From Bacteroidota bacterium (GTDB taxonomy: Bacteria; Bacteroidota; Bacteroidia; Bacteroidales; UBA12077): a stretch of 64,000 bases of DNA. Location: NCBI GenBank assembly GCA_034189025.1, contig JAXHVS010000055.1, forward strand, positions 18,278 through 82,277, read 5' to 3'. The notes beneath the pieces were generated by a model that made no database searches, was not told where the DNA came from, and worked only from the letters and a program-made list of their open reading frames with translations. A program made the translations under genes and the position numbers. Numbering within the stretch: position 1 is the first letter of the stretch; every line of letters starts with the position of its first letter. Below are positions 1-64,000 of the stretch, piece after piece.

Positions 1-1
1 T

Positions 2-1120
2 GCTACCGCAAAAAATTTTAAAGATACATTGATTGTTCCTTCAAAAAATCAGTATCAGCATTTACTTTCATTATTGGAAAAGAGTAATGGAGAATCAACA
101 ATTCGCGAAAGAAAAGCATTTGCATTACAAGCGTTTAATGTTTCTTCTCATTACGATACAGCAATTTTTAATTATTTTAATCAAGACTTTAATTCGCCGG
201 CTTTTAAACAAAGTATTACTTCGTTTAGTGAATTAAGATATGGAGAAAATCCTCACCAAAAAGGTTTTTTCTTTGGAAATTTAGACGAAATATTTGAGCA
301 GTTACATGGTAAACAGATTTCTTATAATAATCTATTAGATATTGAAGCAGCTGTTCAGCTAATGAGTGAATTTGAAGAAACAACATTTGCGATATTAAAA
401 CATAATAATGCCTGTGGCATAGCTTCCAGGAATAATTTACGTGATGCATGGAAAGATGCATTGGCTGGAGATCCTGTTTCAGCATTTGGAGGGATTTTAA
501 TAACCAACACAGAGGTTGATAAGACAACAGCCGAAGAAATAAATAAAATATTTTTTGAGGTAATTATAGCTCCTTCATATCATAAAGATGCACTAGAAAC
601 TTTAAAACAAAAGAAAAACAGGATCATCTTAATACAAAAATCAAATATTTTACCAAAAGTTCAATTTCGGTCTATGTTAAATGGTGCTCTTTTACAAGAT
701 AAGGATTTGAAGATTGAACATAAGAATGATTTAGATTTGGTAACAAAAAAATCACCATCAGAAAAAGAAGTTGAAGATTTGCTTTTTGCAAATAAGGTGG
801 TAAAGCATTCAAAATCTAACACCATTGTTTTGGCAAAAAACAAGCAGTTATGTGCGAGTGGAGTAGGGCAGACATCACGAGTTGATGCCTTAAAACAAGC
901 CATAGAAAAAGCAGAAAATTTTAAATTTGATTTAAACGGAGCTGTAATGGCGTCTGATGCTTTTTTTCCGTTTGCTGATTCGGTAGAAATAGCCCATTCA
1001 GCAGGAATTACCTCTGTAATACAACCGGGAGGATCAGTGCGGGATCAGGAATCTATTAATTTTTGTAATAAGCATAATTTAAGTATGGTTTTTACTGGTA
1101 CAAGACATTTTAAACATTAA
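2..1120 (+). CDS. purH: bifunctional AICAR transformylase / IMP cyclohydrolase, 5'-truncated by the window edge
   Basis: The frame stays open to the left edge (ATAKNFKDTLIV precedes the listed TTG at 29). GVGQTSRVDA and the C-terminal MVFTGTRHFKH are PurH hallmarks as I recall them. Confidence 0.93.
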   Translation, partial: ATAKNFKDTLIVPSKNQYQHLLSLLEKSNGESTIRERKAFALQAFNVSSHYDTAIFNYFNQDFNSPAFKQSITSFSELRYGENPHQKGFFFGNLDEIFEQLHGKQISYNNLLDIEAAVQLMSEFEETTFAILKHNNACGIASRNNLRDAWKDALAGDPVSAFGGILITNTEVDKTTAEEINKIFFEVIIAPSYHKDALETLKQKKNRIILIQKSNILPKVQFRSMLNGALLQDKDLKIEHKNDLDLVTKKSPSEKEVEDLLFANKVVKHSKSNTIVLAKNKQLCASGVGQTSRVDALKQAIEKAENFKFDLNGAVMASDAFFPFADSVEIAHSAGITSVIQPGGSVRDQESINFCNKHNLSMVFTGTRHFKH

Positions 1121-1157
1121 AATAATTTATTTACATTTTTAAAAGAGATAACATATA

Positions 1158-2180
1158 ATGGGATTGTTTTCATTTTTTACTCAGGAATTAGCTATAGATT
1201 TAGGCACAGCTAATACCATTATTATTCATAACGATAAGATCGTAGTGGATGAGCCATCAATAGTAGCTGTAGAACAAAGCACCGGCAAACTTGTGGCTAT
1301 TGGGAAAAAAGCACGGCAGATGCATGGAAAAACACACATAAATATTCGCACGATCAGGCCTTTAAGAGATGGTGTTATTGCCGACTTTAATGCAGCAGAA
1401 CAAATGATTCGTGGTATGATTAAGATGATTAATCGAAAACCGCAAATGTTTGCCCCTTCATTGCGAATGGTTGTTTGTATTCCTTCCGGAAGTACAGAAG
1501 TTGAGATGCGTGCTGTTCGAGATTCCTCTGAACATGCCGGCGGAAGAGATGTGTTTATGATATATGAACCGATGGCTGCCGCAATAGGTATGGGAATTGA
1601 TGTAGAGGAGCCCAAAGGAAGCATGGTTGTTGATATTGGAGGAGGTACAACAGAAGTTGCTGTTATTGCTTTAGGAGGTATTGTTTGTAATAAATCAATA
1701 CGTATTGCGGGAGATGCTTTTACAGCTGATATTCAGGCATACATGCGACATCAACATAATATAAAAATTGGAGAAAGAACAGCTGAGGAAATTAAAATTA
1801 ATGTAGGTTCTTGTTTGCCCGAATTGGAAAATCCACCAGAAGATTATGTGGTACGAGGCCCTAATTTAATGACAGCTATGCCCGTTGAAATACCAATATC
1901 ATATCAGGAAATAGCCCATTGTTTAGATAAATCAATTTCAAAAGTTGAAACAGCAATATTAAGTGTATTAGAGCAAACACCACCTGAGCTTTATGCCGAC
2001 GTTGTTAGTGATGGTATATATTTAGCTGGTGGTGGAGCTTTAATGCGAGGATTAGATAAACGATTAACTGATAAAATTGGCATTCAGTTTCATGTATCCG
2101 AAGATCCTCTTCATGCTGTTGCAAGAGGAACTGGCATAGCTCTTAAGAATGCAGAGAAATTCTCGTTCCTGATGAGATAG
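1158..2180 (+). CDS. mreB: rod shape-determining actin homologue MreB
   Basis: 340 aa. Actin-fold phosphate motifs LAIDLGTANT and VVDIGGGTTEVAV. Followed by mreC, mreD, mrdA and rodA. Confidence 0.97.
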   Translation: MGLFSFFTQELAIDLGTANTIIIHNDKIVVDEPSIVAVEQSTGKLVAIGKKARQMHGKTHINIRTIRPLRDGVIADFNAAEQMIRGMIKMINRKPQMFAPSLRMVVCIPSGSTEVEMRAVRDSSEHAGGRDVFMIYEPMAAAIGMGIDVEEPKGSMVVDIGGGTTEVAVIALGGIVCNKSIRIAGDAFTADIQAYMRHQHNIKIGERTAEEIKINVGSCLPELENPPEDYVVRGPNLMTAMPVEIPISYQEIAHCLDKSISKVETAILSVLEQTPPELYADVVSDGIYLAGGGALMRGLDKRLTDKIGIQFHVSEDPLHAVARGTGIALKNAEKFSFLMR

Positions 2181-2218
2181 AATTGAAAATAAGATAAGAT
2201 GAAAATTATATGAACCGA

Positions 2219-2302
2219 GCCATGACAAAGATTTTGACACACACTCGCATGATTATAATAAAACTATAAAACGAGTGAGGCGAGAATTTAATTTGTCATG
2301 GC
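2219..2302. repeat. structured hairpin element in the mreB-mreC spacer
   Basis: An 11-bp perfect inverted repeat, GCCATGACAAA (2219-2229) / TTTGTCATGGC (2292-2302), encloses an inner 6-bp stem CACTCG (2242-2247) / CGAGTG (2272-2277). It sits in a 160-nt non-coding gap. Confidence 0.6.
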
Positions 2303-2340
2303 GAGCTCCATCTGACCTCTAAAATAAAAATTATAAACAG

Positions 2341-3174
2341 ATGAAAAGTTTATTAAATTTTTTATTAAGAATTCACTTCTTACTATTGTTCATTCTTATC
2401 GAAATATTTTCTATCTCTTTACTGGTCAATAATAATTATTATCAACGTTCTCGAATGGTTAATTTTACTCGAGAACTTTCTGGCAGATACCATCAAAAAT
2501 TGGCTGATTTAAAAGAATATGTTTCATTAGTAGAAATCAATCAACAATTAGTTGAAGAAAATAATCGATTATTAAATATCATTGAGTCAACCTATCGTTC
2601 GGAGGAGTTGTTTTTTCGAAATGTAAACGATACTGTTTATAATCAAAGATATTTTTATACTCCGGCAAAAGTTGTAAATAATTCGGTTAATAAAAAGCAT
2701 AATTTTATTACTTTAAATAAAGGGAAGAAACAGGGGATTAAACCAGAAATGGCTGTAGTTTCTGATGGAAGTATTGTTGGTGTAGTAAAAGGGGTTTCTC
2801 AAAATTATGCTACAGTTATTTCACTTTTAAATCTTGATTTTAAAATAAGTGCCAAGGTTAAAAAGAATGGTTACTTTGGTTCGTTGAGCTGGGATGGAAA
2901 AGATTACCATACGGCAATCTTAAATGAAATTCCATTACATGCTGATGTTCAGGTTGGTGATTCAATTATTACAAGTGGTTTTTCATCCATTTATCCCGAA
3001 GGAATTTTAATAGGATATATTGATAACTTTGAAGAAAAAGGGGGTAGTTTTTATACGATTTATGTAAAATTATCAACTGATTTTAAGCAGTTAAATTATG
3101 TAAATATTATTGGAAATCTTACACAAACAGAGAAACTGGAAATAGAACAACAAGCAATAAAAAACAATGATTAA
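2341..3174 (+). CDS. mreC: rod shape-determining protein MreC
   Basis: 277 aa with an N-terminal TM helix, a coiled-coil segment and a beta-rich C-terminal part. Located between mreB and mreD. Confidence 0.9.
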   Translation: MKSLLNFLLRIHFLLLFILIEIFSISLLVNNNYYQRSRMVNFTRELSGRYHQKLADLKEYVSLVEINQQLVEENNRLLNIIESTYRSEELFFRNVNDTVYNQRYFYTPAKVVNNSVNKKHNFITLNKGKKQGIKPEMAVVSDGSIVGVVKGVSQNYATVISLLNLDFKISAKVKKNGYFGSLSWDGKDYHTAILNEIPLHADVQVGDSIITSGFSSIYPEGILIGYIDNFEEKGGSFYTIYVKLSTDFKQLNYVNIIGNLTQTEKLEIEQQAIKNND

Positions 3175-3685
3175 GACGGTTCCACGATATTTGATAAATT
3201 TTATTTTACTTGTATTATTACAAGTATTTGTTTTAAATAATATACAATTTAGTGGTTATATTAATCCGTATATTTATGTAGTTTTTATTCTTACATTACC
3301 TTTTGAGACTCCTAAATGGTTGTTGCTTGTAATCGCATTTTTATTAGGAATTACCATCGATTTGTTTTCTAATACATTAGGGATGCACAGTTCAGCAACT
3401 GTTTTTATGGCTTTTTTACGGCCGGCTGTTTTAAAAATTATTGCCCCTCGCGATGGATATGAATCGGAAACTTATCCTCAATTAAAATATTATGGAGGAA
3501 CCTGGTTTTTAAAATATTCGGCAATTTTGGTTTTTGCCCATCACTTATTTTTATTTTATATAGAAGTTTTTAGGTTTTCTGATTTTTTTGCAACATTGCT
3601 CAGAGTAATATTAAGTTCATCTTTTTCTATTATACTGATTTTAATCGGACAATATTTTTACCGAAAGGATACAAAAAGATTCTAA
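3167..3685 (+). CDS. mreD: rod shape-determining protein MreD
   Basis: 172-aa polytopic membrane protein. Its start overlaps the mreC stop by 8 nt, and it has the canonical position in the mreBCD operon. Confidence 0.8.
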   Translation: MIKTVPRYLINFILLVLLQVFVLNNIQFSGYINPYIYVVFILTLPFETPKWLLLVIAFLLGITIDLFSNTLGMHSSATVFMAFLRPAVLKIIAPRDGYESETYPQLKYYGGTWFLKYSAILVFAHHLFLFYIEVFRFSDFFATLLRVILSSSFSIILILIGQYFYRKDTKRF

Positions 3686-3697
3686 AGTAGCTGATTT

Positions 3698-5542
3698 GTG
3701 GATACATTTACCGTAAGAAAATATATTATTGGAATCCTGATAGTTGTTGTTGGATTAGTTTATATCATTAAACTTTTTATACTTCAAGTTGTAGATCCAA
3801 CTTATAAATTGTCGGCAAGTAATAATGTGATAAGATATGTAACGCAGTATCCTGCTCGCGGATTAATTTATGACCGAAAAGGTAAATTATTAGTATATAA
3901 TGAAGCAGCTTACGATTTAATGGTTAATCCATTACAATTAAAACCATTTGATACAACAGAATTTTGTCAAATACTGGATATTGATAAAGCATATGTAAAA
4001 GAATCAATAAATAAAGCAAAAGAGTATTCAAGGTATAAGCCATCGATTTTTTTAAAACAAGTGTCTTCTAAAACGTATGCTCATTTACAAGAAAAACTTT
4101 ACAAATTTCCAGGATTTTTTGTTCAAGCACGTACCTTACGGAGGTATCCTTCCGATATTGCTGCCCATGTTTTAGGCTATGTCGGAGAAGTAAACGATAA
4201 AATTATTGAACAGAACCCTTACTATAAATCGGGAGATTATATCGGAATTAGTGGGATTGAACAATCTTATGAAGAGTATATTCGCGGACAAAAAGGGGTA
4301 AAAGTTTTTTTAGTTGATGTACATAATCGGATAAAGGGACCTTATGCCGAAGGAAAACTTGATAAAAAAGCCGAAGTGGGAGCTAATATCATCTCAACCA
4401 TTGATGCTGACTTACAGAGCTATGGAGAAAAATTAATGAAAAATAAAATTGGAAGTATTGTTGCTATAGAGCCTGCGACAGGTGAAATTTTAGCGCTGGT
4501 TTCTACTCCTACTTACGATCCCGATCTTCTTATTGGGCGTAAACGGACAGAGAATTATATTAATTTAATGACTGACTCCCTTAATCCCTTATTTAATCGT
4601 GCGTTAATGGCTCAGTACCCACCCGGTTCCACATTTAAAGTTATCAATGCCTTAATTGGGTTACAGGAAAAAGTACTTTTCCCTTCCACTAAATATGAAT
4701 GTAATGGAGCTTATTATGCTCGAAATATACGCGTTGGATGTCATTTTCATAAATCTCCTACTGATCTTAAACAATCCATCCAAGTTTCATGTAATACATA
4801 CTATTGTAATGTTTTTAGAAGTATTCTTGATAATAAAAAATATAGTTCTATCCATGAATCGTTTGATCAATGGCAGGATTATATCATGTCATTTGGTTTT
4901 GGACAAAAATTAAACACTGATTTTACCAATGAGTTAAAAGGAATTGTCCCCTCCAAAGAATTATATAGCCGTATTTACGGCGAAAATAGCTGGAGTTCTT
5001 TAACAGTGCTTTCATTGGCTATTGGACAGGGGGAATTGGGTATTACTCCTTTACAAATGGCTAATATGACTGCAGCTATTGCAAATAGAGGATACTATAT
5101 TACACCACATATTGTTAAAGAAATAGAAGGTGGCTATACAATAGATACAAGATTTAAACAAAAACACCATACGCTTATTGATTCTACTTACTTTGAAATT
5201 GTTATCGACGGGATGGACTTGGCGGTTAACGGAGAGCCTGGAAGTGGAAGTACCGCACGTAGTGCACATCTTGAAGATATTGTTGTATGTGGTAAAACAG
5301 GTACAGCTGAAAATCCACATGGTGAAGATCATTCCATCTTTATAGCTTTTGCCCCTAAACATGATCCACAAATTGCCATTGCGGTTTATATCGAAAATGG
5401 AGGTTTTGGGAGTACATGGGCTGCACCTACAGCTAGATTGATGATCGAAAAGTATTTGAATGATTCAATTTCTATACCCTGGTGGGAACAATATATTTTA
5501 GATGCAAATTTGATAAATAAAACCGATGAGGAGAAGGATTAA
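3698..5542 (+). CDS. mrdA: penicillin-binding protein 2 (elongasome transpeptidase)
   Basis: 614 aa with an N-terminal membrane anchor. Class B PBP motifs are present: SxxK = STFK, SxN = SCN, KTG = KTGT. GTG start. Confidence 0.93.
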   Translation: MDTFTVRKYIIGILIVVVGLVYIIKLFILQVVDPTYKLSASNNVIRYVTQYPARGLIYDRKGKLLVYNEAAYDLMVNPLQLKPFDTTEFCQILDIDKAYVKESINKAKEYSRYKPSIFLKQVSSKTYAHLQEKLYKFPGFFVQARTLRRYPSDIAAHVLGYVGEVNDKIIEQNPYYKSGDYIGISGIEQSYEEYIRGQKGVKVFLVDVHNRIKGPYAEGKLDKKAEVGANIISTIDADLQSYGEKLMKNKIGSIVAIEPATGEILALVSTPTYDPDLLIGRKRTENYINLMTDSLNPLFNRALMAQYPPGSTFKVINALIGLQEKVLFPSTKYECNGAYYARNIRVGCHFHKSPTDLKQSIQVSCNTYYCNVFRSILDNKKYSSIHESFDQWQDYIMSFGFGQKLNTDFTNELKGIVPSKELYSRIYGENSWSSLTVLSLAIGQGELGITPLQMANMTAAIANRGYYITPHIVKEIEGGYTIDTRFKQKHHTLIDSTYFEIVIDGMDLAVNGEPGSGSTARSAHLEDIVVCGKTGTAENPHGEDHSIFIAFAPKHDPQIAIAVYIENGGFGSTWAAPTARLMIEKYLNDSISIPWWEQYILDANLINKTDEEKD

Positions 5543-6950
5543 TATATGGTCTAGTATCGATTGGTTAACAGTAGCTTTGTATCTGCTGCTTGTTTTCTTA
5601 GGATGGATAAATATATATGCAGCAGTATATAATGAGGAACATCAAAGTATTTTTGATTTCTCTATGCGCTATGGGAAACAAATGATATGGATATGCGCAG
5701 CTATTGTTATTGCTTTTTTAGTATTTATAGTTGATATTAATTTCTATTCTTATTTTGCGTATGCCATTTATGGTTTAATGATTTTATTGTTGATTTTAGT
5801 GCTGTTTTTTGGAGTGGAGGTAAATGCAGCACGATCTTGGTTTCAATTAGGATCCTTTAGGATTCAACCTTCTGAATTTGCTAAGATTGCAACAGCACTT
5901 GCTATTGCCAGATATTTAAGTGCTTATAATGTACAAATTAATACGTTTAAATCATACTGGAGATTGGCAGCTTTTATTCTTATTCCTGCTCTTTTAACAT
6001 TTATCCAAAATGATACAGGATCTGCGCTGGTTTACTTTGTTTTTATTTTGGTATTGTTTCGCGAAGGATTATCCACAGAAATTCTTTTACTTGGTGTATT
6101 TATGGTAATATTGTTTGTGTTGGCATTAATTTTAGAGAAGTTAACCATAATATTACTGTCTATTGGGTTGTTATTTGTTATTTTTTCATTTATTCATCGA
6201 AATTTGAAACATACTGGTGCTGCTTTGTTTATCTTAATTTTATCGGTTTTAATCACTTTTGGAGCAAATTATATTTTTGAAATTGGACTATCGTACTATT
6301 ATATAATTTTTATTGCATTAGGGTTTTCTTCACTGGTTTATATTATCTTAGCTTTAAGATATAGAATTAATCATGTAATTATATTATTAATATTTCTTTT
6401 TGGATCTATTCTTTTTACCTATTCGGTTGATTATGTTTTTGATAATTTTCTGGAACCACATCAACAAAAAAGGATTAATGTTGTATTGGGTTTAGAATCA
6501 GACCCTTTTGGGGTAGAGTACAATGTTAATCAATCGAAAATTGCCATTGGGTCAGGAGGGTTTTCTGGTAAAGGATTTTTACGCGGAACACAAACCAAAT
6601 ATGATTTTGTTCCTGAACAAAGTACAGATTTTATTTTTTGTACTATTGGTGAAGAATGGGGGTTTTTAGGGACTTTTACTATTGTTACATTATTTGTAAT
6701 CTTATTATTAAGATTGATTTATCTTGCCGAGCGGCAACGATCGAGCTTTAGCCGCATTTATGGGTATGGTGTGATTTCAATATTGTTTTTTCATATAGCT
6801 GTAAATATTGGAATGACTATTGGACTGGTTCCTGTAATTGGTATTCCTCTCCCATTTTTTAGTTATGGAGGATCTTCCCTTTGGGCGTTTACAATTCTAT
6901 TATTTATCTTTTTACGATTTGATGCTAGCCGTCTAGAAATGTTAGGTTGA
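5526..6950 (+). CDS. rodA: SEDS-family peptidoglycan polymerase RodA
   Basis: 474-aa polytopic protein with FtsW/RodA-type segments (QPSEFAKI, FIFCTIGEEWGF, PLPFFSYGGSS). Overlaps the mrdA stop. Confidence 0.93.
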   Translation: MRRRINIWSSIDWLTVALYLLLVFLGWINIYAAVYNEEHQSIFDFSMRYGKQMIWICAAIVIAFLVFIVDINFYSYFAYAIYGLMILLLILVLFFGVEVNAARSWFQLGSFRIQPSEFAKIATALAIARYLSAYNVQINTFKSYWRLAAFILIPALLTFIQNDTGSALVYFVFILVLFREGLSTEILLLGVFMVILFVLALILEKLTIILLSIGLLFVIFSFIHRNLKHTGAALFILILSVLITFGANYIFEIGLSYYYIIFIALGFSSLVYIILALRYRINHVIILLIFLFGSILFTYSVDYVFDNFLEPHQQKRINVVLGLESDPFGVEYNVNQSKIAIGSGGFSGKGFLRGTQTKYDFVPEQSTDFIFCTIGEEWGFLGTFTIVTLFVILLLRLIYLAERQRSSFSRIYGYGVISILFFHIAVNIGMTIGLVPVIGIPLPFFSYGGSSLWAFTILLFIFLRFDASRLEMLG

Positions 6951-6952
6951 AC

Positions 6953-6973
6953 AGGGCAAAGTTACTTTTGCCC
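6953..6973. terminator. hairpin between convergent rodA and the KamA-like gene
   Basis: AGGGCAAA-gttac-TTTGCCCT, an 8-bp perfect stem in the 32-nt gap between two convergent stop codons. There is no strong U-tract. Confidence 0.5.
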
Positions 6974-6982
6974 TATTCCTTA

Positions 6983-9163
6983 TTATTCTTCTTGTAATTC
7001 AAGGTTTGTAAATTCTTCTGTAATTTTAAAATCGTAATCAGGATAGATATATATAGGCATTCTTTCTTCTGTTTCTCCAATTGAATATCCCCAAAGGTTT
7101 TGATATTCATTAATATCTTCGCCCATTTCTTCAATTTGGTTTAAATACTCTCCAATGGGTTTCGATTCTACAATAACAACTTTCCCCATTTTATCAATAA
7201 TAGGACTATGCCTTCTATTGGCATCATGGTCAAATTCAAGAATTCTTCTTCCTCGTCTTGTAATGCCAATAGTTCTGAAAGTTAGACTTTTACCTACACC
7301 CGGCAGATTTAGTACATTTCTGTCGGTTGCAAGAAACGGAATATTTGCTTTCTCTCGAAGAGAATTTATATTGTCGATCATATTTTCGGCATTTTCGGAG
7401 AATGTATGAATAAGCTCATTGTATTCTTTAGGAACAATGCCTAACCGTTTTTCTTCGAGCTGCTCCTGAACCGCTCTTGCATTGGTTGCAAAATTGTGGT
7501 AATTTTCCATGTATCCTTTTACAGAGAAGGTATAATAGGTTAAAACCCCCACATCATTAAGTACTTTTCTTAATTTCGCAGTATGCCCACGTCTTGACGC
7601 TGCAGTAGTAAATACCATTTGATTCGTTATGGTCCATCCGGCCAAAATAAGTTTTTTTAATCCTTCTACCGTGTCGGGAGTAATTTCCATTGCAGACTCA
7701 AAGTGAGTTTGAATAACAAATTGTTTAATCCCTATTTGTGACGCTTTTTGCTTAAACTCAGCAAGAATCTCAGCTAACTCGTCAGTAATTCTTTGTGGAA
7801 GGTAAACCGGGAGTCTTGTTCCTAATCTTACGCGTAAAATTTCTGCATGCTTTTCACCTTCTTTTAAATATTTATTGTTTTTCTTTTTATTAAGAGCCAT
7901 ATCATAAACCGCATCAAGAATTTTTTTTAGCGATTTGTCTGAGCTCATTAAAGCATCGCCTCCTGTAATAAGAATATCTCTGAGTTGTGTATCTTCTTCA
8001 AAATATTTTAATAGCCGTATAAGTTTTTTGGGCCAGGCCTCGGTTGGTTTCAATTTATCTAAGTTAAAATTTAGGTTTCCTCTTTGGAAATCATACATTC
8101 GTTGGCATGAAGTACATAAACCACCACAAGCTCTTCCCATCGAATCTGGTATTAATATGGCTACTTCAGGGTAGCGTCTGTGTATGTTATGATCGGAAGG
8201 TAATAACCATCCTGCAGCGTTTGGTTTACCTGGTTCAACAATGTCTTCTTTCTCCCAAGCAACAATATGTCCAAACTCATCAATGAGCTCCTGGCTGTAA
8301 ATAATATAATCTCTAATAGCTAGGTCAGCATTGGTACGGTCTTTTGTGTCAAGTAATGATAAGTAATAAGGATTAACAAAAAATGGAATCCCTGTTTCTT
8401 GGGCAGCATAGAGCGTTTGCATTGTATCAGGGTCGAGGGAGTAGTCAAGCATTTTATTCAACAAATCGGGTTTACGTATGGCAAATTTTAAATGGAAAAG
8501 TTTTGAGTTCCACCACTCGTTCATTTTTTCCATTTTTTGTTCATAGGTCATTCCAGAATAGAAAGAAAACCTGCTCGATTTCATTTCTCCGGAATCAATC
8601 ATCTCCAAAATAATTTTTAGAATGCGTTGTTTGTTTTCTTTTCTGGCTTTAATAATTTCAGGATCAAGCCCGGAAGGATGTCTATCCATCCATTCGTGTA
8701 CTTTGTCAATATTAGGTTTGTTTAATTTGTTTTTTCCATTAAACTGGCGGAAAAGCTCCAGCATATCAAGAAAAAATAAATATTTACCACCACCAGTTCC
8801 GTGATTAGCTGCTAACCATAAAATATGGAATGGATTACTAATATCTTTTTTCCCTCTTAAATTTATATCTTCGTATTCAAAGTTCGCATTATGGATATAA
8901 TCTAATATTCGGATTGCAGCGAAATCTTTCCACTTTAATTTTTCGAAGGGCTTTCTACCTCTTATTTCTCCTTTATAATATTTATAAGCTAAGCTATTTT
9001 GTTTTAATTCTTCTTCGGTCCATTTTTTTAATTCCTTTATCGTTTCTTGTTCAGGAAGCAATAGTATTTGTTTTAATCGGGGATTTTCTTCTAAAAGTTG
9101 GTTTAATATTCGGTTCGCTTTTGGGCTGATTTTTACTTTTTCGTCATTTATTCTATCCACCAT
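6983..9163 (-). CDS. long-form KamA-family radical SAM aminomutase (lysine 2,3-aminomutase-like), substrate unknown
   Basis: 726 aa. CxxxCxxC cluster motif CGGLCTSC preceded by HRRYPEVAIL. A KamA-type upstream block (FFVNPYYLSLL) is present. There are about 210 extra N-terminal residues and a long C-terminal region relative to the roughly 416-aa canonical enzymes. Confidence 0.85.
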   Translation of the reverse strand: MVDRINDEKVKISPKANRILNQLLEENPRLKQILLLPEQETIKELKKWTEEELKQNSLAYKYYKGEIRGRKPFEKLKWKDFAAIRILDYIHNANFEYEDINLRGKKDISNPFHILWLAANHGTGGGKYLFFLDMLELFRQFNGKNKLNKPNIDKVHEWMDRHPSGLDPEIIKARKENKQRILKIILEMIDSGEMKSSRFSFYSGMTYEQKMEKMNEWWNSKLFHLKFAIRKPDLLNKMLDYSLDPDTMQTLYAAQETGIPFFVNPYYLSLLDTKDRTNADLAIRDYIIYSQELIDEFGHIVAWEKEDIVEPGKPNAAGWLLPSDHNIHRRYPEVAILIPDSMGRACGGLCTSCQRMYDFQRGNLNFNLDKLKPTEAWPKKLIRLLKYFEEDTQLRDILITGGDALMSSDKSLKKILDAVYDMALNKKKNNKYLKEGEKHAEILRVRLGTRLPVYLPQRITDELAEILAEFKQKASQIGIKQFVIQTHFESAMEITPDTVEGLKKLILAGWTITNQMVFTTAASRRGHTAKLRKVLNDVGVLTYYTFSVKGYMENYHNFATNARAVQEQLEEKRLGIVPKEYNELIHTFSENAENMIDNINSLREKANIPFLATDRNVLNLPGVGKSLTFRTIGITRRGRRILEFDHDANRRHSPIIDKMGKVVIVESKPIGEYLNQIEEMGEDINEYQNLWGYSIGETEERMPIYIYPDYDFKITEEFTNLELQEE

Positions 9164-9213
9164 AACTTTCCTCTTTTTTAATTTGTAATCACAACAACTC
9201 TATGAATAAGTGG

Positions 9214-9221
9214 CAAACTTA
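9214..9221 (-). promoter_or_regulatory. candidate Bacteroidota -7 promoter box (TAAGTTTG) for the KamA-like gene
   Basis: Matches TAnnTTTG on the minus strand, 51 nt upstream of the ATG at 9163. Confidence 0.4.
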
Positions 9222-9308
9222 TTTTTAATATAATATTTAACTTACATCCAAAGTGGTCGTTAAATAAATCCCTAAAATAAAAGGGGGCATACCAAAAAAA
9301 TGGCAGTG

Positions 9309-9320
9309 TTAGTTAGTTAG
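9309..9320. repeat. (TTAG)3 microsatellite, a stop codon in all six frames
   Basis: TTAGTTAGTTAG gives TAG in three plus-strand frames. Its complement CTAACTAACTAA gives TAA in three minus-strand frames. Confidence 0.9.
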
Positions 9321-9373
9321 ATGCTACAAATTAATAAAAATAATTGGAAAAATCAAAATGAAATAATTGTTAA

Positions 9374-9553
9374 GTAACACCTAAATTGAGCGATATGAGT
9401 AAAACGAAATAGCGCTTTACTTAGGCTTAACCCCGACATAGAAATTGTATATTTTCACTGAATGAGTGAAGTGAAAACTTTACTATTTCTTCGTTGTGAG
9501 CGAGAACCTTTAGCTCATGGCCAAAGGGAATAATCGCTCAATTTGGATAACAC
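9374..9553. repeat. 180-bp inverted-repeat element (MITE-like insertion or structured 3' UTR) abutting the acpH stop codon
   Basis: Arms GTAACACCTAAATTGAGCGAT (9374-9394) and ATCGCTCAATTTGGATAACAC (9533-9553) match at 16 of 21 positions, with the inner 12 perfect. Both sides are flanked by TTAA (9370-9373, 9554-9557). Internal hairpins include TTTTCAC..GTGAAAA and TGAGC..GCTCA. Confidence 0.5.
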
Positions 9554-10150
9554 TTAATTGCTTGTTAAATCAATGTTGTGGACCGTTTCGATATAATAAA
9601 TAATTTCCTTAAAAAATTTAAAAAATAGATTTTTTAAATATCCATAATTTTCTTGAAGAGTAGTTATTGCAAATTCAGCATGATCTGGTAATGAAGTATA
9701 TTTAGCCATAGTGCTAAATACATCTTTTATGCCTTCAATTTTTCGGTACGAATATAATCGTTCATTTCTAATTAAATTGGGAAACATTTCTTGTACTTCA
9801 GATGGCATCATCTCTTGGTATTTGTACAATAGTTTGTGAAAAGAATCAATAAAATCAATTAAATGAGTAGTAGAAAACTGCTCCCAGTTTGAAGCCAGAA
9901 AATGATCATAGATAATATCAATTATAATTCCAGAATATTTTCTGTATTTAGGTGCAAATAGTTGTTTTGCTTCACTGGTATTTTTGTTAACATCGGTAAA
10001 AGAGTCAATATATCGATGTAATAAGATTCCTTCTTTAATTTTATCAGGGTAAATATGAAAAGCTTTTCCTTTGATATAATCACCCATAAAGTTACCAATC
10101 TTTATTTGTTCATCTTCTCCTGAAAGATATATATGTGCTAAAAAATTCAT
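9554..10150 (-). CDS. acpH: acyl carrier protein phosphodiesterase (AcpH family)
   Basis: 198 aa. The N-terminal MNFLAHIYLSG...IGNFMGDYIKG matches my recollection of the AcpH family signature. Confidence 0.85.
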   Translation of the reverse strand: MNFLAHIYLSGEDEQIKIGNFMGDYIKGKAFHIYPDKIKEGILLHRYIDSFTDVNKNTSEAKQLFAPKYRKYSGIIIDIIYDHFLASNWEQFSTTHLIDFIDSFHKLLYKYQEMMPSEVQEMFPNLIRNERLYSYRKIEGIKDVFSTMAKYTSLPDHAEFAITTLQENYGYLKNLFFKFFKEIIYYIETVHNIDLTSN

Positions 10151-10385
10151 TAGAAGTAATATTTAACGATGTATAATCTAATCTTTACTAAATTAAAGTT
10201 TGTTTTTAGCAAATTGTTCAAACCTTCAATCTTTTTTTTGTTTTTGTATATGTTTCTTAACATATTTCTGCAATTTTATTTTGTAATCCCTAAAAAATCA
10301 CGGAAAAATCTATTTGTTCAAGACTTGAGTATTCAGCGGGAAATAACTTTATCTGTTGAAAATTATGATTTTTCGGTTTAAGAAT

Positions 10386-10393
10386 TAACTTTG
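10386..10393 (+). promoter_or_regulatory. candidate -7 promoter box (TAACTTTG) for the COG2403-like gene
   Basis: Matches TAnnTTTG, 47 nt upstream of the ATG at 10440. Confidence 0.4.
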
Positions 10394-10428
10394 TTGAGCA
10401 ATTTTTTAAAAATATTAATTAAAACATA

Positions 10429-10436
10429 AAGGAGGA
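10429..10436 (+). promoter_or_regulatory. strong Shine-Dalgarno sequence AAGGAGGA
   Basis: An 8-nt match to the canonical SD, 3 nt before the ATG at 10440. Nearly all other starts I inspected in the window have no SD. Confidence 0.6.
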
Positions 10437-10439
10437 TTT

Positions 10440-11780
10440 ATGGCAAAGAAAAATGTATTAATAATCGGAGCCGCTGGAAGAGATTTCCATAACTTTAACA
10501 CTTATTACAGAGATAATGATGATTATAATGTAGTTGCTTTTACAGCAGCTCAGATTCCGGATATTGATGGACGTAAGTATCCTGCAGAGTTAGCCGGAAG
10601 ATTATATCCTGATGGAATTCCAATTTATGCACAGGATGACTTAGAAAAGCTTATCAAAGAGTTAGATGTTGAAGATTGTGTATTTTCATACAGCGATGTT
10701 CCATATCAGGTTGTAATGAATATTGGAGCCTTGGTAAATGCTGCCGGAGCTAACTTTGTATTATTAGGCCCAGGGAAAACAATGGTTGAAAGTACTAAGC
10801 CTGTTATTGCTGTTGGTGCTATACGTACAGGTTGTGGTAAATCGCAAACATCGCGTCGTATTATTGAACTATTAATGGAGCAGGGACTTAAAGTCGTTGC
10901 TATTCGTCACCCCATGCCCTATGGTGATTTGGTTGCACAAAAAGTTCAGCGTTTTGCAACCATTGAAGATTTAGCAAAACATAAATGTACTATCGAAGAA
11001 ATGGAAGAGTATGAACCTCATGTACAACGCGGTAATGTGATTTATGCAGGGGTTGATTATGAAGCGATTTTAAGAGAAGCAGAAAATGACCCTGATGGCT
11101 GTGATGTAATTCTTTGGGATGGTGGGAATAATGATTTCCCATTTTATAAACCCGATTTAATGGTAACAGTTGTCGATCCACACCGTCCTGGACACGAACT
11201 ATCTTACTATCCCGGTGAAACTACTTTGCGTATTGCCGATTATGTGGTGATTAATAAAATGGACTCAGCTGATGCTCAGGCAATCCAAATTGTTAGAGAC
11301 AATATTGCTAAAGTTAATCCTAACGCTGTTGTTGTTGATGGAGCTTCACCACTTACCATTGACAAACCCGAATTAATTAGAGGTAAAAAAGTATTAGTGA
11401 TAGAAGATGGCCCAACATTAACCCACGGTGAGATGAAAATTGGTGCCGGTACTGTTGCTGCTAACAAATGTGGTGCTGCTGAGTTGGTTAACCCAAGAGA
11501 ATTTGCTGTTGGAAAATTAGCCGATACGTTTAAAATTTATCCTAATATTGGTACTTTATTACCAGCTATGGGATATGGCGACCAACAAGTTAAAGACCTG
11601 GAAGCAACTATTGATAAAACACCATGTGATGCTGTAGTTATTGCTACTCCGATTGACTTAACGCGAATAGTGAAAATTAATAAGCCAACGGTAAAAGTAG
11701 GTTATGACCTTCAGGAAATTGGTCAACCCAATTTATCTCAAGCAGTGAATGATTTTATTAAAAAGAATAATTTGAAATAA
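10440..11780 (+). CDS. P-loop protein of the COG2403 / cyclic 2,3-diphosphoglycerate synthetase-like family ('predicted GTPase'), function unknown in bacteria
   Basis: 446 aa. N-terminal Rossmann-like VLIIGAAGRDFHNFN and Walker A-like GAIRTGCGKSQTS. The family assignment is from memory of homologues. Confidence 0.8.
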   Translation: MAKKNVLIIGAAGRDFHNFNTYYRDNDDYNVVAFTAAQIPDIDGRKYPAELAGRLYPDGIPIYAQDDLEKLIKELDVEDCVFSYSDVPYQVVMNIGALVNAAGANFVLLGPGKTMVESTKPVIAVGAIRTGCGKSQTSRRIIELLMEQGLKVVAIRHPMPYGDLVAQKVQRFATIEDLAKHKCTIEEMEEYEPHVQRGNVIYAGVDYEAILREAENDPDGCDVILWDGGNNDFPFYKPDLMVTVVDPHRPGHELSYYPGETTLRIADYVVINKMDSADAQAIQIVRDNIAKVNPNAVVVDGASPLTIDKPELIRGKKVLVIEDGPTLTHGEMKIGAGTVAANKCGAAELVNPREFAVGKLADTFKIYPNIGTLLPAMGYGDQQVKDLEATIDKTPCDAVVIATPIDLTRIVKINKPTVKVGYDLQEIGQPNLSQAVNDFIKKNNLK

Positions 11781-11801
11781 TTAATTATTTTTTTATGATA
11801 G

Positions 11802-11836
11802 AAAACTGTCTCTATAGTTGAGGCAGTTTTTTATTT
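11802..11836 (+). terminator. rho-independent terminator of the COG2403-like gene
   Basis: AAAACTGTCTC-tatagtt-GAGGCAGTTTT forms 11 bp with one G.U pair, followed by TTTTTATTT. It lies 22 nt after the stop codon. Confidence 0.7.
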
Positions 11837-11869
11837 GGTATGATTTTGGATAATTCCTAATAAATAAAG

Positions 11870-11877
11870 TATTTTTG
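11870..11877 (+). promoter_or_regulatory. candidate -7 promoter box (TATTTTTG)
   Basis: Matches TAnnTTTG, 36 nt upstream of the ATG at 11913. Confidence 0.4.
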
Positions 11878-11912
11878 TATTTGATGTTATTATCCAATTA
11901 AATTTAATTGAT

Positions 11913-12527
11913 ATGAGAAGTTTTGTTTTGGTGCTGGCATTTATATTTTGTTATACATTTTTAAATGCACAGGTAATCTTACCCGATAAACCTGATACTA
12001 CAAAAATAAATCAGGAGAATGACGAAGAAATATCAATGAATGAGAGTAAATCTGATGAATTAAAAACAGATGTTGTTTATTTGCATGATAAAACGGTTTT
12101 GAAGGTTGATGTTAAAAAAATTTATCAGAATAATCTTTATTACTCCTTGCCGGGCGATGCAAAAGTAAATCAAATGGATCAACGGTTGGTATATAAAATT
12201 GAATATAAATCAGGAAAAACAGAGATTATAAACGAAGAACCACAAACGGTTAGGAACATTAATGATTATCGTAAAGTTAAAGTCACTTATAATCCTGATG
12301 ATGTTGATGGTATGGTTGAGGTAGCTAAGCTTGAAGCCAAAGCCGAGGGGAGCGACCGAAGTTATTCTACAGCCAAAACCCTTGAACGAACAGCAATTAT
12401 TATTTTAAGAAGAAAAGCTGCCTTAGTTAATGCCGAAATGGTTTTAGTTACAGATAAAAAAGTACATGTAGCTTTTGGTGAAATTCCTTTTACTATTTTA
12501 TACGGAACAGCCTATTCTTATCGGTAA
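11913..12527 (+). CDS. secreted protein of unknown function, paralogue of 32573..33145
   Basis: 204 aa with signal peptide MRSFVLVLAFIFCYTFLNAQ. It aligns by eye to the 190-aa ORF at 32573 through shared blocks D.xYL, VT.N.DDV.G, GS.R..S.AK, AA....VLxT, FGE.P and G.AY.Y. Confidence 0.8.
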   Translation: MRSFVLVLAFIFCYTFLNAQVILPDKPDTTKINQENDEEISMNESKSDELKTDVVYLHDKTVLKVDVKKIYQNNLYYSLPGDAKVNQMDQRLVYKIEYKSGKTEIINEEPQTVRNINDYRKVKVTYNPDDVDGMVEVAKLEAKAEGSDRSYSTAKTLERTAIIILRRKAALVNAEMVLVTDKKVHVAFGEIPFTILYGTAYSYR

Positions 12528-12537
12528 AAAAAATTAT

Positions 12538-13899
12538 TTATTCACTTGTTTCTGTTATTTTGTCCATCTCATTTGTAATCTGAGTGTATAATTTCTTTAT
12601 TTCCAGCAAATGCTTATTTTTAAACCATTGCATAAATTTTAATCTAATTTTAGCAAACCATTTTTTTATTCCTATATAATAGTGAAATGCAAATAAACCG
12701 GTAAAAGGTAAGGTAATGATATACCCTAAAGTAATCCATCCTGAATTAAAGATATTTGTTCCAATAATAGCCATAATAATATAATAAACTGGAAATGAAA
12801 TTAATGCAATAACTGTCCTGAAAGAACTGATGAATTGAGGATCCTTAATTTTTTTTGTTATCCAAACCGGAATTTTATAGGGTAAGTAATTAAGTACTCC
12901 TCCATAAAGATATAAGGGTAGTAGCAATATAGCCAAAAGTAATTGTCCTAGTAATCCAAGAGCAGAAAAATTTCCTTTTTGTATTACCCAATGTCGGAAA
13001 TTTAATTTTTTTAATAAATGTACATATTTTAACGTTATAGTATTTAGGGATTTAGCTTCTGTGGGGTTTTTCTCGGTAAATTGATTTAAATCGTTAATAA
13101 TTTTTTTCTGAGCATAGAAGTTATTTGGTTGTTCGTTATTTTTAAACCCCATTTTTTCAATCATATGTGGGAGGTATAAATATCTTAATTGATTAAACAT
13201 CTCATAATATTTATCACTTTCAATATGGATCATATATTTTTTTAATTCCTGGGCAATTCTTTCTCGAAGAAGATTTAATCCTCTGGGAGGATTTTTCTTA
13301 TATTCTTCATAATATTCTGAAACGGGGATTGGTTTTCCAAAATTTATAAATAATCTGCTCCGGAAATTGGAATAATGAGTCCAGTCTAAGCCCACAGGAA
13401 CAATTTTAATATGTAAGGAAAAATCATTCGCTTCTTCAGCTTCAAAAGTAATTCTGGATATTCCCTTTTTTAGCGTACGCAATTTCCTAAGTCCGGCATG
13501 ATTTCCTTCGGGCAGGATAACAAGTCCGTTTTTATTTTTTAAAACATCAATGGTTTTTTGAAATATTTGATCATTATTTTTTAGGCTTTCTTTTCCATCT
13601 CTAATTCGATAAATCGGAAGGATTTTAAGAAACGTTAGAATTTTTGCGATGGATTTTTTTTTAAAAATGTCGGCTCTGGCTAAAAATACCGGTTCTGTTT
13701 TAACCGTAGCTAAAATAGCTAAAGCATCCATCAATGCATTCTGATGGTTAGGAGCAAAAATAATAATATCATTTTCAGGAATATTGTGTAGATTATGAAC
13801 CGTTGTCCTGAAATAGGTTTTAGTAACAAAATTTACATAAACCCTTAGTAATGTATAACCCCAATGTCTTTGTTCAATAGTATCTCTGCTTATTGCCAT
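12538..13899 (-). CDS. PlsC/LPLAT-family acyltransferase with C-terminal membrane domain
   Basis: 453 aa. Acyltransferase block FAPNHQNALMDAL and PEGNH block ILPEGNHAG. The C-terminal roughly 130 aa contain hydrophobic helices. Confidence 0.85.
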   Translation of the reverse strand: MAISRDTIEQRHWGYTLLRVYVNFVTKTYFRTTVHNLHNIPENDIIIFAPNHQNALMDALAILATVKTEPVFLARADIFKKKSIAKILTFLKILPIYRIRDGKESLKNNDQIFQKTIDVLKNKNGLVILPEGNHAGLRKLRTLKKGISRITFEAEEANDFSLHIKIVPVGLDWTHYSNFRSRLFINFGKPIPVSEYYEEYKKNPPRGLNLLRERIAQELKKYMIHIESDKYYEMFNQLRYLYLPHMIEKMGFKNNEQPNNFYAQKKIINDLNQFTEKNPTEAKSLNTITLKYVHLLKKLNFRHWVIQKGNFSALGLLGQLLLAILLLPLYLYGGVLNYLPYKIPVWITKKIKDPQFISSFRTVIALISFPVYYIIMAIIGTNIFNSGWITLGYIITLPFTGLFAFHYYIGIKKWFAKIRLKFMQWFKNKHLLEIKKLYTQITNEMDKITETSE

Positions 13900-13911
13900 A
13901 AGAAAGTTTTT

Positions 13912-14844
13912 CTAATCATCAATTTTTTTTCTAGCCCAAATGGAGGCTATTCCTATCCCTGCAACAATATGCCATATTCCCCACCAAGCTGCAATAAATG
14001 CCATGCCTCCTAATTCTAATTCGGGTGGGAAAAGTTTGGGATTAAAAATTAATACTAAACCTAATCCTGAATTTTGAATTCCTGTTTCTATGGATATTGA
14101 ACGTCGATCTCTCCTTGGAATTTTCAGAATGGTACTAAACGTAAACCCGGTTAGCAATGCTAGTGCATTATGAATAAAAACAATTAAAGCAATGAGATGA
14201 ATATATTTTATAAAATAATTAAAGTTATTAGATAAAGCAGCTACTACATACCCTGCAAAAATTAATAAAGAAAGTATTTTAATGGGCTTTTTAATTTTAT
14301 TGGTTAATTCGGGAAATTTTTTTGCAAATAGCATACCTACGATTAATGGAATCCCTAAAATGATAAAAACTGTTTGGAATATTTGAAACGGATCAATTTC
14401 AATGGGCCTTAACAATGGATGAGATTTAGCATATAAACTGCCCCAAAAAGCAAAATTGGCAGGAGTCATAAATATTGCTCCTAAAGTAGCAACAGCTGTC
14501 ATGCTAACCGATAAAGCTATATTTGCTTTAGCTATGGAAGAAATGAAATTAGAAATATTTCCTCCCGGGCAAGCTGATACTAATATCATCCCTAATGCAA
14601 CAGCAGGCGTAGGCTCTATAATTAAAATAAATATAAATGTAATAAATGGTAATAGAAAAAATTGAGATATAACTCCAATAATCAATGATTTAGGTTTTTT
14701 TATTATTGTTTTAAAACTTTTAAAGTCAATCTCAAGTGCTACACCAAACATAATAAATGCAAGTGTAATATTCATAAACAATAATCCACCCTGGCTAAAA
14801 TTGAGATGAATTTTATCTAAAACTTCCAAAGAGTTTGCAGTCAT
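13912..14844 (-). CDS. bile acid:sodium symporter (BASS) family transporter
   Basis: 310-aa polytopic protein with BASS-like segments (ACPGGNISNF, GIQNSGLG). It lies 12 nt upstream of the acyltransferase on the same strand. Confidence 0.88.
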   Translation of the reverse strand: MTANSLEVLDKIHLNFSQGGLLFMNITLAFIMFGVALEIDFKSFKTIIKKPKSLIIGVISQFFLLPFITFIFILIIEPTPAVALGMILVSACPGGNISNFISSIAKANIALSVSMTAVATLGAIFMTPANFAFWGSLYAKSHPLLRPIEIDPFQIFQTVFIILGIPLIVGMLFAKKFPELTNKIKKPIKILSLLIFAGYVVAALSNNFNYFIKYIHLIALIVFIHNALALLTGFTFSTILKIPRRDRRSISIETGIQNSGLGLVLIFNPKLFPPELELGGMAFIAAWWGIWHIVAGIGIASIWARKKIDD

Positions 14845-15054
14845 AATTCATTTTTTTAGTTGCGCGTAAAAATACACATTTTGAAATGAAAAATTATAAT
14901 CCTTAATCTGTAATCTTTTTTTGTTCATAAAACGCGATTGATTTTTTATCAAAAAAATAGCCAATAAATTCGATTTTATCCTATAAGATTTATAAATTTA
15001 CATTGCTATCATATATCTTGCCTGTTCAAAGAAATTAATAAACCTATATAATTT

Positions 15055-15483
15055 GTGGATAATAGCGATGTTTTAAAACTTATTGATGAAGTTTCGGAAG
15101 TACTTTCATTATTGATTGAATTAAAAAAGAAAGGCCGATTTCGCGAAGCATTGGAAAAAATTGATAAAACGCTTTTAGAATATTTCCATTTGGATTCTGA
15201 ATTTATATACTCAGTATCAGAAGATTTTTTTATTGATGCCCTGAAACAAAAGAAGAATTTAACATTTGAACAACTTTCAACATTAGCCGAGTTATTAAGC
15301 GAACATGGCGATATTCTATTAGAACAAAATAATCTTAAGCAAAGCCAGAAAGTTTTAAAAAATACACTAACAATATATTATTTCCTTAATGAGGAGCAAG
15401 ATTTTTTCTCATTTAAAAATATGAATAAGATGCTTTTAATTAATGAGAAGTTATCGAAAATTAATGTTGAGATAAAAAACTAA
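15055..15483 (+). CDS. hypothetical all-helical (TPR-like) protein
   Basis: 142-aa ORF with a GTG start that fills the gap between two minus-strand operons. I recognise no motif. Confidence 0.55.
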   Translation: MDNSDVLKLIDEVSEVLSLLIELKKKGRFREALEKIDKTLLEYFHLDSEFIYSVSEDFFIDALKQKKNLTFEQLSTLAELLSEHGDILLEQNNLKQSQKVLKNTLTIYYFLNEEQDFFSFKNMNKMLLINEKLSKINVEIKN

Positions 15484-15488
15484 CCTTA

Positions 15489-16829
15489 TTAATGCTTCTT
15501 AATTCGTTGCCTCAATTTTTCTGTTTCTTTTTCAAAACCTGGTTTGCCAAGCAATGCAAACATGTTTTTCTTATAAGCCTCTACTCCTGGCTGATCAAAT
15601 GGGTTGATTTCCAACAAATAACCACTAACAGCACATGATTTTTCAAAAAAGTATAATAATTGCCCTATAGAAAATTCGTTAAGTTTGGGTATTGCTATGC
15701 TTACATTTGGTACTTCCCCATCTACGTGAGCCAACATTGTTCCCTTTTCCGCCATTTTATTTACAAAATCTATAGGTTTCCCGGCAAGATAATTTAGTTT
15801 GTCAAAATTATCTTTATCTGAAGGAATTTCTAATTTAAAGTTATTTTTTTCAATCGATAGAATAGTTTCAAAAATATTTCTTCGTCCTTCCTGAATGTAT
15901 TGTCCTAATGAATGCAAATCAGTTGTAAAACTTACGCTGGCAGGAAAAATACCTTTATGCTCTTTTCCTTCGCTTTCGCCAAATAATTGTTTCCACCATT
16001 CGGCAATAAAATTTAAGCGTGAATCATAATTTGCAATGATCTCAATATTTTTTCCTTCTTGGTAAAGTAAATGACGAATTGCAGCATATTGATACACCGG
16101 ATTTTTATCAAAAGATTCCGAATTGCTTACCTCAAGCATTTTTTTAGCTCCATTAATAAGTTCATCAATATTAAATCCTGCAGAAGCAATAGGTAAAAGG
16201 CCTACAGAAGTTAATACCGAATACCTTCCACCTATGTCATCGGCAATCGTAAAGGTTTTATAATTTTCTTGTGTTGCTAATTTTCTTAAGGCTCCTTTTT
16301 TAGCATCGGTTATGGCAACAATTCTTTGTTTTGATGCAGTTTTTCCAACTTTTTCTTCTAGTTCTTTTCTTAAAATTCTGAAAGCAATGGCTGGCTCAGT
16401 AGTTGTTCCTGATTTAGAAATAACGATAATTGAAAAAGATTTATCTTTTAAATATTCTGTTAACTCATGATGGTAGTCTTCAGATAAGTTATATCCGGCA
16501 AAAATAATTTCTGGTGCATTGGTTTTTTTCTTAAAATGTGGTGAAAGAGCTTCAATAACTGCCCTTGCTCCAAGATAAGAACCTCCAATGCCTATAACTA
16601 CAATAATATCTGATATTTTTTGTAAGTCAGCAGCGGTGTTTTTTATATCATTTAATTCTTTTGGGGTAATAACATTTGGGAGGTCTAACCAACCAAGAAA
16701 ATCGCTTCCTTTGCCTGTCTTTTTATTCAGCATTTCTACCTTTTTGTTAATCAATGTTTTGTGGGCATTTAAGTTTTCTGGCTGAATAAAAGGCAAGATA
16801 TTGCTTATATCGATTTGAATGTTTTCCAT
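15489..16829 (-). CDS. pgi: glucose-6-phosphate isomerase
   Basis: 446 aa with SIS-domain motifs GIGGSYLGARA and ISKSGTTTEP, plus GGRYSVL. Confidence 0.95.
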   Translation of the reverse strand: MENIQIDISNILPFIQPENLNAHKTLINKKVEMLNKKTGKGSDFLGWLDLPNVITPKELNDIKNTAADLQKISDIIVVIGIGGSYLGARAVIEALSPHFKKKTNAPEIIFAGYNLSEDYHHELTEYLKDKSFSIIVISKSGTTTEPAIAFRILRKELEEKVGKTASKQRIVAITDAKKGALRKLATQENYKTFTIADDIGGRYSVLTSVGLLPIASAGFNIDELINGAKKMLEVSNSESFDKNPVYQYAAIRHLLYQEGKNIEIIANYDSRLNFIAEWWKQLFGESEGKEHKGIFPASVSFTTDLHSLGQYIQEGRRNIFETILSIEKNNFKLEIPSDKDNFDKLNYLAGKPIDFVNKMAEKGTMLAHVDGEVPNVSIAIPKLNEFSIGQLLYFFEKSCAVSGYLLEINPFDQPGVEAYKKNMFALLGKPGFEKETEKLRQRIKKH

Positions 16830-16842
16830 AACAAAACAATTT

Positions 16843-17838
16843 TTATCGTAAGTTTTCAGTAAGTAATTTTATTTCTATTGCTGGAGAAATCTTTTCATAC
16901 AGGATGTTATAAACAGCTTCGGTAATGGGCATATTTACTAAATATTTTTTATTGATCTCAATAATTGATTTTACAGCATAATAACCTTCGGCAATCATAT
17001 TCATTTCCAACTGTGCCGATTTTACCGAATAGCCTTTTCCAATCATATTTCCAAAGGTTCTGTTCCTGCTAAATTGAGAATATGCGGTAACCATTAAATC
17101 GCCCAAATAGGCAGAACCTTCAATGTCTCGTTGAATAGGGTGTACGGCATCAACAAAACGTTTTATTTCTTGTATGGCATTGGCAATTAATACTGCATTA
17201 AAATTATCGCCATAGCCTAATCCATGACAAATTCCCGCCGCAATAGCAAAAACATTTTTTAAAACGGCAGAATATTCTATTCCATAAATATCGTCTGAAA
17301 TACTTGTCTTGATATAATGTGATGATAATATATTGGCGATCTGGCGCGCAATTTTTAAATTTTGTGATGCAATGGTAAGATATGACAAACGTTCAAAAGC
17401 TACTTCTTCTGCATGGCATGGGCCGGAAATAACAGCAAAATTTTCAAAAGGAACCTGGTAATGTTGGTTAAAGAATTCGCCAATAATTAAATTTTCGTCG
17501 GGGACAATCCCTTTAATAGCAGAAACAATGGTTTTATCACTAATATCATTAGATAAACCCTCCAGAGCCGATTTAAGAAAAGCTGATGGTATAGCAAAAA
17601 TCAGAATATCTGCATTTTCCACAGCATCACTTAAGTTGCTATAAAATGAGATTTTTTGGGTGTCGATGGAAACAGCACTTAAATAAAAGTTATTGTGTTT
17701 ATGTTGTTTTATAAACTCAATTTTTTCTTTGCTCCGCATATACCAATGAATATGATTGGTATTTTCCAAGAGCATTTTAATTATAGCTGTTGCCCAGCTG
17801 CCCCCGCCTAATATTGCTATTTTGGGTTCTTCGTTCAT
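16843..17838 (-). CDS. gpsA: NAD(P)H-dependent glycerol-3-phosphate dehydrogenase
   Basis: 331 aa with N-terminal dinucleotide fold IAILGGGSWATA and GpsA-type GLGYGDN and NMIAEG blocks. Confidence 0.95.
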   Translation of the reverse strand: MNEEPKIAILGGGSWATAIIKMLLENTNHIHWYMRSKEKIEFIKQHKHNNFYLSAVSIDTQKISFYSNLSDAVENADILIFAIPSAFLKSALEGLSNDISDKTIVSAIKGIVPDENLIIGEFFNQHYQVPFENFAVISGPCHAEEVAFERLSYLTIASQNLKIARQIANILSSHYIKTSISDDIYGIEYSAVLKNVFAIAAGICHGLGYGDNFNAVLIANAIQEIKRFVDAVHPIQRDIEGSAYLGDLMVTAYSQFSRNRTFGNMIGKGYSVKSAQLEMNMIAEGYYAVKSIIEINKKYLVNMPITEAVYNILYEKISPAIEIKLLTENLR

Positions 17839-17839
17839 G

Positions 17840-19576
17840 CTAATTGTTTATTTTTTCGATCCATTTTTTTACGTCATCCTGACTGGGATTTTTTAATCCC
17901 ATTTTGTGTTTTTTATTGGTTCCGCACAACTTTTGATGCAAAGCTCCAGGATTTAAATCACGCATGCTTTCTACGGTTAAATAACCCGATTTTTGAACTA
18001 CAGGGACCCATTCTTCCGGGATTCCAATCGCTATATATTTTGCCGGTTCATCTTTTAGTACTTTTTTCTCGGGCCGCATTTGAGGAAAAAATAATACATC
18101 CTGAATGGATGGTGAATTGGTCATTATCATCGATAATCGGTCTATTCCAATGCCCAACCCTGCTGTTGGAGGCATACCGTATTCAATGGCTTTTAAGAAA
18201 TCTTCATCTAACACCATTGCTTCTTCATCGCCGCGTTTACCTAAAATTAATTGTTGCTCAAAACGCTTGCGCTGGTCAATGGGGTCGTTCAACTCCGAAT
18301 AAGCATTACAGATTTCTTTTCCATTGCAAATGGCTTCGAATCGTTCAACCAGGCCCTCTTTACTTCTATGCTTTTTAGCAAGCGGTGACATTTCTATGGG
18401 ATAATCGGTAATAAATGTGGGCTGAATAAGTTTCGACTCACATTTTTCTCCAAAAATTTCATCAATAAGTTTCCCCTTACCCATGGTTTCATCAATTTCC
18501 ACGTCAAGCTTTTTGGCTGTTTCAGCCAATTCTTTTTCATTCATTTCCGAAATATTTATACCCGTAAATTCATGAATAGCTTCAAACATAGTATATCTTT
18601 TCCAAGGGCGTTTGAAATCAATCTCATTTTCGCCAACAATTACTTTTGTTGTTCCATGAATATCGATGGCAATTTTTTCAACCATCTCTTCCACCAAATC
18701 CATCATCCAGTTGTAATCCTTATAGGCTACATAAAGCTCCATTTGGGTAAATTCCGGATTGTGGAAACGGCTCATACCTTCGTTACGAAAATCTTTGGCA
18801 AATTCGTAAACACCATCAAAACCACCAACAATTAACCGTTTTAAATACAACTCATTAGCAATACGTAAATATAAAGTTTGGTCTAAGGTGTTATGAAATG
18901 TTTTAAATGGACGCGCAGCTGCTCCTCCGTAAAGAGGTTGTAAAATAGGCGTTTCAACTTCAAGATAACCTTTGCTGTTTAAAAACGCACGCATCGAATT
19001 GGTAAGTTTCGTCCTTTTTACAAAAGCTTCTTTAGTTGAAGGATTCACAATTAAATCCAAATGACGTTGGCGATAACGTTGTTCGGCATCGGAAAATGCG
19101 TCATATACTTTGCCGTCTTTTTCTTTTACTACGGGTAGTGGCTTTATGGATTTGCTTAAAAGAGTTAGTTTTTTTGCTTGTATTGAAATTTCTCCAACTT
19201 TTGTTTTAAAGACTTTTCCTCTAATACCTATAATATCACCAATGTCTAAATGTTTTTTAAATACTACATTGTACAAAGTTTTATTTGTACTTGGGCATAA
19301 AATATCACGATTAAAATAAATTTGAATTTTTCCATCATTATCTTGTAATTCAATAAATGATGCTTTACCCATTATCCTCCTGCTCATTATTCTTCCTGCT
19401 ACCCTAATTTTTGCGTATTTATACTTTGATAATTTTTCATAATTAGAGAGAATATCTTGAGAAGTATGGGTTACTTCAAACTCTTCTGCCGGATAGGGAT
19501 TAATCCCCAACTTTCTTAATTCTTCTAATGATTGTCTGCGAATAACCTCCTGTTCGCTCAACTCTAAATTTATCAT
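17840..19576 (-). CDS. lysS: lysine--tRNA ligase (class II) with C-terminal extension
   Basis: 578 aa with an OB anticodon-binding domain, class II motifs ([14 protein letters not shown]) and about 75 extra C-terminal residues. Confidence 0.97.
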
Positions 19577-19615
19577 ATAATATTTTAATATTTATTGTAT
19601 TTGTAAAAAACGGTA

Positions 19616-19623
19616 CAAAGATA
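19616..19623 (-). promoter_or_regulatory. candidate -7 promoter box (TATCTTTG) for lysS-gpsA-pgi
   Basis: Matches TAnnTTTG on the minus strand, 40 nt upstream of the lysS ATG. Confidence 0.45.
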
Positions 19624-19790
19624 TAATTAAATCGTTAATTAAATGATGTATAAATAAATCAAAATGTTAATTTAGAACAAGTTATTGATTTTATCTCTTT
19701 GTTTAAATTATAAAGTGTTGGTTTTTAGAATTCTGTCTGTGTTCTTTTTGATTTAGGAATAAATCATACCTGTTTTTATTTAGAATAATT

Positions 19791-19798
19791 TAAATTTG
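19791..19798 (+). promoter_or_regulatory. candidate -7 promoter box (TAAATTTG) for lipA-lipB
   Basis: Matches TAnnTTTG, 40 nt upstream of the ATG at 19838. It overlaps the ORF-track TTG start at 19796, which argues that TTG is not the real start. Confidence 0.45.
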
Positions 19799-19837
19799 TA
19801 TAATAATAAAATTTTGGCAGATAAATATTTTGTTATT

Positions 19838-20710
19838 ATGGATTCTGAAAGAAAAGATAGAAGAAGATTGCCACGATGGATGAAAATGCAGATGCCTAAA
19901 GGAGAATCTTATTCAAAAGTAAAAAATATTGTTGAAAAATATGATTTACATACCATTTGTACTAGTGGTAATTGCCCGAATATTGGAGAATGTTGGAATA
20001 GAGGAACAGCCACTTTTATGATTTTAGGTGAAATTTGTACTCGATCGTGTAAGTTTTGTGGTGTAAAAACAGGAAAACCTTTACCTCCCGATTGGGACGA
20101 ACCAAATAGAGTTGCCGAATCGGTTCGTTTAATGAAAGTAAAACATTGTGTTATCACTTCTGTCGATCGTGATGATTTGGCCGATGGAGGGGCTGCATTT
20201 TGGGCAGCAACGATTAGAAAAATAAAAGAAGTTAATCCAGAAACAACTATAGAAACGCTTATTCCGGATTTTGACGGACAAAAAGAGCATATTCAAAAAG
20301 TTATTGATGCTGGGCCTGAAGTTATTTCGCATAATTTAGAAACAACTGAAAGATTAACGCCGCAAATAAGAACTAAAGCACAATACAGAAGAAGCCTGGG
20401 GGTTATAGAATATATTGCCACGAAAGGAATTACGACGAAATCTGGCATTATGCTCGGACTGGGCGAAACGGAAGAAGAGATATTACAAACCATGGACGAT
20501 TTAATCGGGATGGGCTGTGAAGTTTTAACTATTGGGCAATATTTAGCTCCGTCGGCAAATCATTTGCCCGTTAAGGAATATGTTATGCCCGAAAAATTTG
20601 AACGGTATAGAGAGATAGGATTGGAAAAAGGATTCCGTTTTGTCGAAAGTAGCCCTTTGGTAAGATCTTCATATCAGGCAGAAAAACATGTAAAAAGCAA
20701 AGTTAGTTAA
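19838..20710 (+). CDS. lipA: lipoyl synthase
   Basis: Radical SAM CxxxCxxC = CTRSCKFC, plus the N-terminal auxiliary-cluster cysteines CTSGNCPNIGEC. I moved the start to the first ATG (MDSERK...). Confidence 0.95.
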   Translation: MDSERKDRRRLPRWMKMQMPKGESYSKVKNIVEKYDLHTICTSGNCPNIGECWNRGTATFMILGEICTRSCKFCGVKTGKPLPPDWDEPNRVAESVRLMKVKHCVITSVDRDDLADGGAAFWAATIRKIKEVNPETTIETLIPDFDGQKEHIQKVIDAGPEVISHNLETTERLTPQIRTKAQYRRSLGVIEYIATKGITTKSGIMLGLGETEEEILQTMDDLIGMGCEVLTIGQYLAPSANHLPVKEYVMPEKFERYREIGLEKGFRFVESSPLVRSSYQAEKHVKSKVS

Positions 20711-20711
20711 G

Positions 20712-21419
20712 ATGGGAAAAATTGATGTTCAATATATTGATTTAGGCTTGATCGATTATAAGAAAGCCTGGGATTATCAGGAAGAAATATTTGCCCATTT
20801 TTTACAAATAAAATCAAAAAACAGAGATTTGCCTGAAAATGAGCAGGTAGCCATCGAAAATAAGTTGATATTTTGTGAGCATCCGCACGTTTATACTTTA
20901 GGAAAAAGTGGTGAGCAAAACAATCTTTTAATTAGTGATGAATTTTTAAAAAAGATAAATGCCACCTATTATAAAATTAATCGTGGTGGCGACATTACAT
21001 ATCATGGGCCCGGTCAAATTGTAGGTTATCCGATTATTGATCTGGAGCGATTTAACTTGCAGGTGAAACAATATATTGCTAAATTGGAGCAATCAATAAT
21101 TCTAACGTTAAAACAATTTGGAATTAGCGCTGGAAGGTTGCCAGGTGCAACAGGTGTTTGGCTGGATGGTGATAATGCTAAGGCTCGAAAAATTTGTGCT
21201 ATAGGAGTAAAAGCAAGCCGGTTTATTACCATGCATGGATTTGCATTTAATGTTAACACCAATCTTGAATACTTTAATCACATTAATCCTTGTGGATTTG
21301 TTGATAAGGGGGTAACATCGATGGAAAAGGAGTTAGGAAGAAAGCTTGATTATAAGAAGGTAAAAGATGTTTTAAGATTAAAGATAGAAGAAGTATTTGG
21401 GATGTACCTAAAAAAGTAA
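20712..21419 (+). CDS. lipB: lipoyl(octanoyl) transferase
   Basis: 235 aa with RGGDITYHGPGQ and KICAIGV blocks typical of LipB. It begins 1 nt after the lipA stop. Confidence 0.93.
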   Translation: MGKIDVQYIDLGLIDYKKAWDYQEEIFAHFLQIKSKNRDLPENEQVAIENKLIFCEHPHVYTLGKSGEQNNLLISDEFLKKINATYYKINRGGDITYHGPGQIVGYPIIDLERFNLQVKQYIAKLEQSIILTLKQFGISAGRLPGATGVWLDGDNAKARKICAIGVKASRFITMHGFAFNVNTNLEYFNHINPCGFVDKGVTSMEKELGRKLDYKKVKDVLRLKIEEVFGMYLKK

Positions 21420-21438
21420 AAAAATATGAAAACTATAT

Positions 21439-23169
21439 ATGGAAAAAAGATGGGTATTAAAACCGCGAGGCAATGAAGAAGACGTACAAAAATTAGCTAA
21501 AGAATTAAATATTGAGCCTGTTCTGGCAAACCTTCTGGTTCAAAGGGGAATAAAAACATTTGAACAGTCTAAGGCATTTTTTCGTCCCAGCCTTGATAAT
21601 CTGTACGATCCTTTTTTAATGAAGGATATGAATCTAGCCATTGAGCGAATCGAAAAGGCTATTCATAACAACGAAAATATATTAATTTATGGGGACTATG
21701 ATGTAGATGGAACCACCTCTGTTGCATTAGTGTATACTTTCTTGAAAGAATTTTACCCAAACGTGGGCTATTATGTTCCCGATAGATATAGTGAGGGCTA
21801 CGGGGTTTCGTTGCAAGGCATACAAAATGCACTGGAAAATAAATTTTCATTAATTATTGCTTTAGACTGTGGGATAAAAGCCAACGAAAAAGTAGATTAT
21901 GCAAAAAAGCATGGGATTGATTTTATTATTTGTGATCATCACTATCCGGGAAAAGAGTTGCCTAATGCCGTTGCTGTTTTAGATTCAAAACGCAGCGATT
22001 GCAATTATCCCTTTAAAGAACTTTCTGGATGTGGTGTAGGTTTTAAGCTTATACAGGCATTTGCTCGAACAAATAATATTCCATTCGAAAAATTAATTCC
22101 GTATCTTGATTTAGTTGTTGTTAGTATAGCCTCTGATATTGTTCCGATTGTAGATGAAAATAGGATTTTAGCTTATTATGGATTAATTCAATTAAACGAA
22201 AAACCCAGACAAGGCTTAAAATCGATAATAAGTCTTGCGGGATTATCCAGAAAGACAATTAATATTGATGATATTGTATTTAAAATTGGGCCACGGATTA
22301 ATGCAGCTGGCAGGATGGAATCTGCTCATAAAGCTGTTGAGTTGTTATTATCAAAGAATTCGACAAAGGCAAAAACTGCAGCCAATAGCGTAAATTTTTT
22401 TAACGATGCCCGAAAAAATATCGATCGCCATATTACACAGGAGGCGTTAAGGATTCTTGCGAAAGAACAGGAGAGGGGAGAAAGAAAAACTACTGTTTTA
22501 TACAATCCGGATTGGCATAAAGGAGTGGTGGGTATAGTAGCATCCCGATTAATTGAAACATATTATAGGCCAACGGTAATCTTAACCGCATCGAATGGTT
22601 TGGCTACCGGTTCAGCCAGGTCGGTAATAGGATTTGATATTTACCAGGCGATTGAAGCATGTAGTGATTTGTTAGAAAATTTTGGTGGACACATGTATGC
22701 TGCCGGCTTAACTTTACAAATTGACAAAGTGGAGGAATTTCAAAAGCGGTTTGAAAATGTTGTAAGCGAAACTATTAAAGATGAACAGCTTATTCCTCAG
22801 GTAGAAATAGACGCTGAACTTAATCTTTGCCAAATTACACCCAAATTTTATCGTATTTTAAAACAATTTCAACCTTTTGGCCCTGAAAATATGGCACCGG
22901 TTTTTGTTACCCGCTATGTTGCAGATAATGGTGAAGGAAGGATTGTTGGGGTAAGTAAAGAGCACCTGAAATTATCTATTATTCAAGAAGAAGATCCATT
23001 TAGAAATTTTGCTGCTATTGCTTTTCAGCAGGCAAATCTTTATGAATATATCCATTCGGGAGACTTCTTCGATATCTGTTATTCTGTGGATGAAAATTGC
23101 TTTAGAGGGATTAGTAATTTACAATTGAATATCAAAGATATAAAAGTAAGGAAGAAACATGAAATTTAG
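21439..23169 (+). CDS. recJ: single-stranded-DNA-specific exonuclease RecJ
   Basis: 576 aa with DHH motifs (GDYDVDGTTS, DCGI, ICDHH) and a DHHA1 block (GGHMYAAG). Confidence 0.95.
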   Translation: MEKRWVLKPRGNEEDVQKLAKELNIEPVLANLLVQRGIKTFEQSKAFFRPSLDNLYDPFLMKDMNLAIERIEKAIHNNENILIYGDYDVDGTTSVALVYTFLKEFYPNVGYYVPDRYSEGYGVSLQGIQNALENKFSLIIALDCGIKANEKVDYAKKHGIDFIICDHHYPGKELPNAVAVLDSKRSDCNYPFKELSGCGVGFKLIQAFARTNNIPFEKLIPYLDLVVVSIASDIVPIVDENRILAYYGLIQLNEKPRQGLKSIISLAGLSRKTINIDDIVFKIGPRINAAGRMESAHKAVELLLSKNSTKAKTAANSVNFFNDARKNIDRHITQEALRILAKEQERGERKTTVLYNPDWHKGVVGIVASRLIETYYRPTVILTASNGLATGSARSVIGFDIYQAIEACSDLLENFGGHMYAAGLTLQIDKVEEFQKRFENVVSETIKDEQLIPQVEIDAELNLCQITPKFYRILKQFQPFGPENMAPVFVTRYVADNGEGRIVGVSKEHLKLSIIQEEDPFRNFAAIAFQQANLYEYIHSGDFFDICYSVDENCFRGISNLQLNIKDIKVRKKHEI

Positions 23170-25256
23170 AACTTAATGCGTAGCTGGGCTTTTATCTCCG
23201 ATTTTGTATTTCCGTTGATTTGATTTAATCCGGAGGAGATTACTTCTTTATCTGCATAGTATGTTTGTGAATATTTAATCCACAAATCGATAAAATCGAC
23301 AATTGTATACTTAACATTAAAATAAAAGCGGGTTCCTTTTGAGTAATAGGCAGGAATAGAAAATGCATATAAAATGTCACTTTCGTATGCATAAACCCTT
23401 GTGTTATAAGATTCAGTATCAAAAACAGCAAAACGGGTATTTAACGATAGTGGAACTTTCTTTAAATCATAAAAGATATCTTGGTAAATCATATATCCAT
23501 ATTCTGCAGGCAAACTCCCTTCCTGGTATTTTGTTGTTTCAATCCTGTTTTTAATGGCAAGTTGCTTGTTAATTTGGTAGGCTAAGTGTAAGCGTGTTTT
23601 TAAAAGTTTTTCATCTATTATCTGGTCAATTCCTGTTTCTGCATTTTGGTTTTTTTGTTTTATCTCGTTTTTTATCCGCAAGTAAATGCTGAAATTTCGG
23701 GTTGGGTTGTAATCGGTTTGTACAAACCATTCGTTGCCTTGTGATGGAGCATCTACCCCTGTTTTTAACCACAAAAACCGATAGGTGTCGAAATACGAAG
23801 TTATGGTCCAGTGTTTTATTGGATGAACTTCCAGTCCAAAATATAATCCCGATTCATTACGCACATTACTGGTTTCGCCAAAGGCATTGCTATAATTTGC
23901 CTGGTAATTTTTGTCATAATGCCTGTGTAAAACCGACATTGAAATTTGTGGAGCCAAATTGATAAGCATGCTGTTTAAAAATGCTTTCCCTCCATTTTGG
24001 CCTATGGCTTCTTCGCCAAAAAAATAAAAATCACGGATACTAAACTGGTAGTCTAGGCTGAGGTTGGCATTTTCACTTCCACGATAATTAAATTGATTTT
24101 CGGGTGTTGTATCTTTTATTAAGGTAGCTCCATATTTGTAATATACTCCAGTAACTCCCAATTTAAAACTTTTATGATTATACGAAATATTTCCTCCGGC
24201 AATTTGCTCATGAATGGCATTTTTATCTTCTAATTGAGAAGGTGTTGCATGAATTCCTGAGTTTTGAAATGATGTTACAGTAGAAATCTCATTATCAATA
24301 CTATCTTGTATATTGGCATCAATATTTTTGTAAGAGAAGAAGGCTGAAATATCAATATTTTTTATGGCAACAGTAGTTCCTACACCACGCATAAAAACAT
24401 TCTCATTAGTAGATGAGTATTTTCTCAGTCCCTGAGCTCTTTTTCTAATATTTAAAACATAGGGAGATTTTCCCATGCCAAAATCCGACCACAGAATAAG
24501 CCCTTGTCCATATTTTGCTTCAAAGTCTCCCAGCGTTATAGTTTTAAAAACGCCCATATTGTTTAGCTGCAGGTGGGCAGAATAATAATCAAAACCATTT
24601 TTATTACTGCCTATAAAAAATTCTTCACCCGGGTCTTTCTCGGCTGTAAATCCAAAATATACTTTGTCTCTGTATTGAAATTTATAGCGAGTATAAATTC
24701 TGTATGAACTTCCCAAATATCTTGAGTTAGGGCTTGCTGCCATGGCCGAATCGGAAATGGAACTATAGCCAACCTGTTCTTCCAGAACATCTTGGGCCCG
24801 AATAAAAATTTGGTTATTGCCATATTTCAGCACATTTTTAAAAGAGGTTTTACGTTCGGTAATTTCTTCAGTAACTGTTATAAAAGGTAAAATCGTTTCT
24901 ATATCATTAAAAGAAAACCCATGTACTAGCTGTAATTCATAGATGGAAACCATTTCGCCGTTTCTGGCAATATAATCTTCAAGGCTTTTGATTTGAAAAT
25001 CATTTAAGATTTGGAGTTTTTCTAATTCTTCCTGTGAAGCAGTGTTAAGATTTAAAGGATTGTATAAATAAAAGTTTAGATCATCGTATAGTGTTGTGTA
25101 GTCCAATTCTTCATCGGTTGAGCTGGCAATTTCTTCAATCAGGTCTTCTAGTGTTTGTTTAGCATAAGGTTCGGTTTGAGCAGTTACTATCTTAGTAGTT
25201 AACAGAAATAACAACATTAAAATAGTTTGATTAAATCTATTCGTTTTAAAAACCAT
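23166..25256 (-). CDS. ComEA-like helix-hairpin-helix domain fused to a predicted outer-membrane beta-barrel
   Basis: 696 aa with a signal peptide. (HhH)2-like LNTASQEELEKLQILNDFQIKSLEDYIARNGEMVSIYELQLVHGF. There are about 500 aa of alternating amphipathic strands, ending in the barrel-type C-terminus AQLRIKF. Confidence 0.8.
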   Translation of the reverse strand: MVFKTNRFNQTILMLLFLLTTKIVTAQTEPYAKQTLEDLIEEIASSTDEELDYTTLYDDLNFYLYNPLNLNTASQEELEKLQILNDFQIKSLEDYIARNGEMVSIYELQLVHGFSFNDIETILPFITVTEEITERKTSFKNVLKYGNNQIFIRAQDVLEEQVGYSSISDSAMAASPNSRYLGSSYRIYTRYKFQYRDKVYFGFTAEKDPGEEFFIGSNKNGFDYYSAHLQLNNMGVFKTITLGDFEAKYGQGLILWSDFGMGKSPYVLNIRKRAQGLRKYSSTNENVFMRGVGTTVAIKNIDISAFFSYKNIDANIQDSIDNEISTVTSFQNSGIHATPSQLEDKNAIHEQIAGGNISYNHKSFKLGVTGVYYKYGATLIKDTTPENQFNYRGSENANLSLDYQFSIRDFYFFGEEAIGQNGGKAFLNSMLINLAPQISMSVLHRHYDKNYQANYSNAFGETSNVRNESGLYFGLEVHPIKHWTITSYFDTYRFLWLKTGVDAPSQGNEWFVQTDYNPTRNFSIYLRIKNEIKQKNQNAETGIDQIIDEKLLKTRLHLAYQINKQLAIKNRIETTKYQEGSLPAEYGYMIYQDIFYDLKKVPLSLNTRFAVFDTESYNTRVYAYESDILYAFSIPAYYSKGTRFYFNVKYTIVDFIDLWIKYSQTYYADKEVISSGLNQINGNTKSEIKAQLRIKF

Positions 25257-26046
25257 AACCTATAGTAAATGATGGTGTAAAACCTAAAGTTTGATGTTTT
25301 AGGAATCCAATATGGGCATTTATATTGATGTAATGGAATCCAACTCCAAAAGAATATCTTGTCGGATTTGTAGAAACCCCTGCCTGGAGCGACACATAAT
25401 CTATTAGTTGATAATTTAACCCAGCTTTGAAAATAGCATCGTATTTAATATCTTTTTCAGTTTCAATACCCAGAAATACTTTGTCAGAAAATAAATATCC
25501 GGCACCCAGTTTAAAAATAGTTGGAATATCTTCTTTTCCGATTTTACTTCTTGATGGATTATATACATGTGCTCCGATAAATAGATTTTCAATGGGTTGT
25601 GAAAGGATACCCACCTCAAAATTTACGGCATTCGATGAACCATAATTATCGGCAATTCGTGTACTTAAATAATTGATTTGCAATCCTGCGGCAAAATATC
25701 GGGTAAATGAGCGGCCAAAGGCAAGGCCTGCCTGCATCTCATTATATTGCGAAAAACCAAAATAGGAATAGGAACCACCTATGGTTCCTGTTTTTGTAGG
25801 GAAAGCAAAACCTATTCCTTGAGTGTTTTGTTGTTTTATAAATCCCGATTGATGAAAAGCTCCTACCGAAATGTCAGTTAAATAACCTAATCCCGCCTGG
25901 TTATGGTAAACAGACCAAATATCGGTCATTGTAACAGAAGTGTTGCTCATTGCAGCAGATTTTCCTGCTTCAATGTTAATATTTTGGGCATGGGATTCAG
26001 CCAGCCAAAAAAATAAGGTTAAAAGAAATAAGTATCTAATATTCAT
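25246..26046 (-). CDS. PorQ/PorV-like outer-membrane beta-barrel protein (putative)
   Basis: Signal peptide MNIRYLFLLTLFFWLAESHAQ (start moved to this Met). N-terminal GKSAAMSNTSV..DIWSVYHNQAGLG resembles the PorV/PorQ family opening motif. C-terminal aromatic end IGYGF. Overlaps the downstream HhH-barrel gene by 11 nt. Confidence 0.7.
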   Translation of the reverse strand: MNIRYLFLLTLFFWLAESHAQNINIEAGKSAAMSNTSVTMTDIWSVYHNQAGLGYLTDISVGAFHQSGFIKQQNTQGIGFAFPTKTGTIGGSYSYFGFSQYNEMQAGLAFGRSFTRYFAAGLQINYLSTRIADNYGSSNAVNFEVGILSQPIENLFIGAHVYNPSRSKIGKEDIPTIFKLGAGYLFSDKVFLGIETEKDIKYDAIFKAGLNYQLIDYVSLQAGVSTNPTRYSFGVGFHYININAHIGFLKHQTLGFTPSFTIGYGF

Positions 26047-26163
26047 GAAATGATTTATAATCGTCATAGAGTTTTTATTTCATTCTAAAATAGGGTATGA
26101 AGATACAATTATAATTTTTTTAATTGAAATGGATGATGAAATTAATGTCTTTTCTGAAAGTAT

Positions 26164-26196
26164 AAAAAATCCGAAGTTTATAGCTTCGGATTTTTT
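26164..26196. terminator. bidirectional rho-independent terminator downstream of purE
   Basis: AAAAAATCCGAAG-tttatag-CTTCGGATTTTTT, a stem flanked by an A-run and a T-run. It lies 19 nt after the purE stop on the minus strand. Confidence 0.7.
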
Positions 26197-26214
26197 TAAT
26201 TTTTGTACAAATGG

Positions 26215-26721
26215 TTAATTAGTCTTATACTCAAATTTAACTTTCGATAATTCTTTGTTGGCTTTAACAATTTTAGTTTTTAGGTTTTCTTTATATTTCT
26301 CTAAATCCTTTTTGAGATTTTTGTCTCCGGCTGCTAATATTTGTGCTGCTAAAATACCGGCATTCTGAGCTCCGTTAATACCTACAGTAGCAACAGGTAT
26401 TCCGGGAGGCATTTGTACTATGGCTAATAATGAATCCAGGCCGTCTAACGAAGCGTTTATGGGAACTCCAATTACAGGAAGGGTTGTCATTGCAGCTATA
26501 ACACCAGGTAAATGAGCAGCCATTCCTGCACCTGCAATAATAACTTCTATTCCACGGTCTTTTGCTTCTTTGGCAAATTTTTCTACTTCTTCGGGGGTAC
26601 GATGTGCCGATAAAGCATTTATTTCGAAAGGTATTTTAAAATCGTTTAAAATTTTTGCTGCTTTTTCCATTATTGGCAGGTCTGATGTACTACCCATGAT
26701 AATACTAACTTTTGCTTTCAT
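26215..26721 (-). CDS. purE: 5-(carboxyamino)imidazole ribonucleotide mutase
   Basis: 168 aa with IIMGSTSD, SAHRTP and AGMAAHLPG motifs. Confidence 0.95.
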   Translation of the reverse strand: MKAKVSIIMGSTSDLPIMEKAAKILNDFKIPFEINALSAHRTPEEVEKFAKEAKDRGIEVIIAGAGMAAHLPGVIAAMTTLPVIGVPINASLDGLDSLLAIVQMPPGIPVATVGINGAQNAGILAAQILAAGDKNLKKDLEKYKENLKTKIVKANKELSKVKFEYKTN

Positions 26722-26877
26722 GCTAAATAGAATTTTTTAAGGCCGATTAAAATTATTTTAGAACATTAATTTGTATTTTCGCAGAATATTTTCAACGTTT
26801 ACAAAGGTAATAAATAAACGAATATTTTTATAAGAATGTTCATTCGGCTTCCTGAGCCGTAGAAAATCATTTTAGAA

Positions 26878-27417
26878 ATGAAGCAAATTAAACTAAAAGA
26901 TAAAGTTTTTGAAGTATCAATACCTTCCAAAAAAATTCAACAATCAGTAACTAAAGTTGCTCAAAAAATAAATCAGGATTATAAGGATAAGAATGTTCCA
27001 CTTTTTATTAGTATCCTTAACGGATCTTTTATGTTTACGGCCGATTTATTAAAGCAAATTGATTTTAATTGTGAAATAACATTTCTAAAACTTTCTTCTT
27101 ATCATGGAACTACCACAACAGGTAATGTGAAGCAGTTAATTGGTATTAACGAAAAAATAAGCGGTCGTGATATTATTGTTCTTGAAGATATTGTAGATAC
27201 AGGGATTACATTAGAACAAATTGTAAAAGAACTCAATAAATTTGGGGCTAATAGTGTAAAAATTACTACCTTGCTTTTAAAACCCGAAGCCTATGATAAA
27301 GATATTGCTATTGATTATGTGGGCATGGAAATTCCTAATGATTTTATTATTGGGTATGGCTTAGATTATGACGGGTTAGGAAGAAACTTACCGGATATTT
27401 ACACCTTAAAAAGTTAA
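26878..27417 (+). CDS. hpt: hypoxanthine phosphoribosyltransferase
   Basis: 179 aa with PRPP-binding loop IIVLEDIVDTGITL and C-terminal FIIGYGLDY. Confidence 0.93.
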   Translation: MKQIKLKDKVFEVSIPSKKIQQSVTKVAQKINQDYKDKNVPLFISILNGSFMFTADLLKQIDFNCEITFLKLSSYHGTTTTGNVKQLIGINEKISGRDIIVLEDIVDTGITLEQIVKELNKFGANSVKITTLLLKPEAYDKDIAIDYVGMEIPNDFIIGYGLDYDGLGRNLPDIYTLKS

Positions 27418-27425
27418 ACGCCTTT

Positions 27426-28001
27426 ATGGTAAATATTGTTTTATTTGGCCCACCGGGGGCAGGGAAAGGTACGCAATCGAAAAAAATAATCGCAAAATAC
27501 CGTTTACAACATATCTCAACCGGAGATATTTTGCGCAAGGCAATTGAAGAAAAAACACCTTTCGGAATGAAAGCTCAAAGTCATATTAATGAAGGGTATT
27601 ATGTCCCTGATGAAATGGCTGTTGATATTATTAAACATGAATTAGAAAAATATCCACAAACCGAAGGTTTTATTTTTGATGGTTTTCCACGAACCATTCC
27701 TCAGGCAACCCAGTTGGAAAATATTTTATCTGTTTTGGGATCTAAAGTTAATGTAATGATTTCGCTCGAAACCGACGAAAAAGTAATTGTTGAGCGGTTA
27801 GCTCAAAGATATCATGAGTCGGGAAGGCCTGATGATCAAAGACTAGATATTATAAAAAAAAGGATTGCTATTTATAATAGCAATACTAAAATTGTAAAAG
27901 ATTATTACAAAAAAAAGGGAAAATGCGAATCGGTTTGCGGAATTGGCGAAATTGATGTTATCTTTGATAAAATTTGTTCAATAATTGAAAGATATAAATA
28001 G
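27426..28001 (+). CDS. adk: adenylate kinase
   Basis: 191 aa with P-loop GPPGAGKGTQ, plus ISTGDILR and GFIFDGFPRT. Confidence 0.95.
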   Translation: MVNIVLFGPPGAGKGTQSKKIIAKYRLQHISTGDILRKAIEEKTPFGMKAQSHINEGYYVPDEMAVDIIKHELEKYPQTEGFIFDGFPRTIPQATQLENILSVLGSKVNVMISLETDEKVIVERLAQRYHESGRPDDQRLDIIKKRIAIYNSNTKIVKDYYKKKGKCESVCGIGEIDVIFDKICSIIERYK

Positions 28002-28994
28002 ATGGGCGGTTCTAATTTTGTTGATTATGTAAAAATATTTTTTCGCTCGGGTAAAGGGGGAGCAGGCTCTCCTCATTTACACCGCGAAAAGTTTGTTCCT
28101 AAAGGTGGCCCTGATGGAGGCGATGGTGGCCGTGGCGGACACATTATTATTAAAGGAAATGCACAGTTATGGACCCTGTTACATTTAAAATATCAAAAAC
28201 ATATTTTTGCCACTAGTGGACAAGCCGGTGGCAGTGCCCAGCGAACCGGAGCTGATGGGAAAGATGTGATTGTCGAAGTTCCTTTGGGAACCATTGCTAA
28301 AGATGCTGAAACAGGTAAGGTAATCGCTGAAATTACCGAAGATCAAGAAGAACAAATATTACTCGAAGGCGGGCGAGGAGGTTTGGGAAATACTCATTTT
28401 AAATCTTCAACCAATCAAACACCAAGATATGCACAGCCGGGCGAGGATGGGAAAGAAGGATGGTTTATTCTGGAATTAAAAATATTGGCTGACGTAGGGT
28501 TAGTTGGATTTCCAAATGCAGGTAAATCTACATTGCTTTCTGTTGTATCGGCTGCAAAACCCAAAATTGCCGATTATCCGTTTACAACACTTGTGCCAAA
28601 CCTGGGAATAGTGCAATACCGCGACATGCAATCGTTTGTTATGGCCGATATTCCAGGGATAATCGAAGGGGCCCACGAAGGGAAAGGCCTTGGACACCGT
28701 TTCTTACGCCACATTGAAAGAAATGCTATGCTTCTTTTTTTGGTCCCTTGTGATAGTGATGATATTAACACTGAATATAAAACACTTCTTTCAGAAATTG
28801 AAAAATATAATTCTGAATTATTAGATAAAAAAAGGGTGCTGGCTATCACTAAATCCGATATGCTCGACGATGAGTTGATGCAAGAGATGAAGAAAGATTT
28901 ACCTCAAATACCTTGTCTTTTTATTTCTTCGGTAGCTCAAAAAGGAATTCAGGAATTAAAAGACTTGATTTGGAAAGAACTTCAAACCGGATAA
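28002..28994 (+). CDS. obg: GTPase Obg
   Basis: 330 aa with a glycine-rich Obg fold (GGDGGRGG), G1 GFPNAGKST and G3 DIPG. It starts directly after the adk stop. Confidence 0.96.
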
Positions 28995-28998
28995 AAAG

Positions 28999-29574
28999 AT
29001 GCTCGAAATAATTAAAAGTTGGGATATACAGCTATTTGTTTTTCTTAACGGATTAAATTCTCCTTTTTGGGATCAGATCATGTGGTGGTTTTCCGGAAAG
29101 TTATTTTGGTTGCCAATGTATTTACTTATTATTGCATATATCATTTATAAGCATAGATGGAAAGCAATCATTCCATTACTGTTTATTGCTTTTGTAGTAA
29201 CTTTGGCCGACCAAATTTCAGTACATGCTTTTAAAGAGGTTTTTCAACGACTGCGCCCATGTCATAATCCTGAGTTAAAAGATATTGTTCATCTGGTAAA
29301 TAATAAATGTGGTGGAAAATACGGGTTTGTATCATCACATGCAGCTAATACATTTGCAGTAGCTTTTTTTCTAAAAATGCTCTTTGAACAAAAATATTTT
29401 TCAATATTTATAATTTTTTGGGCTGCAATTGTTTCCTATAGCCGCATATATCTAGGAGTTCATTATCCTCTTGATGTAATTGGCGGTGCTATTTTAGGAA
29501 CCTTAATTGGGATTCTGGTTTTTTTTCTATATCGATATACTTCAAAAAAATTATCAAACAATTTTAATTGCTGA
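28999..29574 (+). CDS. PAP2-family lipid phosphatase
   Basis: 191-aa membrane protein with PAP2 motifs KEVFQRLRP, SSHAAN and SRIYLGVHYPLDV. Confidence 0.88.
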   Translation: MLEIIKSWDIQLFVFLNGLNSPFWDQIMWWFSGKLFWLPMYLLIIAYIIYKHRWKAIIPLLFIAFVVTLADQISVHAFKEVFQRLRPCHNPELKDIVHLVNNKCGGKYGFVSSHAANTFAVAFFLKMLFEQKYFSIFIIFWAAIVSYSRIYLGVHYPLDVIGGAILGTLIGILVFFLYRYTSKKLSNNFNC

Positions 29575-29622
29575 TTGTTATTCTTCTTAATTCTTTTATT
29601 ATAAAATCAATAATAATTTTAT

Positions 29623-30597
29623 ATGCTTTGTATAAAAAATCCGGAAACTAATCCATATTTCAATCTGGCAGCCGAAGAATATGTCCTTAAAAATTTTAAA
29701 GAAAATTGTTTTATGCTTTGGCGTAATACACCTTCTATAATTGTTGGAAAACATCAGAATACACTGGCCGAAATTAATATTGATTATGTAAAAGAAGACA
29801 ACATTGATGTTGTAAGGAGGCTTTCCGGTGGAGGAGCTGTATTTCATGATTTGGGAAATTTAAACTTTACATTTATCAAAAATGTGAATAGCGAAGGTAA
29901 TTTGGTTGATTTTAAAAAATATACACAACCGGTAATTGATGTGTTGCAACAACTTGGAGTGGATGCAAAATTTGGAGGGCGCAACGATATTATGATCAAC
30001 GGACAAAAAGTATCTGGTAATGCCGAACATATTTTTAAACGAAGAGTACTACATCATGGAACATTATTATTTTCATCAGTAATGGCCGATTTATACAAAG
30101 CATTAAAAGTAAATCCATTAAAATATCAGGACAAAGGAGTAAAGTCCGTACGTAGCCGTGTAACCAATATTAGCGAACATTTGCCCGAAAAAATGTCTGT
30201 AATGGAGTTTCATGATAAAATTTTTGATTTTATGGTAAACTCAGAGGAAAATGCTGTATTATATGAATATTCAGATGAGGATATTGAAAAAATTAATCAA
30301 TTAGTCGAAAAAAAATATAATACCTGGGAGTGGAACTTTGGCTACTCTCCAAAATATAATTTTGAGAAACTTATCAGAACCAATGGAGGTAATTTAGAAA
30401 TACACATGAATGTAGATAGAGGAATAATATCTGATATAAAAATTTTTGGAGATTTTTTTGGCGAAAAAGATATTGAAAAATTACTAAAAAATAGTAAACA
30501 CCAGGAAGAGGAAATTTTTAAAGTTTTAGAAACAATTGATTTTCAAAAATATTTTCACAATATAACGATTCATGAATTTATTTCTTCTTTATTTTAA
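29623..30597 (+). CDS. lplA: lipoate--protein ligase
   Basis: 324 aa with RRLSGGGAVFHDLGN and KVSGNA blocks typical of LplA. Confidence 0.9.
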   Translation: MLCIKNPETNPYFNLAAEEYVLKNFKENCFMLWRNTPSIIVGKHQNTLAEINIDYVKEDNIDVVRRLSGGGAVFHDLGNLNFTFIKNVNSEGNLVDFKKYTQPVIDVLQQLGVDAKFGGRNDIMINGQKVSGNAEHIFKRRVLHHGTLLFSSVMADLYKALKVNPLKYQDKGVKSVRSRVTNISEHLPEKMSVMEFHDKIFDFMVNSEENAVLYEYSDEDIEKINQLVEKKYNTWEWNFGYSPKYNFEKLIRTNGGNLEIHMNVDRGIISDIKIFGDFFGEKDIEKLLKNSKHQEEEIFKVLETIDFQKYFHNITIHEFISSLF

Positions 30598-30756
30598 TTC
30601 TTTGCCTTTATAGATAATGTTTTTTTATTTCAACACAGGTTTATTTTAATTATTGTTGACTTGGGTTAATATTATTTGTATTTTTAATTGAAGATTTCTT
30701 CCACTCTCTTTGAAATTTTGATTCAAGATAATTAAAAACCAAAAAACCCCAGGATT

Positions 30757-32409
30757 ATGTATAAAAAGATTATTGTTTTATGCTTGCTATTGTTACCCAT
30801 ATTGTTTACTTCGTGTAAAAATAAAACCGAAAAACAGCAAACCCAAAAGCAGACAAAAATAGACAAATTATTAGCCAATTATGCTGATGTTAAGCTAACT
30901 GCTGATTTGAGCATTTTAAGCGAAAATCAGAAAAAAATGATTCCATTATTATTTGAAGCCGCTAAAATTATTGATGAATTATACTGGATTCAAACCTGTG
31001 GAAATAAAGAAAAATATTTAAAATCCATTCCCAACGAAAAATGCAAAGAATATTTTTATATCAACTATGGGCCATGGGACAGGCTTAATGGGATGAAACC
31101 TTTCATTGATGATGTAGGCACTAAACCGGATGGTGCCAATTTTTATCCTGTTGATATGACCTATCAGGAATTTGACACTTTTGATGATCTTAAGAAATTC
31201 GATTCATATACTCTTTTAAGGAGAAATGAAGTGGGTGGGTTAAAAACCGTTCCTTATCATGAAGCCTATAAAAATAAACTGGTAAAAATATCTGAGTTGA
31301 TGGAGCAAGCAGCTTCATTAGCCGAGGATAATGATTTTAAAAATTATCTTTTGGAAAGAGCTAAAGCACTATTAACAGATGATTATTATCAAAGTAATAT
31401 TGCATGGATGATGATGAAAGATAATATCCTTGATTTTATTGTTGGCCCTATTGAAGATATTGATGATCGACTTTACTTTTCTAAAGCGTCTTATCAATCA
31501 ATGTTGCTTGTTAAAGATGTTGAATCGAGTAAAAACATGGAAAAATATTCACTTCTAGTTCCATTTTTGCAGAAAAATTTGCCGGTTGATGAAAAATATA
31601 AAACTGAAATCCCTGGAGCCCTTTCGGATATTATGGTATATGATGTTATCTATTGCTCGGGTAATTGGAATGCAGGAAGTAAAAAAATAGCAATTACTTT
31701 ACCACGTGATGGTAGAGTTCAATTAGCAGTAGGAAGCCGTAAATTACAATTTAAAAATGTTATACAAGCAAAATTTGAAAAAATCTTAAAGCCTATTGCC
31801 CATTTGCTTATTGATAAAAATCAAAGAGAACATGTGAAATTTGATGCATTTTTTCAAAACACGATGTTTTATGAAGTGGGTAGTGCTTTAGGAATTAAAA
31901 ATATGGTTACACAGGAAGGTTCCGTCCGAGATGGGTTAAAGGAACATTTTAATGTTATTGAAGAGTGTAAAAATGATATTTTAAGTTTATTTTTTCTTAC
32001 TAAACTTCACGAAATGGGCGAACTGCCCGAAACAGACCTTATGGATAATTATGTTACCTATATGGCTGATATTTTTCGTTCAGTACGATTTGGGATTTCT
32101 AATGATCAGGGTGTAGCTAATATGATTAGATTTTATTATTTTGAAGAAAAAGGAGCTTTTACAAGAAATAAGAAATTTGGTACCTATACAATTGATTTTG
32201 AAAAAATGCAAGATGCAATGCTTCAACTTGCCGAAGAAATTTTATTGATACAAGGAAACGGAGATTATGAAAAGGCGAAAAGAATGGTTGAGGAAAAGGG
32301 GTATATACGTGACGAGCTATTAGAGGATCTATACAGAATTCAGAAAGAGCAAATCCCTAAAGATATTGTATTTAAACAAGGGTTAGATGTCCTTGGGTTA
32401 GAGAAATAA
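30757..32409 (+). CDS. M49 (DPP3)-like lipoprotein lacking the HExxH zinc motif
   Basis: 550 aa with lipobox LFTSC. The EECKND block corresponds to the second M49 motif (EECKAD-type). The position expected for HExxH reads YEVGS, and there is no HExxH or HExxxH anywhere in the ORF. Confidence 0.75.
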   Translation: MYKKIIVLCLLLLPILFTSCKNKTEKQQTQKQTKIDKLLANYADVKLTADLSILSENQKKMIPLLFEAAKIIDELYWIQTCGNKEKYLKSIPNEKCKEYFYINYGPWDRLNGMKPFIDDVGTKPDGANFYPVDMTYQEFDTFDDLKKFDSYTLLRRNEVGGLKTVPYHEAYKNKLVKISELMEQAASLAEDNDFKNYLLERAKALLTDDYYQSNIAWMMMKDNILDFIVGPIEDIDDRLYFSKASYQSMLLVKDVESSKNMEKYSLLVPFLQKNLPVDEKYKTEIPGALSDIMVYDVIYCSGNWNAGSKKIAITLPRDGRVQLAVGSRKLQFKNVIQAKFEKILKPIAHLLIDKNQREHVKFDAFFQNTMFYEVGSALGIKNMVTQEGSVRDGLKEHFNVIEECKNDILSLFFLTKLHEMGELPETDLMDNYVTYMADIFRSVRFGISNDQGVANMIRFYYFEEKGAFTRNKKFGTYTIDFEKMQDAMLQLAEEILLIQGNGDYEKAKRMVEEKGYIRDELLEDLYRIQKEQIPKDIVFKQGLDVLGLEK

Positions 32410-32445
32410 AATTTAAAAGAGGGTGTTCGAAAAGTGTTTTTAGTT

Positions 32446-32543
32446 GTCATATTTCGATAAGCCTGCCCGTCCGGCAGGCGGGCTTAATATGACAATGAGT
32501 TAATAACCAGTATGTCACACTGAACCTGGTGAAGTGTATGCAT
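32446..32543. repeat. pair of intergenic hairpins, one GC-rich and one CACTGAA..GTGAAGTG module
   Basis: Hairpin A: GTCATATT (32446-32453) / AATATGAC (32486-32493) encloses GCCTGCC-cgtcc-GGCAGGC. Hairpin B: ACACT (32517-32521) / AGTGT (32533-32537). The CACTGAA...GTGAAGTG words also occur at 9456-9476. Confidence 0.55.
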
Positions 32544-32572
32544 TAAAAAAATACTTTTTGGACAGTTTCTTT

Positions 32573-33145
32573 TTATTCTTTTTGTTTTTCTTCTTCTTCT
32601 TTAGGTAATGGTTCATAACCATAGGCAATACCTTCTATATAATAGGTAGGAGCTTCTCCAAAACCACCCACAGATTCTTCTTTTGTTATAAGTACAATTA
32701 ATCCGCCTAAATTAGCAGCTTTCTTTTGAATACGTATCGTTGCACTTTTTTTAGCTGATTTTGCATTCCGGCTTCCTGCCGACGAGCGGGCATCAACTTT
32801 GCCTCGTTCGTATAAGCCACTAACATCATCTTTGTTATCGGTAACAATTACGGTTTTCCAGCTACCTTCATCAACCATCATAAAAACAGGTTTATTAAAT
32901 ACCTCTATCCGACCATTACTGAATATGATCTTTTGTATATTCTTTCTTTCCAATACAATTGTTTCATCAGATTCTTGTTCTTTATAACGGACCGTAGCTG
33001 CAGAGATATTTTTTATTTCAACAATTTTTTTCCTTCCACCTAAAAGATAAATGGTATCTAACTTAGTGGTTTCATCCTCCTGAGAAAATGAAGGAAGACT
33101 AATAAATGCTATAAAAAATATGATAAAGAAGGTTCGTATTTTCAT
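32573..33145 (-). CDS. secreted protein of unknown function, paralogue of 11913..12527
   Basis: 190 aa with signal peptide MKIRTFFIIFFIAFISLPSFSQ. It shares the block structure of the 204-aa ORF and has a C-terminal acidic/lysine tail. Confidence 0.8.
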   Translation of the reverse strand: MKIRTFFIIFFIAFISLPSFSQEDETTKLDTIYLLGGRKKIVEIKNISAATVRYKEQESDETIVLERKNIQKIIFSNGRIEVFNKPVFMMVDEGSWKTVIVTDNKDDVSGLYERGKVDARSSAGSRNAKSAKKSATIRIQKKAANLGGLIVLITKEESVGGFGEAPTYYIEGIAYGYEPLPKEEEEKQKE

Positions 33146-33303
33146 AATTAATATTGTTTTTTATGCTTAAAAGAGCATGTGAAATTAATAAGTTATCATT
33201 GAATAATCAAAAAATATACCATTTTTACTATTCATTTATTTTTATAACAAATAATGCCAGTATGTTTCTATTATTTATTTTATTAAAAACAATTTTTAAA
33301 ATG

Positions 33304-33311
33304 TATTTTTG
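33304..33311 (+). promoter_or_regulatory. candidate -7 promoter box (TATTTTTG) for plsC
   Basis: Matches TAnnTTTG, 34 nt upstream of the ATG at 33345. It overlaps the ORF-track TTG start at 33309. Confidence 0.4.
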
Positions 33312-33344
33312 AGGAATAACAAAAACGAACCTGTTGAGAAAATA

Positions 33345-34070
33345 ATGATTCAAAAAGTTTTTTATTCTGTTTATATTTGGATTATCATATTATTAACGGT
33401 AATCTTCCTTTCACCATTATTTATAGCTATTTGGTTAATTACTTTTTGGTTCGATAAGCGGCTTTATGTTCTGAATTATTTTTCAATCTTTTGGGGAAGT
33501 TTATATACCAAACTAATACCTTGGTGGGATGTTCGTGTTGTTGGCAAAGAAAAGATTAAAAAAGATACAACCTATATTATTATTGCCAATCATCAATCAA
33601 TAGAGGATGTTATTGTTATGTATCGATTAGGTATCCCTTTTCGATGGGTTTCTAAGGCAGAGGTTTTTAAAATTCCGGTTTTTGGTTGGCTTATGCATTT
33701 AAAAGGCGATATAAAATTGTTAAGAACAAGTAAAGCCAGCATAAAAAAGATGATCATCGATGGAGAAAAAGTTTTACGATTAGGCTGTAATATGATAATT
33801 TTTCCGGAAGGAACACGTTCTAAAGATGGCCGGTTGGGAAATTTTAAAGAAGGAGCATTCCGGTTAGCCCAAAAAACAAAACGTTCTGTTTTACCAGTTA
33901 TTATTTCAGGAACAGTTCCCGATATTTTAAATCGTTATGGTTTGTTCTATGGTAAACATAAAGTAACCCTTAAGGTATTAGACGAAATTCCTTACGATAA
34001 ATTTTGTGATTTAGAAGTAAAAGATTTTGCTCGAAAAACACGCGACATTTTTGAAAAAGAACGAATATAA
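33345..34070 (+). CDS. plsC: 1-acyl-sn-glycerol-3-phosphate acyltransferase
   Basis: HX4D motif NHQSIEDV and FPEGTRS block, with an N-terminal TM helix. I moved the start to the first ATG (MIQKVF...). Confidence 0.87.
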   Translation: MIQKVFYSVYIWIIILLTVIFLSPLFIAIWLITFWFDKRLYVLNYFSIFWGSLYTKLIPWWDVRVVGKEKIKKDTTYIIIANHQSIEDVIVMYRLGIPFRWVSKAEVFKIPVFGWLMHLKGDIKLLRTSKASIKKMIIDGEKVLRLGCNMIIFPEGTRSKDGRLGNFKEGAFRLAQKTKRSVLPVIISGTVPDILNRYGLFYGKHKVTLKVLDEIPYDKFCDLEVKDFARKTRDIFEKERI

Positions 34071-34086
34071 AATAGAAAGATAAACA

Positions 34087-35892
34087 ATGCCGAATTCGGG
34101 TATAAAAAAATTTTATAAAGAGAGAATTAACGATTTTCAAAAAAAAGAGTCCAGCATTAAACAAAAAATTTTATGGCTTGGATTACTCCGTTTTGTTTCT
34201 TTTCTTTTGTTTATTGTTGGAATCGTTTTTACCATAAAAGACTTTTCGTGTATTAGGTTAATTTTAACTCTTACCTGGCTTGTTTTATTTATTGGTTTTG
34301 TTGTACTTCATCTTGCTCAGAATCAGAAATTAAAGTTAGTACAGAGTTTTATCCAAATAAATAAGCAAGAGCTTAAAGCATTAAATTACGATTTTGCAGA
34401 ATTTAACGATGGAGAGGAATTTATTCATCGTGATCATCCCTATGCTTATGATTTGGATTTATTTGGTAAAGGTTCTCTTTTTCAATGTTTAAATCGGACA
34501 TTTACACAGGCAGGGAGAATCTTTTTAGCCGATAGGCTTTTAAATCCATTATTTAACAAACAAAAAATTGAATATACACAACAAGCCATTCAAGAGCTAT
34601 CCGAAAAAATTGATTGGCGTCAACATTTACAAGCTACCGGTAAGTTAGTAAACATTTCACCCGATGATAACCAAAAAATTAAATTATGGGTTAAAGCACC
34701 TGCCAATTTCATCAATAAATGGTATTATAAACTGATTGTTTGGGGCTTGCCATTATTAACTATCTCTTCATTATTCTTGTTAATTTTTGGGTGGTTACAT
34801 TATTCGGTATTTGTTTTTTTGGCTTTGTGCCAGTTGTTTTTTGCCAGCCTTATTATGCGGCGAACAAATAAAGAACAGCGAATAATATCTGAAGAAATAG
34901 GCATATTAAAAAATTACCACCAATTGATTCAAATCATTGAAAATTCTTTATTTCATAGTTTTGAGCTCAATCAGCTTAAAAAAGAATTTTATGTTAATAA
35001 TAAACAAACGGCGAGTATTATTTTAAAAAAATTAATACGCATTATTGATGCGTTTGATTCGCGTTTAAATATAATTGTAGGTTTAATATTAAATGCCACG
35101 TTAATGTGGGATTTGTTATCGTTAATGCGATTAGAAAAATGGAAAAAACAGTATGGAGGCAATATTTCGCTGTGGATTAAAAGTATTGCACAGTTAGATG
35201 CTTTTTGCAGTATGGCAAATTTTAGATTTAATTATCCGGATTATATTTTTCCTCAAGTTGTAAACCAACTTGTTATAGATGCTAAGGAAGTCGGGCACCC
35301 ACTAATTTTTCCCAATAAAAGAGTAAATAATGATTTTAGAATCGATAAACCAGGACAAATAAATATAATTACCGGAGCTAATATGGCAGGGAAAAGTACT
35401 TTCCTGAGAACTATTGGTGTTAATTTAATTCTGGCTATGAATGGCATGCCGGTTTGCGCAAAACAGTTTGATTTTAGGTTAATGCATCTTTATTCAGGAA
35501 TGCGTACATCTGATTCGTTAAAAGAAAACGAGTCCTATTTTTATGCCGAATTAAGAAGGTTAAAACAAATAATTGATGAATTAAAATCCGGAAAAGAGCT
35601 ATTTATCCTTTTGGATGAAATATTAAAAGGAACAAATTCTGTTGATAAGGCTAAAGGGGCGTGGAAATTTGTAGAACATTTAATTAAGCTTAATGCAACA
35701 GGTGTGATTGCTACTCACGATTTAACATTGTGTGAGTTGGAAAATCAATATTCCGCAAGAATAAAAAATCAATGTTTTGAAGTAGAAATTAGCAGACAAA
35801 AAATTTTCTTTGATTATAAATTACGTAATGGAATAACCAAAAATATGAATGCTTCGGTATTAATGAAACAGATGGGTATTTTCCCCTGTTAA
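34087..35892 (+). CDS. membrane-anchored MutS-family ATPase (MutS domain V only)
   Basis: 601 aa with four predicted TM helices (about aa 28-77 and 213-257). MutS ATPase motifs are present: Walker A GANMAGKST, then STF, DEILKGTN and THD. I recognise no mismatch-binding or Smr domain. Confidence 0.85.
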   Translation: MPNSGIKKFYKERINDFQKKESSIKQKILWLGLLRFVSFLLFIVGIVFTIKDFSCIRLILTLTWLVLFIGFVVLHLAQNQKLKLVQSFIQINKQELKALNYDFAEFNDGEEFIHRDHPYAYDLDLFGKGSLFQCLNRTFTQAGRIFLADRLLNPLFNKQKIEYTQQAIQELSEKIDWRQHLQATGKLVNISPDDNQKIKLWVKAPANFINKWYYKLIVWGLPLLTISSLFLLIFGWLHYSVFVFLALCQLFFASLIMRRTNKEQRIISEEIGILKNYHQLIQIIENSLFHSFELNQLKKEFYVNNKQTASIILKKLIRIIDAFDSRLNIIVGLILNATLMWDLLSLMRLEKWKKQYGGNISLWIKSIAQLDAFCSMANFRFNYPDYIFPQVVNQLVIDAKEVGHPLIFPNKRVNNDFRIDKPGQINIITGANMAGKSTFLRTIGVNLILAMNGMPVCAKQFDFRLMHLYSGMRTSDSLKENESYFYAELRRLKQIIDELKSGKELFILLDEILKGTNSVDKAKGAWKFVEHLIKLNATGVIATHDLTLCELENQYSARIKNQCFEVEISRQKIFFDYKLRNGITKNMNASVLMKQMGIFPC

Positions 35893-36046
35893 TAACTTTT
35901 CAACAACACGGTACTTCATAATATAATTGGTTTTTATTTATTTTGCATCATTTAACCATTTATTAACAGTTTACTACAGAAACTTGTTGATAAACAATTT
36001 TATCAGTGAATTTTCTTTTGGTTATATTTACGAAAATTTAGCAGAA

Positions 36047-37882
36047 ATGACGGCAAATTATACAGAAGATAGCATTCGTACGCTCGAGTGGAAGGAACAT
36101 ATCCGGAAACGTCCCGGAATGTATATTGGTAAATTAGGCGATGGCTCATCTCCTGATGATGGAATATATGTATTACTCAAAGAAGTAATGGATAACTCTG
36201 TCGATGAGTTTATGATGGGATTTGGGAAAACAATTGATATTGAAGTTACCGACAATAGTGTAAAAATTAGAGATTATGGCCGCGGAATACCTTTAGGAAA
36301 ATTATTGGATGTATCATCAAAAATGAATACCGGAGCCAAATACGATTCAAAAGTTTTTAAAAAATCTGTCGGATTAAACGGAGTAGGGATTAAAGCGGTA
36401 AATGCCCTTTCCGAAAATTTTCGTATCGAGGCTTATCGTGAAGGCGAAAGAAAACAGATTGAATTTGAAAAAGGAAATGTAGTTTTAGATGCTCAGGTTC
36501 AGCCAACAAAAGAGAAAAACGGCACCATGGTTTCTTTTGAACCCGATAAAGCCCTTTTTGGGAATTATCACTACATGAAAGAGTATGTAGAATCTATGGT
36601 GAGAAATTATGTTTATCTCAACTCCGGATTGGTGATTCGACTGAATGGCGAAAAGTTTTATTCTGAAAATGGATTGCGCGATTTATTGGAAGAGAATATG
36701 AGCTCCGATGGAATTTATCCGATTATTCATCTAAAAGAAGATGATATTGAAATTGCAATAACCCATGGGAATCAATATGGAGAAGAATATTACAGCTTTG
36801 TAAACGGCCAACATACTACACAAGGAGGAACACATTTAGCCGCTTTTCGTGAGGCCTATGTTAAAACTATTCGCGATTATTACCGAAAAGATTTTGAACC
36901 TTCTGATATACGAATGTCAATTGTTGCAGCTATTAGTCTTAAAGTAGAAGAACCGGTTTTCGAATCGCAAACAAAAACAAAACTCGGGTCAAAAAATATT
37001 TCTCCTAACGGAGTATCTATCCGTAATTTTATAAGCGATTTTTTAAAAAATGAGTTAGACAACTATCTGCACAGAAATCAAGAAATAGCAGATACCCTGT
37101 TAAAAAAAATTCACGAATCGGAGAAAGAACGAAAAGCTATTTCTGGTATTAAAAAATTGGCAAAACAACGAGCCAAAAAAGCCAGTTTACATAACCGCAA
37201 ACTTCGCGATTGCAGAGTTCATTATAACTCAAACGATGAGCGAAAAAACGATACCATGATTTTTATTACCGAGGGAGACTCCGCGAGTGGGTCTATTACT
37301 AAGTCGCGCGATGTAAATACACAAGCAGTTTTTAGCTTAAAAGGCAAGCCTTTAAACACCTATGGATTAACAAAAAAAATTGTTTACGAAAACGAAGAGT
37401 TTAATTTATTGCAAGCTGCCTTAAATATTGAAGAAGGGATTGAAAATTTACGATACAAAAGTGTTATTGTGGCTACCGATGCTGATGTTGACGGAATGCA
37501 TATCCGGTTGTTATTATTAACATTCTTTTTACAATTTTTCCCTGACCTGATTAAAAATGGCCATTTATTTATTCTTCAAACACCTTTATTTAGGGTAAGA
37601 AATAAAAAGGAAACATTTTACTGTTATAGCGAAGAAGAAAAAGACCAGGCTATTAAAAAATTAAAAAACAGCCCGGAAATAACCCGGTTTAAAGGGTTGG
37701 GAGAAATATCTCCCGATGAGTTTAAACATTTTATCGGAAAAGATATTCGACTCGATCCTGTAAGGCTTCGCCGCGAAGATGCCATAAATGAACTGCTGGA
37801 ATTTTATATGGGTAAAAATACACCCGAAAGACAGGATTTTATTGTTGATAATCTTAATATTGATGTAATAGAAGAACGATAA
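36047..37882 (+). CDS. parE: DNA topoisomerase IV subunit B
   Basis: GHKL ATPase ([17 protein letters not shown]-equivalent [12 protein letters not shown]) and Toprim ([13 protein letters not shown]). I moved the start to [10 protein letters not shown] (ATG 36047). It is adjacent to parC. Confidence 0.9.
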
Positions 37883-37936
37883 CCTGAATCGTAACAGATA
37901 GATGAAAAAAATATTTTAAATATTGAGGATACAGGA

Positions 37937-40567
37937 ATGAGTACTGAGAATAAAGATAACCTTGAACAATCTGAAAATAAAGAATTAGCAAAAGACACTA
38001 ATACAGAAGGAAAAGAAAAATCAGGAGATGAATTGCATAAAATTATGCAGTTGTCGGGAATGTATAAAGAATGGTTTCTTGATTATGCATCGTATGTAAT
38101 TTTAGAACGTGCTGTTCCTCATTTGCATGATGGATTAAAACCTGTTCAGCGCAGGATATTACATGCGATGAAAAAGCTTGATGACGGACGATACAATAAA
38201 GTAGCTAACATTATTGGTTATACCATGCAGTATCATCCTCATGGAGATGCTTCCATTGGGGATGCTTTAGTTCAATTAGGGCAAAAAGATATCCTTATTG
38301 ACACACAGGGTAACTGGGGAAACACCCTTACCGGCGATAGTGCAGCCGCTCCCAGATATATTGAAGCCCGGTTAACAAAATTCGCCCTGGATGTAGTTTT
38401 TAATCCTAAAACTACCGAATGGAAAAGATCATACGATGGGCGGAATGAAGAACCTGTTACTTTACCCATTAAGTTCCCGTTACTGTTGGCCCAGGGTGTA
38501 GAAGGTATTGCCGTTGGACTGGCCTCTAAAATTTTACCCCATAATTTTAATGAGTTAATCGATGCTTCGATTGCTTATCTCAAGGGAAAAGATTTTGAAT
38601 TGTTTCCCGATTTTCCAACTGGTGGAATAGCCGATTTTAGTAAATACAATGATGGATTACGGGGAGGTTCAATTAAAATCAGGGCTAAAATTGAGAAAGA
38701 AGACAAAAAAACATTAAAAATAACCGAACTTCCATTTGGAAAAACTACTCAAAGTTTAATCGATTCTATTCTTAAAGCCAACGAAAAAGGAAAAATTAAA
38801 ATACGTAAAATCGACGATAATACAGCCGAGCATGTAGAGATTTTAGTACATCTTCCGGGAGGAACATCACCAGATCAAACAATTGATGCATTGTACGCTT
38901 TTACCGATTGTGAAGTATCTATCTCTCCCAATGCATGTGTGATCAAAGATGCCAAACCATTATTTGTTGGGGTAACCGAAATGCTTAAAATCTCGACCGA
39001 TAGTACTGTTCAATTATTAAAGCGCGAGCTGGATATAAAAATGGCTGAGCTTAAGGAATCATGGCACATGTCGTCGCTCGAGAAAATATTTATCGAAAAT
39101 CGAATTTATCATGATATTGAGGAAAGTGAAACATGGGAGAATGTTATCGAAATGATTGATAAAGGATTGGAGCCTTTTAAAAAAATGTTGCTTCGAGAAG
39201 TTACTCACGATGATATCATTAAACTTACTGAAATTAAGATTAAACGTATTTCAAAATATGATTCTAAAAAATCCGATGAAATAATCAAAGGCATTGAGGA
39301 TGAAATGAAAGAAGTGCAGAATCATTTAGATAATATTATTGATTTTGCCATTAATTATTTTAAACAAATACGGAAAAAACATGGCGACGGGCGAGATCGA
39401 AAAACCGAAATACGAAATTTAGAATCAATAGAAGCTACCCAAGTGGTTGTTGCCAATCAAAAACTTTATGCCGATAGGCAAGAGGGCTTTATAGGAACAT
39501 CGTTGCGAAAAGATGAATATGTGTGCGATTGTTCTGATATTGATGAAATAATTGTTTTCCTCCGTGATGGAAGATATCTTATTACCAAAGTATCGGAAAA
39601 AACTTTTGTTGGGAAAGATATTATTCATATAGCTGTTTTTAAACGAAACGATACACGTACCATTTATAATGTAATTTATCGCGATGGGTTAAATGGTAAT
39701 ATCATGGTAAAACGATGTGCTATTAAAGGTATTACCCGCGATAAAGAGTATGATATTACCAAAGGGACAAAAGGCTCGAAAATATTATATATGACAGCCA
39801 ACCCAAACGGCGAAGCCGAGATTGTAAAAGTTTATCTGCGTCCAAGGCCAAGATTAAAAAAACCGGTTTTCGAATTTGATTTTAGCGAACTGGCCATTAA
39901 AGGCCGCCAATCGATGGGAAATATTCTTACCAAATATGCCGTGCATAAAATTGTTCTTAAAGATGAAGGAGTATCAACGCTTGGTGGCAGAAAAATTTGG
40001 TTTGAAGAAGAGGTGCTTCGTCTTAACGATGATGGCCGAGGAAAATATTTGGGTGAATTCCATAGCGATGATAAAATTTTGGTTATTACAAAATCAGGCA
40101 AATATAGATTGACGTCCTATGATTTAATGAATCATTTCGAGGACGATGTATTATTTGTAGAAAAATTTAGGCCTGAGAAAATCTTTTCGGCCGTTTATTA
40201 TGATGCTGACCTTGAATATTATTATGTTAAACGTTTTACAATAGAACCAACAGATAAGCTCACAAGCTTTATTGGAGACAATGAAGAGTCGCACTTAATA
40301 AAAATTACTGAAGTGGAATATCCCAGACTCGAGGTGTCTTTTGGCGGTAAACACAAAAATCGTGATAGTGAGATAATTGAAATAGCTGATTTTATTGGTG
40401 TAAAAAGCTATAAAGCACGAGGTAAACGGTTGTCGAATTACGAAGTTAAAGTTGTTAAAGAACTTGAGCCTTTAATTAAAAAAGAAGAAGTAAAATCGAA
40501 AGAATCTACTGATGATGATCAAGATGATACATCACAAATGAGTTTGTTTCAAAATGGTAAAGATTAA
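37937..40567 (+). CDS. parC: DNA topoisomerase IV subunit A
   Basis: 876 aa. DGLKPVQRRILHAM is ParC-type rather than the GyrA-type PVHRRV. It also has AAPRYIEARL and an acidic C-terminal tail. Confidence 0.9.
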   Translation: MSTENKDNLEQSENKELAKDTNTEGKEKSGDELHKIMQLSGMYKEWFLDYASYVILERAVPHLHDGLKPVQRRILHAMKKLDDGRYNKVANIIGYTMQYHPHGDASIGDALVQLGQKDILIDTQGNWGNTLTGDSAAAPRYIEARLTKFALDVVFNPKTTEWKRSYDGRNEEPVTLPIKFPLLLAQGVEGIAVGLASKILPHNFNELIDASIAYLKGKDFELFPDFPTGGIADFSKYNDGLRGGSIKIRAKIEKEDKKTLKITELPFGKTTQSLIDSILKANEKGKIKIRKIDDNTAEHVEILVHLPGGTSPDQTIDALYAFTDCEVSISPNACVIKDAKPLFVGVTEMLKISTDSTVQLLKRELDIKMAELKESWHMSSLEKIFIENRIYHDIEESETWENVIEMIDKGLEPFKKMLLREVTHDDIIKLTEIKIKRISKYDSKKSDEIIKGIEDEMKEVQNHLDNIIDFAINYFKQIRKKHGDGRDRKTEIRNLESIEATQVVVANQKLYADRQEGFIGTSLRKDEYVCDCSDIDEIIVFLRDGRYLITKVSEKTFVGKDIIHIAVFKRNDTRTIYNVIYRDGLNGNIMVKRCAIKGITRDKEYDITKGTKGSKILYMTANPNGEAEIVKVYLRPRPRLKKPVFEFDFSELAIKGRQSMGNILTKYAVHKIVLKDEGVSTLGGRKIWFEEEVLRLNDDGRGKYLGEFHSDDKILVITKSGKYRLTSYDLMNHFEDDVLFVEKFRPEKIFSAVYYDADLEYYYVKRFTIEPTDKLTSFIGDNEESHLIKITEVEYPRLEVSFGGKHKNRDSEIIEIADFIGVKSYKARGKRLSNYEVKVVKELEPLIKKEEVKSKESTDDDQDDTSQMSLFQNGKD

Positions 40568-40608
40568 CCAGATTTTTTTTAATTTTATGATTTAACCCAA
40601 AAAAATCG

Positions 40609-41130
40609 ATGATGAGAATTTTCTTAATTGGATTTATGGCTAGCGGGAAATCAACCAATGGGAAAAAATTAGCCAATAAATTGAATTTACCTTTTGTTGA
40701 CCTCGATACTTATATTGAAGAAAAATTTAATACAACCATACGATTCTTAATGTATGAGAAAGGACAAGAAGAATTCAGAGTTATTGAGAAAGAAGCATTG
40801 TCTGAAGTAATAGAAAAGTATAAAGATGCTATAATTTCTACAGGTGGGGGCACCCCTTGCTTCTTTGATAATATGGAAAGAATGCGTACAAATGGGATCA
40901 CAATTTACCTGGAAATGGATGTTCCTACGCTGGTTAACCGACTGCTATATGCTAAAAAAGACCGGCCTTTAATTTGGGGTAAATCAAAAGAAGATTTAAC
41001 GATATATGCTACAGAGTTAATGAATAAAAGAAAATTTGACTATGAACAGGCAGATTTCAAGGTTGATGGCAAAAATTTAAACGTTAAAACATTGGTTGAT
41101 TTAATACAGAAGGAAGTTTTTTCTGGCTAA
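40609..41130 (+). CDS. aroK: shikimate kinase
   Basis: 173 aa with P-loop GFMASGKST and STGGG block. Confidence 0.92.
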   Translation: MMRIFLIGFMASGKSTNGKKLANKLNLPFVDLDTYIEEKFNTTIRFLMYEKGQEEFRVIEKEALSEVIEKYKDAIISTGGGTPCFFDNMERMRTNGITIYLEMDVPTLVNRLLYAKKDRPLIWGKSKEDLTIYATELMNKRKFDYEQADFKVDGKNLNVKTLVDLIQKEVFSG

Positions 41131-43076
41131 ATTTTAAAACCTAACACTAATACATCATCTACCTGAGGTTGATCTCCTTTCCAGTTAATGAAACTTTCGT
41201 ATAAAATTTGTTTTTGTTCCTGAATATTTTTGTCGTGGATTTCTAATAACAGTTCGCGTAGGTTTCCAATGCGGAATTTTTTACGCAAGGGGCCACCAAA
41301 CTGATCGGCATATCCATCTGTAAACATGTAAAATAAATCGCCAGGTAGAATATCAATTTTATGATTTGTAAAAGGTTTCATAGCTTTTGCCGAAATACCA
41401 ACAGGCATGCGGTCTGCTTTAATAATTTCTAACATATGGTCCCGAATAAAATATAAATGGTTATAAGCCCCGGCATATTCGAGTTTCATGTTTTCGTGAT
41501 CGATAATTACCAGTGAAATGTCCATTCCGTCCCTTGCTTCTTCCAAACGATTAGAGTGCACCAAGGTTTTTACTACTTTTTTACGTAATCGGTTTAAAAT
41601 TTCTGCCGGATTTTGTTCGTGTTCATCAAAAACAATTTCATTTAAAAAATTTATCCCGATTATACTCATAAAAGCTCCGGGGACACCATGGCCTGTACAG
41701 TCGGCTGAAACTATAATCGATTTCCCATTAAATTCTGCAACCCAATAAAAATCACCACTTACAATGTCTTTGGGTTTAAACAAACAAAAACCATCGCGTA
41801 AAATTTTTTGTAAAGTAAGTTTATCCGGGAAAAGTGCAACTTGAATATGCTTTGCATATTCAATACTATCTGTAATATCTTTTTTTTGTCTTAAAATAAA
41901 ATCGGTTTGCTTGTCTGCAAATTCTTTTTGTCGTTGAATCTCGTCGCGTTGAGCTTCAATCTCATCTCTCTGAGTTTCAATTTCTTCGTTTTGCTTTTGC
42001 ATTTCTGAATTTTGCAATCGTAGAATTTGATTATTGCGTTTTCTTTTGGTAATTATTTTGAGCAATATTAATGCCTGTAAAATAACAATACCAATGGCTA
42101 TTAAAAGTATTGTATTAATTATTGATTTTTGTTTTTTTTGCTTATTAAGTAATTCAATTTCCTTTTGTTTCTTCTCAGTTTCGTACTTTATCTCTAACTC
42201 TGCAATTTCAGATTGTATTTTTTCATTGATTCTTTTATTTTTTAATGTATAAAATTTTTCAAAATAAGCCAGTGCTTCTTCTGGCTGGTTAATTTCGCGA
42301 TAAATTTTATACATTAACTCATATAACATTTCTAGGGTAACATTATAACCCCGTGATTTGCAAATTAGTATTGCTTTTTTGCTGTAATTTAATGCCTGAT
42401 TGTATTGTTCTAATTTATAATAAATTCCACCTAAGTTTAAATATGAGGTTGATATCCCTTCAGGATTATTTATTTTTTTTTCAATTTCAAGCGATTTCTG
42501 ATAGTAATTAAGAGCTTTTGAAAATAAGTTTAAATATTCATTTAATACTCCCAGATTATTGTAAACTCTATTTAAACCAAGAGTATCGTTAAACTCCTCA
42601 TAGATATCCATGGCCTTAGTATAATAATCTTTCGCATGAGGATAATTTTCCATTGCACGAGATACAATTCCCAAACTATTGTATGCTTGTGCTATTTTTA
42701 ATTTGTTACCCAGTTTTTGGTGGTTTTCAAGATAATTTGTAAAATATTTATGGGCAGTTTGTAAATTATCTTGATAAAAATGTGCTTCGCCTAATATTAA
42801 GTAACAATAATTGATTATGCCTATACTATCATGTTTTTCGCCTAAATGTAAAAATTCATTGGCTAGAGGAATTGCTTTTTCTGGTGCATTTGTAATATAA
42901 TATTCAGATAGTGCATAATAGTAAGGTATTTTTGATGTATCGACAGTAATATTTCTTAGAATGGTTTCCAGTGAATCTGCATAATTGGATTTCTTTTGTG
43001 CAAAGCATCTATAATCAACCGTTTGCAAGAATAGTATGACACAAGTAATGAAAATAAAAGGTAATTTTTTTTTCAT
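41127..43076 (-). CDS. TPR-sensor / TM / coiled-coil / SpoIIE(PP2C)-family protein phosphatase
   Basis: 649 aa with a signal peptide, about 280 aa of TPR repeats, one TM helix, a coiled coil (EIETQRDEIEAQRDEIQRQ) and a C-terminal PP2C/SpoIIE domain (SGDFYW, DCTGHGVPGA, DGYADQ). Confidence 0.88.
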   Translation of the reverse strand: MKKKLPFIFITCVILFLQTVDYRCFAQKKSNYADSLETILRNITVDTSKIPYYYALSEYYITNAPEKAIPLANEFLHLGEKHDSIGIINYCYLILGEAHFYQDNLQTAHKYFTNYLENHQKLGNKLKIAQAYNSLGIVSRAMENYPHAKDYYTKAMDIYEEFNDTLGLNRVYNNLGVLNEYLNLFSKALNYYQKSLEIEKKINNPEGISTSYLNLGGIYYKLEQYNQALNYSKKAILICKSRGYNVTLEMLYELMYKIYREINQPEEALAYFEKFYTLKNKRINEKIQSEIAELEIKYETEKKQKEIELLNKQKKQKSIINTILLIAIGIVILQALILLKIITKRKRNNQILRLQNSEMQKQNEEIETQRDEIEAQRDEIQRQKEFADKQTDFILRQKKDITDSIEYAKHIQVALFPDKLTLQKILRDGFCLFKPKDIVSGDFYWVAEFNGKSIIVSADCTGHGVPGAFMSIIGINFLNEIVFDEHEQNPAEILNRLRKKVVKTLVHSNRLEEARDGMDISLVIIDHENMKLEYAGAYNHLYFIRDHMLEIIKADRMPVGISAKAMKPFTNHKIDILPGDLFYMFTDGYADQFGGPLRKKFRIGNLRELLLEIHDKNIQEQKQILYESFINWKGDQPQVDDVLVLGFKI

Positions 43077-43269
43077 ATCAGCAACAAAAGGGTTGATACA
43101 TTATATTATTTACGGATAAGTTTTGCAAAGGATACAATTTTAACCGTAATTTCCCTTTTGGAAAGATAAGTTTGATGATTGAGTAAAAAACCTTGACGAA
43201 TAGTTTCTCCCAGTCAATGAAATAGGAAAGGTATTTATTTTTTAGTACTTAAAAGAATATGAACTATCG

Positions 43270-45090
43270 CTAGGCAAATGATTGCAAATCGTGTAATTTT
43301 TTATATACGCCTTTTAACTCAATTAATTCATCGTGTTTGCCACGCTCAACAATTTTACCCTCTTGTAATACGCATATTTCATCCGCATTCCGTACCGTTG
43401 AAAGTCTGTGGGCAATTACAATTGAAGTACGGTTTTCCATTAATTTAAATAGGGCATCCTGTACTAGTTTTTCAGATTCGGTGTCCAGCGACGAGGTTGC
43501 TTCATCAAGAATCATAATCGGTGGATTTTTTAGTACAGCACGGGCAATGCTAATGCGCTGCCGTTGGCCACCGGAAAGTTTGCTACCACGATCGCCAATG
43601 TTGGTTTGGTAGCCGTGTTCGGTTTGTAAAATAAATTCATGTGCATTGGCTACTTTTGCCGCAGCAATAATTTCCTCTTCCGAAGCGGTTTCCATTCCAA
43701 AAGCAATATTATTGTAGATTGTATCGTTAAATAAAATCGATTCCTGGCTAACAATACCCATTAAATTGCGTAAATCGAGAATTTTTAAATCCTGAATGTT
43801 AATTCCGTCAATTTTTATTTCTCCCTCAACAATATCGTAAAAGCGGGGCAAAAGATCAACTAATGTTGATTTTCCCGAACCCGACTGGCCTACTAATGCA
43901 ACCGTTTGTCCTTTATTTATGGTTAGGTTAATATCTTTCAGTACATAATCTTCAATGTATTTAAAACTAACATCTTTGTATTCGATACAATCCTGGAAGT
44001 CTTTTTTAGATTTAGCATTTGGTTTTTCAGTAATTTTAATATTCGCATCCAGAATTGCCTCTATCCTATCAAGAGATGCCAGTCCTCGTTGTACATTATA
44101 ATATACTGTTGATAAATCCTTTGAAGGGGTAATAATCTGTGAAAAAACAACCAGATAAAAAATAAATGTTTGCGGACTCATAATCGGATCCTGATTTAAA
44201 ACCATACTCCCACCATACCACATAATGACAACAATGACAGCCGTAGCCATAAATTCACTAAAAGGCCCGGCTAAATCTTTCCTACGCCATATACGATTCA
44301 TTAATCGGGTATACGAATTATTTTCATTCATAAATCGCTCGTGAATTTTATCTTCAGTATTAAAGGCTTTAATAATTCTTAATCCAAAAAGTGTTTCTTC
44401 AATATATGATAAAATTAAACCTAATTGTGATTGCCCTTTTTCAGATTTGCGCCGCAATGATTTTCCAATGCGCCCGATAACTCCTCCTGTAATGGGTAAA
44501 AGCAGCAATACAAAAAAAGTAAGGAAAGGGCTGGTTGTAAATAAAACAATAAGATAAATAATTATCGTAATGGGTGCTTTTATCGCGTTATTTAATGAAC
44601 GTACAACAGAGGTTTCTACTTCCTGGACATCACTCGTCATTCTGGAGATGATATCACCTTTACGTTCTTCGGTAAAATAAGAAAGTTGTAATCCTAATAT
44701 TTTCTGATTTAATTTATTTCTGATGTCGCGAACTACTCCGTTGCGTAATGGAGCCATTACATAATTGCTGGCATATTGCATGGATGTTTTTAGCAGTACA
44801 AAAATAATAACCATTATACTTACTGTAAGTAAAGCAGCTCTTTCTCCCTGGGTAAGGATGATCTGGCTTAAGTAATAATTAAAATTATGCATTATGGCTT
44901 CGGAACTAAACTCCATGGCTACTGGATTTTCAATGATCGGTTGATTTTTGAAAAGGATGCCAAGGAATGGAATTACTCCGGTGAATGAAAATAAGGAGAA
45001 AACGGTGGCTAAAAGTGCAAATAAAATACTTGTCAACCCTTTTCCCCAGTAAGGAAAGATATATTCTAAAATCTTTTTATAACCTTTCAT
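43270..45090 (-). CDS. ABC exporter, fused permease and ATPase (MsbA-like)
   Basis: 606 aa with six TM helices, then Walker A GQSGSGKST, signature LSGGQRQR and Walker B ILDEATS. Confidence 0.93.
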   Translation of the reverse strand: MKGYKKILEYIFPYWGKGLTSILFALLATVFSLFSFTGVIPFLGILFKNQPIIENPVAMEFSSEAIMHNFNYYLSQIILTQGERAALLTVSIMVIIFVLLKTSMQYASNYVMAPLRNGVVRDIRNKLNQKILGLQLSYFTEERKGDIISRMTSDVQEVETSVVRSLNNAIKAPITIIIYLIVLFTTSPFLTFFVLLLLPITGGVIGRIGKSLRRKSEKGQSQLGLILSYIEETLFGLRIIKAFNTEDKIHERFMNENNSYTRLMNRIWRRKDLAGPFSEFMATAVIVVIMWYGGSMVLNQDPIMSPQTFIFYLVVFSQIITPSKDLSTVYYNVQRGLASLDRIEAILDANIKITEKPNAKSKKDFQDCIEYKDVSFKYIEDYVLKDINLTINKGQTVALVGQSGSGKSTLVDLLPRFYDIVEGEIKIDGINIQDLKILDLRNLMGIVSQESILFNDTIYNNIAFGMETASEEEIIAAAKVANAHEFILQTEHGYQTNIGDRGSKLSGGQRQRISIARAVLKNPPIMILDEATSSLDTESEKLVQDALFKLMENRTSIVIAHRLSTVRNADEICVLQEGKIVERGKHDELIELKGVYKKLHDLQSFA

Positions 45091-45125
45091 GCAATAATTG
45101 TTTTTAAATATAATTTAATAGCTGA

Positions 45126-45133
45126 CAAATGTA
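45126..45133 (-). promoter_or_regulatory. candidate -7 promoter box (TACATTTG) for the ABC exporter
   Basis: Matches TAnnTTTG on the minus strand, 36 nt upstream of the ATG at 45090. Confidence 0.4.
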
Positions 45134-45222
45134 AAGAAATTATTTTGTAATGTTGATGATTAAAAAAAAGCTTATGATTTAAAATTAATTTTTATAAAAT
45201 GTAAATTCATGATTTTATCAGG

Positions 45223-46761
45223 TTAAAACTGGAAATAAATAAATGGCTGTATTTCTGCAGATTTTACCTGGAAAATAATAAAAATTACAATAAGTGTTAT
45301 CAATATTTTTATAGCTATGTGGCTTTTAATAAACCAACCGCGATAGCTCTCTTTGAACGATGAGGGCAACCAGTGTAAGAATAATCCCAGAAGGATGATC
45401 GCATATATTTTATAATAAGAAGTTACCATAATGGGAACCAGCGCTCCCTGGAAGTTTGTAATTATTTGCCTAATAATAGTCATGGCATCTTCCATATTTT
45501 GAGCTCTGAAAAATATCCAGGCAAAGGTTACAAGGTGGAAGGTGGTAAACACTGAGATAAAGCGATATAAAAGATTTTTGCTGGATTTAGTTTGATAGTA
45601 TTTACTTAGCGAAAGGTTCATTTTCATCCATAACTTATGAATAACCAATCCTAGCCCGTGCAAACCTCCCCAAATAATAAACCGCATGTTGGCTCCATGC
45701 CATAAACCACCAAGAAGCATGGTAATCATTATATTTATATAGGTTCTAACTTTTCCTTTACGGTTTCCTCCAAGCGGAATATATAAATAATCTCGCAACC
45801 ACGATGATAGAGATATATGCCATCGGTGCCAGAAATCGGTAATGTTTAATGCTTTATAGGGGGAATTGAAATTTACTGGCAACCGGAAACCTAATAATAA
45901 TGCTACTCCAATTGCTATGTCGGTGTATCCTGAGAAATCACAATAAATTTGAATAGAGTATCCATATACAGCCATTAAATTTTCGAATCCGGTAAACGAT
46001 CCTGGCGAATCAAAAACCCTGTCGACATAATTAATAGAAATGTAATCGGATATTAACATTTTTTTGAGTAATCCGCTTAGGATTAAAAAAATAGCATGGC
46101 CAAACTCTTGTTTTGTTAGTTTAAATTTTTGGTAAAGTTGAGGAATAAATTCTGCCGCACGAACAATAGGGCCCGCAACTAATTGCGGAAAGAAAGAGAC
46201 ATAAAATCCAAAATCAATAATATTTTTTACAGGCTTAACTTTTCTCCGATATACATCAACAGTATAGCTTATTGTTTGGAAGGTGTAAAATGAAATTCCC
46301 ACCGGTAATATTATAGATGAAATATTAAACGATGTGCCTGCTACTCTATTTGTCCATAATGCAAGATAATTAACAACCTGAAAATTGGTGTTGAAAATGG
46401 AATTGAGAATATCTGTAAAAAAATAAGTGTATTTAAAATACCCTAATACAAGTAAATTAATAAATATACTTGCCGATAAAAATAATTTTTTTCTGAGTCC
46501 GTTTTTTGCTTGATAAATTAGCTGTCCAAGGGTAAAATCAGCAATGGTAGAGAAAATAAGTAAGGTGAAGAAATATCCTCCGGATTTATAATAGAAGAAA
46601 AGGCTCATTACAAATAAATAAGCATTTCTGAGCACATTTTTTTTGTACAAAAAAGAATAAAATAGCAGTAATACACCAAAAAAAACCCAGAAGTATAATC
46701 GAGTAAACAAAAGAGGTTTCGATTCTGAATAGATGAATATGTCTTTTAATAACTCGGTCAA
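45223..46761 (-). CDS. MBOAT-family membrane O-acyltransferase (AlgI/PatA/DltB-like)
   Basis: 512-aa polytopic protein with FWHRWHISLSSWLRDYLYIPLGGNR and the invariant-His block GGLWHGAN. Confidence 0.92.
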   Translation of the reverse strand: MTELLKDIFIYSESKPLLFTRLYFWVFFGVLLLFYSFLYKKNVLRNAYLFVMSLFFYYKSGGYFFTLLIFSTIADFTLGQLIYQAKNGLRKKLFLSASIFINLLVLGYFKYTYFFTDILNSIFNTNFQVVNYLALWTNRVAGTSFNISSIILPVGISFYTFQTISYTVDVYRRKVKPVKNIIDFGFYVSFFPQLVAGPIVRAAEFIPQLYQKFKLTKQEFGHAIFLILSGLLKKMLISDYISINYVDRVFDSPGSFTGFENLMAVYGYSIQIYCDFSGYTDIAIGVALLLGFRLPVNFNSPYKALNITDFWHRWHISLSSWLRDYLYIPLGGNRKGKVRTYINIMITMLLGGLWHGANMRFIIWGGLHGLGLVIHKLWMKMNLSLSKYYQTKSSKNLLYRFISVFTTFHLVTFAWIFFRAQNMEDAMTIIRQIITNFQGALVPIMVTSYYKIYAIILLGLFLHWLPSSFKESYRGWFIKSHIAIKILITLIVIFIIFQVKSAEIQPFIYFQF

Positions 46762-46767
46762 AATTTT

Positions 46768-48009
46768 TTAATTTCTATGGTCAAAAAACTTTATAAAAGC
46801 GTTCACAAATAATTCTCCCTGCAATTGGTAACCTGCTCTTTTAAAATGTATTTTATCATTAGCGGTAAAATCGTAGTTATGCCATTTTAATACAGCATTT
46901 TTACCGCCCATAATTGAATAAAAATCCCAAAGTCCTGTATGTAACTCATCCTTAATTTGAAACAGGGTTTCTCTATACATCATAATGTTTTTATTTGAAA
47001 TATCATTTTTAATATGATCGCCAGGAACTGCCAAAATTATTGATGAATTAGGTGCTGAAACACGTATTTGGTTGATAAAATCTTTAAGAATGAGTTTATT
47101 TTCCAACGATGAAAAATTTTCATTAAATGTTTCGTTTGTACCCAACGAAATAATGGTCAAATCGGGATTTATTTCTTCAACTTGAGAGGGCAGCAATTCA
47201 CATTTAAGGTACGATTGTGCGGTAGCTCCATTTACACCAATGGTGTGATACCCTATTTTGTTTTGGTCATGTTCTAAAATTAGCCCATAAAGTTCAAAAG
47301 CATGCGCTGTGTCGGGATTAAAAATTTCGATATGTATTGAATCTGTTGCTTTTGCTAGATGGAATGTTGAATAATTATCTTTCATTTGTGTATAAAACCC
47401 ATTAATTTTTAGTGTAATTCCTGGTTTTATGGAGTGCAATATTTTTACTTTATTAAAATAATATTTTACCGGGAAATCATAGGTATTATTTAACATTTTT
47501 ACCGAAAAAGAAGCTGTTGAATCATGGGTAGCAACAGTAATGCCCGATAATCCCAATTTGTAACTTAAGGTGTCGTTGGTGTTTTTATTCATCTCCCAGT
47601 TTCCGGTATAATCTACCTTGTAATAATAAGGATTATTAGTGTTTGCCAAGGTGTAAGGAAATATAAATCCCGGCTCGGCGATTGTGTCTTTCGGTAAGTA
47701 GTGTTGAAACAGGTTCTGCCTGATTTTTTCGGTTAAAAAAGCTGCCTGTAGGTGAGAGTCGCCAATATGAAGGATGTTTATTTTTTTTGAGCCCTGAAGA
47801 TTTATATTTTGTAGTTTTTCTTTAAATTTTTCGATTTGCTGGTTATCACCTGAGAAATGCACAATATTTTTATCCTGCCGGATAAATTTTAGTGTATCAT
47901 ATATATTCTGAGAATATCCTGAAAAAGCTAATAAGAGTGCCAATAGTATATATTTAATTTTCTTCAAAATTATCTGATTTTTTGTTATGGATATATTCGA
48001 AATAATCAT
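46768..48009 (-). CDS. SGNH/GDSL-family hydrolase or acetyltransferase (secreted)
   Basis: SGNH blocks are present: I HIGDSH, III LGTNE, V DKIHF. The signal peptide KKIKYILLALLLAFSGYSQ suggests the real start may be the TTG at 47966. Confidence 0.85.
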   Translation of the reverse strand: MIISNISITKNQIILKKIKYILLALLLAFSGYSQNIYDTLKFIRQDKNIVHFSGDNQQIEKFKEKLQNINLQGSKKINILHIGDSHLQAAFLTEKIRQNLFQHYLPKDTIAEPGFIFPYTLANTNNPYYYKVDYTGNWEMNKNTNDTLSYKLGLSGITVATHDSTASFSVKMLNNTYDFPVKYYFNKVKILHSIKPGITLKINGFYTQMKDNYSTFHLAKATDSIHIEIFNPDTAHAFELYGLILEHDQNKIGYHTIGVNGATAQSYLKCELLPSQVEEINPDLTIISLGTNETFNENFSSLENKLILKDFINQIRVSAPNSSIILAVPGDHIKNDISNKNIMMYRETLFQIKDELHTGLWDFYSIMGGKNAVLKWHNYDFTANDKIHFKRAGYQLQGELFVNAFIKFFDHRN

Positions 48010-49507
48010 TTATAAATGCATCGTAAAACATTTTGGATATAACCACAGAGCCTTTCCAGGTAAAATGTGTAAAATCTTTTTTTGCAAGCGGAGGATTCGC
48101 ATTTACCCATGCAGGCATTGAATTTTTACCGCCCATGGCTTCGTACATATCCCAAAAGGCACAACCGGCTTTAAAAGCAGCATTTTTCTGCGCCTCCCTG
48201 ATTTTTTCAATGTTGGGGTACGATTCGTAACGGCCCATTACATTTCTCGACATATCTGAAACGCCAATAACAATAATGCTAATATCAGGGCGTAAGCCTT
48301 TCAATGTTTTTAATTGTTTGTAAAATTGTTTTTCATAGTAGCTGTAATCATCAATAATGTGAGGAACCAGATTAACACCAAACTGCATGATTATGAGCTT
48401 GGCATTTAATTTTTGGTACATCGAACGGAAAAAAGCCATGTCGGTTCGTGTAAAATCTGTACCACTACTTCCGCGCAGCGGAATGTTATCTACAGCTATT
48501 CCTTTATAATCGTCAATTGCCACAGCATAAATATCCGGACTATCTTCTCCTTTGAAACTTATTGTAATTTCATTTAATGACCCGTCAATATCCCATGATA
48601 AGGTTTGCAATTGGTGCGATGGAGGAATTAGCTCGGCATCGAGGGTTTGATCTTTATATTTTAATTCGGCAATAAAGGGTTTTTCATTAAATCCGTAAAA
48701 TACCCTACACCTTTTAAATTCACGGGTTCGAAGGTAAGTAATGTTTGATTTTTTAAGCATTATTTCGCCGGCATATAAATCTTTGGAGCGTGCGTAAACA
48801 GGTGCAAATCGGCCAAAACTCATTAAAGCACCTAGTCTTTTATGATAAATATTTCCGTTTTCAATACTTTTTATGGTATAACGCTCCCAATTTCCACTTA
48901 ACTTATGCTGTAGGGAGATATTGGTCCCTTTGATGAGTACCGGAGGAAATAAACCTACTCCCGATCCTCCGAATTGTTGCTGTAGCTCATTTCGTATGTA
49001 TGATGTAATCCGGTCGCCTTCGATTTGCGAATCACCATAATGTAAAACTCTTATTAGCTCGCCTGTATTTTTTAAATGACGAAGATGATTAAAAAATGGA
49101 TACAATACAGATTTGTCATTTTTCGGATATTCTAAATACTGATTAATGGAGCCAGGAGCTGTTGACTCCTTCTTTGGTAATGTTGAATCGGAAACAGAAA
49201 GTGTATCGGTTTTCGTTTCTGTTTGTATTGAACCAGGAATAGTGGAAATCGAATCTTTCTTGGCTACCAGGTTGTCTTTTGTTTGGGAGATACTGCTATC
49301 TGTTAGCAAACGAAGCTGTTGGGTATCTATTATATCTTGTATGGTTAATTGATTGGATTGTTGCTGTGAGATAAGATGATTAATATCCGGAAAACGTAAA
49401 AGTAAATTGTTTCCGAGATATAATCCTTCTTTGGGAAAGATGAATGAAACCACCGCCAATAATACAAATATACTGATTAAGTATAGTAAGATTTTATAAG
49501 GTTTCAT
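47954..49507 (-). CDS. SGNH/GDSL-family hydrolase or acetyltransferase with N-terminal membrane anchor
   Basis: 517 aa with a TM anchor and a Ser/Thr/Gln-rich linker. SGNH blocks are present: I HYGDSQ, III FGVN, V DFTHF. Confidence 0.85.
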   Translation of the reverse strand: MKPYKILLYLISIFVLLAVVSFIFPKEGLYLGNNLLLRFPDINHLISQQQSNQLTIQDIIDTQQLRLLTDSSISQTKDNLVAKKDSISTIPGSIQTETKTDTLSVSDSTLPKKESTAPGSINQYLEYPKNDKSVLYPFFNHLRHLKNTGELIRVLHYGDSQIEGDRITSYIRNELQQQFGGSGVGLFPPVLIKGTNISLQHKLSGNWERYTIKSIENGNIYHKRLGALMSFGRFAPVYARSKDLYAGEIMLKKSNITYLRTREFKRCRVFYGFNEKPFIAELKYKDQTLDAELIPPSHQLQTLSWDIDGSLNEITISFKGEDSPDIYAVAIDDYKGIAVDNIPLRGSSGTDFTRTDMAFFRSMYQKLNAKLIIMQFGVNLVPHIIDDYSYYEKQFYKQLKTLKGLRPDISIIVIGVSDMSRNVMGRYESYPNIEKIREAQKNAAFKAGCAFWDMYEAMGGKNSMPAWVNANPPLAKKDFTHFTWKGSVVISKMFYDAFINDYFEYIHNKKSDNFEEN

Positions 49508-49620
49508 TCAGCGTGTTTTTTGGAACCTAAATATATCAATATTTCTTTAAAATGAAAGTTTTATTTTGTAGAAAACTATATTAAAAGAATTTTAAAAATG
49601 TCATTTGTATGGATATTATT

Positions 49621-52600
49621 TTAACCAAATAAACTTAATTGCCCGTGATTTTTATCCGTTTTTTTATAATCATTTTTTGTTTGTTCTGCAAGTTGCTTTT
49701 CGATAAGGTTAAGAAAAGGGCTTTTAGGGAGTTGCAATTCACGGCCCATAAGAAAACGTTTTTTGGCATACGTTAAATATAGCATTGCTTTTGCCCGGGT
49801 CATGCCCACATAAAGCAACCGTTTTTCCTCGTCGTTATCGGTTTTTTGTTCTTTAAAAAGCGAGTAGGGGATTAACTTGTTTTCGCATCCGGCTATAAAA
49901 ACACATTTAAACTCCAGTCCTTTTGCTGCATGAATGGTCATTAAACTTACCTTCTCAATTTCCGGTTGGTACAAATCTGCCGGCTGGCCTAATGTCATAT
50001 GTTTAATAAAACCCTCTGTATCATTCGTATATTTCGCAGCCAGGTGTTTAAGCCTGTCTAATATTTTGAAGTCTTCATCGGTTGTATTTATTATAAATTC
50101 TGTCCACAAAAAATGCAGATAATCATCTAATGGTAATTTTAAGGGTTGATTATGAATTTTATCTAGTGCTATTGGGTTGATATTGAGCTGGCTGGTAATT
50201 TTGTTCCGTAGAAACAAATTTTCCGGTTCACTGCTTAGTTTTAAAAGGTTTATCAGTACACGTGTGATGTTGTGTTTTAAAAATTCATCTTCATTAATCT
50301 TTTGATATGGAATGCTGTGGCTATTCAATGCTTTTTCAAGGGCTCCCATTTGCGCTTTGGTACGGCACAATATGGCAAAATCAGATAAACTCTCAATTTT
50401 GGTATTTTTTTCTCCGCTCGAAACATTACTATCCATAGAGAAAAAACGCAATCCGCCGGATAAATTTTCTATTTCGCGGGCAATAAATTCAGCTTCACTT
50501 TTATCGGTTGGGTGGGTTGATATCTTTATTTTTAAACCATCATCTAATCCCTGTAAAAAATTATTTTCCTTTAAAATATTACCCGAAGCTTTTAATATGT
50601 TATTTGTACATCGGTAGCTCAGGTTGAGTTTGTAAATTGCTGTTTTAGGGAAATCTTCAATAAACCGGCTGATGAATTTAGCGTTTGAACCGCGAAAACC
50701 ATATATGGCCTGATTAGGGTCGCCAATAACCGTAATATTATGGTTGTCAGTGTCAGATAATGTTTTAATGAGTTGATATTGTGCATCGTTAATATCCTGG
50801 TATTCATCAACCATAATCCATGGGAACCGTTGCTGTAATTTTTGCAGGAACATTTTGTCTTTACGGAAAATTAGCAGAGGCATATAAATCATATCGTCAA
50901 AATCGAACAGATGATTTTTTTGGAGTTCTGCCGAATATCTCTCAAACATGTTACGTATGGTATCATCTTTAATTTCATCAGAAAGGAGAACCTTTTGCTT
51001 AATTTCTGTAATCTCTTGTTTCCAATGTTTCATTTCTGTTTTTTTCTTCTCAGGGAACAGGTATTGTAGCATGAATAATTTATCCTCGTCGTCGATAATA
51101 TGGATGTTGGTTTGATTTTTTTCCCTGTAATAGTTTCTTAGTATTGAATATCCCAGAGCATGAAAAGTAGAAATGTGTATGTTTTCTATATTAAATGGTT
51201 GTCCCAGTAGTTTTTTTGTACGAGAAAGCATCTCTTCGGCTGCCTGATTAGTAAATGTTACGGCTAAAATATTTTCAGGGTTTACCTGTTTTTCCTTTAC
51301 CAGATAAGCAATTCGTCGGGTAAGTACATTGGTTTTTCCTGTGCCGGGTCCAGCCAATATCATGGCTCGTTCTTTGTCATGTTTTACTGCTTTAGCCTGT
51401 TCTGGGTTTAAGCCTTGTAATATACCTCTTTGTTCAACAATATACTGAGTTTCCGGTTCGGCTGCTATATCAGAAGGTTCGTTTATTGCCTTTAGTTTTT
51501 GGTATTGTTGCAAGTTGAAATTGAGCAGTTTACGTTGACGTATTTCGGGTAAATTTGATATTTCAAACAATGCCGATTTGTCTTCAAAAATTTTTGTTTC
51601 GTCGGGACGGAAAACTTTTACCTCACCATATTCTCCGTCAAAACCTTCTTTGATGATTATTTGATGGTTTCGCATTCTTCGGATAGCTTCACTTAGTACT
51701 TCTCCACCCATTTCATTGATTTCTTCAATGGATAAAAAATGTAAAATATTGAATTCTGAACCCGCTTTGACAATTAGCTGCTCGTACTGTTTTTTTATTT
51801 TTTTTGATTTTTCTCCAACTCCTTCTATTTCGGCTAAGATCTCCGGAAGGGGTATAATCGAGTAAAAAGGTTTCCGGTTGGGGCGCTCTTCAATATTCAC
51901 CCTGTCAGATAACTCTACAATACGGTTTACAACGCCTATCGTAACCTTTTTGCCACAAACAGGACAAATGCTATGATGTTTCATGGTTTCAACCGGATCC
52001 CAACAAACCTTACATTTCCGGTGTCCGTCGTAGTGGTATTTGCCTTCTTGCGGAAACATGTCAAAAGTTCCTAAAAAGCTTTCATTACCAGTTTTAAGGG
52101 CATCGGTTATCGAATAATAACTAACCTCTGTATCGAAAAGGTTGGCATTTCTGCCTAACTTTTCAGGTGAATGGGCATCGGAATTGGAAATTAACGTATA
52201 GCGATCGAGGAAACAACACATCCAGTTTAATGCTGGGTCGGTTGATAATCCGGTTTCCAACGCATATATATGTTCCGACAAGTCTTCAAAACATTCTTCA
52301 ATACTGTTAAAACCTGATTTTGACCCTAACGCCGAAAACCAGGGGGTCCAAATATGTGCCGGGATGAAAAAGATTTCATCTGAGATTTCCAGACACATTT
52401 CTAACAGGTGCTTTGCATCTAACCCAAGAATAGGGCGTCCGTCTGAGGTAATATTAAAATTCATATGGCTAAGCTTCTGCTGAATTTTATCCACTACCTC
52501 AAAATCAGGAGCCAGAATTACATTATGAATTTTGCGTATTTTCCCATTCTTTTTATAAATATTACTTATTTCGGCACTTAACAAAAAGCGTGGCGCATTG

Positions 52601-52842
52601 GTGTTAGTCTCCTGAGCCGGATTTTTGATTTTAAATTCATCTTTCAGTTTAAATAGGCCTGGTTCTGCCGGTTCAATTTTTTCTTTCAATTCGGCAGTCC
52701 ATCCCGGATGGGAAAAATCTCCCGTTCCTACAATTTTAATTCCTTTTAGCTTAGCCCAATAGTCGAGATGTTCGGGTGTTAGCTTTTTGCTCGTAGCCAT
52801 TGAAAAATGAGAGTGGATATGTAAATCGGCAATAAATTTCAT
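49621..52842 (-). CDS. Endonuclease-Q-like PHP nuclease fused to a UvrD/PcrA-type SF1 helicase
   Basis: One 1073-aa ORF. N-terminal FIADLHIHSHFS...IVGTGDFSHPGW and zinc knuckle CKVC-x12-CPVC. C-terminal helicase motifs are present: I GPGTGKT, Ia TFTNQAA, II DEYQD, III GDPNQAIYGFRG, VI VGMTRAK. Confidence 0.88.
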   Translation of the reverse strand: MKFIADLHIHSHFSMATSKKLTPEHLDYWAKLKGIKIVGTGDFSHPGWTAELKEKIEPAEPGLFKLKDEFKIKNPAQETNTNAPRFLLSAEISNIYKKNGKIRKIHNVILAPDFEVVDKIQQKLSHMNFNITSDGRPILGLDAKHLLEMCLEISDEIFFIPAHIWTPWFSALGSKSGFNSIEECFEDLSEHIYALETGLSTDPALNWMCCFLDRYTLISNSDAHSPEKLGRNANLFDTEVSYYSITDALKTGNESFLGTFDMFPQEGKYHYDGHRKCKVCWDPVETMKHHSICPVCGKKVTIGVVNRIVELSDRVNIEERPNRKPFYSIIPLPEILAEIEGVGEKSKKIKKQYEQLIVKAGSEFNILHFLSIEEINEMGGEVLSEAIRRMRNHQIIIKEGFDGEYGEVKVFRPDETKIFEDKSALFEISNLPEIRQRKLLNFNLQQYQKLKAINEPSDIAAEPETQYIVEQRGILQGLNPEQAKAVKHDKERAMILAGPGTGKTNVLTRRIAYLVKEKQVNPENILAVTFTNQAAEEMLSRTKKLLGQPFNIENIHISTFHALGYSILRNYYREKNQTNIHIIDDEDKLFMLQYLFPEKKKTEMKHWKQEITEIKQKVLLSDEIKDDTIRNMFERYSAELQKNHLFDFDDMIYMPLLIFRKDKMFLQKLQQRFPWIMVDEYQDINDAQYQLIKTLSDTDNHNITVIGDPNQAIYGFRGSNAKFISRFIEDFPKTAIYKLNLSYRCTNNILKASGNILKENNFLQGLDDGLKIKISTHPTDKSEAEFIAREIENLSGGLRFFSMDSNVSSGEKNTKIESLSDFAILCRTKAQMGALEKALNSHSIPYQKINEDEFLKHNITRVLINLLKLSSEPENLFLRNKITSQLNINPIALDKIHNQPLKLPLDDYLHFLWTEFIINTTDEDFKILDRLKHLAAKYTNDTEGFIKHMTLGQPADLYQPEIEKVSLMTIHAAKGLEFKCVFIAGCENKLIPYSLFKEQKTDNDEEKRLLYVGMTRAKAMLYLTYAKKRFLMGRELQLPKSPFLNLIEKQLAEQTKNDYKKTDKNHGQLSLFG

Positions 52843-53055
52843 GATAAATGGTATTTTGTTATAAAATTATTGAAAAGAAAACTGAATCAAAAGAAGAAAT
52901 TTGATTTGTTATCAACTTTTGCATAAGTTTTGATGTATTATAAAGCAACTGTTTTAAAAAGCTAATTTTTTTGTAATAAATTAAAATTTATGGTGTCATA
53001 TATATAGAAGTATATAGATATAAACATATAATAACTAATTAAAAAAGGAATTGAT

Positions 53056-53526
53056 ATGAATTGGACAAAGAATTTTTTAACTGTATTTGTTTTAGCGAAT
53101 TTAACCGTATTTAGTTTTGCTCAAAAAGGAGTAGGAAATAACTCTGGAATTGCGCGGGAGGGTGTACAGTCTTATCAAGTGAATGAAATATCCGGAAGAT
53201 TGGTAGAGGTGCTTGATGAGCCTTGTACCGAGACCACTGGCAAGTATGCAATGGGTACCCACTTGCTTATTAAACAGAAAGTTAATGATAATGAGCAAAT
53301 CTTAAATATTCATTTAGGCCCAACCACCCTTGTTTCTAAAATGGTTGAGAAATTAGTACCCGGAACAGATATTAAACTTAAAGTATATCATGCAGATGGC
53401 TTGCCGGATAATAATTTTGTTGCACAAAGTTTTTCTTATGGAGATAATCATTATGAACTTAGAGATGCTAACTTAAGTCCATTTTGGGCTAATACCGGCA
53501 CAGGAAGAAGGAAAAGTCGTTGGTAG
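53056..53526 (+). CDS. secreted hypothetical protein
   Basis: 156 aa with signal peptide MNWTKNFLTVFVLANLTVFSFAQ. I recognise no catalytic motif. Confidence 0.65.
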   Translation: MNWTKNFLTVFVLANLTVFSFAQKGVGNNSGIAREGVQSYQVNEISGRLVEVLDEPCTETTGKYAMGTHLLIKQKVNDNEQILNIHLGPTTLVSKMVEKLVPGTDIKLKVYHADGLPDNNFVAQSFSYGDNHYELRDANLSPFWANTGTGRRKSRW

Positions 53527-53647
53527 AGTTGTTTATTTTTTATTCAAAAATTGTTAATCAGGCCAGCCTGTATTTCATAGTGCCTTTAGCCTCTATATTA
53601 GTAGTTTTTAACATAAAGATACTGATATGGGGGCTGTAATTTATTTT

Positions 53648-55204
53648 TCAAGATGAAGTTTTAGGTTTGATTTTAATATATTGTCCGGCTTTAAGTGATT
53701 TTCCGCTTGTCATATTGTTCAGCTGTAAAATTTCCGTTTCGGTTACACCCGGATATTTTTTAGCAATTTCCCAGATAGTGTCTCCGGAACCTACTTTGTA
53801 ATAGACATAATTATCGTCTGTAGTCTGGCTGCTTGTTTTTTGGGGGGTAGATACTTTTTTGCCTATTCTTCGTTGTTTTTCTTCAAACGAAAGTTTGTTG
53901 ATATCAGCATATTTGGCTGCAGACCCTTTGGGAACATAAATATTTAATTTTTGCCCTACTCGTATTATATTACCACGGATATTGTTCCAGTATCGAATTT
54001 CCGAAGCACGGACATTATACCATTCGGAAATATAGCCCAGGTTGTCGCCCGATTTTACAGTGTATATCAGCTTATCGCGGTTGGTTGGGGCAGGTGGTAT
54101 ATAGTAAGAGCGTTGCGGGTTTCGTATCGTATTGTCGGCACTAAAAAATACAGAATCTTTATAACTAAAAATGGAATCCTGCAAATCAATAAATTTACCT
54201 ACAAACTCAATGGGGAGTGTTAATCCAAGTTCTGATCCTTTGGCAGGGATGATATCCAGCTTGTATTGTGGGTTTAAATCACGTAATGCTTTAAGAGGAA
54301 TATTCAGAACCTCGGAAACCTGTTTAAAATGCAAGTTGTCTGTAATCATTATGGTATCTGTAGCCAAAGGAATTTCAGGATATTGAGGATTGAGGTTGTG
54401 TTCATGATAATAATTCATGGTATAAGCAGCTGCAATATAAGCAGGAACATATCCGCGTGTTTCGCGGGGAAGAAAATAATATATCTTCCAAAAATCTCTA
54501 CTTCCACCGGTTCTTCTAATGGCTTTATTAACATTTCCGGGGCCACAATTGTATGCCGCAATAACTAGGGTCCAGTCGTTAAACATACTGTATAAATCTT
54601 TCATAAAAAGAGCAGCAGCATGGGCTGATTTTATGGGGTCACGCCTTTCATCAACAAATGAGTTCACCGTTAAATCGTACATACGGGCTGTAGCATACAT
54701 AAATTGCCACATTCCTGTTGCACCAACGCGGGAAACCGCACGTGGATTAAGCGCCGATTCAATGATGGCCATATATTTTAATTCGGTAGGTAATCCGTAG
54801 CTCTCGAAAATTTCTTCGATTTTTGGAAAATAATAATCCGAAAGGCCAATCATGGCTTCAACACTCTCGCGTCGTTGCTTAGTGTATACATGAATATAAT
54901 TTCTAACGATTTTATTGTATGAAAGATCTATAACCGAAGGTATATTTTGTAACCTCTGAATATAAACTGAATCAGGAAACTCGGGGATTATTGAATCTAT
55001 ATTTTCATAATTAATTGAATAATCCGTTTTTATTGCTTTTTGTAAGTACCATAAGTTTATAAGACTGTCGAGATTTTGACCAAAATTGGTTTGTATAGCT
55101 AATGCTGTTTTTATACTGTCTTTATTTTGTGTAGTGTTTTTTGAAAAAGCAGTAAAGATGATTAAACAGGATAATAGGATTGAAAGTATAGCTTTTTTTG
55201 TCAT
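53648..55204 (-). CDS. LysM-domain lytic murein transglycosylase (MltD-like)
   Basis: SLT catalytic block MAIIESALNPRAVSRVGATGMWQF, plus two C-terminal LysM repeats (YTVKSGDNLGYISEWY..., YKVGSGDTIWEIAKKY...). I moved the start to MTKKAILS (ATG 55204). Confidence 0.9.
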   Translation of the reverse strand: MTKKAILSILLSCLIIFTAFSKNTTQNKDSIKTALAIQTNFGQNLDSLINLWYLQKAIKTDYSINYENIDSIIPEFPDSVYIQRLQNIPSVIDLSYNKIVRNYIHVYTKQRRESVEAMIGLSDYYFPKIEEIFESYGLPTELKYMAIIESALNPRAVSRVGATGMWQFMYATARMYDLTVNSFVDERRDPIKSAHAAALFMKDLYSMFNDWTLVIAAYNCGPGNVNKAIRRTGGSRDFWKIYYFLPRETRGYVPAYIAAAYTMNYYHEHNLNPQYPEIPLATDTIMITDNLHFKQVSEVLNIPLKALRDLNPQYKLDIIPAKGSELGLTLPIEFVGKFIDLQDSIFSYKDSVFFSADNTIRNPQRSYYIPPAPTNRDKLIYTVKSGDNLGYISEWYNVRASEIRYWNNIRGNIIRVGQKLNIYVPKGSAAKYADINKLSFEEKQRRIGKKVSTPQKTSSQTTDDNYVYYKVGSGDTIWEIAKKYPGVTETEILQLNNMTSGKSLKAGQYIKIKPKTSS

Positions 55205-55318
55205 GATTGCTGCTTTAGATGAAATCAACATTTTAAGAGGCCAAAATAACAAACAAAAGATTAAAAAATGAAATAAAATTTGTTATATAATGTTAATCGA
55301 AAAAAAATAAAATTTTAT

Positions 55319-55897
55319 TTAAAAATTTACTCTACACGTAAATCCAAGTGTATTTTGGTTATTTACAGAATGCATAAGGGAAGGTTGAATGTTTAACGAT
55401 AAATCTTCGCTTATATCATAATCAAATAAATGCGCATCAACGGTAGCATCAATAATATTAAGCATATAAACCCCAGCCAGAACAATTACATTTAAGTCTC
55501 TGTTACGTCGGTGATAATCTTTAAGACGTAGGATAATATCTTTATTTGTATACCCTTCAAAACTATTTATCTTCCCGGCATCAAATTCGGCATATGCATT
55601 TTTATATTTATTGTATTGGTTGTTATTAAAATCGAAAGCATAAATAAAAGCACCTGTTAACCCGTATATAATTGGCAGTTTCCAGTATTTTTTGTTATAA
55701 ACCTGGCCTAACCCGGGTACAACAGCCGAAAACATGGTTGCTTTATGTGGAGAATGAACCTGTTCTTTAGGGTTATTTACAATATCTTTTTCTGAGATAG
55801 TTGAAGGGTTTTGAGCTGTAGTGTTTAAAACATTACATATCAAAACCAATGTTATGAAAATGATATATATGGGCTTATTGAAATATATTCCCAGCAA
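55319..55897 (-). CDS. DUF5683-family membrane protein
   Basis: 192 aa. The SAVVPGLGQVYNKKYWKLPIIYG block and the position directly downstream of parB are typical of this Bacteroidota family. Confidence 0.8.
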   Translation of the reverse strand: MLGIYFNKPIYIIFITLVLICNVLNTTAQNPSTISEKDIVNNPKEQVHSPHKATMFSAVVPGLGQVYNKKYWKLPIIYGLTGAFIYAFDFNNNQYNKYKNAYAEFDAGKINSFEGYTNKDIILRLKDYHRRNRDLNVIVLAGVYMLNIIDATVDAHLFDYDISEDLSLNIQPSLMHSVNNQNTLGFTCRVNF

Positions 55898-55930
55898 AAT
55901 ATTATTTTTTAAGGGTTACCGGGTGCAAAA

Positions 55931-56797
55931 TTATTTCATTTTATCAATAATTCCCATAATTCTTTCTAAATCTTCATCCGATTTAAAGGGAATTATAATT
56001 TTCCCGCTTCCTTTATTGTTTCTTTTAAAGTCTACTTCAGATTTAAAATGATCTTTAAGATGTTTTTGTAATTGTTGGTACTCTTCCGGCAACCTAACTT
56101 TTTCTTTAGTATTATTTTTTTTCGGGCTATTAATGTCACGGATTAGATCTTCGGTTTTGCGAACGGATAATCCTTCATCAATAATTTGATAATGAATTTT
56201 CAGCTGGGTTTTGGGATTTTCAATATTTACTAATGCGCGAGCATGCCCCATGGATATTTGCTTATCGCGAATTCCCAATTGAATTTCGGCTGGTAGTTTT
56301 AGTAATCTTAAATAGTTGGATATGGTTGAACGCTTTTTACCTACCCTGTCGCTCATGTTTTCCTGGGTAAGTTTACATTCCTCCATTAACCGCTGGTAGC
56401 TAATAGCAATTTCAATTGCATCAAGATCTTCACGTTGAATGTTTTCTACCAAAGCCATCTCGAGCATTGCCTGATCGTCGGCAAAACGAACGTACGCAGG
56501 AATTTTTTTTAATCCTGCAATTTGAGCTGCTCTATAGCGTCGTTCACCAGTGATAAGTTGAAACTTGTTATCATCAACTTTACGAACAGTTATGGGTTGG
56601 ATAATTCCAAGCTGACGAATGGAGTCAGCTAATTCATTCAAGGCCTCTTCATCAAATTTTGATCTTGGCTGAAAAGGGTTGGTTTCAATTTTGTTAATAT
56701 CAATTTCGTTAACGGCATCAGCCGTTACAGTTCTTTCTTGCCCTGCATCATCAATTAATGCTCCTAGTCCTCGTCCTAATGCATTTCGTTTAGCCAT
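55931..56797 (-). CDS. parB: chromosome partitioning protein ParB
   Basis: 288 aa with the GLGRGLGALI opening, the ParB box GERRYRAA and an HTH region. Confidence 0.95.
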   Translation of the reverse strand: MAKRNALGRGLGALIDDAGQERTVTADAVNEIDINKIETNPFQPRSKFDEEALNELADSIRQLGIIQPITVRKVDDNKFQLITGERRYRAAQIAGLKKIPAYVRFADDQAMLEMALVENIQREDLDAIEIAISYQRLMEECKLTQENMSDRVGKKRSTISNYLRLLKLPAEIQLGIRDKQISMGHARALVNIENPKTQLKIHYQIIDEGLSVRKTEDLIRDINSPKKNNTKEKVRLPEEYQQLQKHLKDHFKSEVDFKRNNKGSGKIIIPFKSDEDLERIMGIIDKMK

Positions 56798-56824
56798 CTT
56801 CTATATCTATCTTAATGTTAACAT

Positions 56825-57625
56825 TTAATCAACTATTTTGTCGGCATTTGCCATCTTTGTTTGATCGTTATTTTGTAAAAGCTCCTTCGCAAGATTTAAA
56901 TAATTTAAAGCCCCTTTGGAAGCTGCGTCGTACATTACCACTGGCTTACCATAACTTGGCGATTCGCTGAGCTTAATGTTTCGTTGAATAATGGTTTCGA
57001 AAACCATATCCTGGAAATGTTTTTTAACTTCATCTACCACCTGATTGGATAGCCTTAATCTTGGGTCGTACATGGTTAAAAGGAATCCCTCAATCTCAAG
57101 GTCTTTATTTAATCGGGTTTGAATAATTTTTATAGTATTAAGTAATTTTCCTAACCCTTCAAGAGCAAAATATTCGCATTGAACCGGAATGATTACTGAA
57201 TCGGAAGCTGTAAGTGCATTCACGGTAATTAACCCAAGGGATGGAGAACAATCAATTAAAACGTAATCGTAATCATCTTTTACTTTTTCAACCACTTCTT
57301 TAAGCTTGTACTCCCGATTCGGTTGATTAAGCATTTCTATTTCAGCACCTACCAAATCAATATGAGATGGGATAATATCCAGTCGTTCTACTTCACTATT
57401 AAGGATGATTTTTTTGGGGTCTTGATCTTCGATAAGACATTCGTAGATACTCGTTTTTATTGCTCTTATATCGAATCCTATACCTGATGTAGCGTTAGCT
57501 TGTGGATCGGCATCAATAATTAATACTTTTTTTTCTAGAATAGCTAAGCTGGCAGCCAAATTAATAGCAGAAGTGGTTTTACCTACTCCGCCCTTTTGGT
57601 TTGCTAATGCAATAACTTTTGCCAT
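56825..57625 (-). CDS. parA: chromosome partitioning ATPase ParA
   Basis: 266 aa with the deviant Walker A NQKGGVGKTT. Confidence 0.96.
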   Translation of the reverse strand: MAKVIALANQKGGVGKTTSAINLAASLAILEKKVLIIDADPQANATSGIGFDIRAIKTSIYECLIEDQDPKKIILNSEVERLDIIPSHIDLVGAEIEMLNQPNREYKLKEVVEKVKDDYDYVLIDCSPSLGLITVNALTASDSVIIPVQCEYFALEGLGKLLNTIKIIQTRLNKDLEIEGFLLTMYDPRLRLSNQVVDEVKKHFQDMVFETIIQRNIKLSESPSYGKPVVMYDAASKGALNYLNLAKELLQNNDQTKMANADKIVD

Positions 57626-57687
57626 ATATCTTGTTTTTTTTGATTTTGCAGTTGTAATTAGCCTAATTTTTTTAAAAAACAGGAATT

Positions 57688-57695
57688 CAAAAATA
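57688..57695 (-). promoter_or_regulatory. candidate -7 promoter box (TATTTTTG) for parA-parB
   Basis: Matches TAnnTTTG on the minus strand, 63 nt upstream of the parA ATG. Confidence 0.35.
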
Positions 57696-57871
57696 CAATT
57701 TTATCACATTTATTATTTCTCGTGTAATAAGAATTGTAAACAATTTTTTTAGAGTTATAAACATTTTATTAACAAAATTAATTGCCATTCGATTCAAAAG
57801 CTTGATTAATAAAAAAGTAATTATCTTTTTTTAATCAAAAAAATAGGTGCTTGTATTTTAGATGTAGAATT

Positions 57872-58867
57872 CTAAAAATATTTTTCAAGCGCTTCTTTAA
57901 GTAATTGTTCTTTATTAACAGGTACAACCCCTACTTTTTCGCAAACCTGTCCACCTGCCAGGTTTGATAGGGTGGCAATGTCTTCGGGTTTAAGGTTAGC
58001 CGCCAGGCAGAGGCTTGCTGTTCCTATAAGCGTATCACCGGCACCCGAAACATCGGCAACATCCCTTATTTCGGCAGGAATGATTTTGTAACCTTCATTA
58101 TTGCTAATAAATACTCCTAACTCTGAAAGGGTAACAAAAATATATTTTGCCGATAATTTTTGGTGTAAAATTTTTGATGCTCCATAAATGCCTTTAAAGT
58201 CGCCTTTTGGAATATCAATTTTTGATCCTTCAACCAGTTCTTTAAAATTGGGTTTAAAAAGAGTAACCTGCTGATACTCCATAAAATTCCTTTTTTTCGG
58301 ATCAACCAGGGTAGGAATATCATTTTTATTGGCGAACTCAACTACCGAATGGATTACTTTTGGGGTAATAGATCCTTTATCATAATCTTCAAAAATTATG
58401 GCATGGATTTTTTGGCCTGCCAGTATATTTAAAATATGATGGATAAACCTTGATTCGGTATCTTTAGCTAAAACCTCATCTATTTCTTCATCAACCCTTA
58501 ATAGATGGTGATTATCGGCGATTATCCTGGTTTTTACGGTTGTTTTCCGGTTTATGTCTTCAATAATTCCTGCGCTGGTGAGTTTACGTTTTTTTAGCAA
58601 ACTGAAGAATGTTTGTGATCGAGAGTCTTTTCCAACAACCGAACATAATATGGGATTTGCTCCTAATGCCTGAACATTTAGTGCTACATTGGCAGCTCCA
58701 CCTAAACGATTTTCCTGTTTTGAGCTCATAATTATAGGTACCGGAGCTTCTGGTGAAATGCGGTTTACTTTTCCCCACATATATGAGTCGATCATTACAT
58801 CGCCAATAATCAGGATGTTGAATTGATTAAATGCATCGAATATGGATTTTATATCTATTTTTTTCAC
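57872..58867 (-). CDS. PfkB-family sugar kinase resembling RfaE/HldE domain I (D-glycero-beta-D-manno-heptose-7-phosphate kinase)
   Basis: 331 aa. N-terminal ILIIGDVMIDSYMWGKVNRISPEAPVPI is the HldE kinase-domain signature as I recall it. C-terminal GAGDT is also present. GTG start. Confidence 0.78.
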   Translation of the reverse strand: MKKIDIKSIFDAFNQFNILIIGDVMIDSYMWGKVNRISPEAPVPIIMSSKQENRLGGAANVALNVQALGANPILCSVVGKDSRSQTFFSLLKKRKLTSAGIIEDINRKTTVKTRIIADNHHLLRVDEEIDEVLAKDTESRFIHHILNILAGQKIHAIIFEDYDKGSITPKVIHSVVEFANKNDIPTLVDPKKRNFMEYQQVTLFKPNFKELVEGSKIDIPKGDFKGIYGASKILHQKLSAKYIFVTLSELGVFISNNEGYKIIPAEIRDVADVSGAGDTLIGTASLCLAANLKPEDIATLSNLAGGQVCEKVGVVPVNKEQLLKEALEKYF

Positions 58868-58939
58868 CAGATTAAATTTTGGAATTAAAATGCAAAGATA
58901 AGAAAAACGACCCGAAACGGTAAATGAATTTTTTGATTC

Positions 58940-59327
58940 TTATTTTTTTTTGCTTTGCTTGCCAAATCCGGGATTTCCAGTGTCTAAAACAAAACGCCAT
59001 TCCCCCTTTAGCATTTTTCCCAAAATTGTACAATAAGTTCCTCTTTGCACCTCGCCTTTTTGTTTACCACTGGTTATTTCGAGTAAATAAATTCCATATG
59101 TATATCCCAGATATGCGGATTTGGATATCTTAGCATAGCTGGGTTGCCACGTTAGCCGGTAATTAGTATCGTTTAATTCAATATACAATTTCTTTAACGC
59201 TGGTTTTCCAACAATAGGAAAAGAGTTGGGTTTTAATAAAACAACATCGGGTGCTGCAAATTCAAAAAGCCTGGTAATTTCTAATTTCAGCCGAACGATT
59301 TAAAAACATAACATCGGTTTTCAGCAT
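58940..59327 (-). pseudogene. DUF4440/SnoaL-like protein gene disrupted by a 7-bp tandem duplication
   Basis: The ATG at 59327 gives MLKTDVMFLNRSAEI, then a frameshift and stop. The remainder (EITRLFEFAAPDVVLLKPNSFPIVGK...WRFVLDTGNPG) continues in another frame. GAAATTA is duplicated on the coding strand (plus strand TAATTTC twice, 59275-59288) exactly at the frame switch. Confidence 0.75.
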
Positions 59328-59415
59328 GGTTTGTTTTTCATGTTTTCTATTTACAGGTGTTTTAAAACTCTATAAAAAATTTAAAAATAGAAGTATTTTT
59401 TTCATAATTAATGAT

Positions 59416-59823
59416 TTATTTACTGTTTTGATTTTCAATTGCATCTTTTATCGCCGCTTTAGCAAAGTTCGAAGTTCTGGTTGCGCCGGTTATAGCATCA
59501 AGAGCTAAATTCTGGGTGTTTTTTAAGTTTTCTTCAATATCTTTTTTGCTGAGATAACCTGGCATATAAAACATTCTTTTGAATTTCAGGCTTTCAATTT
59601 TTTTATTTTTGATGGTAAACTCAACATGCGAAAGCGTAATTAGCTTAAGTGCTTTAAATTTTCCCTGGTAATATCCATCGGGTAATTGTGCGGTGTTAGG
59701 ATGGAAATTCCCAGTAAGATTTTTTGCCTCTTCATACGCTTTTTTAATAATCCAATTTCCAATTACCGGAGTAGCAAAAAACGCAAGGAAAAATACTAAT
59801 ATGTAGGGAAGTATTTTTTTCAT
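59416..59823 (-). CDS. membrane-anchored FMN-binding domain protein
   Basis: 135 aa with an N-terminal TM anchor. The FMN_bind-type motif DAITGATRTS is present. Confidence 0.8.
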   Translation of the reverse strand: MKKILPYILVFFLAFFATPVIGNWIIKKAYEEAKNLTGNFHPNTAQLPDGYYQGKFKALKLITLSHVEFTIKNKKIESLKFKRMFYMPGYLSKKDIEENLKNTQNLALDAITGATRTSNFAKAAIKDAIENQNSK

Positions 59824-59869
59824 TTTTGATATTTTTTTAGTAGATGTAAAAATAATGATTTAAAGAAAA

Positions 59870-62347
59870 TTAAACCGGATCCACATCAATGGATATTTGT
59901 ATTGTTTTGTGATTATCCATTGTAACCAGCTGAATGATTTGTTCATTCAACAATTTTTTTGCTTTTTGAAATGACCGTTGGCGTTCGATCTTGATCAATA
60001 TTTTTTTGATATACATATTTTGTATTTTTGAGATTACCGGAGATTCAGGGCCTAACACTCTTTTGCCAAAGATTTTTTTTAGGTTGTTGGCTAAATGGTT
60101 GGCGGATTGATCTACCACATTGGCTTTTTTGTGTTTAATGCTAATATAAATTAACCGGCAAAACGGTGGGTAGTTGAAATTTTTACGTTCAAGCAATTGT
60201 GATTTGTACATTTCCTGATATTTATTATCCAATACAAATTGTAAAATCTGATGTTCCGGATGACTGGTCTGGATAATCACTTTGCCTTGTTTGTTTTTTC
60301 GTCCTGCCCGTCCGCTTACCTGGGCCATTAATTGATAGCTGCGCTCAAAAGCCCTGAAATCAGGATAGTTGAGCATGTTGTCGGCATTCAGAATTCCTAC
60401 CAGTGCTACATTATCAAAATCAAGGCCTTTGGAAACCATTTGCGTGCCTATTAAAATATTAATTTCTCCCTGCTCAAATCCGGCAATAATATTTTCGTAA
60501 GCATATTTAGATCTTGTAGAGTCTAAATCCATACGTTTAACTTTGGCATCTGGGAAAAAAATTTTTATCTCATCCTCAATTTTTTCGGTTCCAAAGCCTC
60601 GTGTCGATAATGAGGCATTTCCACAGGCTTTACATACTTTAGGGTTTTTGATAGTGTATCCACAGTAGTGACAAACCAGCTCATTATGCTGCTTATGGTA
60701 AGTCATGCTTACATCGCAATGGGTGCAATAGGGAATCCATCCACAAGTTTCGCATTCTAAAAATGGGGCAAACCCACGCCTGTTTTGAAAAAGGATAATT
60801 TGTTCGTTCTTTTCGAGCGATTTTTTAATACTATCTAATAATACCGGGCTAAAATGCGATTTCATCTGTTTCTTTTTTCTTGCTTTAAGCGTATCGCTTA
60901 AAATAATTTCGGGCAACTTTATTTCTTGAAATCTTGAATTTAGCTCAACTAGTCCATATTTATCTGTTTTTGCATTAAAATAACTTTCAATAGATGGGGT
61001 TGCTGTTCCAAGCAGCACTTTGGCCTGGTGGATTTGAGCCAGAACAATAGCAGTATCGCGGGCATTGTAGCGTGGTGCCGGATCGTATTGTTTGTAAGTA
61101 TTTTCATGCTCTTCATCAATAATAATTAATCCCAGGTTCGAAAAGGGTAAAAAAAGTGACGAACGGACACCAAGAATAATGTCATAATGGTTTTTTTTAG
61201 TGTTTTTCAGAACATTCTGATAAACTTCAACCCGCTCTCCATCGTTAAATTTAGAGTGATAGATTCCAACCCTGTTCCCAAATACCGATTTTAAACGGTT
61301 AATGATTTGTGCGGTTAAAGCAATTTCTGGCAACAGATATAAAACCTGTTTCCCTTGATCAATTTGTTCTTGCATCAATTGAATGTAAATTTCAGTTTTA
61401 CCACTTGATGTTACACCATGCAGTAACACCACCTGTTTTTCATCAAAATGTTTTTGTATGGATTGATATGCTTGCTCCTGAGCTATAGAGAGCTGCTTAC
61501 CCTCTTTGACATTTGTTGATGAATAGTCGAGCCGGCTAACCGTTTTTTTATACTCGGTTAAAATATTTTTTTTAATTAATGATTGAATGTTTTGATGATT
61601 TGCTCCCGTTTTTTTGATTAAACTTTGCCTGCTGACTTCAGCAGTGGCCTTCTTTGAAAATTTCCCCGACAGGTTTATAAAACTTATAAGCACATCAAGT
61701 TGTCTGTGGGCTTTCTTTAACGAATCAAACGCTTCGTTTAGTTGTTTTTCGGTGGTAATCGATTCGTGGAGCTCAATATAGGTTTCAGTCCTGGGTTTGT
61801 AACTTTCTTTTAACTTTTCTTCCAGAATTACAGCTTTCTTATCTATTAGAGATTTAATTATCGGTAAAGCATCTTTTTTATTCAGGGCTTGAGCAATGTC
61901 ATTTACTTTGGCAATGTTTGTTCTTTCTAAAAAATCGAGAACTAATGATTCGGTACTGGTAAATATTTCATTTTTAATGTTTTTTGCATTGTAAATAACT
62001 TTTGTTTCCGATTCAAGTTTTAATCCCGAAGGTAGTGCTGCTTTAAATACCTCACCCAGCGAACACATGTAATAATCGGCAATCCATTGCCATAATTTTA
62101 ATTGTGATTCGTTTACAATTGGATTATCATCTAATACCGATAAAATATCTTTTGTTTCGTAATCTGCAGGCTTTTTGCAATGAATGGCAAGAATGATTGC
62201 TGCATAAATTTTACGCCGTCCAAATTGAACAATTACCCTTTTGCCTGTTGTTACTGATTTTTCCAAAGGTTTGGGAATACTGTAAGTGAACAGTTGCTTT
62301 AAAGGGAGCGGCAGTATTACATCGACAAATACGGGTGAATTGCTCAT
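59870..62347 (-). CDS. priA: primosomal replication-restart helicase PriA
   Basis: 825 aa with an N-terminal 3'-DNA-binding domain (VDVILPLPL), Walker A GVTSSGKTE, DEEH, and cysteine-rich zinc fingers CETCG..CTHC..CHYCG..CKACG. Confidence 0.95.
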   Translation of the reverse strand: MSNSPVFVDVILPLPLKQLFTYSIPKPLEKSVTTGKRVIVQFGRRKIYAAIILAIHCKKPADYETKDILSVLDDNPIVNESQLKLWQWIADYYMCSLGEVFKAALPSGLKLESETKVIYNAKNIKNEIFTSTESLVLDFLERTNIAKVNDIAQALNKKDALPIIKSLIDKKAVILEEKLKESYKPRTETYIELHESITTEKQLNEAFDSLKKAHRQLDVLISFINLSGKFSKKATAEVSRQSLIKKTGANHQNIQSLIKKNILTEYKKTVSRLDYSSTNVKEGKQLSIAQEQAYQSIQKHFDEKQVVLLHGVTSSGKTEIYIQLMQEQIDQGKQVLYLLPEIALTAQIINRLKSVFGNRVGIYHSKFNDGERVEVYQNVLKNTKKNHYDIILGVRSSLFLPFSNLGLIIIDEEHENTYKQYDPAPRYNARDTAIVLAQIHQAKVLLGTATPSIESYFNAKTDKYGLVELNSRFQEIKLPEIILSDTLKARKKKQMKSHFSPVLLDSIKKSLEKNEQIILFQNRRGFAPFLECETCGWIPYCTHCDVSMTYHKQHNELVCHYCGYTIKNPKVCKACGNASLSTRGFGTEKIEDEIKIFFPDAKVKRMDLDSTRSKYAYENIIAGFEQGEINILIGTQMVSKGLDFDNVALVGILNADNMLNYPDFRAFERSYQLMAQVSGRAGRKNKQGKVIIQTSHPEHQILQFVLDNKYQEMYKSQLLERKNFNYPPFCRLIYISIKHKKANVVDQSANHLANNLKKIFGKRVLGPESPVISKIQNMYIKKILIKIERQRSFQKAKKLLNEQIIQLVTMDNHKTIQISIDVDPV

Positions 62348-62359
62348 ATAAAAAGCAAA

Positions 62360-63340
62360 TTAAACATTTAAGAAATCGAGAATTTCCAGCAACCTGCGAT
62401 TAACATCTTTATGATGTTTGATGGTTTTGTTAAAAGGGATATGTACAACTTCTCTGTTCATCATTCCTACCATAATGCTCTGCTGGTCGTCTAGCAGCGC
62501 TTCTACTGCAGCCACACCCAACTCGCTTGCAATTACCCTGTCGAATGCCGTAGGTGATCCCCCGCGTTGAATGTGCCCCAGTACGGTTACCCGGATATCA
62601 TAATCTTTAAAATCATTTTTTACTTGTTTTGCAATAGCATAAGCACCGCCACTTTCGTCACCTTCGGCAACTAAAATAATGTTAGAAGCTTTTTTACGTT
62701 TATATCCCGACTCCAGATATGCTCTTAGGTTTTGAGAGTCGGTTTCAATTTCAGGGATAAGAATAGCTTCCGCACCACAAGCTATACCACTTCTGAGCGC
62801 CAAGAAACCGGCATCTTTTCCCATTACTTCAATAAAAAATAATCGATTGTGTGAGCTTGCAGTATCTCTTATTTTATCTACAGCTTGTACAATGGTATTA
62901 AGTGCGGTGTCGTATCCAATGGTGTAATCAGTGCCATACAAGTCGTTATCAATAGTTCCTGGAATACCAACAAATGGAATGTCAAACTCTTCGGTAAATT
63001 TGCGGGCTCCGGTAAATGTCCCGTCACCTCCAATAACAATTACTGCATCAATTCCTTCTTGTTTTAAATTGTTGTATGCTTTTTGTCTTCCTTCTCTAGT
63101 TTTAAATTCTTCGCTGCGGGCTGTTTTTAATATCGTACCCCCTTTTTGGATGATATCGCTTACCATGTATGATTTTAGCTGTTTAAAATTACCCTGAATA
63201 AGTCCTTCGTAACCATGGCGAATGCCAAATACTTTTAGATTATGGTAAATTGCTGTACGGGTAACTGCTCTGATAGCAGCATTCATTCCGGGAGCATCGC
63301 CTCCCGAGGTTAAAACTCCTATTGTTTTTATTTTAGCCAT
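62360..63340 (-). CDS. pfkA: ATP-dependent 6-phosphofructokinase
   Basis: 326 aa with GVLTSGGDAPGMNAAIR, IGGDGT, PGTIDND and MGK/GHIQRGG blocks. Confidence 0.96.
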   Translation of the reverse strand: MAKIKTIGVLTSGGDAPGMNAAIRAVTRTAIYHNLKVFGIRHGYEGLIQGNFKQLKSYMVSDIIQKGGTILKTARSEEFKTREGRQKAYNNLKQEGIDAVIVIGGDGTFTGARKFTEEFDIPFVGIPGTIDNDLYGTDYTIGYDTALNTIVQAVDKIRDTASSHNRLFFIEVMGKDAGFLALRSGIACGAEAILIPEIETDSQNLRAYLESGYKRKKASNIILVAEGDESGGAYAIAKQVKNDFKDYDIRVTVLGHIQRGGSPTAFDRVIASELGVAAVEALLDDQQSIMVGMMNREVVHIPFNKTIKHHKDVNRRLLEILDFLNV

Positions 63341-63351
63341 ATGATAAGAAT

Positions 63352-64000
63352 TTATGAGTTTGCTATTTTTTTAACTTCTGCAGCTACATTCTCCATCAAC
63401 CATCTAGGTGTTGATGTAGCACCACATACACCCACGGATTTAACTTCGTTAAACCATGCTTTTTGTAATTCCGATTTTTCGGAAACAAAAAAAGTATTTG
63501 GATTTTCAGCCTGGCATACTTGAAATAACATGCGCCCATTTGAACTTTTATTGCCACTCACAAAAATAACAATATCGTGTTTTTTTACAAACGCACGTAG
63601 TTTTGGCTGACGGTGCGATACTTGCCTGCATATTGTGTCATTTGTCACAAAATCAATATCCCCATTTCCCTGAGAGGCTATCATGCGATTTTTAATTTCA
63701 TTTTGTATCTCGTAAAAACCCTCTATACTTTTGGTGGTTTGGGAAAATAGGTTTACAGGTTTGCTAAAATCAATTTTGTATAAATCATTAATTCCTCCAA
63801 TAACAATAGCTTTGCCATTGGTTTGGCCTACCAGCCCGTTTACTTCAGCGTGTCCTTCTTTCCCGTAAATTACAACTTGTCCTCCTTTTTTTAAAAACTC
63901 GTCAAATCCGAGTTTAATATTATTTTGTAGTTTTAGTACCACCGGACACGAAGCATCGATTAGCCGGATATTGTTTTTTTTGGCTATTTCATAAGTTTCT
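63352..64000 (-). CDS. ispH: 4-hydroxy-3-methylbut-2-enyl diphosphate reductase, 5'-truncated by the window edge
   Basis: The frame stays open beyond the listed start to the right edge (ETYEIAKKNNIRLIDASCPVV...). The DASCPxV cluster cysteine, SSN and GATSTP blocks are IspH hallmarks. Confidence 0.92.
   Translation of the reverse strand, partial: ETYEIAKKNNIRLIDASCPVVLKLQNNIKLGFDEFLKKGGQVVIYGKEGHAEVNGLVGQTNGKAIVIGGINDLYKIDFSKPVNLFSQTTKSIEGFYEIQNEIKNRMIASQGNGDIDFVTNDTICRQVSHRQPKLRAFVKKHDIVIFVSGNKSSNGRMLFQVCQAENPNTFFVSEKSELQKAWFNEVKSVGVCGATSTPRWLMENVAAEVKKIANS

Follow-up and report, generated by a model that had tools for sequence, protein, structure and literature searches.

An Endonuclease Q fused to a UvrD/PcrA-type helicase in a Bacteroidota genome: a candidate sliding-clamp-tethered enzyme for the repair of deaminated and abasic sites in DNA

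Introduction

In mismatch repair and in nucleotide excision repair (NER), a clamp-activated or lesion-directed nick, made by the MutL endonuclease or by UvrC, is followed by unwinding by a UvrD-type helicase (UvrD/PcrA and UvrD, respectively). Endonuclease Q (EndoQ) cuts DNA on the 5' side of dU, dI, dX, and AP sites, leaving a 3'-OH and a 5'-phosphate (PMC4357722). The archaeal enzymes of Pyrococcus furiosus and Thermococcus kodakarensis (PDB 5ZB8, 7K30-33) are stand-alone proteins of ∼400 to 424 aa that end in a PIP box for PCNA, and this element is essential for PCNA binding and for the stimulation of cleavage (PMC4858679). Bacterial EndoQ homologs have been noted to carry β-clamp consensus motifs (PMC4858679), and activity on dU, dI, and AP sites has been shown for the Bacillus pumilus enzyme (cited in PMC6202378).

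Here, we describe a gene from a 64-kb stretch of Bacteroidota DNA (the whole of which is referred to as the window) that a sequence-only reading had proposed to encode an EndoQ-like PHP nuclease and a UvrD helicase in one polypeptide. We found no paper in the literature that describes a fusion of EndoQ with a UvrD-type helicase.

Gene architecture

The gene is an uninterrupted ORF of 1073 aa that begins with ATG and ends with a TAA codon (49621..49623, minus strand), so that nuclease and helicase are indeed joined with neither a stop codon nor a frameshift between them. The parts follow in the order EndoQ, a first putative clamp-binding motif (CBM1), linker, SF1A helicase, Lys-rich spacer, and a second putative clamp-binding motif (CBM2), as laid out in Table 1. 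All of the motifs quoted beforehand were recovered: DLHIHSHFS (aa 6-14), GTGDFSHPGW (39-48), SNSDAHSP (219-226), and CKVC-x12-CPVC (277-296) in the EndoQ part and GPGTGKT (498-504), TFTNQAA (529-535), DEYQD (679-683), GDPNQAIYGFRG (707-718), and VGMTRAK (1012-1018) in the helicase part. By sequence search, the domain matches of the protein are far above the chance level.

Four independent Bacteroidales/Bacteroidota MAGs encode full-length orthologs of 1071 to 1073 aa, with 75 to 89% identity. Beyond these, more than 115 homologs of full length were found. Because these proteins share the same layout, we conclude that the single-ORF architecture is real and not an artifact of assembly. The dN/dS values against three orthologs were 0.04 to 0.07 for the EndoQ module and 0.09 to 0.16 for the helicase; by this estimate both modules are under purifying selection, with the stronger constraint on the nuclease.

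Table 1. Predicted features of the fusion gene, with window coordinates and the basis of each assignment
Feature	Residues	Coordinates	Strand	Basis
Complete ORF	1-1073	49621..52842	-	ORF list; both ends read in sequence; M1 invariant in 61-sequence alignment
EndoQ PHP catalytic domain	~1-254	52081..52842	-	Residue-by-residue map to PfuEndoQ
EndoQ Zn-binding domain	~255-303	51934..52080	-	Gapless alignment to Pfu C249/C252/C268/C271
EndoQ C-terminal helical domain	~304-414	51601..51933	-	Aligned up to Pfu residue 384; helices 304-391 in model
Internal clamp-binding-like motif (CBM1)	422-426	51565..51579	-	Family conservation in variable linker
Inter-module linker, variable, partly disordered	427-473	51424..51564	-	Conservation and pLDDT
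SF1A (UvrD/PcrA/Rep-type) helicase core	474-1054	49681..51423	-	Pfam, PDB matches, motif conservation
Walker A/motif I, AGPGTGKT	497-504	51331..51354	-	Invariant in 118/118; T501 in 115/118
Domain 2A insertion loop (GGLRFFSMDS...SLSD), family-specific	796-821	50380..50457	-	Gaps opposite PcrA
Shortened, poorly conserved, all-helical 2B domain	~853-951	49990..50286	-	PcrA alignment; model helices 853-951
Lys-rich flexible spacer	1055-1067	49642..49680	-	Composition and model
C-terminal clamp-binding motif (CBM2), QLSLF	1068-1072	49627..49641	-	Sequence read directly

The EndoQ module

A PDB sequence search aligned residues 5 to 414 with residues 5 to 384 of the 400 residues of P. furiosus EndoQ (PfuEndoQ; 5zb8/7k30) at an E-value of 2.9e-54, with 33% identity over ∼410 residues. 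A superposition on the crystal structure of this enzyme, which had been suggested as a check, gave a good fit, in that all three EndoQ domains of the structure model matched 5zb8/7k30 with target-normalized TM-scores of 0.87 to 0.89 and an rmsd of ∼3 Å. At E ≤ 1, the PDB sequence matches of residues 1 to 466 comprised three EndoQ entries and two spurious methyltransferases (E ∼0.007), with no PHP structure other than EndoQ among them. The Pfam PHP model PF02811 gave no match to the protein at E ≤ 0.1 and PHP_C matched weakly (17.1 bits, under its cut-off). A generic PHP phosphoesterase, such as a PolX-type PHP or a histidinol phosphatase, was rejected on the grounds that neither PF02811 nor a non-EndoQ PHP structure was matched. 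Taken together, the PfuEndoQ match, the superposition, and the lack of a generic PHP match support the earlier assignment of this module to EndoQ, and on alignment and model the first 414 residues make up a complete EndoQ with PHP catalytic, Zn-binding, and helical domains. NCBIfam TIGR00375 is covered over positions 2 to 374 of 374 (E 7.2e-48), with a score of 163.8 bits against a curated cut-off of 326.6, and in homologs the precomputed Pfam assignment includes PF27218 MJ0043_C.

Residue roles in PfuEndoQ were taken from PMC5961232 and PMC8307549. The metal ligands H8, H10, E91, H106, H163, and D222 are identical to Pfu H8, H10, E76, H84, H139, and D193, as are R136 and H224 to Pfu R114 and H195. 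In the lesion pocket and wedge, T166, W168, E196, T197, G198, L199, S200, and N220 stand opposite Pfu T142, W144, E167, L168, G169, L170, S171, and N191. Overall, 16 of the 17 functionally defined Pfu residues are kept; the exception is the replacement of L168 by Thr, at a position where the Pfu residue contributes main-chain atoms only (PMC5961232). Equivalents of the metal ligands are invariant in 117 to 118 of 118 family members and in 144 to 147 of 147 diverse cluster representatives. As a set, the PHP-domain residues listed here are invariant across the 118 members and nearly so across the 147 representatives; in the pocket and wedge, the exceptions are W168, which is His in 20/147, and N220, which varies in 12/147. 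As judged from the alignment and the model, the protein has an intact two-metal site, rigid lesion pocket, and Trp wedge.

The zinc knuckle reported in the sequence-only reading was only partly upheld. The CKVC-x12-CPVC motif is present, but its second Cys, C280, occurs in only 45% of the 118 members and 35% of the diverse representatives and H274 is the likelier ligand. Since H274, C277, C293, and C296 are invariant, the alignment indicates that the zinc ligand set is most likely H274-C277-C293-C296.

The helicase module

Residues 474 to 1054 matched the Pfam models UvrD-helicase (E 2.8e-74) and UvrD_C (E 2.1e-41), and the PDB sequence search returned PcrA (1pjr) at E 6.6e-73. The SF1 motifs Q, I, Ia, II, III, IV, V, and VI are all intact and are invariant in 118 sequences. 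The model has the 1A/1B/2A/2B fold, with TM-scores of 0.73 to 0.77 against the DNA-bound, closed forms, UvrD among them. Consistent with the earlier claim of an intact SF1A helicase beyond the linker, this region is, by alignment and model, a complete and motif-intact helicase of the UvrD/PcrA type.

Among curated helicase models, the best scores were with PcrA, Rep, and UvrD (364, 345, and 318 bits, respectively). The NCBIfam equivalog scores, of 364, 345, 318, and 295 bits, are, however, about one-third of the cut-offs of 911 to 1168. In the 2B region, residues 879 to 960 (82 aa) lie opposite PcrA 412 to 554 (143 aa), which makes the domain ∼61 residues shorter; its conservation is 0.35 to 0.43 and no GIG motif was found in it. 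A C-terminal RNA polymerase (RNAP)-binding domain was not found either, and 19 residues follow the PcrA-aligned core. Conversely, the loop at residues 796 to 821 has no counterpart in PcrA/UvrD in the alignment. Within it, G796, G797, S802, D804, and S805 are invariant, the pLDDT is <50 at 799 to 810, and a strict regular expression found a GGxxxFSxDS-like motif in 54 of 128 diverse representatives. The missing RNAP-binding domain, the short 2B, the invariant loop, and the low scores suggest a specialized helicase paralog. Judged by the scores, the 2B domain, and the C terminus, the helicase is not an ortholog of PcrA, UvrD, or Rep. Because the protein falls below the curated cut-offs for both TIGR00375 and PcrA/UvrD/Rep, it represents a divergent subfamily of both parents.

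Clamp-binding motifs and linkers

The C-terminal QLSLF is identical to the consensus β-clamp-binding pentapeptide (PMC4549789; bioRxiv 10.64898/2026.05.27.728225). Within the last 9 aa of family members, Q[LMIV]xLF occurs in 99/119 and QxxLF in 114/119, against a background of one internal Q[LMIV]xLF per 127,153 positions. A C-terminal clamp motif is also found in 92 of the 100 complete diverse representatives, and the tail is conserved in about 92 to 96% of family members. Of the 67 ORFs of at least 100 aa in the window, the fusion gene is the only one that ends in such a tail. Family-wide, Lys and Arg make up ∼30% of the 20 aa preceding the motif, and in the model the tail is disordered (pLDDT <50 at 1059-1073). 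The tail thus has the features of a β-clamp client motif (Q-φ-x-L-F, a disordered terminus, and conservation) and, on sequence and model, is predicted to bind DnaN. It should be noted that QLSLF had been overlooked in the sequence-only reading.

A second candidate site lies directly after the EndoQ module, at the position where the stand-alone archaeal enzyme has its PIP box, at its C terminus (PMC4858679). Here it reads KSALF, a degenerate form lacking the Gln of the family consensus Q-[ED]-S-L-F. Among 118 members, F426 is present in 118, L425 in 108, and Q422 in 78, in a linker that is otherwise variable, and the canonical forms GQLSLF, GQTSLF, and GQLSMF occur at this position in diverse representatives. 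Further along the linker, conservation drops to 0.19 (aa 451-475) and the pLDDT to <50 (456-470); RKLLNFNLQQYQKL is conserved among closer relatives only and not in the diverse representatives. The mutual orientation of the two modules is undefined in the model (pTM 0.58).

Distribution and genomic context

A survey of how widely the fusion is distributed, as had been proposed, found the fused form in at least 127 of the top 149 clusters (50% identity). These fused clusters span at least eight phyla, with 48 to 66% identity across phyla, and include the cultured Neomoorella glycerini, a Moorella relative. By sequence, the fusion is a large multi-phylum bacterial family and no rarity of the source genome. 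The family also marks an annotation blind spot: since its score is below the TIGR00375 cut-off, as a divergent subfamily, the protein is named at NCBI only as a 'UvrD-helicase domain-containing protein', and its relatives appear merely as UvrD-like helicases.

The gene is flanked by SGNH/MBOAT acyltransferases, a lytic transglycosylase, DUF5683, and ParB/ParA, and the window, from an AT-rich genome (∼33% GC), also holds ParA/ParB, PriA, ParE/ParC, RecJ, MreBCD, LysRS, and similar genes. No partner gene is conserved in four distant loci, where neighborhoods vary between phyla. There was no match in 50,697 phage records, and none of the best 80 IMG/VR loci matched the EndoQ module. The sole plasmid match, on a non-mobilizable replicon of 733 kb, is an EndoQ that stands alone. 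Within the window, no GajA-like or other defense gene was found near the fusion, and no second UvrD-type gene was seen. The gene is core chromosomal and of a cellular, housekeeping character.

Proposed function and alternatives

Our current hypothesis, to which we give slightly better than even odds, is that the gene product is a chromosomal, β-sliding-clamp-tethered 'nick-and-unwind' enzyme that repairs deaminated and abasic DNA. The domains are identified by sequence and model, and from them we infer that the protein has both enzyme activities, binds the clamp, and couples incision to unwinding. First, the clamp motif or motifs would attach the protein to a DnaN ring loaded on DNA, in the way that archaeal EndoQ is docked on PCNA by its PIP box. 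The EndoQ module would then flip out dU, dI, dX, or an AP site and cut the phosphodiester immediately 5' of the lesion, giving a 3'-OH and a lesion-bearing 5'-phosphate. The attached 3'→5' helicase could load at the nick, where the undamaged strand would presumably be the most productive one to load on, and peel off the lesion-bearing 5' end, which would also release the nuclease from its product. Finally, the displaced strand may be removed by a 5' exonuclease or flap nuclease, such as the RecJ encoded in the window or Pol I, with fill-in by a clamp-bound polymerase starting at the 3'-OH and sealing by ligase. By analogy, the fusion would be a one-polypeptide counterpart of the MutL nick plus UvrD unwinding, aimed at deaminated or abasic bases. 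The helicase would not be strictly required after the nick, since Pol I nick translation could clear the lesion, and stand-alone EndoQs act without a fused helicase (PMC4357722), a point against coupling. The degenerate KSALF, the undefined orientation of the modules in the model, and the scores below both parents' curated cut-offs also count against the proposal.

An unlikely alternative, although the most probable of those considered, is mere co-localization, in which a general UvrD/PcrA housekeeping helicase (NER, mismatch repair, fork clearing) has EndoQ appended and the two share a tether with independent substrates. The proximity of the helicase to PcrA/Rep/UvrD, the lack of a second UvrD-type gene in the window, and the helicase independence of stand-alone EndoQs would fit. 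Against this stand the departures from PcrA described above (∼60 fewer residues in 2B among them) and a fusion kept intact over at least eight phyla with its nuclease under the stronger constraint.

We consider it improbable that the protein is a nuclease-helicase defense effector that destroys uracil-containing, deaminated, or modified invading DNA or counters injected DNA-deaminase toxins. Nuclease-UvrD combinations do recur in defense systems, and a Bacillus EndoQ has been suggested to act against U-DNA phage (summarized in PMC8307549). The helicase part matches many PADLOC GajB models, at up to 287 bits, but these matches are confined to the generic helicase core and lie below the PcrA score, and no PADLOC model matches the EndoQ module. 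A Gabija-type system was rejected, with no GajA-like partner adjacent in the window or in the four distant loci. The identity across phyla and the low dN/dS are likewise atypical of fast-evolving defense genes, and the clamp motifs point to host replisome and repair machinery. These motifs, the absence from phage, viral contigs, and mobile plasmids, and the variable, housekeeping neighborhoods strengthen the earlier preference for repair over defense.

A low probability is also assigned to replication-coupled surveillance, in which a clamp-riding protein at or behind the fork would remove misincorporated dUMP/dIMP from nascent DNA or process lesion-stalled forks, in place of a general role in post-replicative excision repair. 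Two clamp-binding motifs, the AT-rich genome, and the ability of EndoQ to cut both ssDNA and dsDNA, together with its links to archaeal PCNA and polymerases (PMC4357722, PMC4858679, PMC6202378), are in its favor; however, cutting ssDNA template at a fork would be hazardous, and this reading falls within the main hypothesis as a special case and is no true alternative. Lastly, an assembly or sequencing error joining two neighboring genes has a negligible probability, since its one support, a 696-aa protein (P0006) '100% identical' to the fusion, is a gene call truncated by the end of a contig that is otherwise the same as the window, with 3 SNPs in 8.1 kb. The uninterrupted architecture, with start and tail conserved, recurs in the four independent MAGs and in over 115 other assemblies.

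It is conceivable, at somewhat less than an even chance, that the helicase-fused, doubly clamp-tethered form is the predominant bacterial EndoQ and defines a self-contained alternative-excision pathway in many phyla, mostly anaerobic or uncultured ones, that could partly replace Ung- or EndoV-initiated repair. Such a pathway would lead from a lesion-specific 5' nick through in-cis unwinding to clamp-directed resynthesis, and 'Rosetta-stone' logic would put forward a UvrD/PcrA-type helicase for the missing partner that acts downstream of stand-alone EndoQ. A large bacterial clade has EndoQ permanently joined to a UvrD-type helicase, with the archaeal-type clamp-docking element kept and, in most members, duplicated. 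The fusion predicts how repair would proceed after incision, with the helicase driving removal of the strand on the sliding clamp, and could serve as a single-polypeptide system for studying the handover of a lesion-specific nick to a motor.

Comparison with known systems

The fusion shares with archaeal EndoQ the PHP, Zn-binding, and helical domains, the metal ligands, the R114/H195 equivalents, the lesion pocket (except L168→T), the Trp wedge, and a clamp-interaction motif after the helical domain (PMC5961232, PMC4858679). It differs in a His for one zinc Cys and a ∼15+7-residue insertion in the PHP domain, and after the EndoQ core it continues with a clamp motif of bacterial type, a linker, a helicase of 580 aa, and a further clamp motif. 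Bacterial stand-alone EndoQs (B. pumilus/B. subtilis YqxK type; Brevibacillus WP_031414379.1) belong to the same family but have no helicase, and they are farther from the fusion (28%, 114 bits) than archaeal EndoQ (33%, 197 bits). The Brevibacillus protein has no C-terminal clamp motif and adjoins a NUDIX hydrolase.

With UvrD/PcrA/Rep (PDB 2IS6, 3PJR, 1UAA), the fusion has in common all helicase motifs, the fold, and 25 to 29% identity. Unlike them, it has an N-terminal nuclease, the shorter 2B without GIG, and the family-specific 2A loop, and its C terminus carries a clamp-binding motif in place of a Tudor-like RNAP-binding domain. AddA, RecB, AdnB, and Gabija GajB likewise combine an SF1 UvrD-like motor with nuclease function. 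Their similarity to the fusion is much weaker, however, their nucleases are C-terminal PD-(D/E)XK domains or a separate OLD-family protein, their targets are DNA ends or foreign DNA, and the fusion locus holds no partner genes. Finally, the MutL- and UvrC-based systems use separate polypeptides and unrelated nucleases, whereas in the fusion a lesion-specific nuclease is covalently joined to the helicase.

Results

The fusion is encoded by a single, intact gene

The ORF list and a direct reading of both ends revealed that the fusion gene is one unbroken ORF of 1073 codons, from ATG to TAA, in which all of the motifs quoted by an earlier sequence-only reading were found with their order and spacing kept. 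The GC content is ∼33-36% along the whole window and the gene shows no compositional break. A scan of genome contigs with the fusion protein as the one query, which matched close Bacteroidales relatives only, located the same single ORF at 75-89% identity in four independent Bacteroidales/Bacteroidota MAG contigs. In addition, >115 further proteins are full-length homologs of 1054-1114 aa. The recurrence of this architecture in independent assemblies bears out the earlier claim of a single uninterrupted polypeptide.

One homolog, P0006, is 696 aa long and 100% identical to part of the fusion protein, which could have pointed to a split gene. However, P0006 is a gene call cut off by the end of its own contig, and a split gene or assembly chimera was rejected on this basis. 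With the fused ORF repeated in the MAG contigs and full-length proteins, an artifact in which two genes were joined by an assembly or sequencing error is extremely improbable. The contig of P0006 (L094, Logan contig SRR24907504_8269) comes from the same organism, independently assembled, and differs from the window by 3 SNPs over 8.1 kb, excepting its terminal 23 nt, which contain 18 mismatches. This end (L094:1-23) diverges at window ∼51740..51765, inside the EndoQ helical domain (∼aa 366-373), and introduces a stop. An artifact of the contig end or of a graph branch is the most likely cause, and a rearrangement or strain variant there is a less likely one.

Features of the window and of the fusion protein
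Feature	Residues	Window position	Strand	Remark
Fusion gene	1-1073	49621..52842	-	EndoQ module and UvrD/PcrA-type SF1A helicase
CBM1, clamp-binding-like motif	422-426			After the EndoQ core
Domain 2A insertion loop, GGLRFFSMDS...SLSD	796-821	50380..50457	-	∼20 residues; not in PcrA/UvrD
CBM2, clamp-binding-like motif	1068-1072			C-terminal
Two tandem SGNH/GDSL-like proteins, then MBOAT acyltransferase		45223..49507	-	517 and 413 aa, 56-nt overlap; directly downstream of fusion, same strand
RecJ		21439..23169	+	Candidate 5' exonuclease for displaced strand
MutS2-like protein		34087..35892	+	MutS III and V domains only
Topoisomerase IV ParE/ParC		35927..40567	+	
PriA		59870..62347	-	

The N-terminal module is an EndoQ

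A phmmer search of all PDB sequences with aa 1-466 matched the entries for Pyrococcus furiosus EndoQ (PfuEndoQ; 5ZB8 and 7K30-33) with an E-value of 2.9e-54, spanning residues 5-414 of the fusion protein and 5-384 of the 400-residue crystallized construct. Beyond PfuEndoQ, the search gave just two chance matches (E ∼0.007). The Pfam general PHP model did not match the fusion protein, with PHP_C alone appearing under threshold, and a generic PHP identity was therefore rejected. The NCBIfam EndoQ family model, TIGR00375, was matched near end to end (model positions 2-374 of 374, E = 7e-48) with a score of 163.8 bits, which is below the curated cut-off of 326.6 bits; homologs are assigned to PF27218 (MJ0043_C), a newer Pfam family. 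An AlphaFold2 model was built from a 61-sequence alignment (mean pLDDT of 80.8). Its EndoQ part superposes on 5ZB8/7K30 with target-normalized TM scores of 0.87-0.89 and ∼3 Å rmsd over ∼420 columns, and thus all three EndoQ domains are covered.

In PfuEndoQ, experiments have defined metal ligands (H8, H10, E76, H84, H139, and D193), two essential residues (R114 and H195), pocket residues (T142, E167, L168, G169, L170, S171, and N191), a wedge (W144), and S14 (PMC5961232, PMC8307549). Residue mapping revealed that 16 of these 17 experimentally defined residues are identical in the fusion protein, leaving the catalytic machinery intact. The sole change, L168 to Thr, falls on a residue that contributes only main-chain atoms. 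Across 118 family members the mapped residues do not vary, and they are nearly invariant when 147 cluster representatives (50% identity) are compared. Taken together, the PDB matches, TIGR00375, the residue map, and the model superposition agree on the EndoQ assignment first made from sequence. The zinc site that had been proposed is also present, but most likely with a different ligand set: H274, C277, C293, and C296 are family-invariant and align without gaps to Pfu C249, C252, C268, and C271, while C280 of the proposed CKVC occurs in fewer than half of the family members. Compared with the archaeal enzyme, the module shows 33% identity (197 bits); its similarity to a Bacillales-type stand-alone EndoQ is lower (28%, 114 bits).

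Variation was observed at two of the mapped positions among the 147 diverse representatives. The wedge position, aa 168 (window 52339..52341; Pfu W144), changes from Trp to His in 20, and N220 (Pfu N191) is His, Ser, or Asp in 12; these may represent sub-clades in which lesion handling is altered. Separately, the 1451-aa homolog P0095 contains a ∼356-aa insertion (residues ∼203-558) with a LAGLIDADG homing-endonuclease domain (PF14528). The insertion point corresponds to aa 200/201 of the fusion protein (window about 52240..52245). The insertion starts with a Cys directly after the lesion-pocket motif ETGLS, ends ...CGN|S, and looks like an intein within the EndoQ active-site motif. Large insertions are likewise found in P0148, P0256, and P0259.

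The C-terminal module is a specialized SF1A helicase

The C-terminal half represents a specialized subtype of SF1A helicase. Pfam UvrD-helicase (E = 2.8e-74) and UvrD_C (E = 2.1e-41) were matched, and the helicase motifs are all invariant across the family, confirming that this half is intact as initially read. PDB structures of PcrA, UvrD, UvrD1, and Rep were matched at E-values of 1e-73 to 1e-60, and the model compares with DNA-bound UvrD/PcrA at TM scores of 0.73-0.77. The helicase score is approximately one-third of the PcrA/UvrD/Rep equivalog cut-offs. Relative to PcrA, the counterpart of the 2B domain is 61 residues shorter (fusion protein 879-960 versus PcrA 412-554); this region is poorly conserved and no GIG motif was found in it. 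In PcrA/UvrD, a Tudor-like C-terminal domain provides the link to RNA polymerase. This domain is absent from the fusion, which continues for just 19 residues beyond the core aligned with PcrA. The domain 2A insertion loop is invariant among closer relatives yet modeled as disordered (pLDDT <50); it may serve as a contact between the modules or as a third short linear motif.

Two predicted clamp-binding motifs

The predicted clamp motifs are an addition to the sequence-only reading. The fusion protein ends ...KNHGQLSLFG, and its QLSLF is an exact match to the β-clamp-binding pentapeptide consensus, Q-φ-x-L-F or QL[S/D]LF, and the same as the motif of Bacillus subtilis PolC (PMC4549789; bioRxiv 10.64898/2026.05.27.728225). 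Among 119 family members, 99 have Q[LMIV]xLF within the last nine residues and 114 have QxxLF there; elsewhere in the same proteins, Q[LMIV]xLF occurs once in the remaining 127,153 positions. The tail motif is conserved in 92 of 100 complete, far more diverse cluster representatives, and in most of the misses it lies a few residues further inward. CBM2 is preceded by a Lys-rich spacer of variable sequence, and the model shows it as disordered. None of the other window ORFs of ≥100 aa has such a C-terminal motif.

CBM1, with the consensus Q-[ED]-S-L-F, is located ∼ten residues past the EndoQ helical domain. It is conserved in an otherwise variable linker (Phe in 118/118, Leu in 108/118, and Gln in 78/118) and is often canonical in diverse representatives (e.g., GQLSLF, GQTSLF, GQLSMF), while it is degenerate (KSALF) in the fusion protein and its closest relatives. 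The corresponding position in archaeal EndoQ is occupied by a C-terminal PIP box, which is needed for PCNA binding (KD of 55 nM) and for the ∼6-7-fold stimulation of cleavage by ring-shaped PCNA in the P. furiosus pair (PMC4858679). With CBM1 and CBM2 included, the predicted order of parts is EndoQ - CBM1 - linker - helicase - spacer - CBM2. Another linker motif, RKLINFDLxEYRxL, seemed conserved in closer relatives and was dropped as a family feature, being present in only 7 of 128 diverse representatives. Bacterial stand-alone EndoQ homologs have been described with β-clamp consensus motifs at their C-termini (PMC4858679). However, the stand-alone EndoQ in the Brevibacillus laterosporus locus L013:5423-7170 (NZ_CP011075.1) ends ...GKVMEEKGE without a clamp-binding motif, and thus the motif is not universal among them. 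The gene for this EndoQ directly follows a NUDIX hydrolase gene with a 3-nt gap.

Distribution and genomic context

An exhaustive HMMER search of 1.84 billion cluster representatives with aa 1-438 revealed 3,670 relatives at E ≤1e-3, of which 1,035 also reach E ≤1e-30; the best 150 all have E ≤1e-134. Of the 149 best new representatives, 127 are 950-1300 aa long, and nearly all of the shorter ones carry a Walker A or helicase Q motif and are incomplete fusions. No stand-alone relative was found among these best matches, as every short one extending past the linker has one of the two motifs; two sequences, P0150 (393 aa) and P0243 (686 aa), lack too much to be classed as fused or stand-alone. 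By source name, the fusion occurs in Bacteroidota, Armatimonadota, Cloacimonadota, Omnitrophota, Elusimicrobiota, Planctomycetota (Sedimentisphaerales), Chitinivibrionales, and Bacillota. The Bacillota example is WP_156272870.1 from the cultured species Neomoorella glycerini, which carries the annotation "ATP-dependent DNA helicase Rep."

The gene has a chromosomal housekeeping character. Its immediate neighbors encode two SGNH hydrolases, an MBOAT acyltransferase, an ABC exporter, a small secreted protein, an SLT/LysM transglycosylase, DUF5683, ParB, and ParA, and the wider window encodes PriA, ParE/ParC, a MutS2-like protein, RecJ, MreB/C, PBP2, RodA, LysRS, LipA/B, PFK, and other core genes. 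None of RecJ, PriA, the MutS2-like protein, and ParE/ParC adjoins the fusion gene. The SGNH/SGNH/MBOAT trio, which resembles a polysaccharide or peptidoglycan O-acetylation cassette, also follows the fusion gene in L094. Large ORFs (273-726 aa) at 6983..9163 (-), 10440..11780 (+), 23166..25256 (-), 25246..26067 (-), and 30757..32409 (+) have no Pfam match at E ≤1e-6. No conserved operon partner was found in the Bacteroidota, Armatimonadota, Omnitrophota, and Elusimicrobiota loci, and no neighbor is common to the distant-homolog loci from four phyla. A DNA_alkylation repair protein (PF08713) is encoded ∼550 bp upstream of the fusion, on the same strand, in the Armatimonadota locus (L009:6737-7456), one of four distant loci, and is not recurrent. 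A scan for sigma-70 promoters, the wrong promoter type for Bacteroidota, and terminators gave no enrichment over shuffles.

The EndoQ module had no match in 50,697 phage records or among the best 80 IMG/VR loci, which cover the helicase half only, at ≤30% identity except for two partial fragments. Among 72,556 plasmids it had one match, on a non-mobilizable Brevibacillus replicon of 733 kb; this is a stand-alone "endonuclease Q family protein" whose gene lies beside one for a NUDIX hydrolase. In comparisons with three orthologs, the EndoQ module has a dN/dS of 0.04-0.07 and the helicase one of 0.09-0.16.

Discussion

Both parents, EndoQ and the UvrD-type helicase, are well known, and fused proteins are already in public databases, labeled "UvrD-helicase domain-containing protein," "TIGR00375 family," or "Rep"; the fusion is not categorically new. 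In a full-text search of open-access papers, no account of the fusion, of its clamp motifs, or of how widely it occurs was found. Bacterial EndoQ has been described as limited to a few groups (PMC4357722, PMC6202378), and the fusion family changes this picture of where EndoQ lives.

EndoQ cuts immediately 5' of dU, dI, dX, or an AP site, leaving 3'-OH and 5'-P ends, and is stimulated by the sliding clamp (PMC4357722, PMC4858679). We propose that the fusion protein would dock on DNA-loaded DnaN and that its EndoQ module would nick 5' of the lesion. The tethered 3'->5' motor would then load at the nick, with the intact strand as its most sensible track, displacing the lesion-bearing 5' end and freeing the nuclease from its product. 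RecJ or Pol I could remove the flap, and the clamp-bound polymerase and ligase would complete repair. We are highly confident in the predicted lesion-specific nicking and equally so in the predicted helicase activity. Clamp binding is probable, and the in-cis coupling of nicking to unwinding is an even call. As a whole, clamp-docked nick-then-unwind repair is modestly favored.

Alternatively, the nuclease and helicase could act independently and merely share a tether, which we consider unlikely. Strictly replication-coupled surveillance is a still less likely explanation. A role in defense is comparably improbable: PADLOC does match the protein, but the matches are generic GajB/UvrD, cover the helicase half only, and score below PcrA, with none for the nuclease half, and the reading as a defense system was rejected.

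The fusion makes the long-open question of what follows the EndoQ nick directly testable. In mismatch repair, UvrD unwinds from a MutL nick, and UvrC and UvrD are paired in nucleotide excision repair. By analogy, clamp-docked nick-then-unwind repair would follow the same logic, which the fusion appears to compress into one polypeptide.
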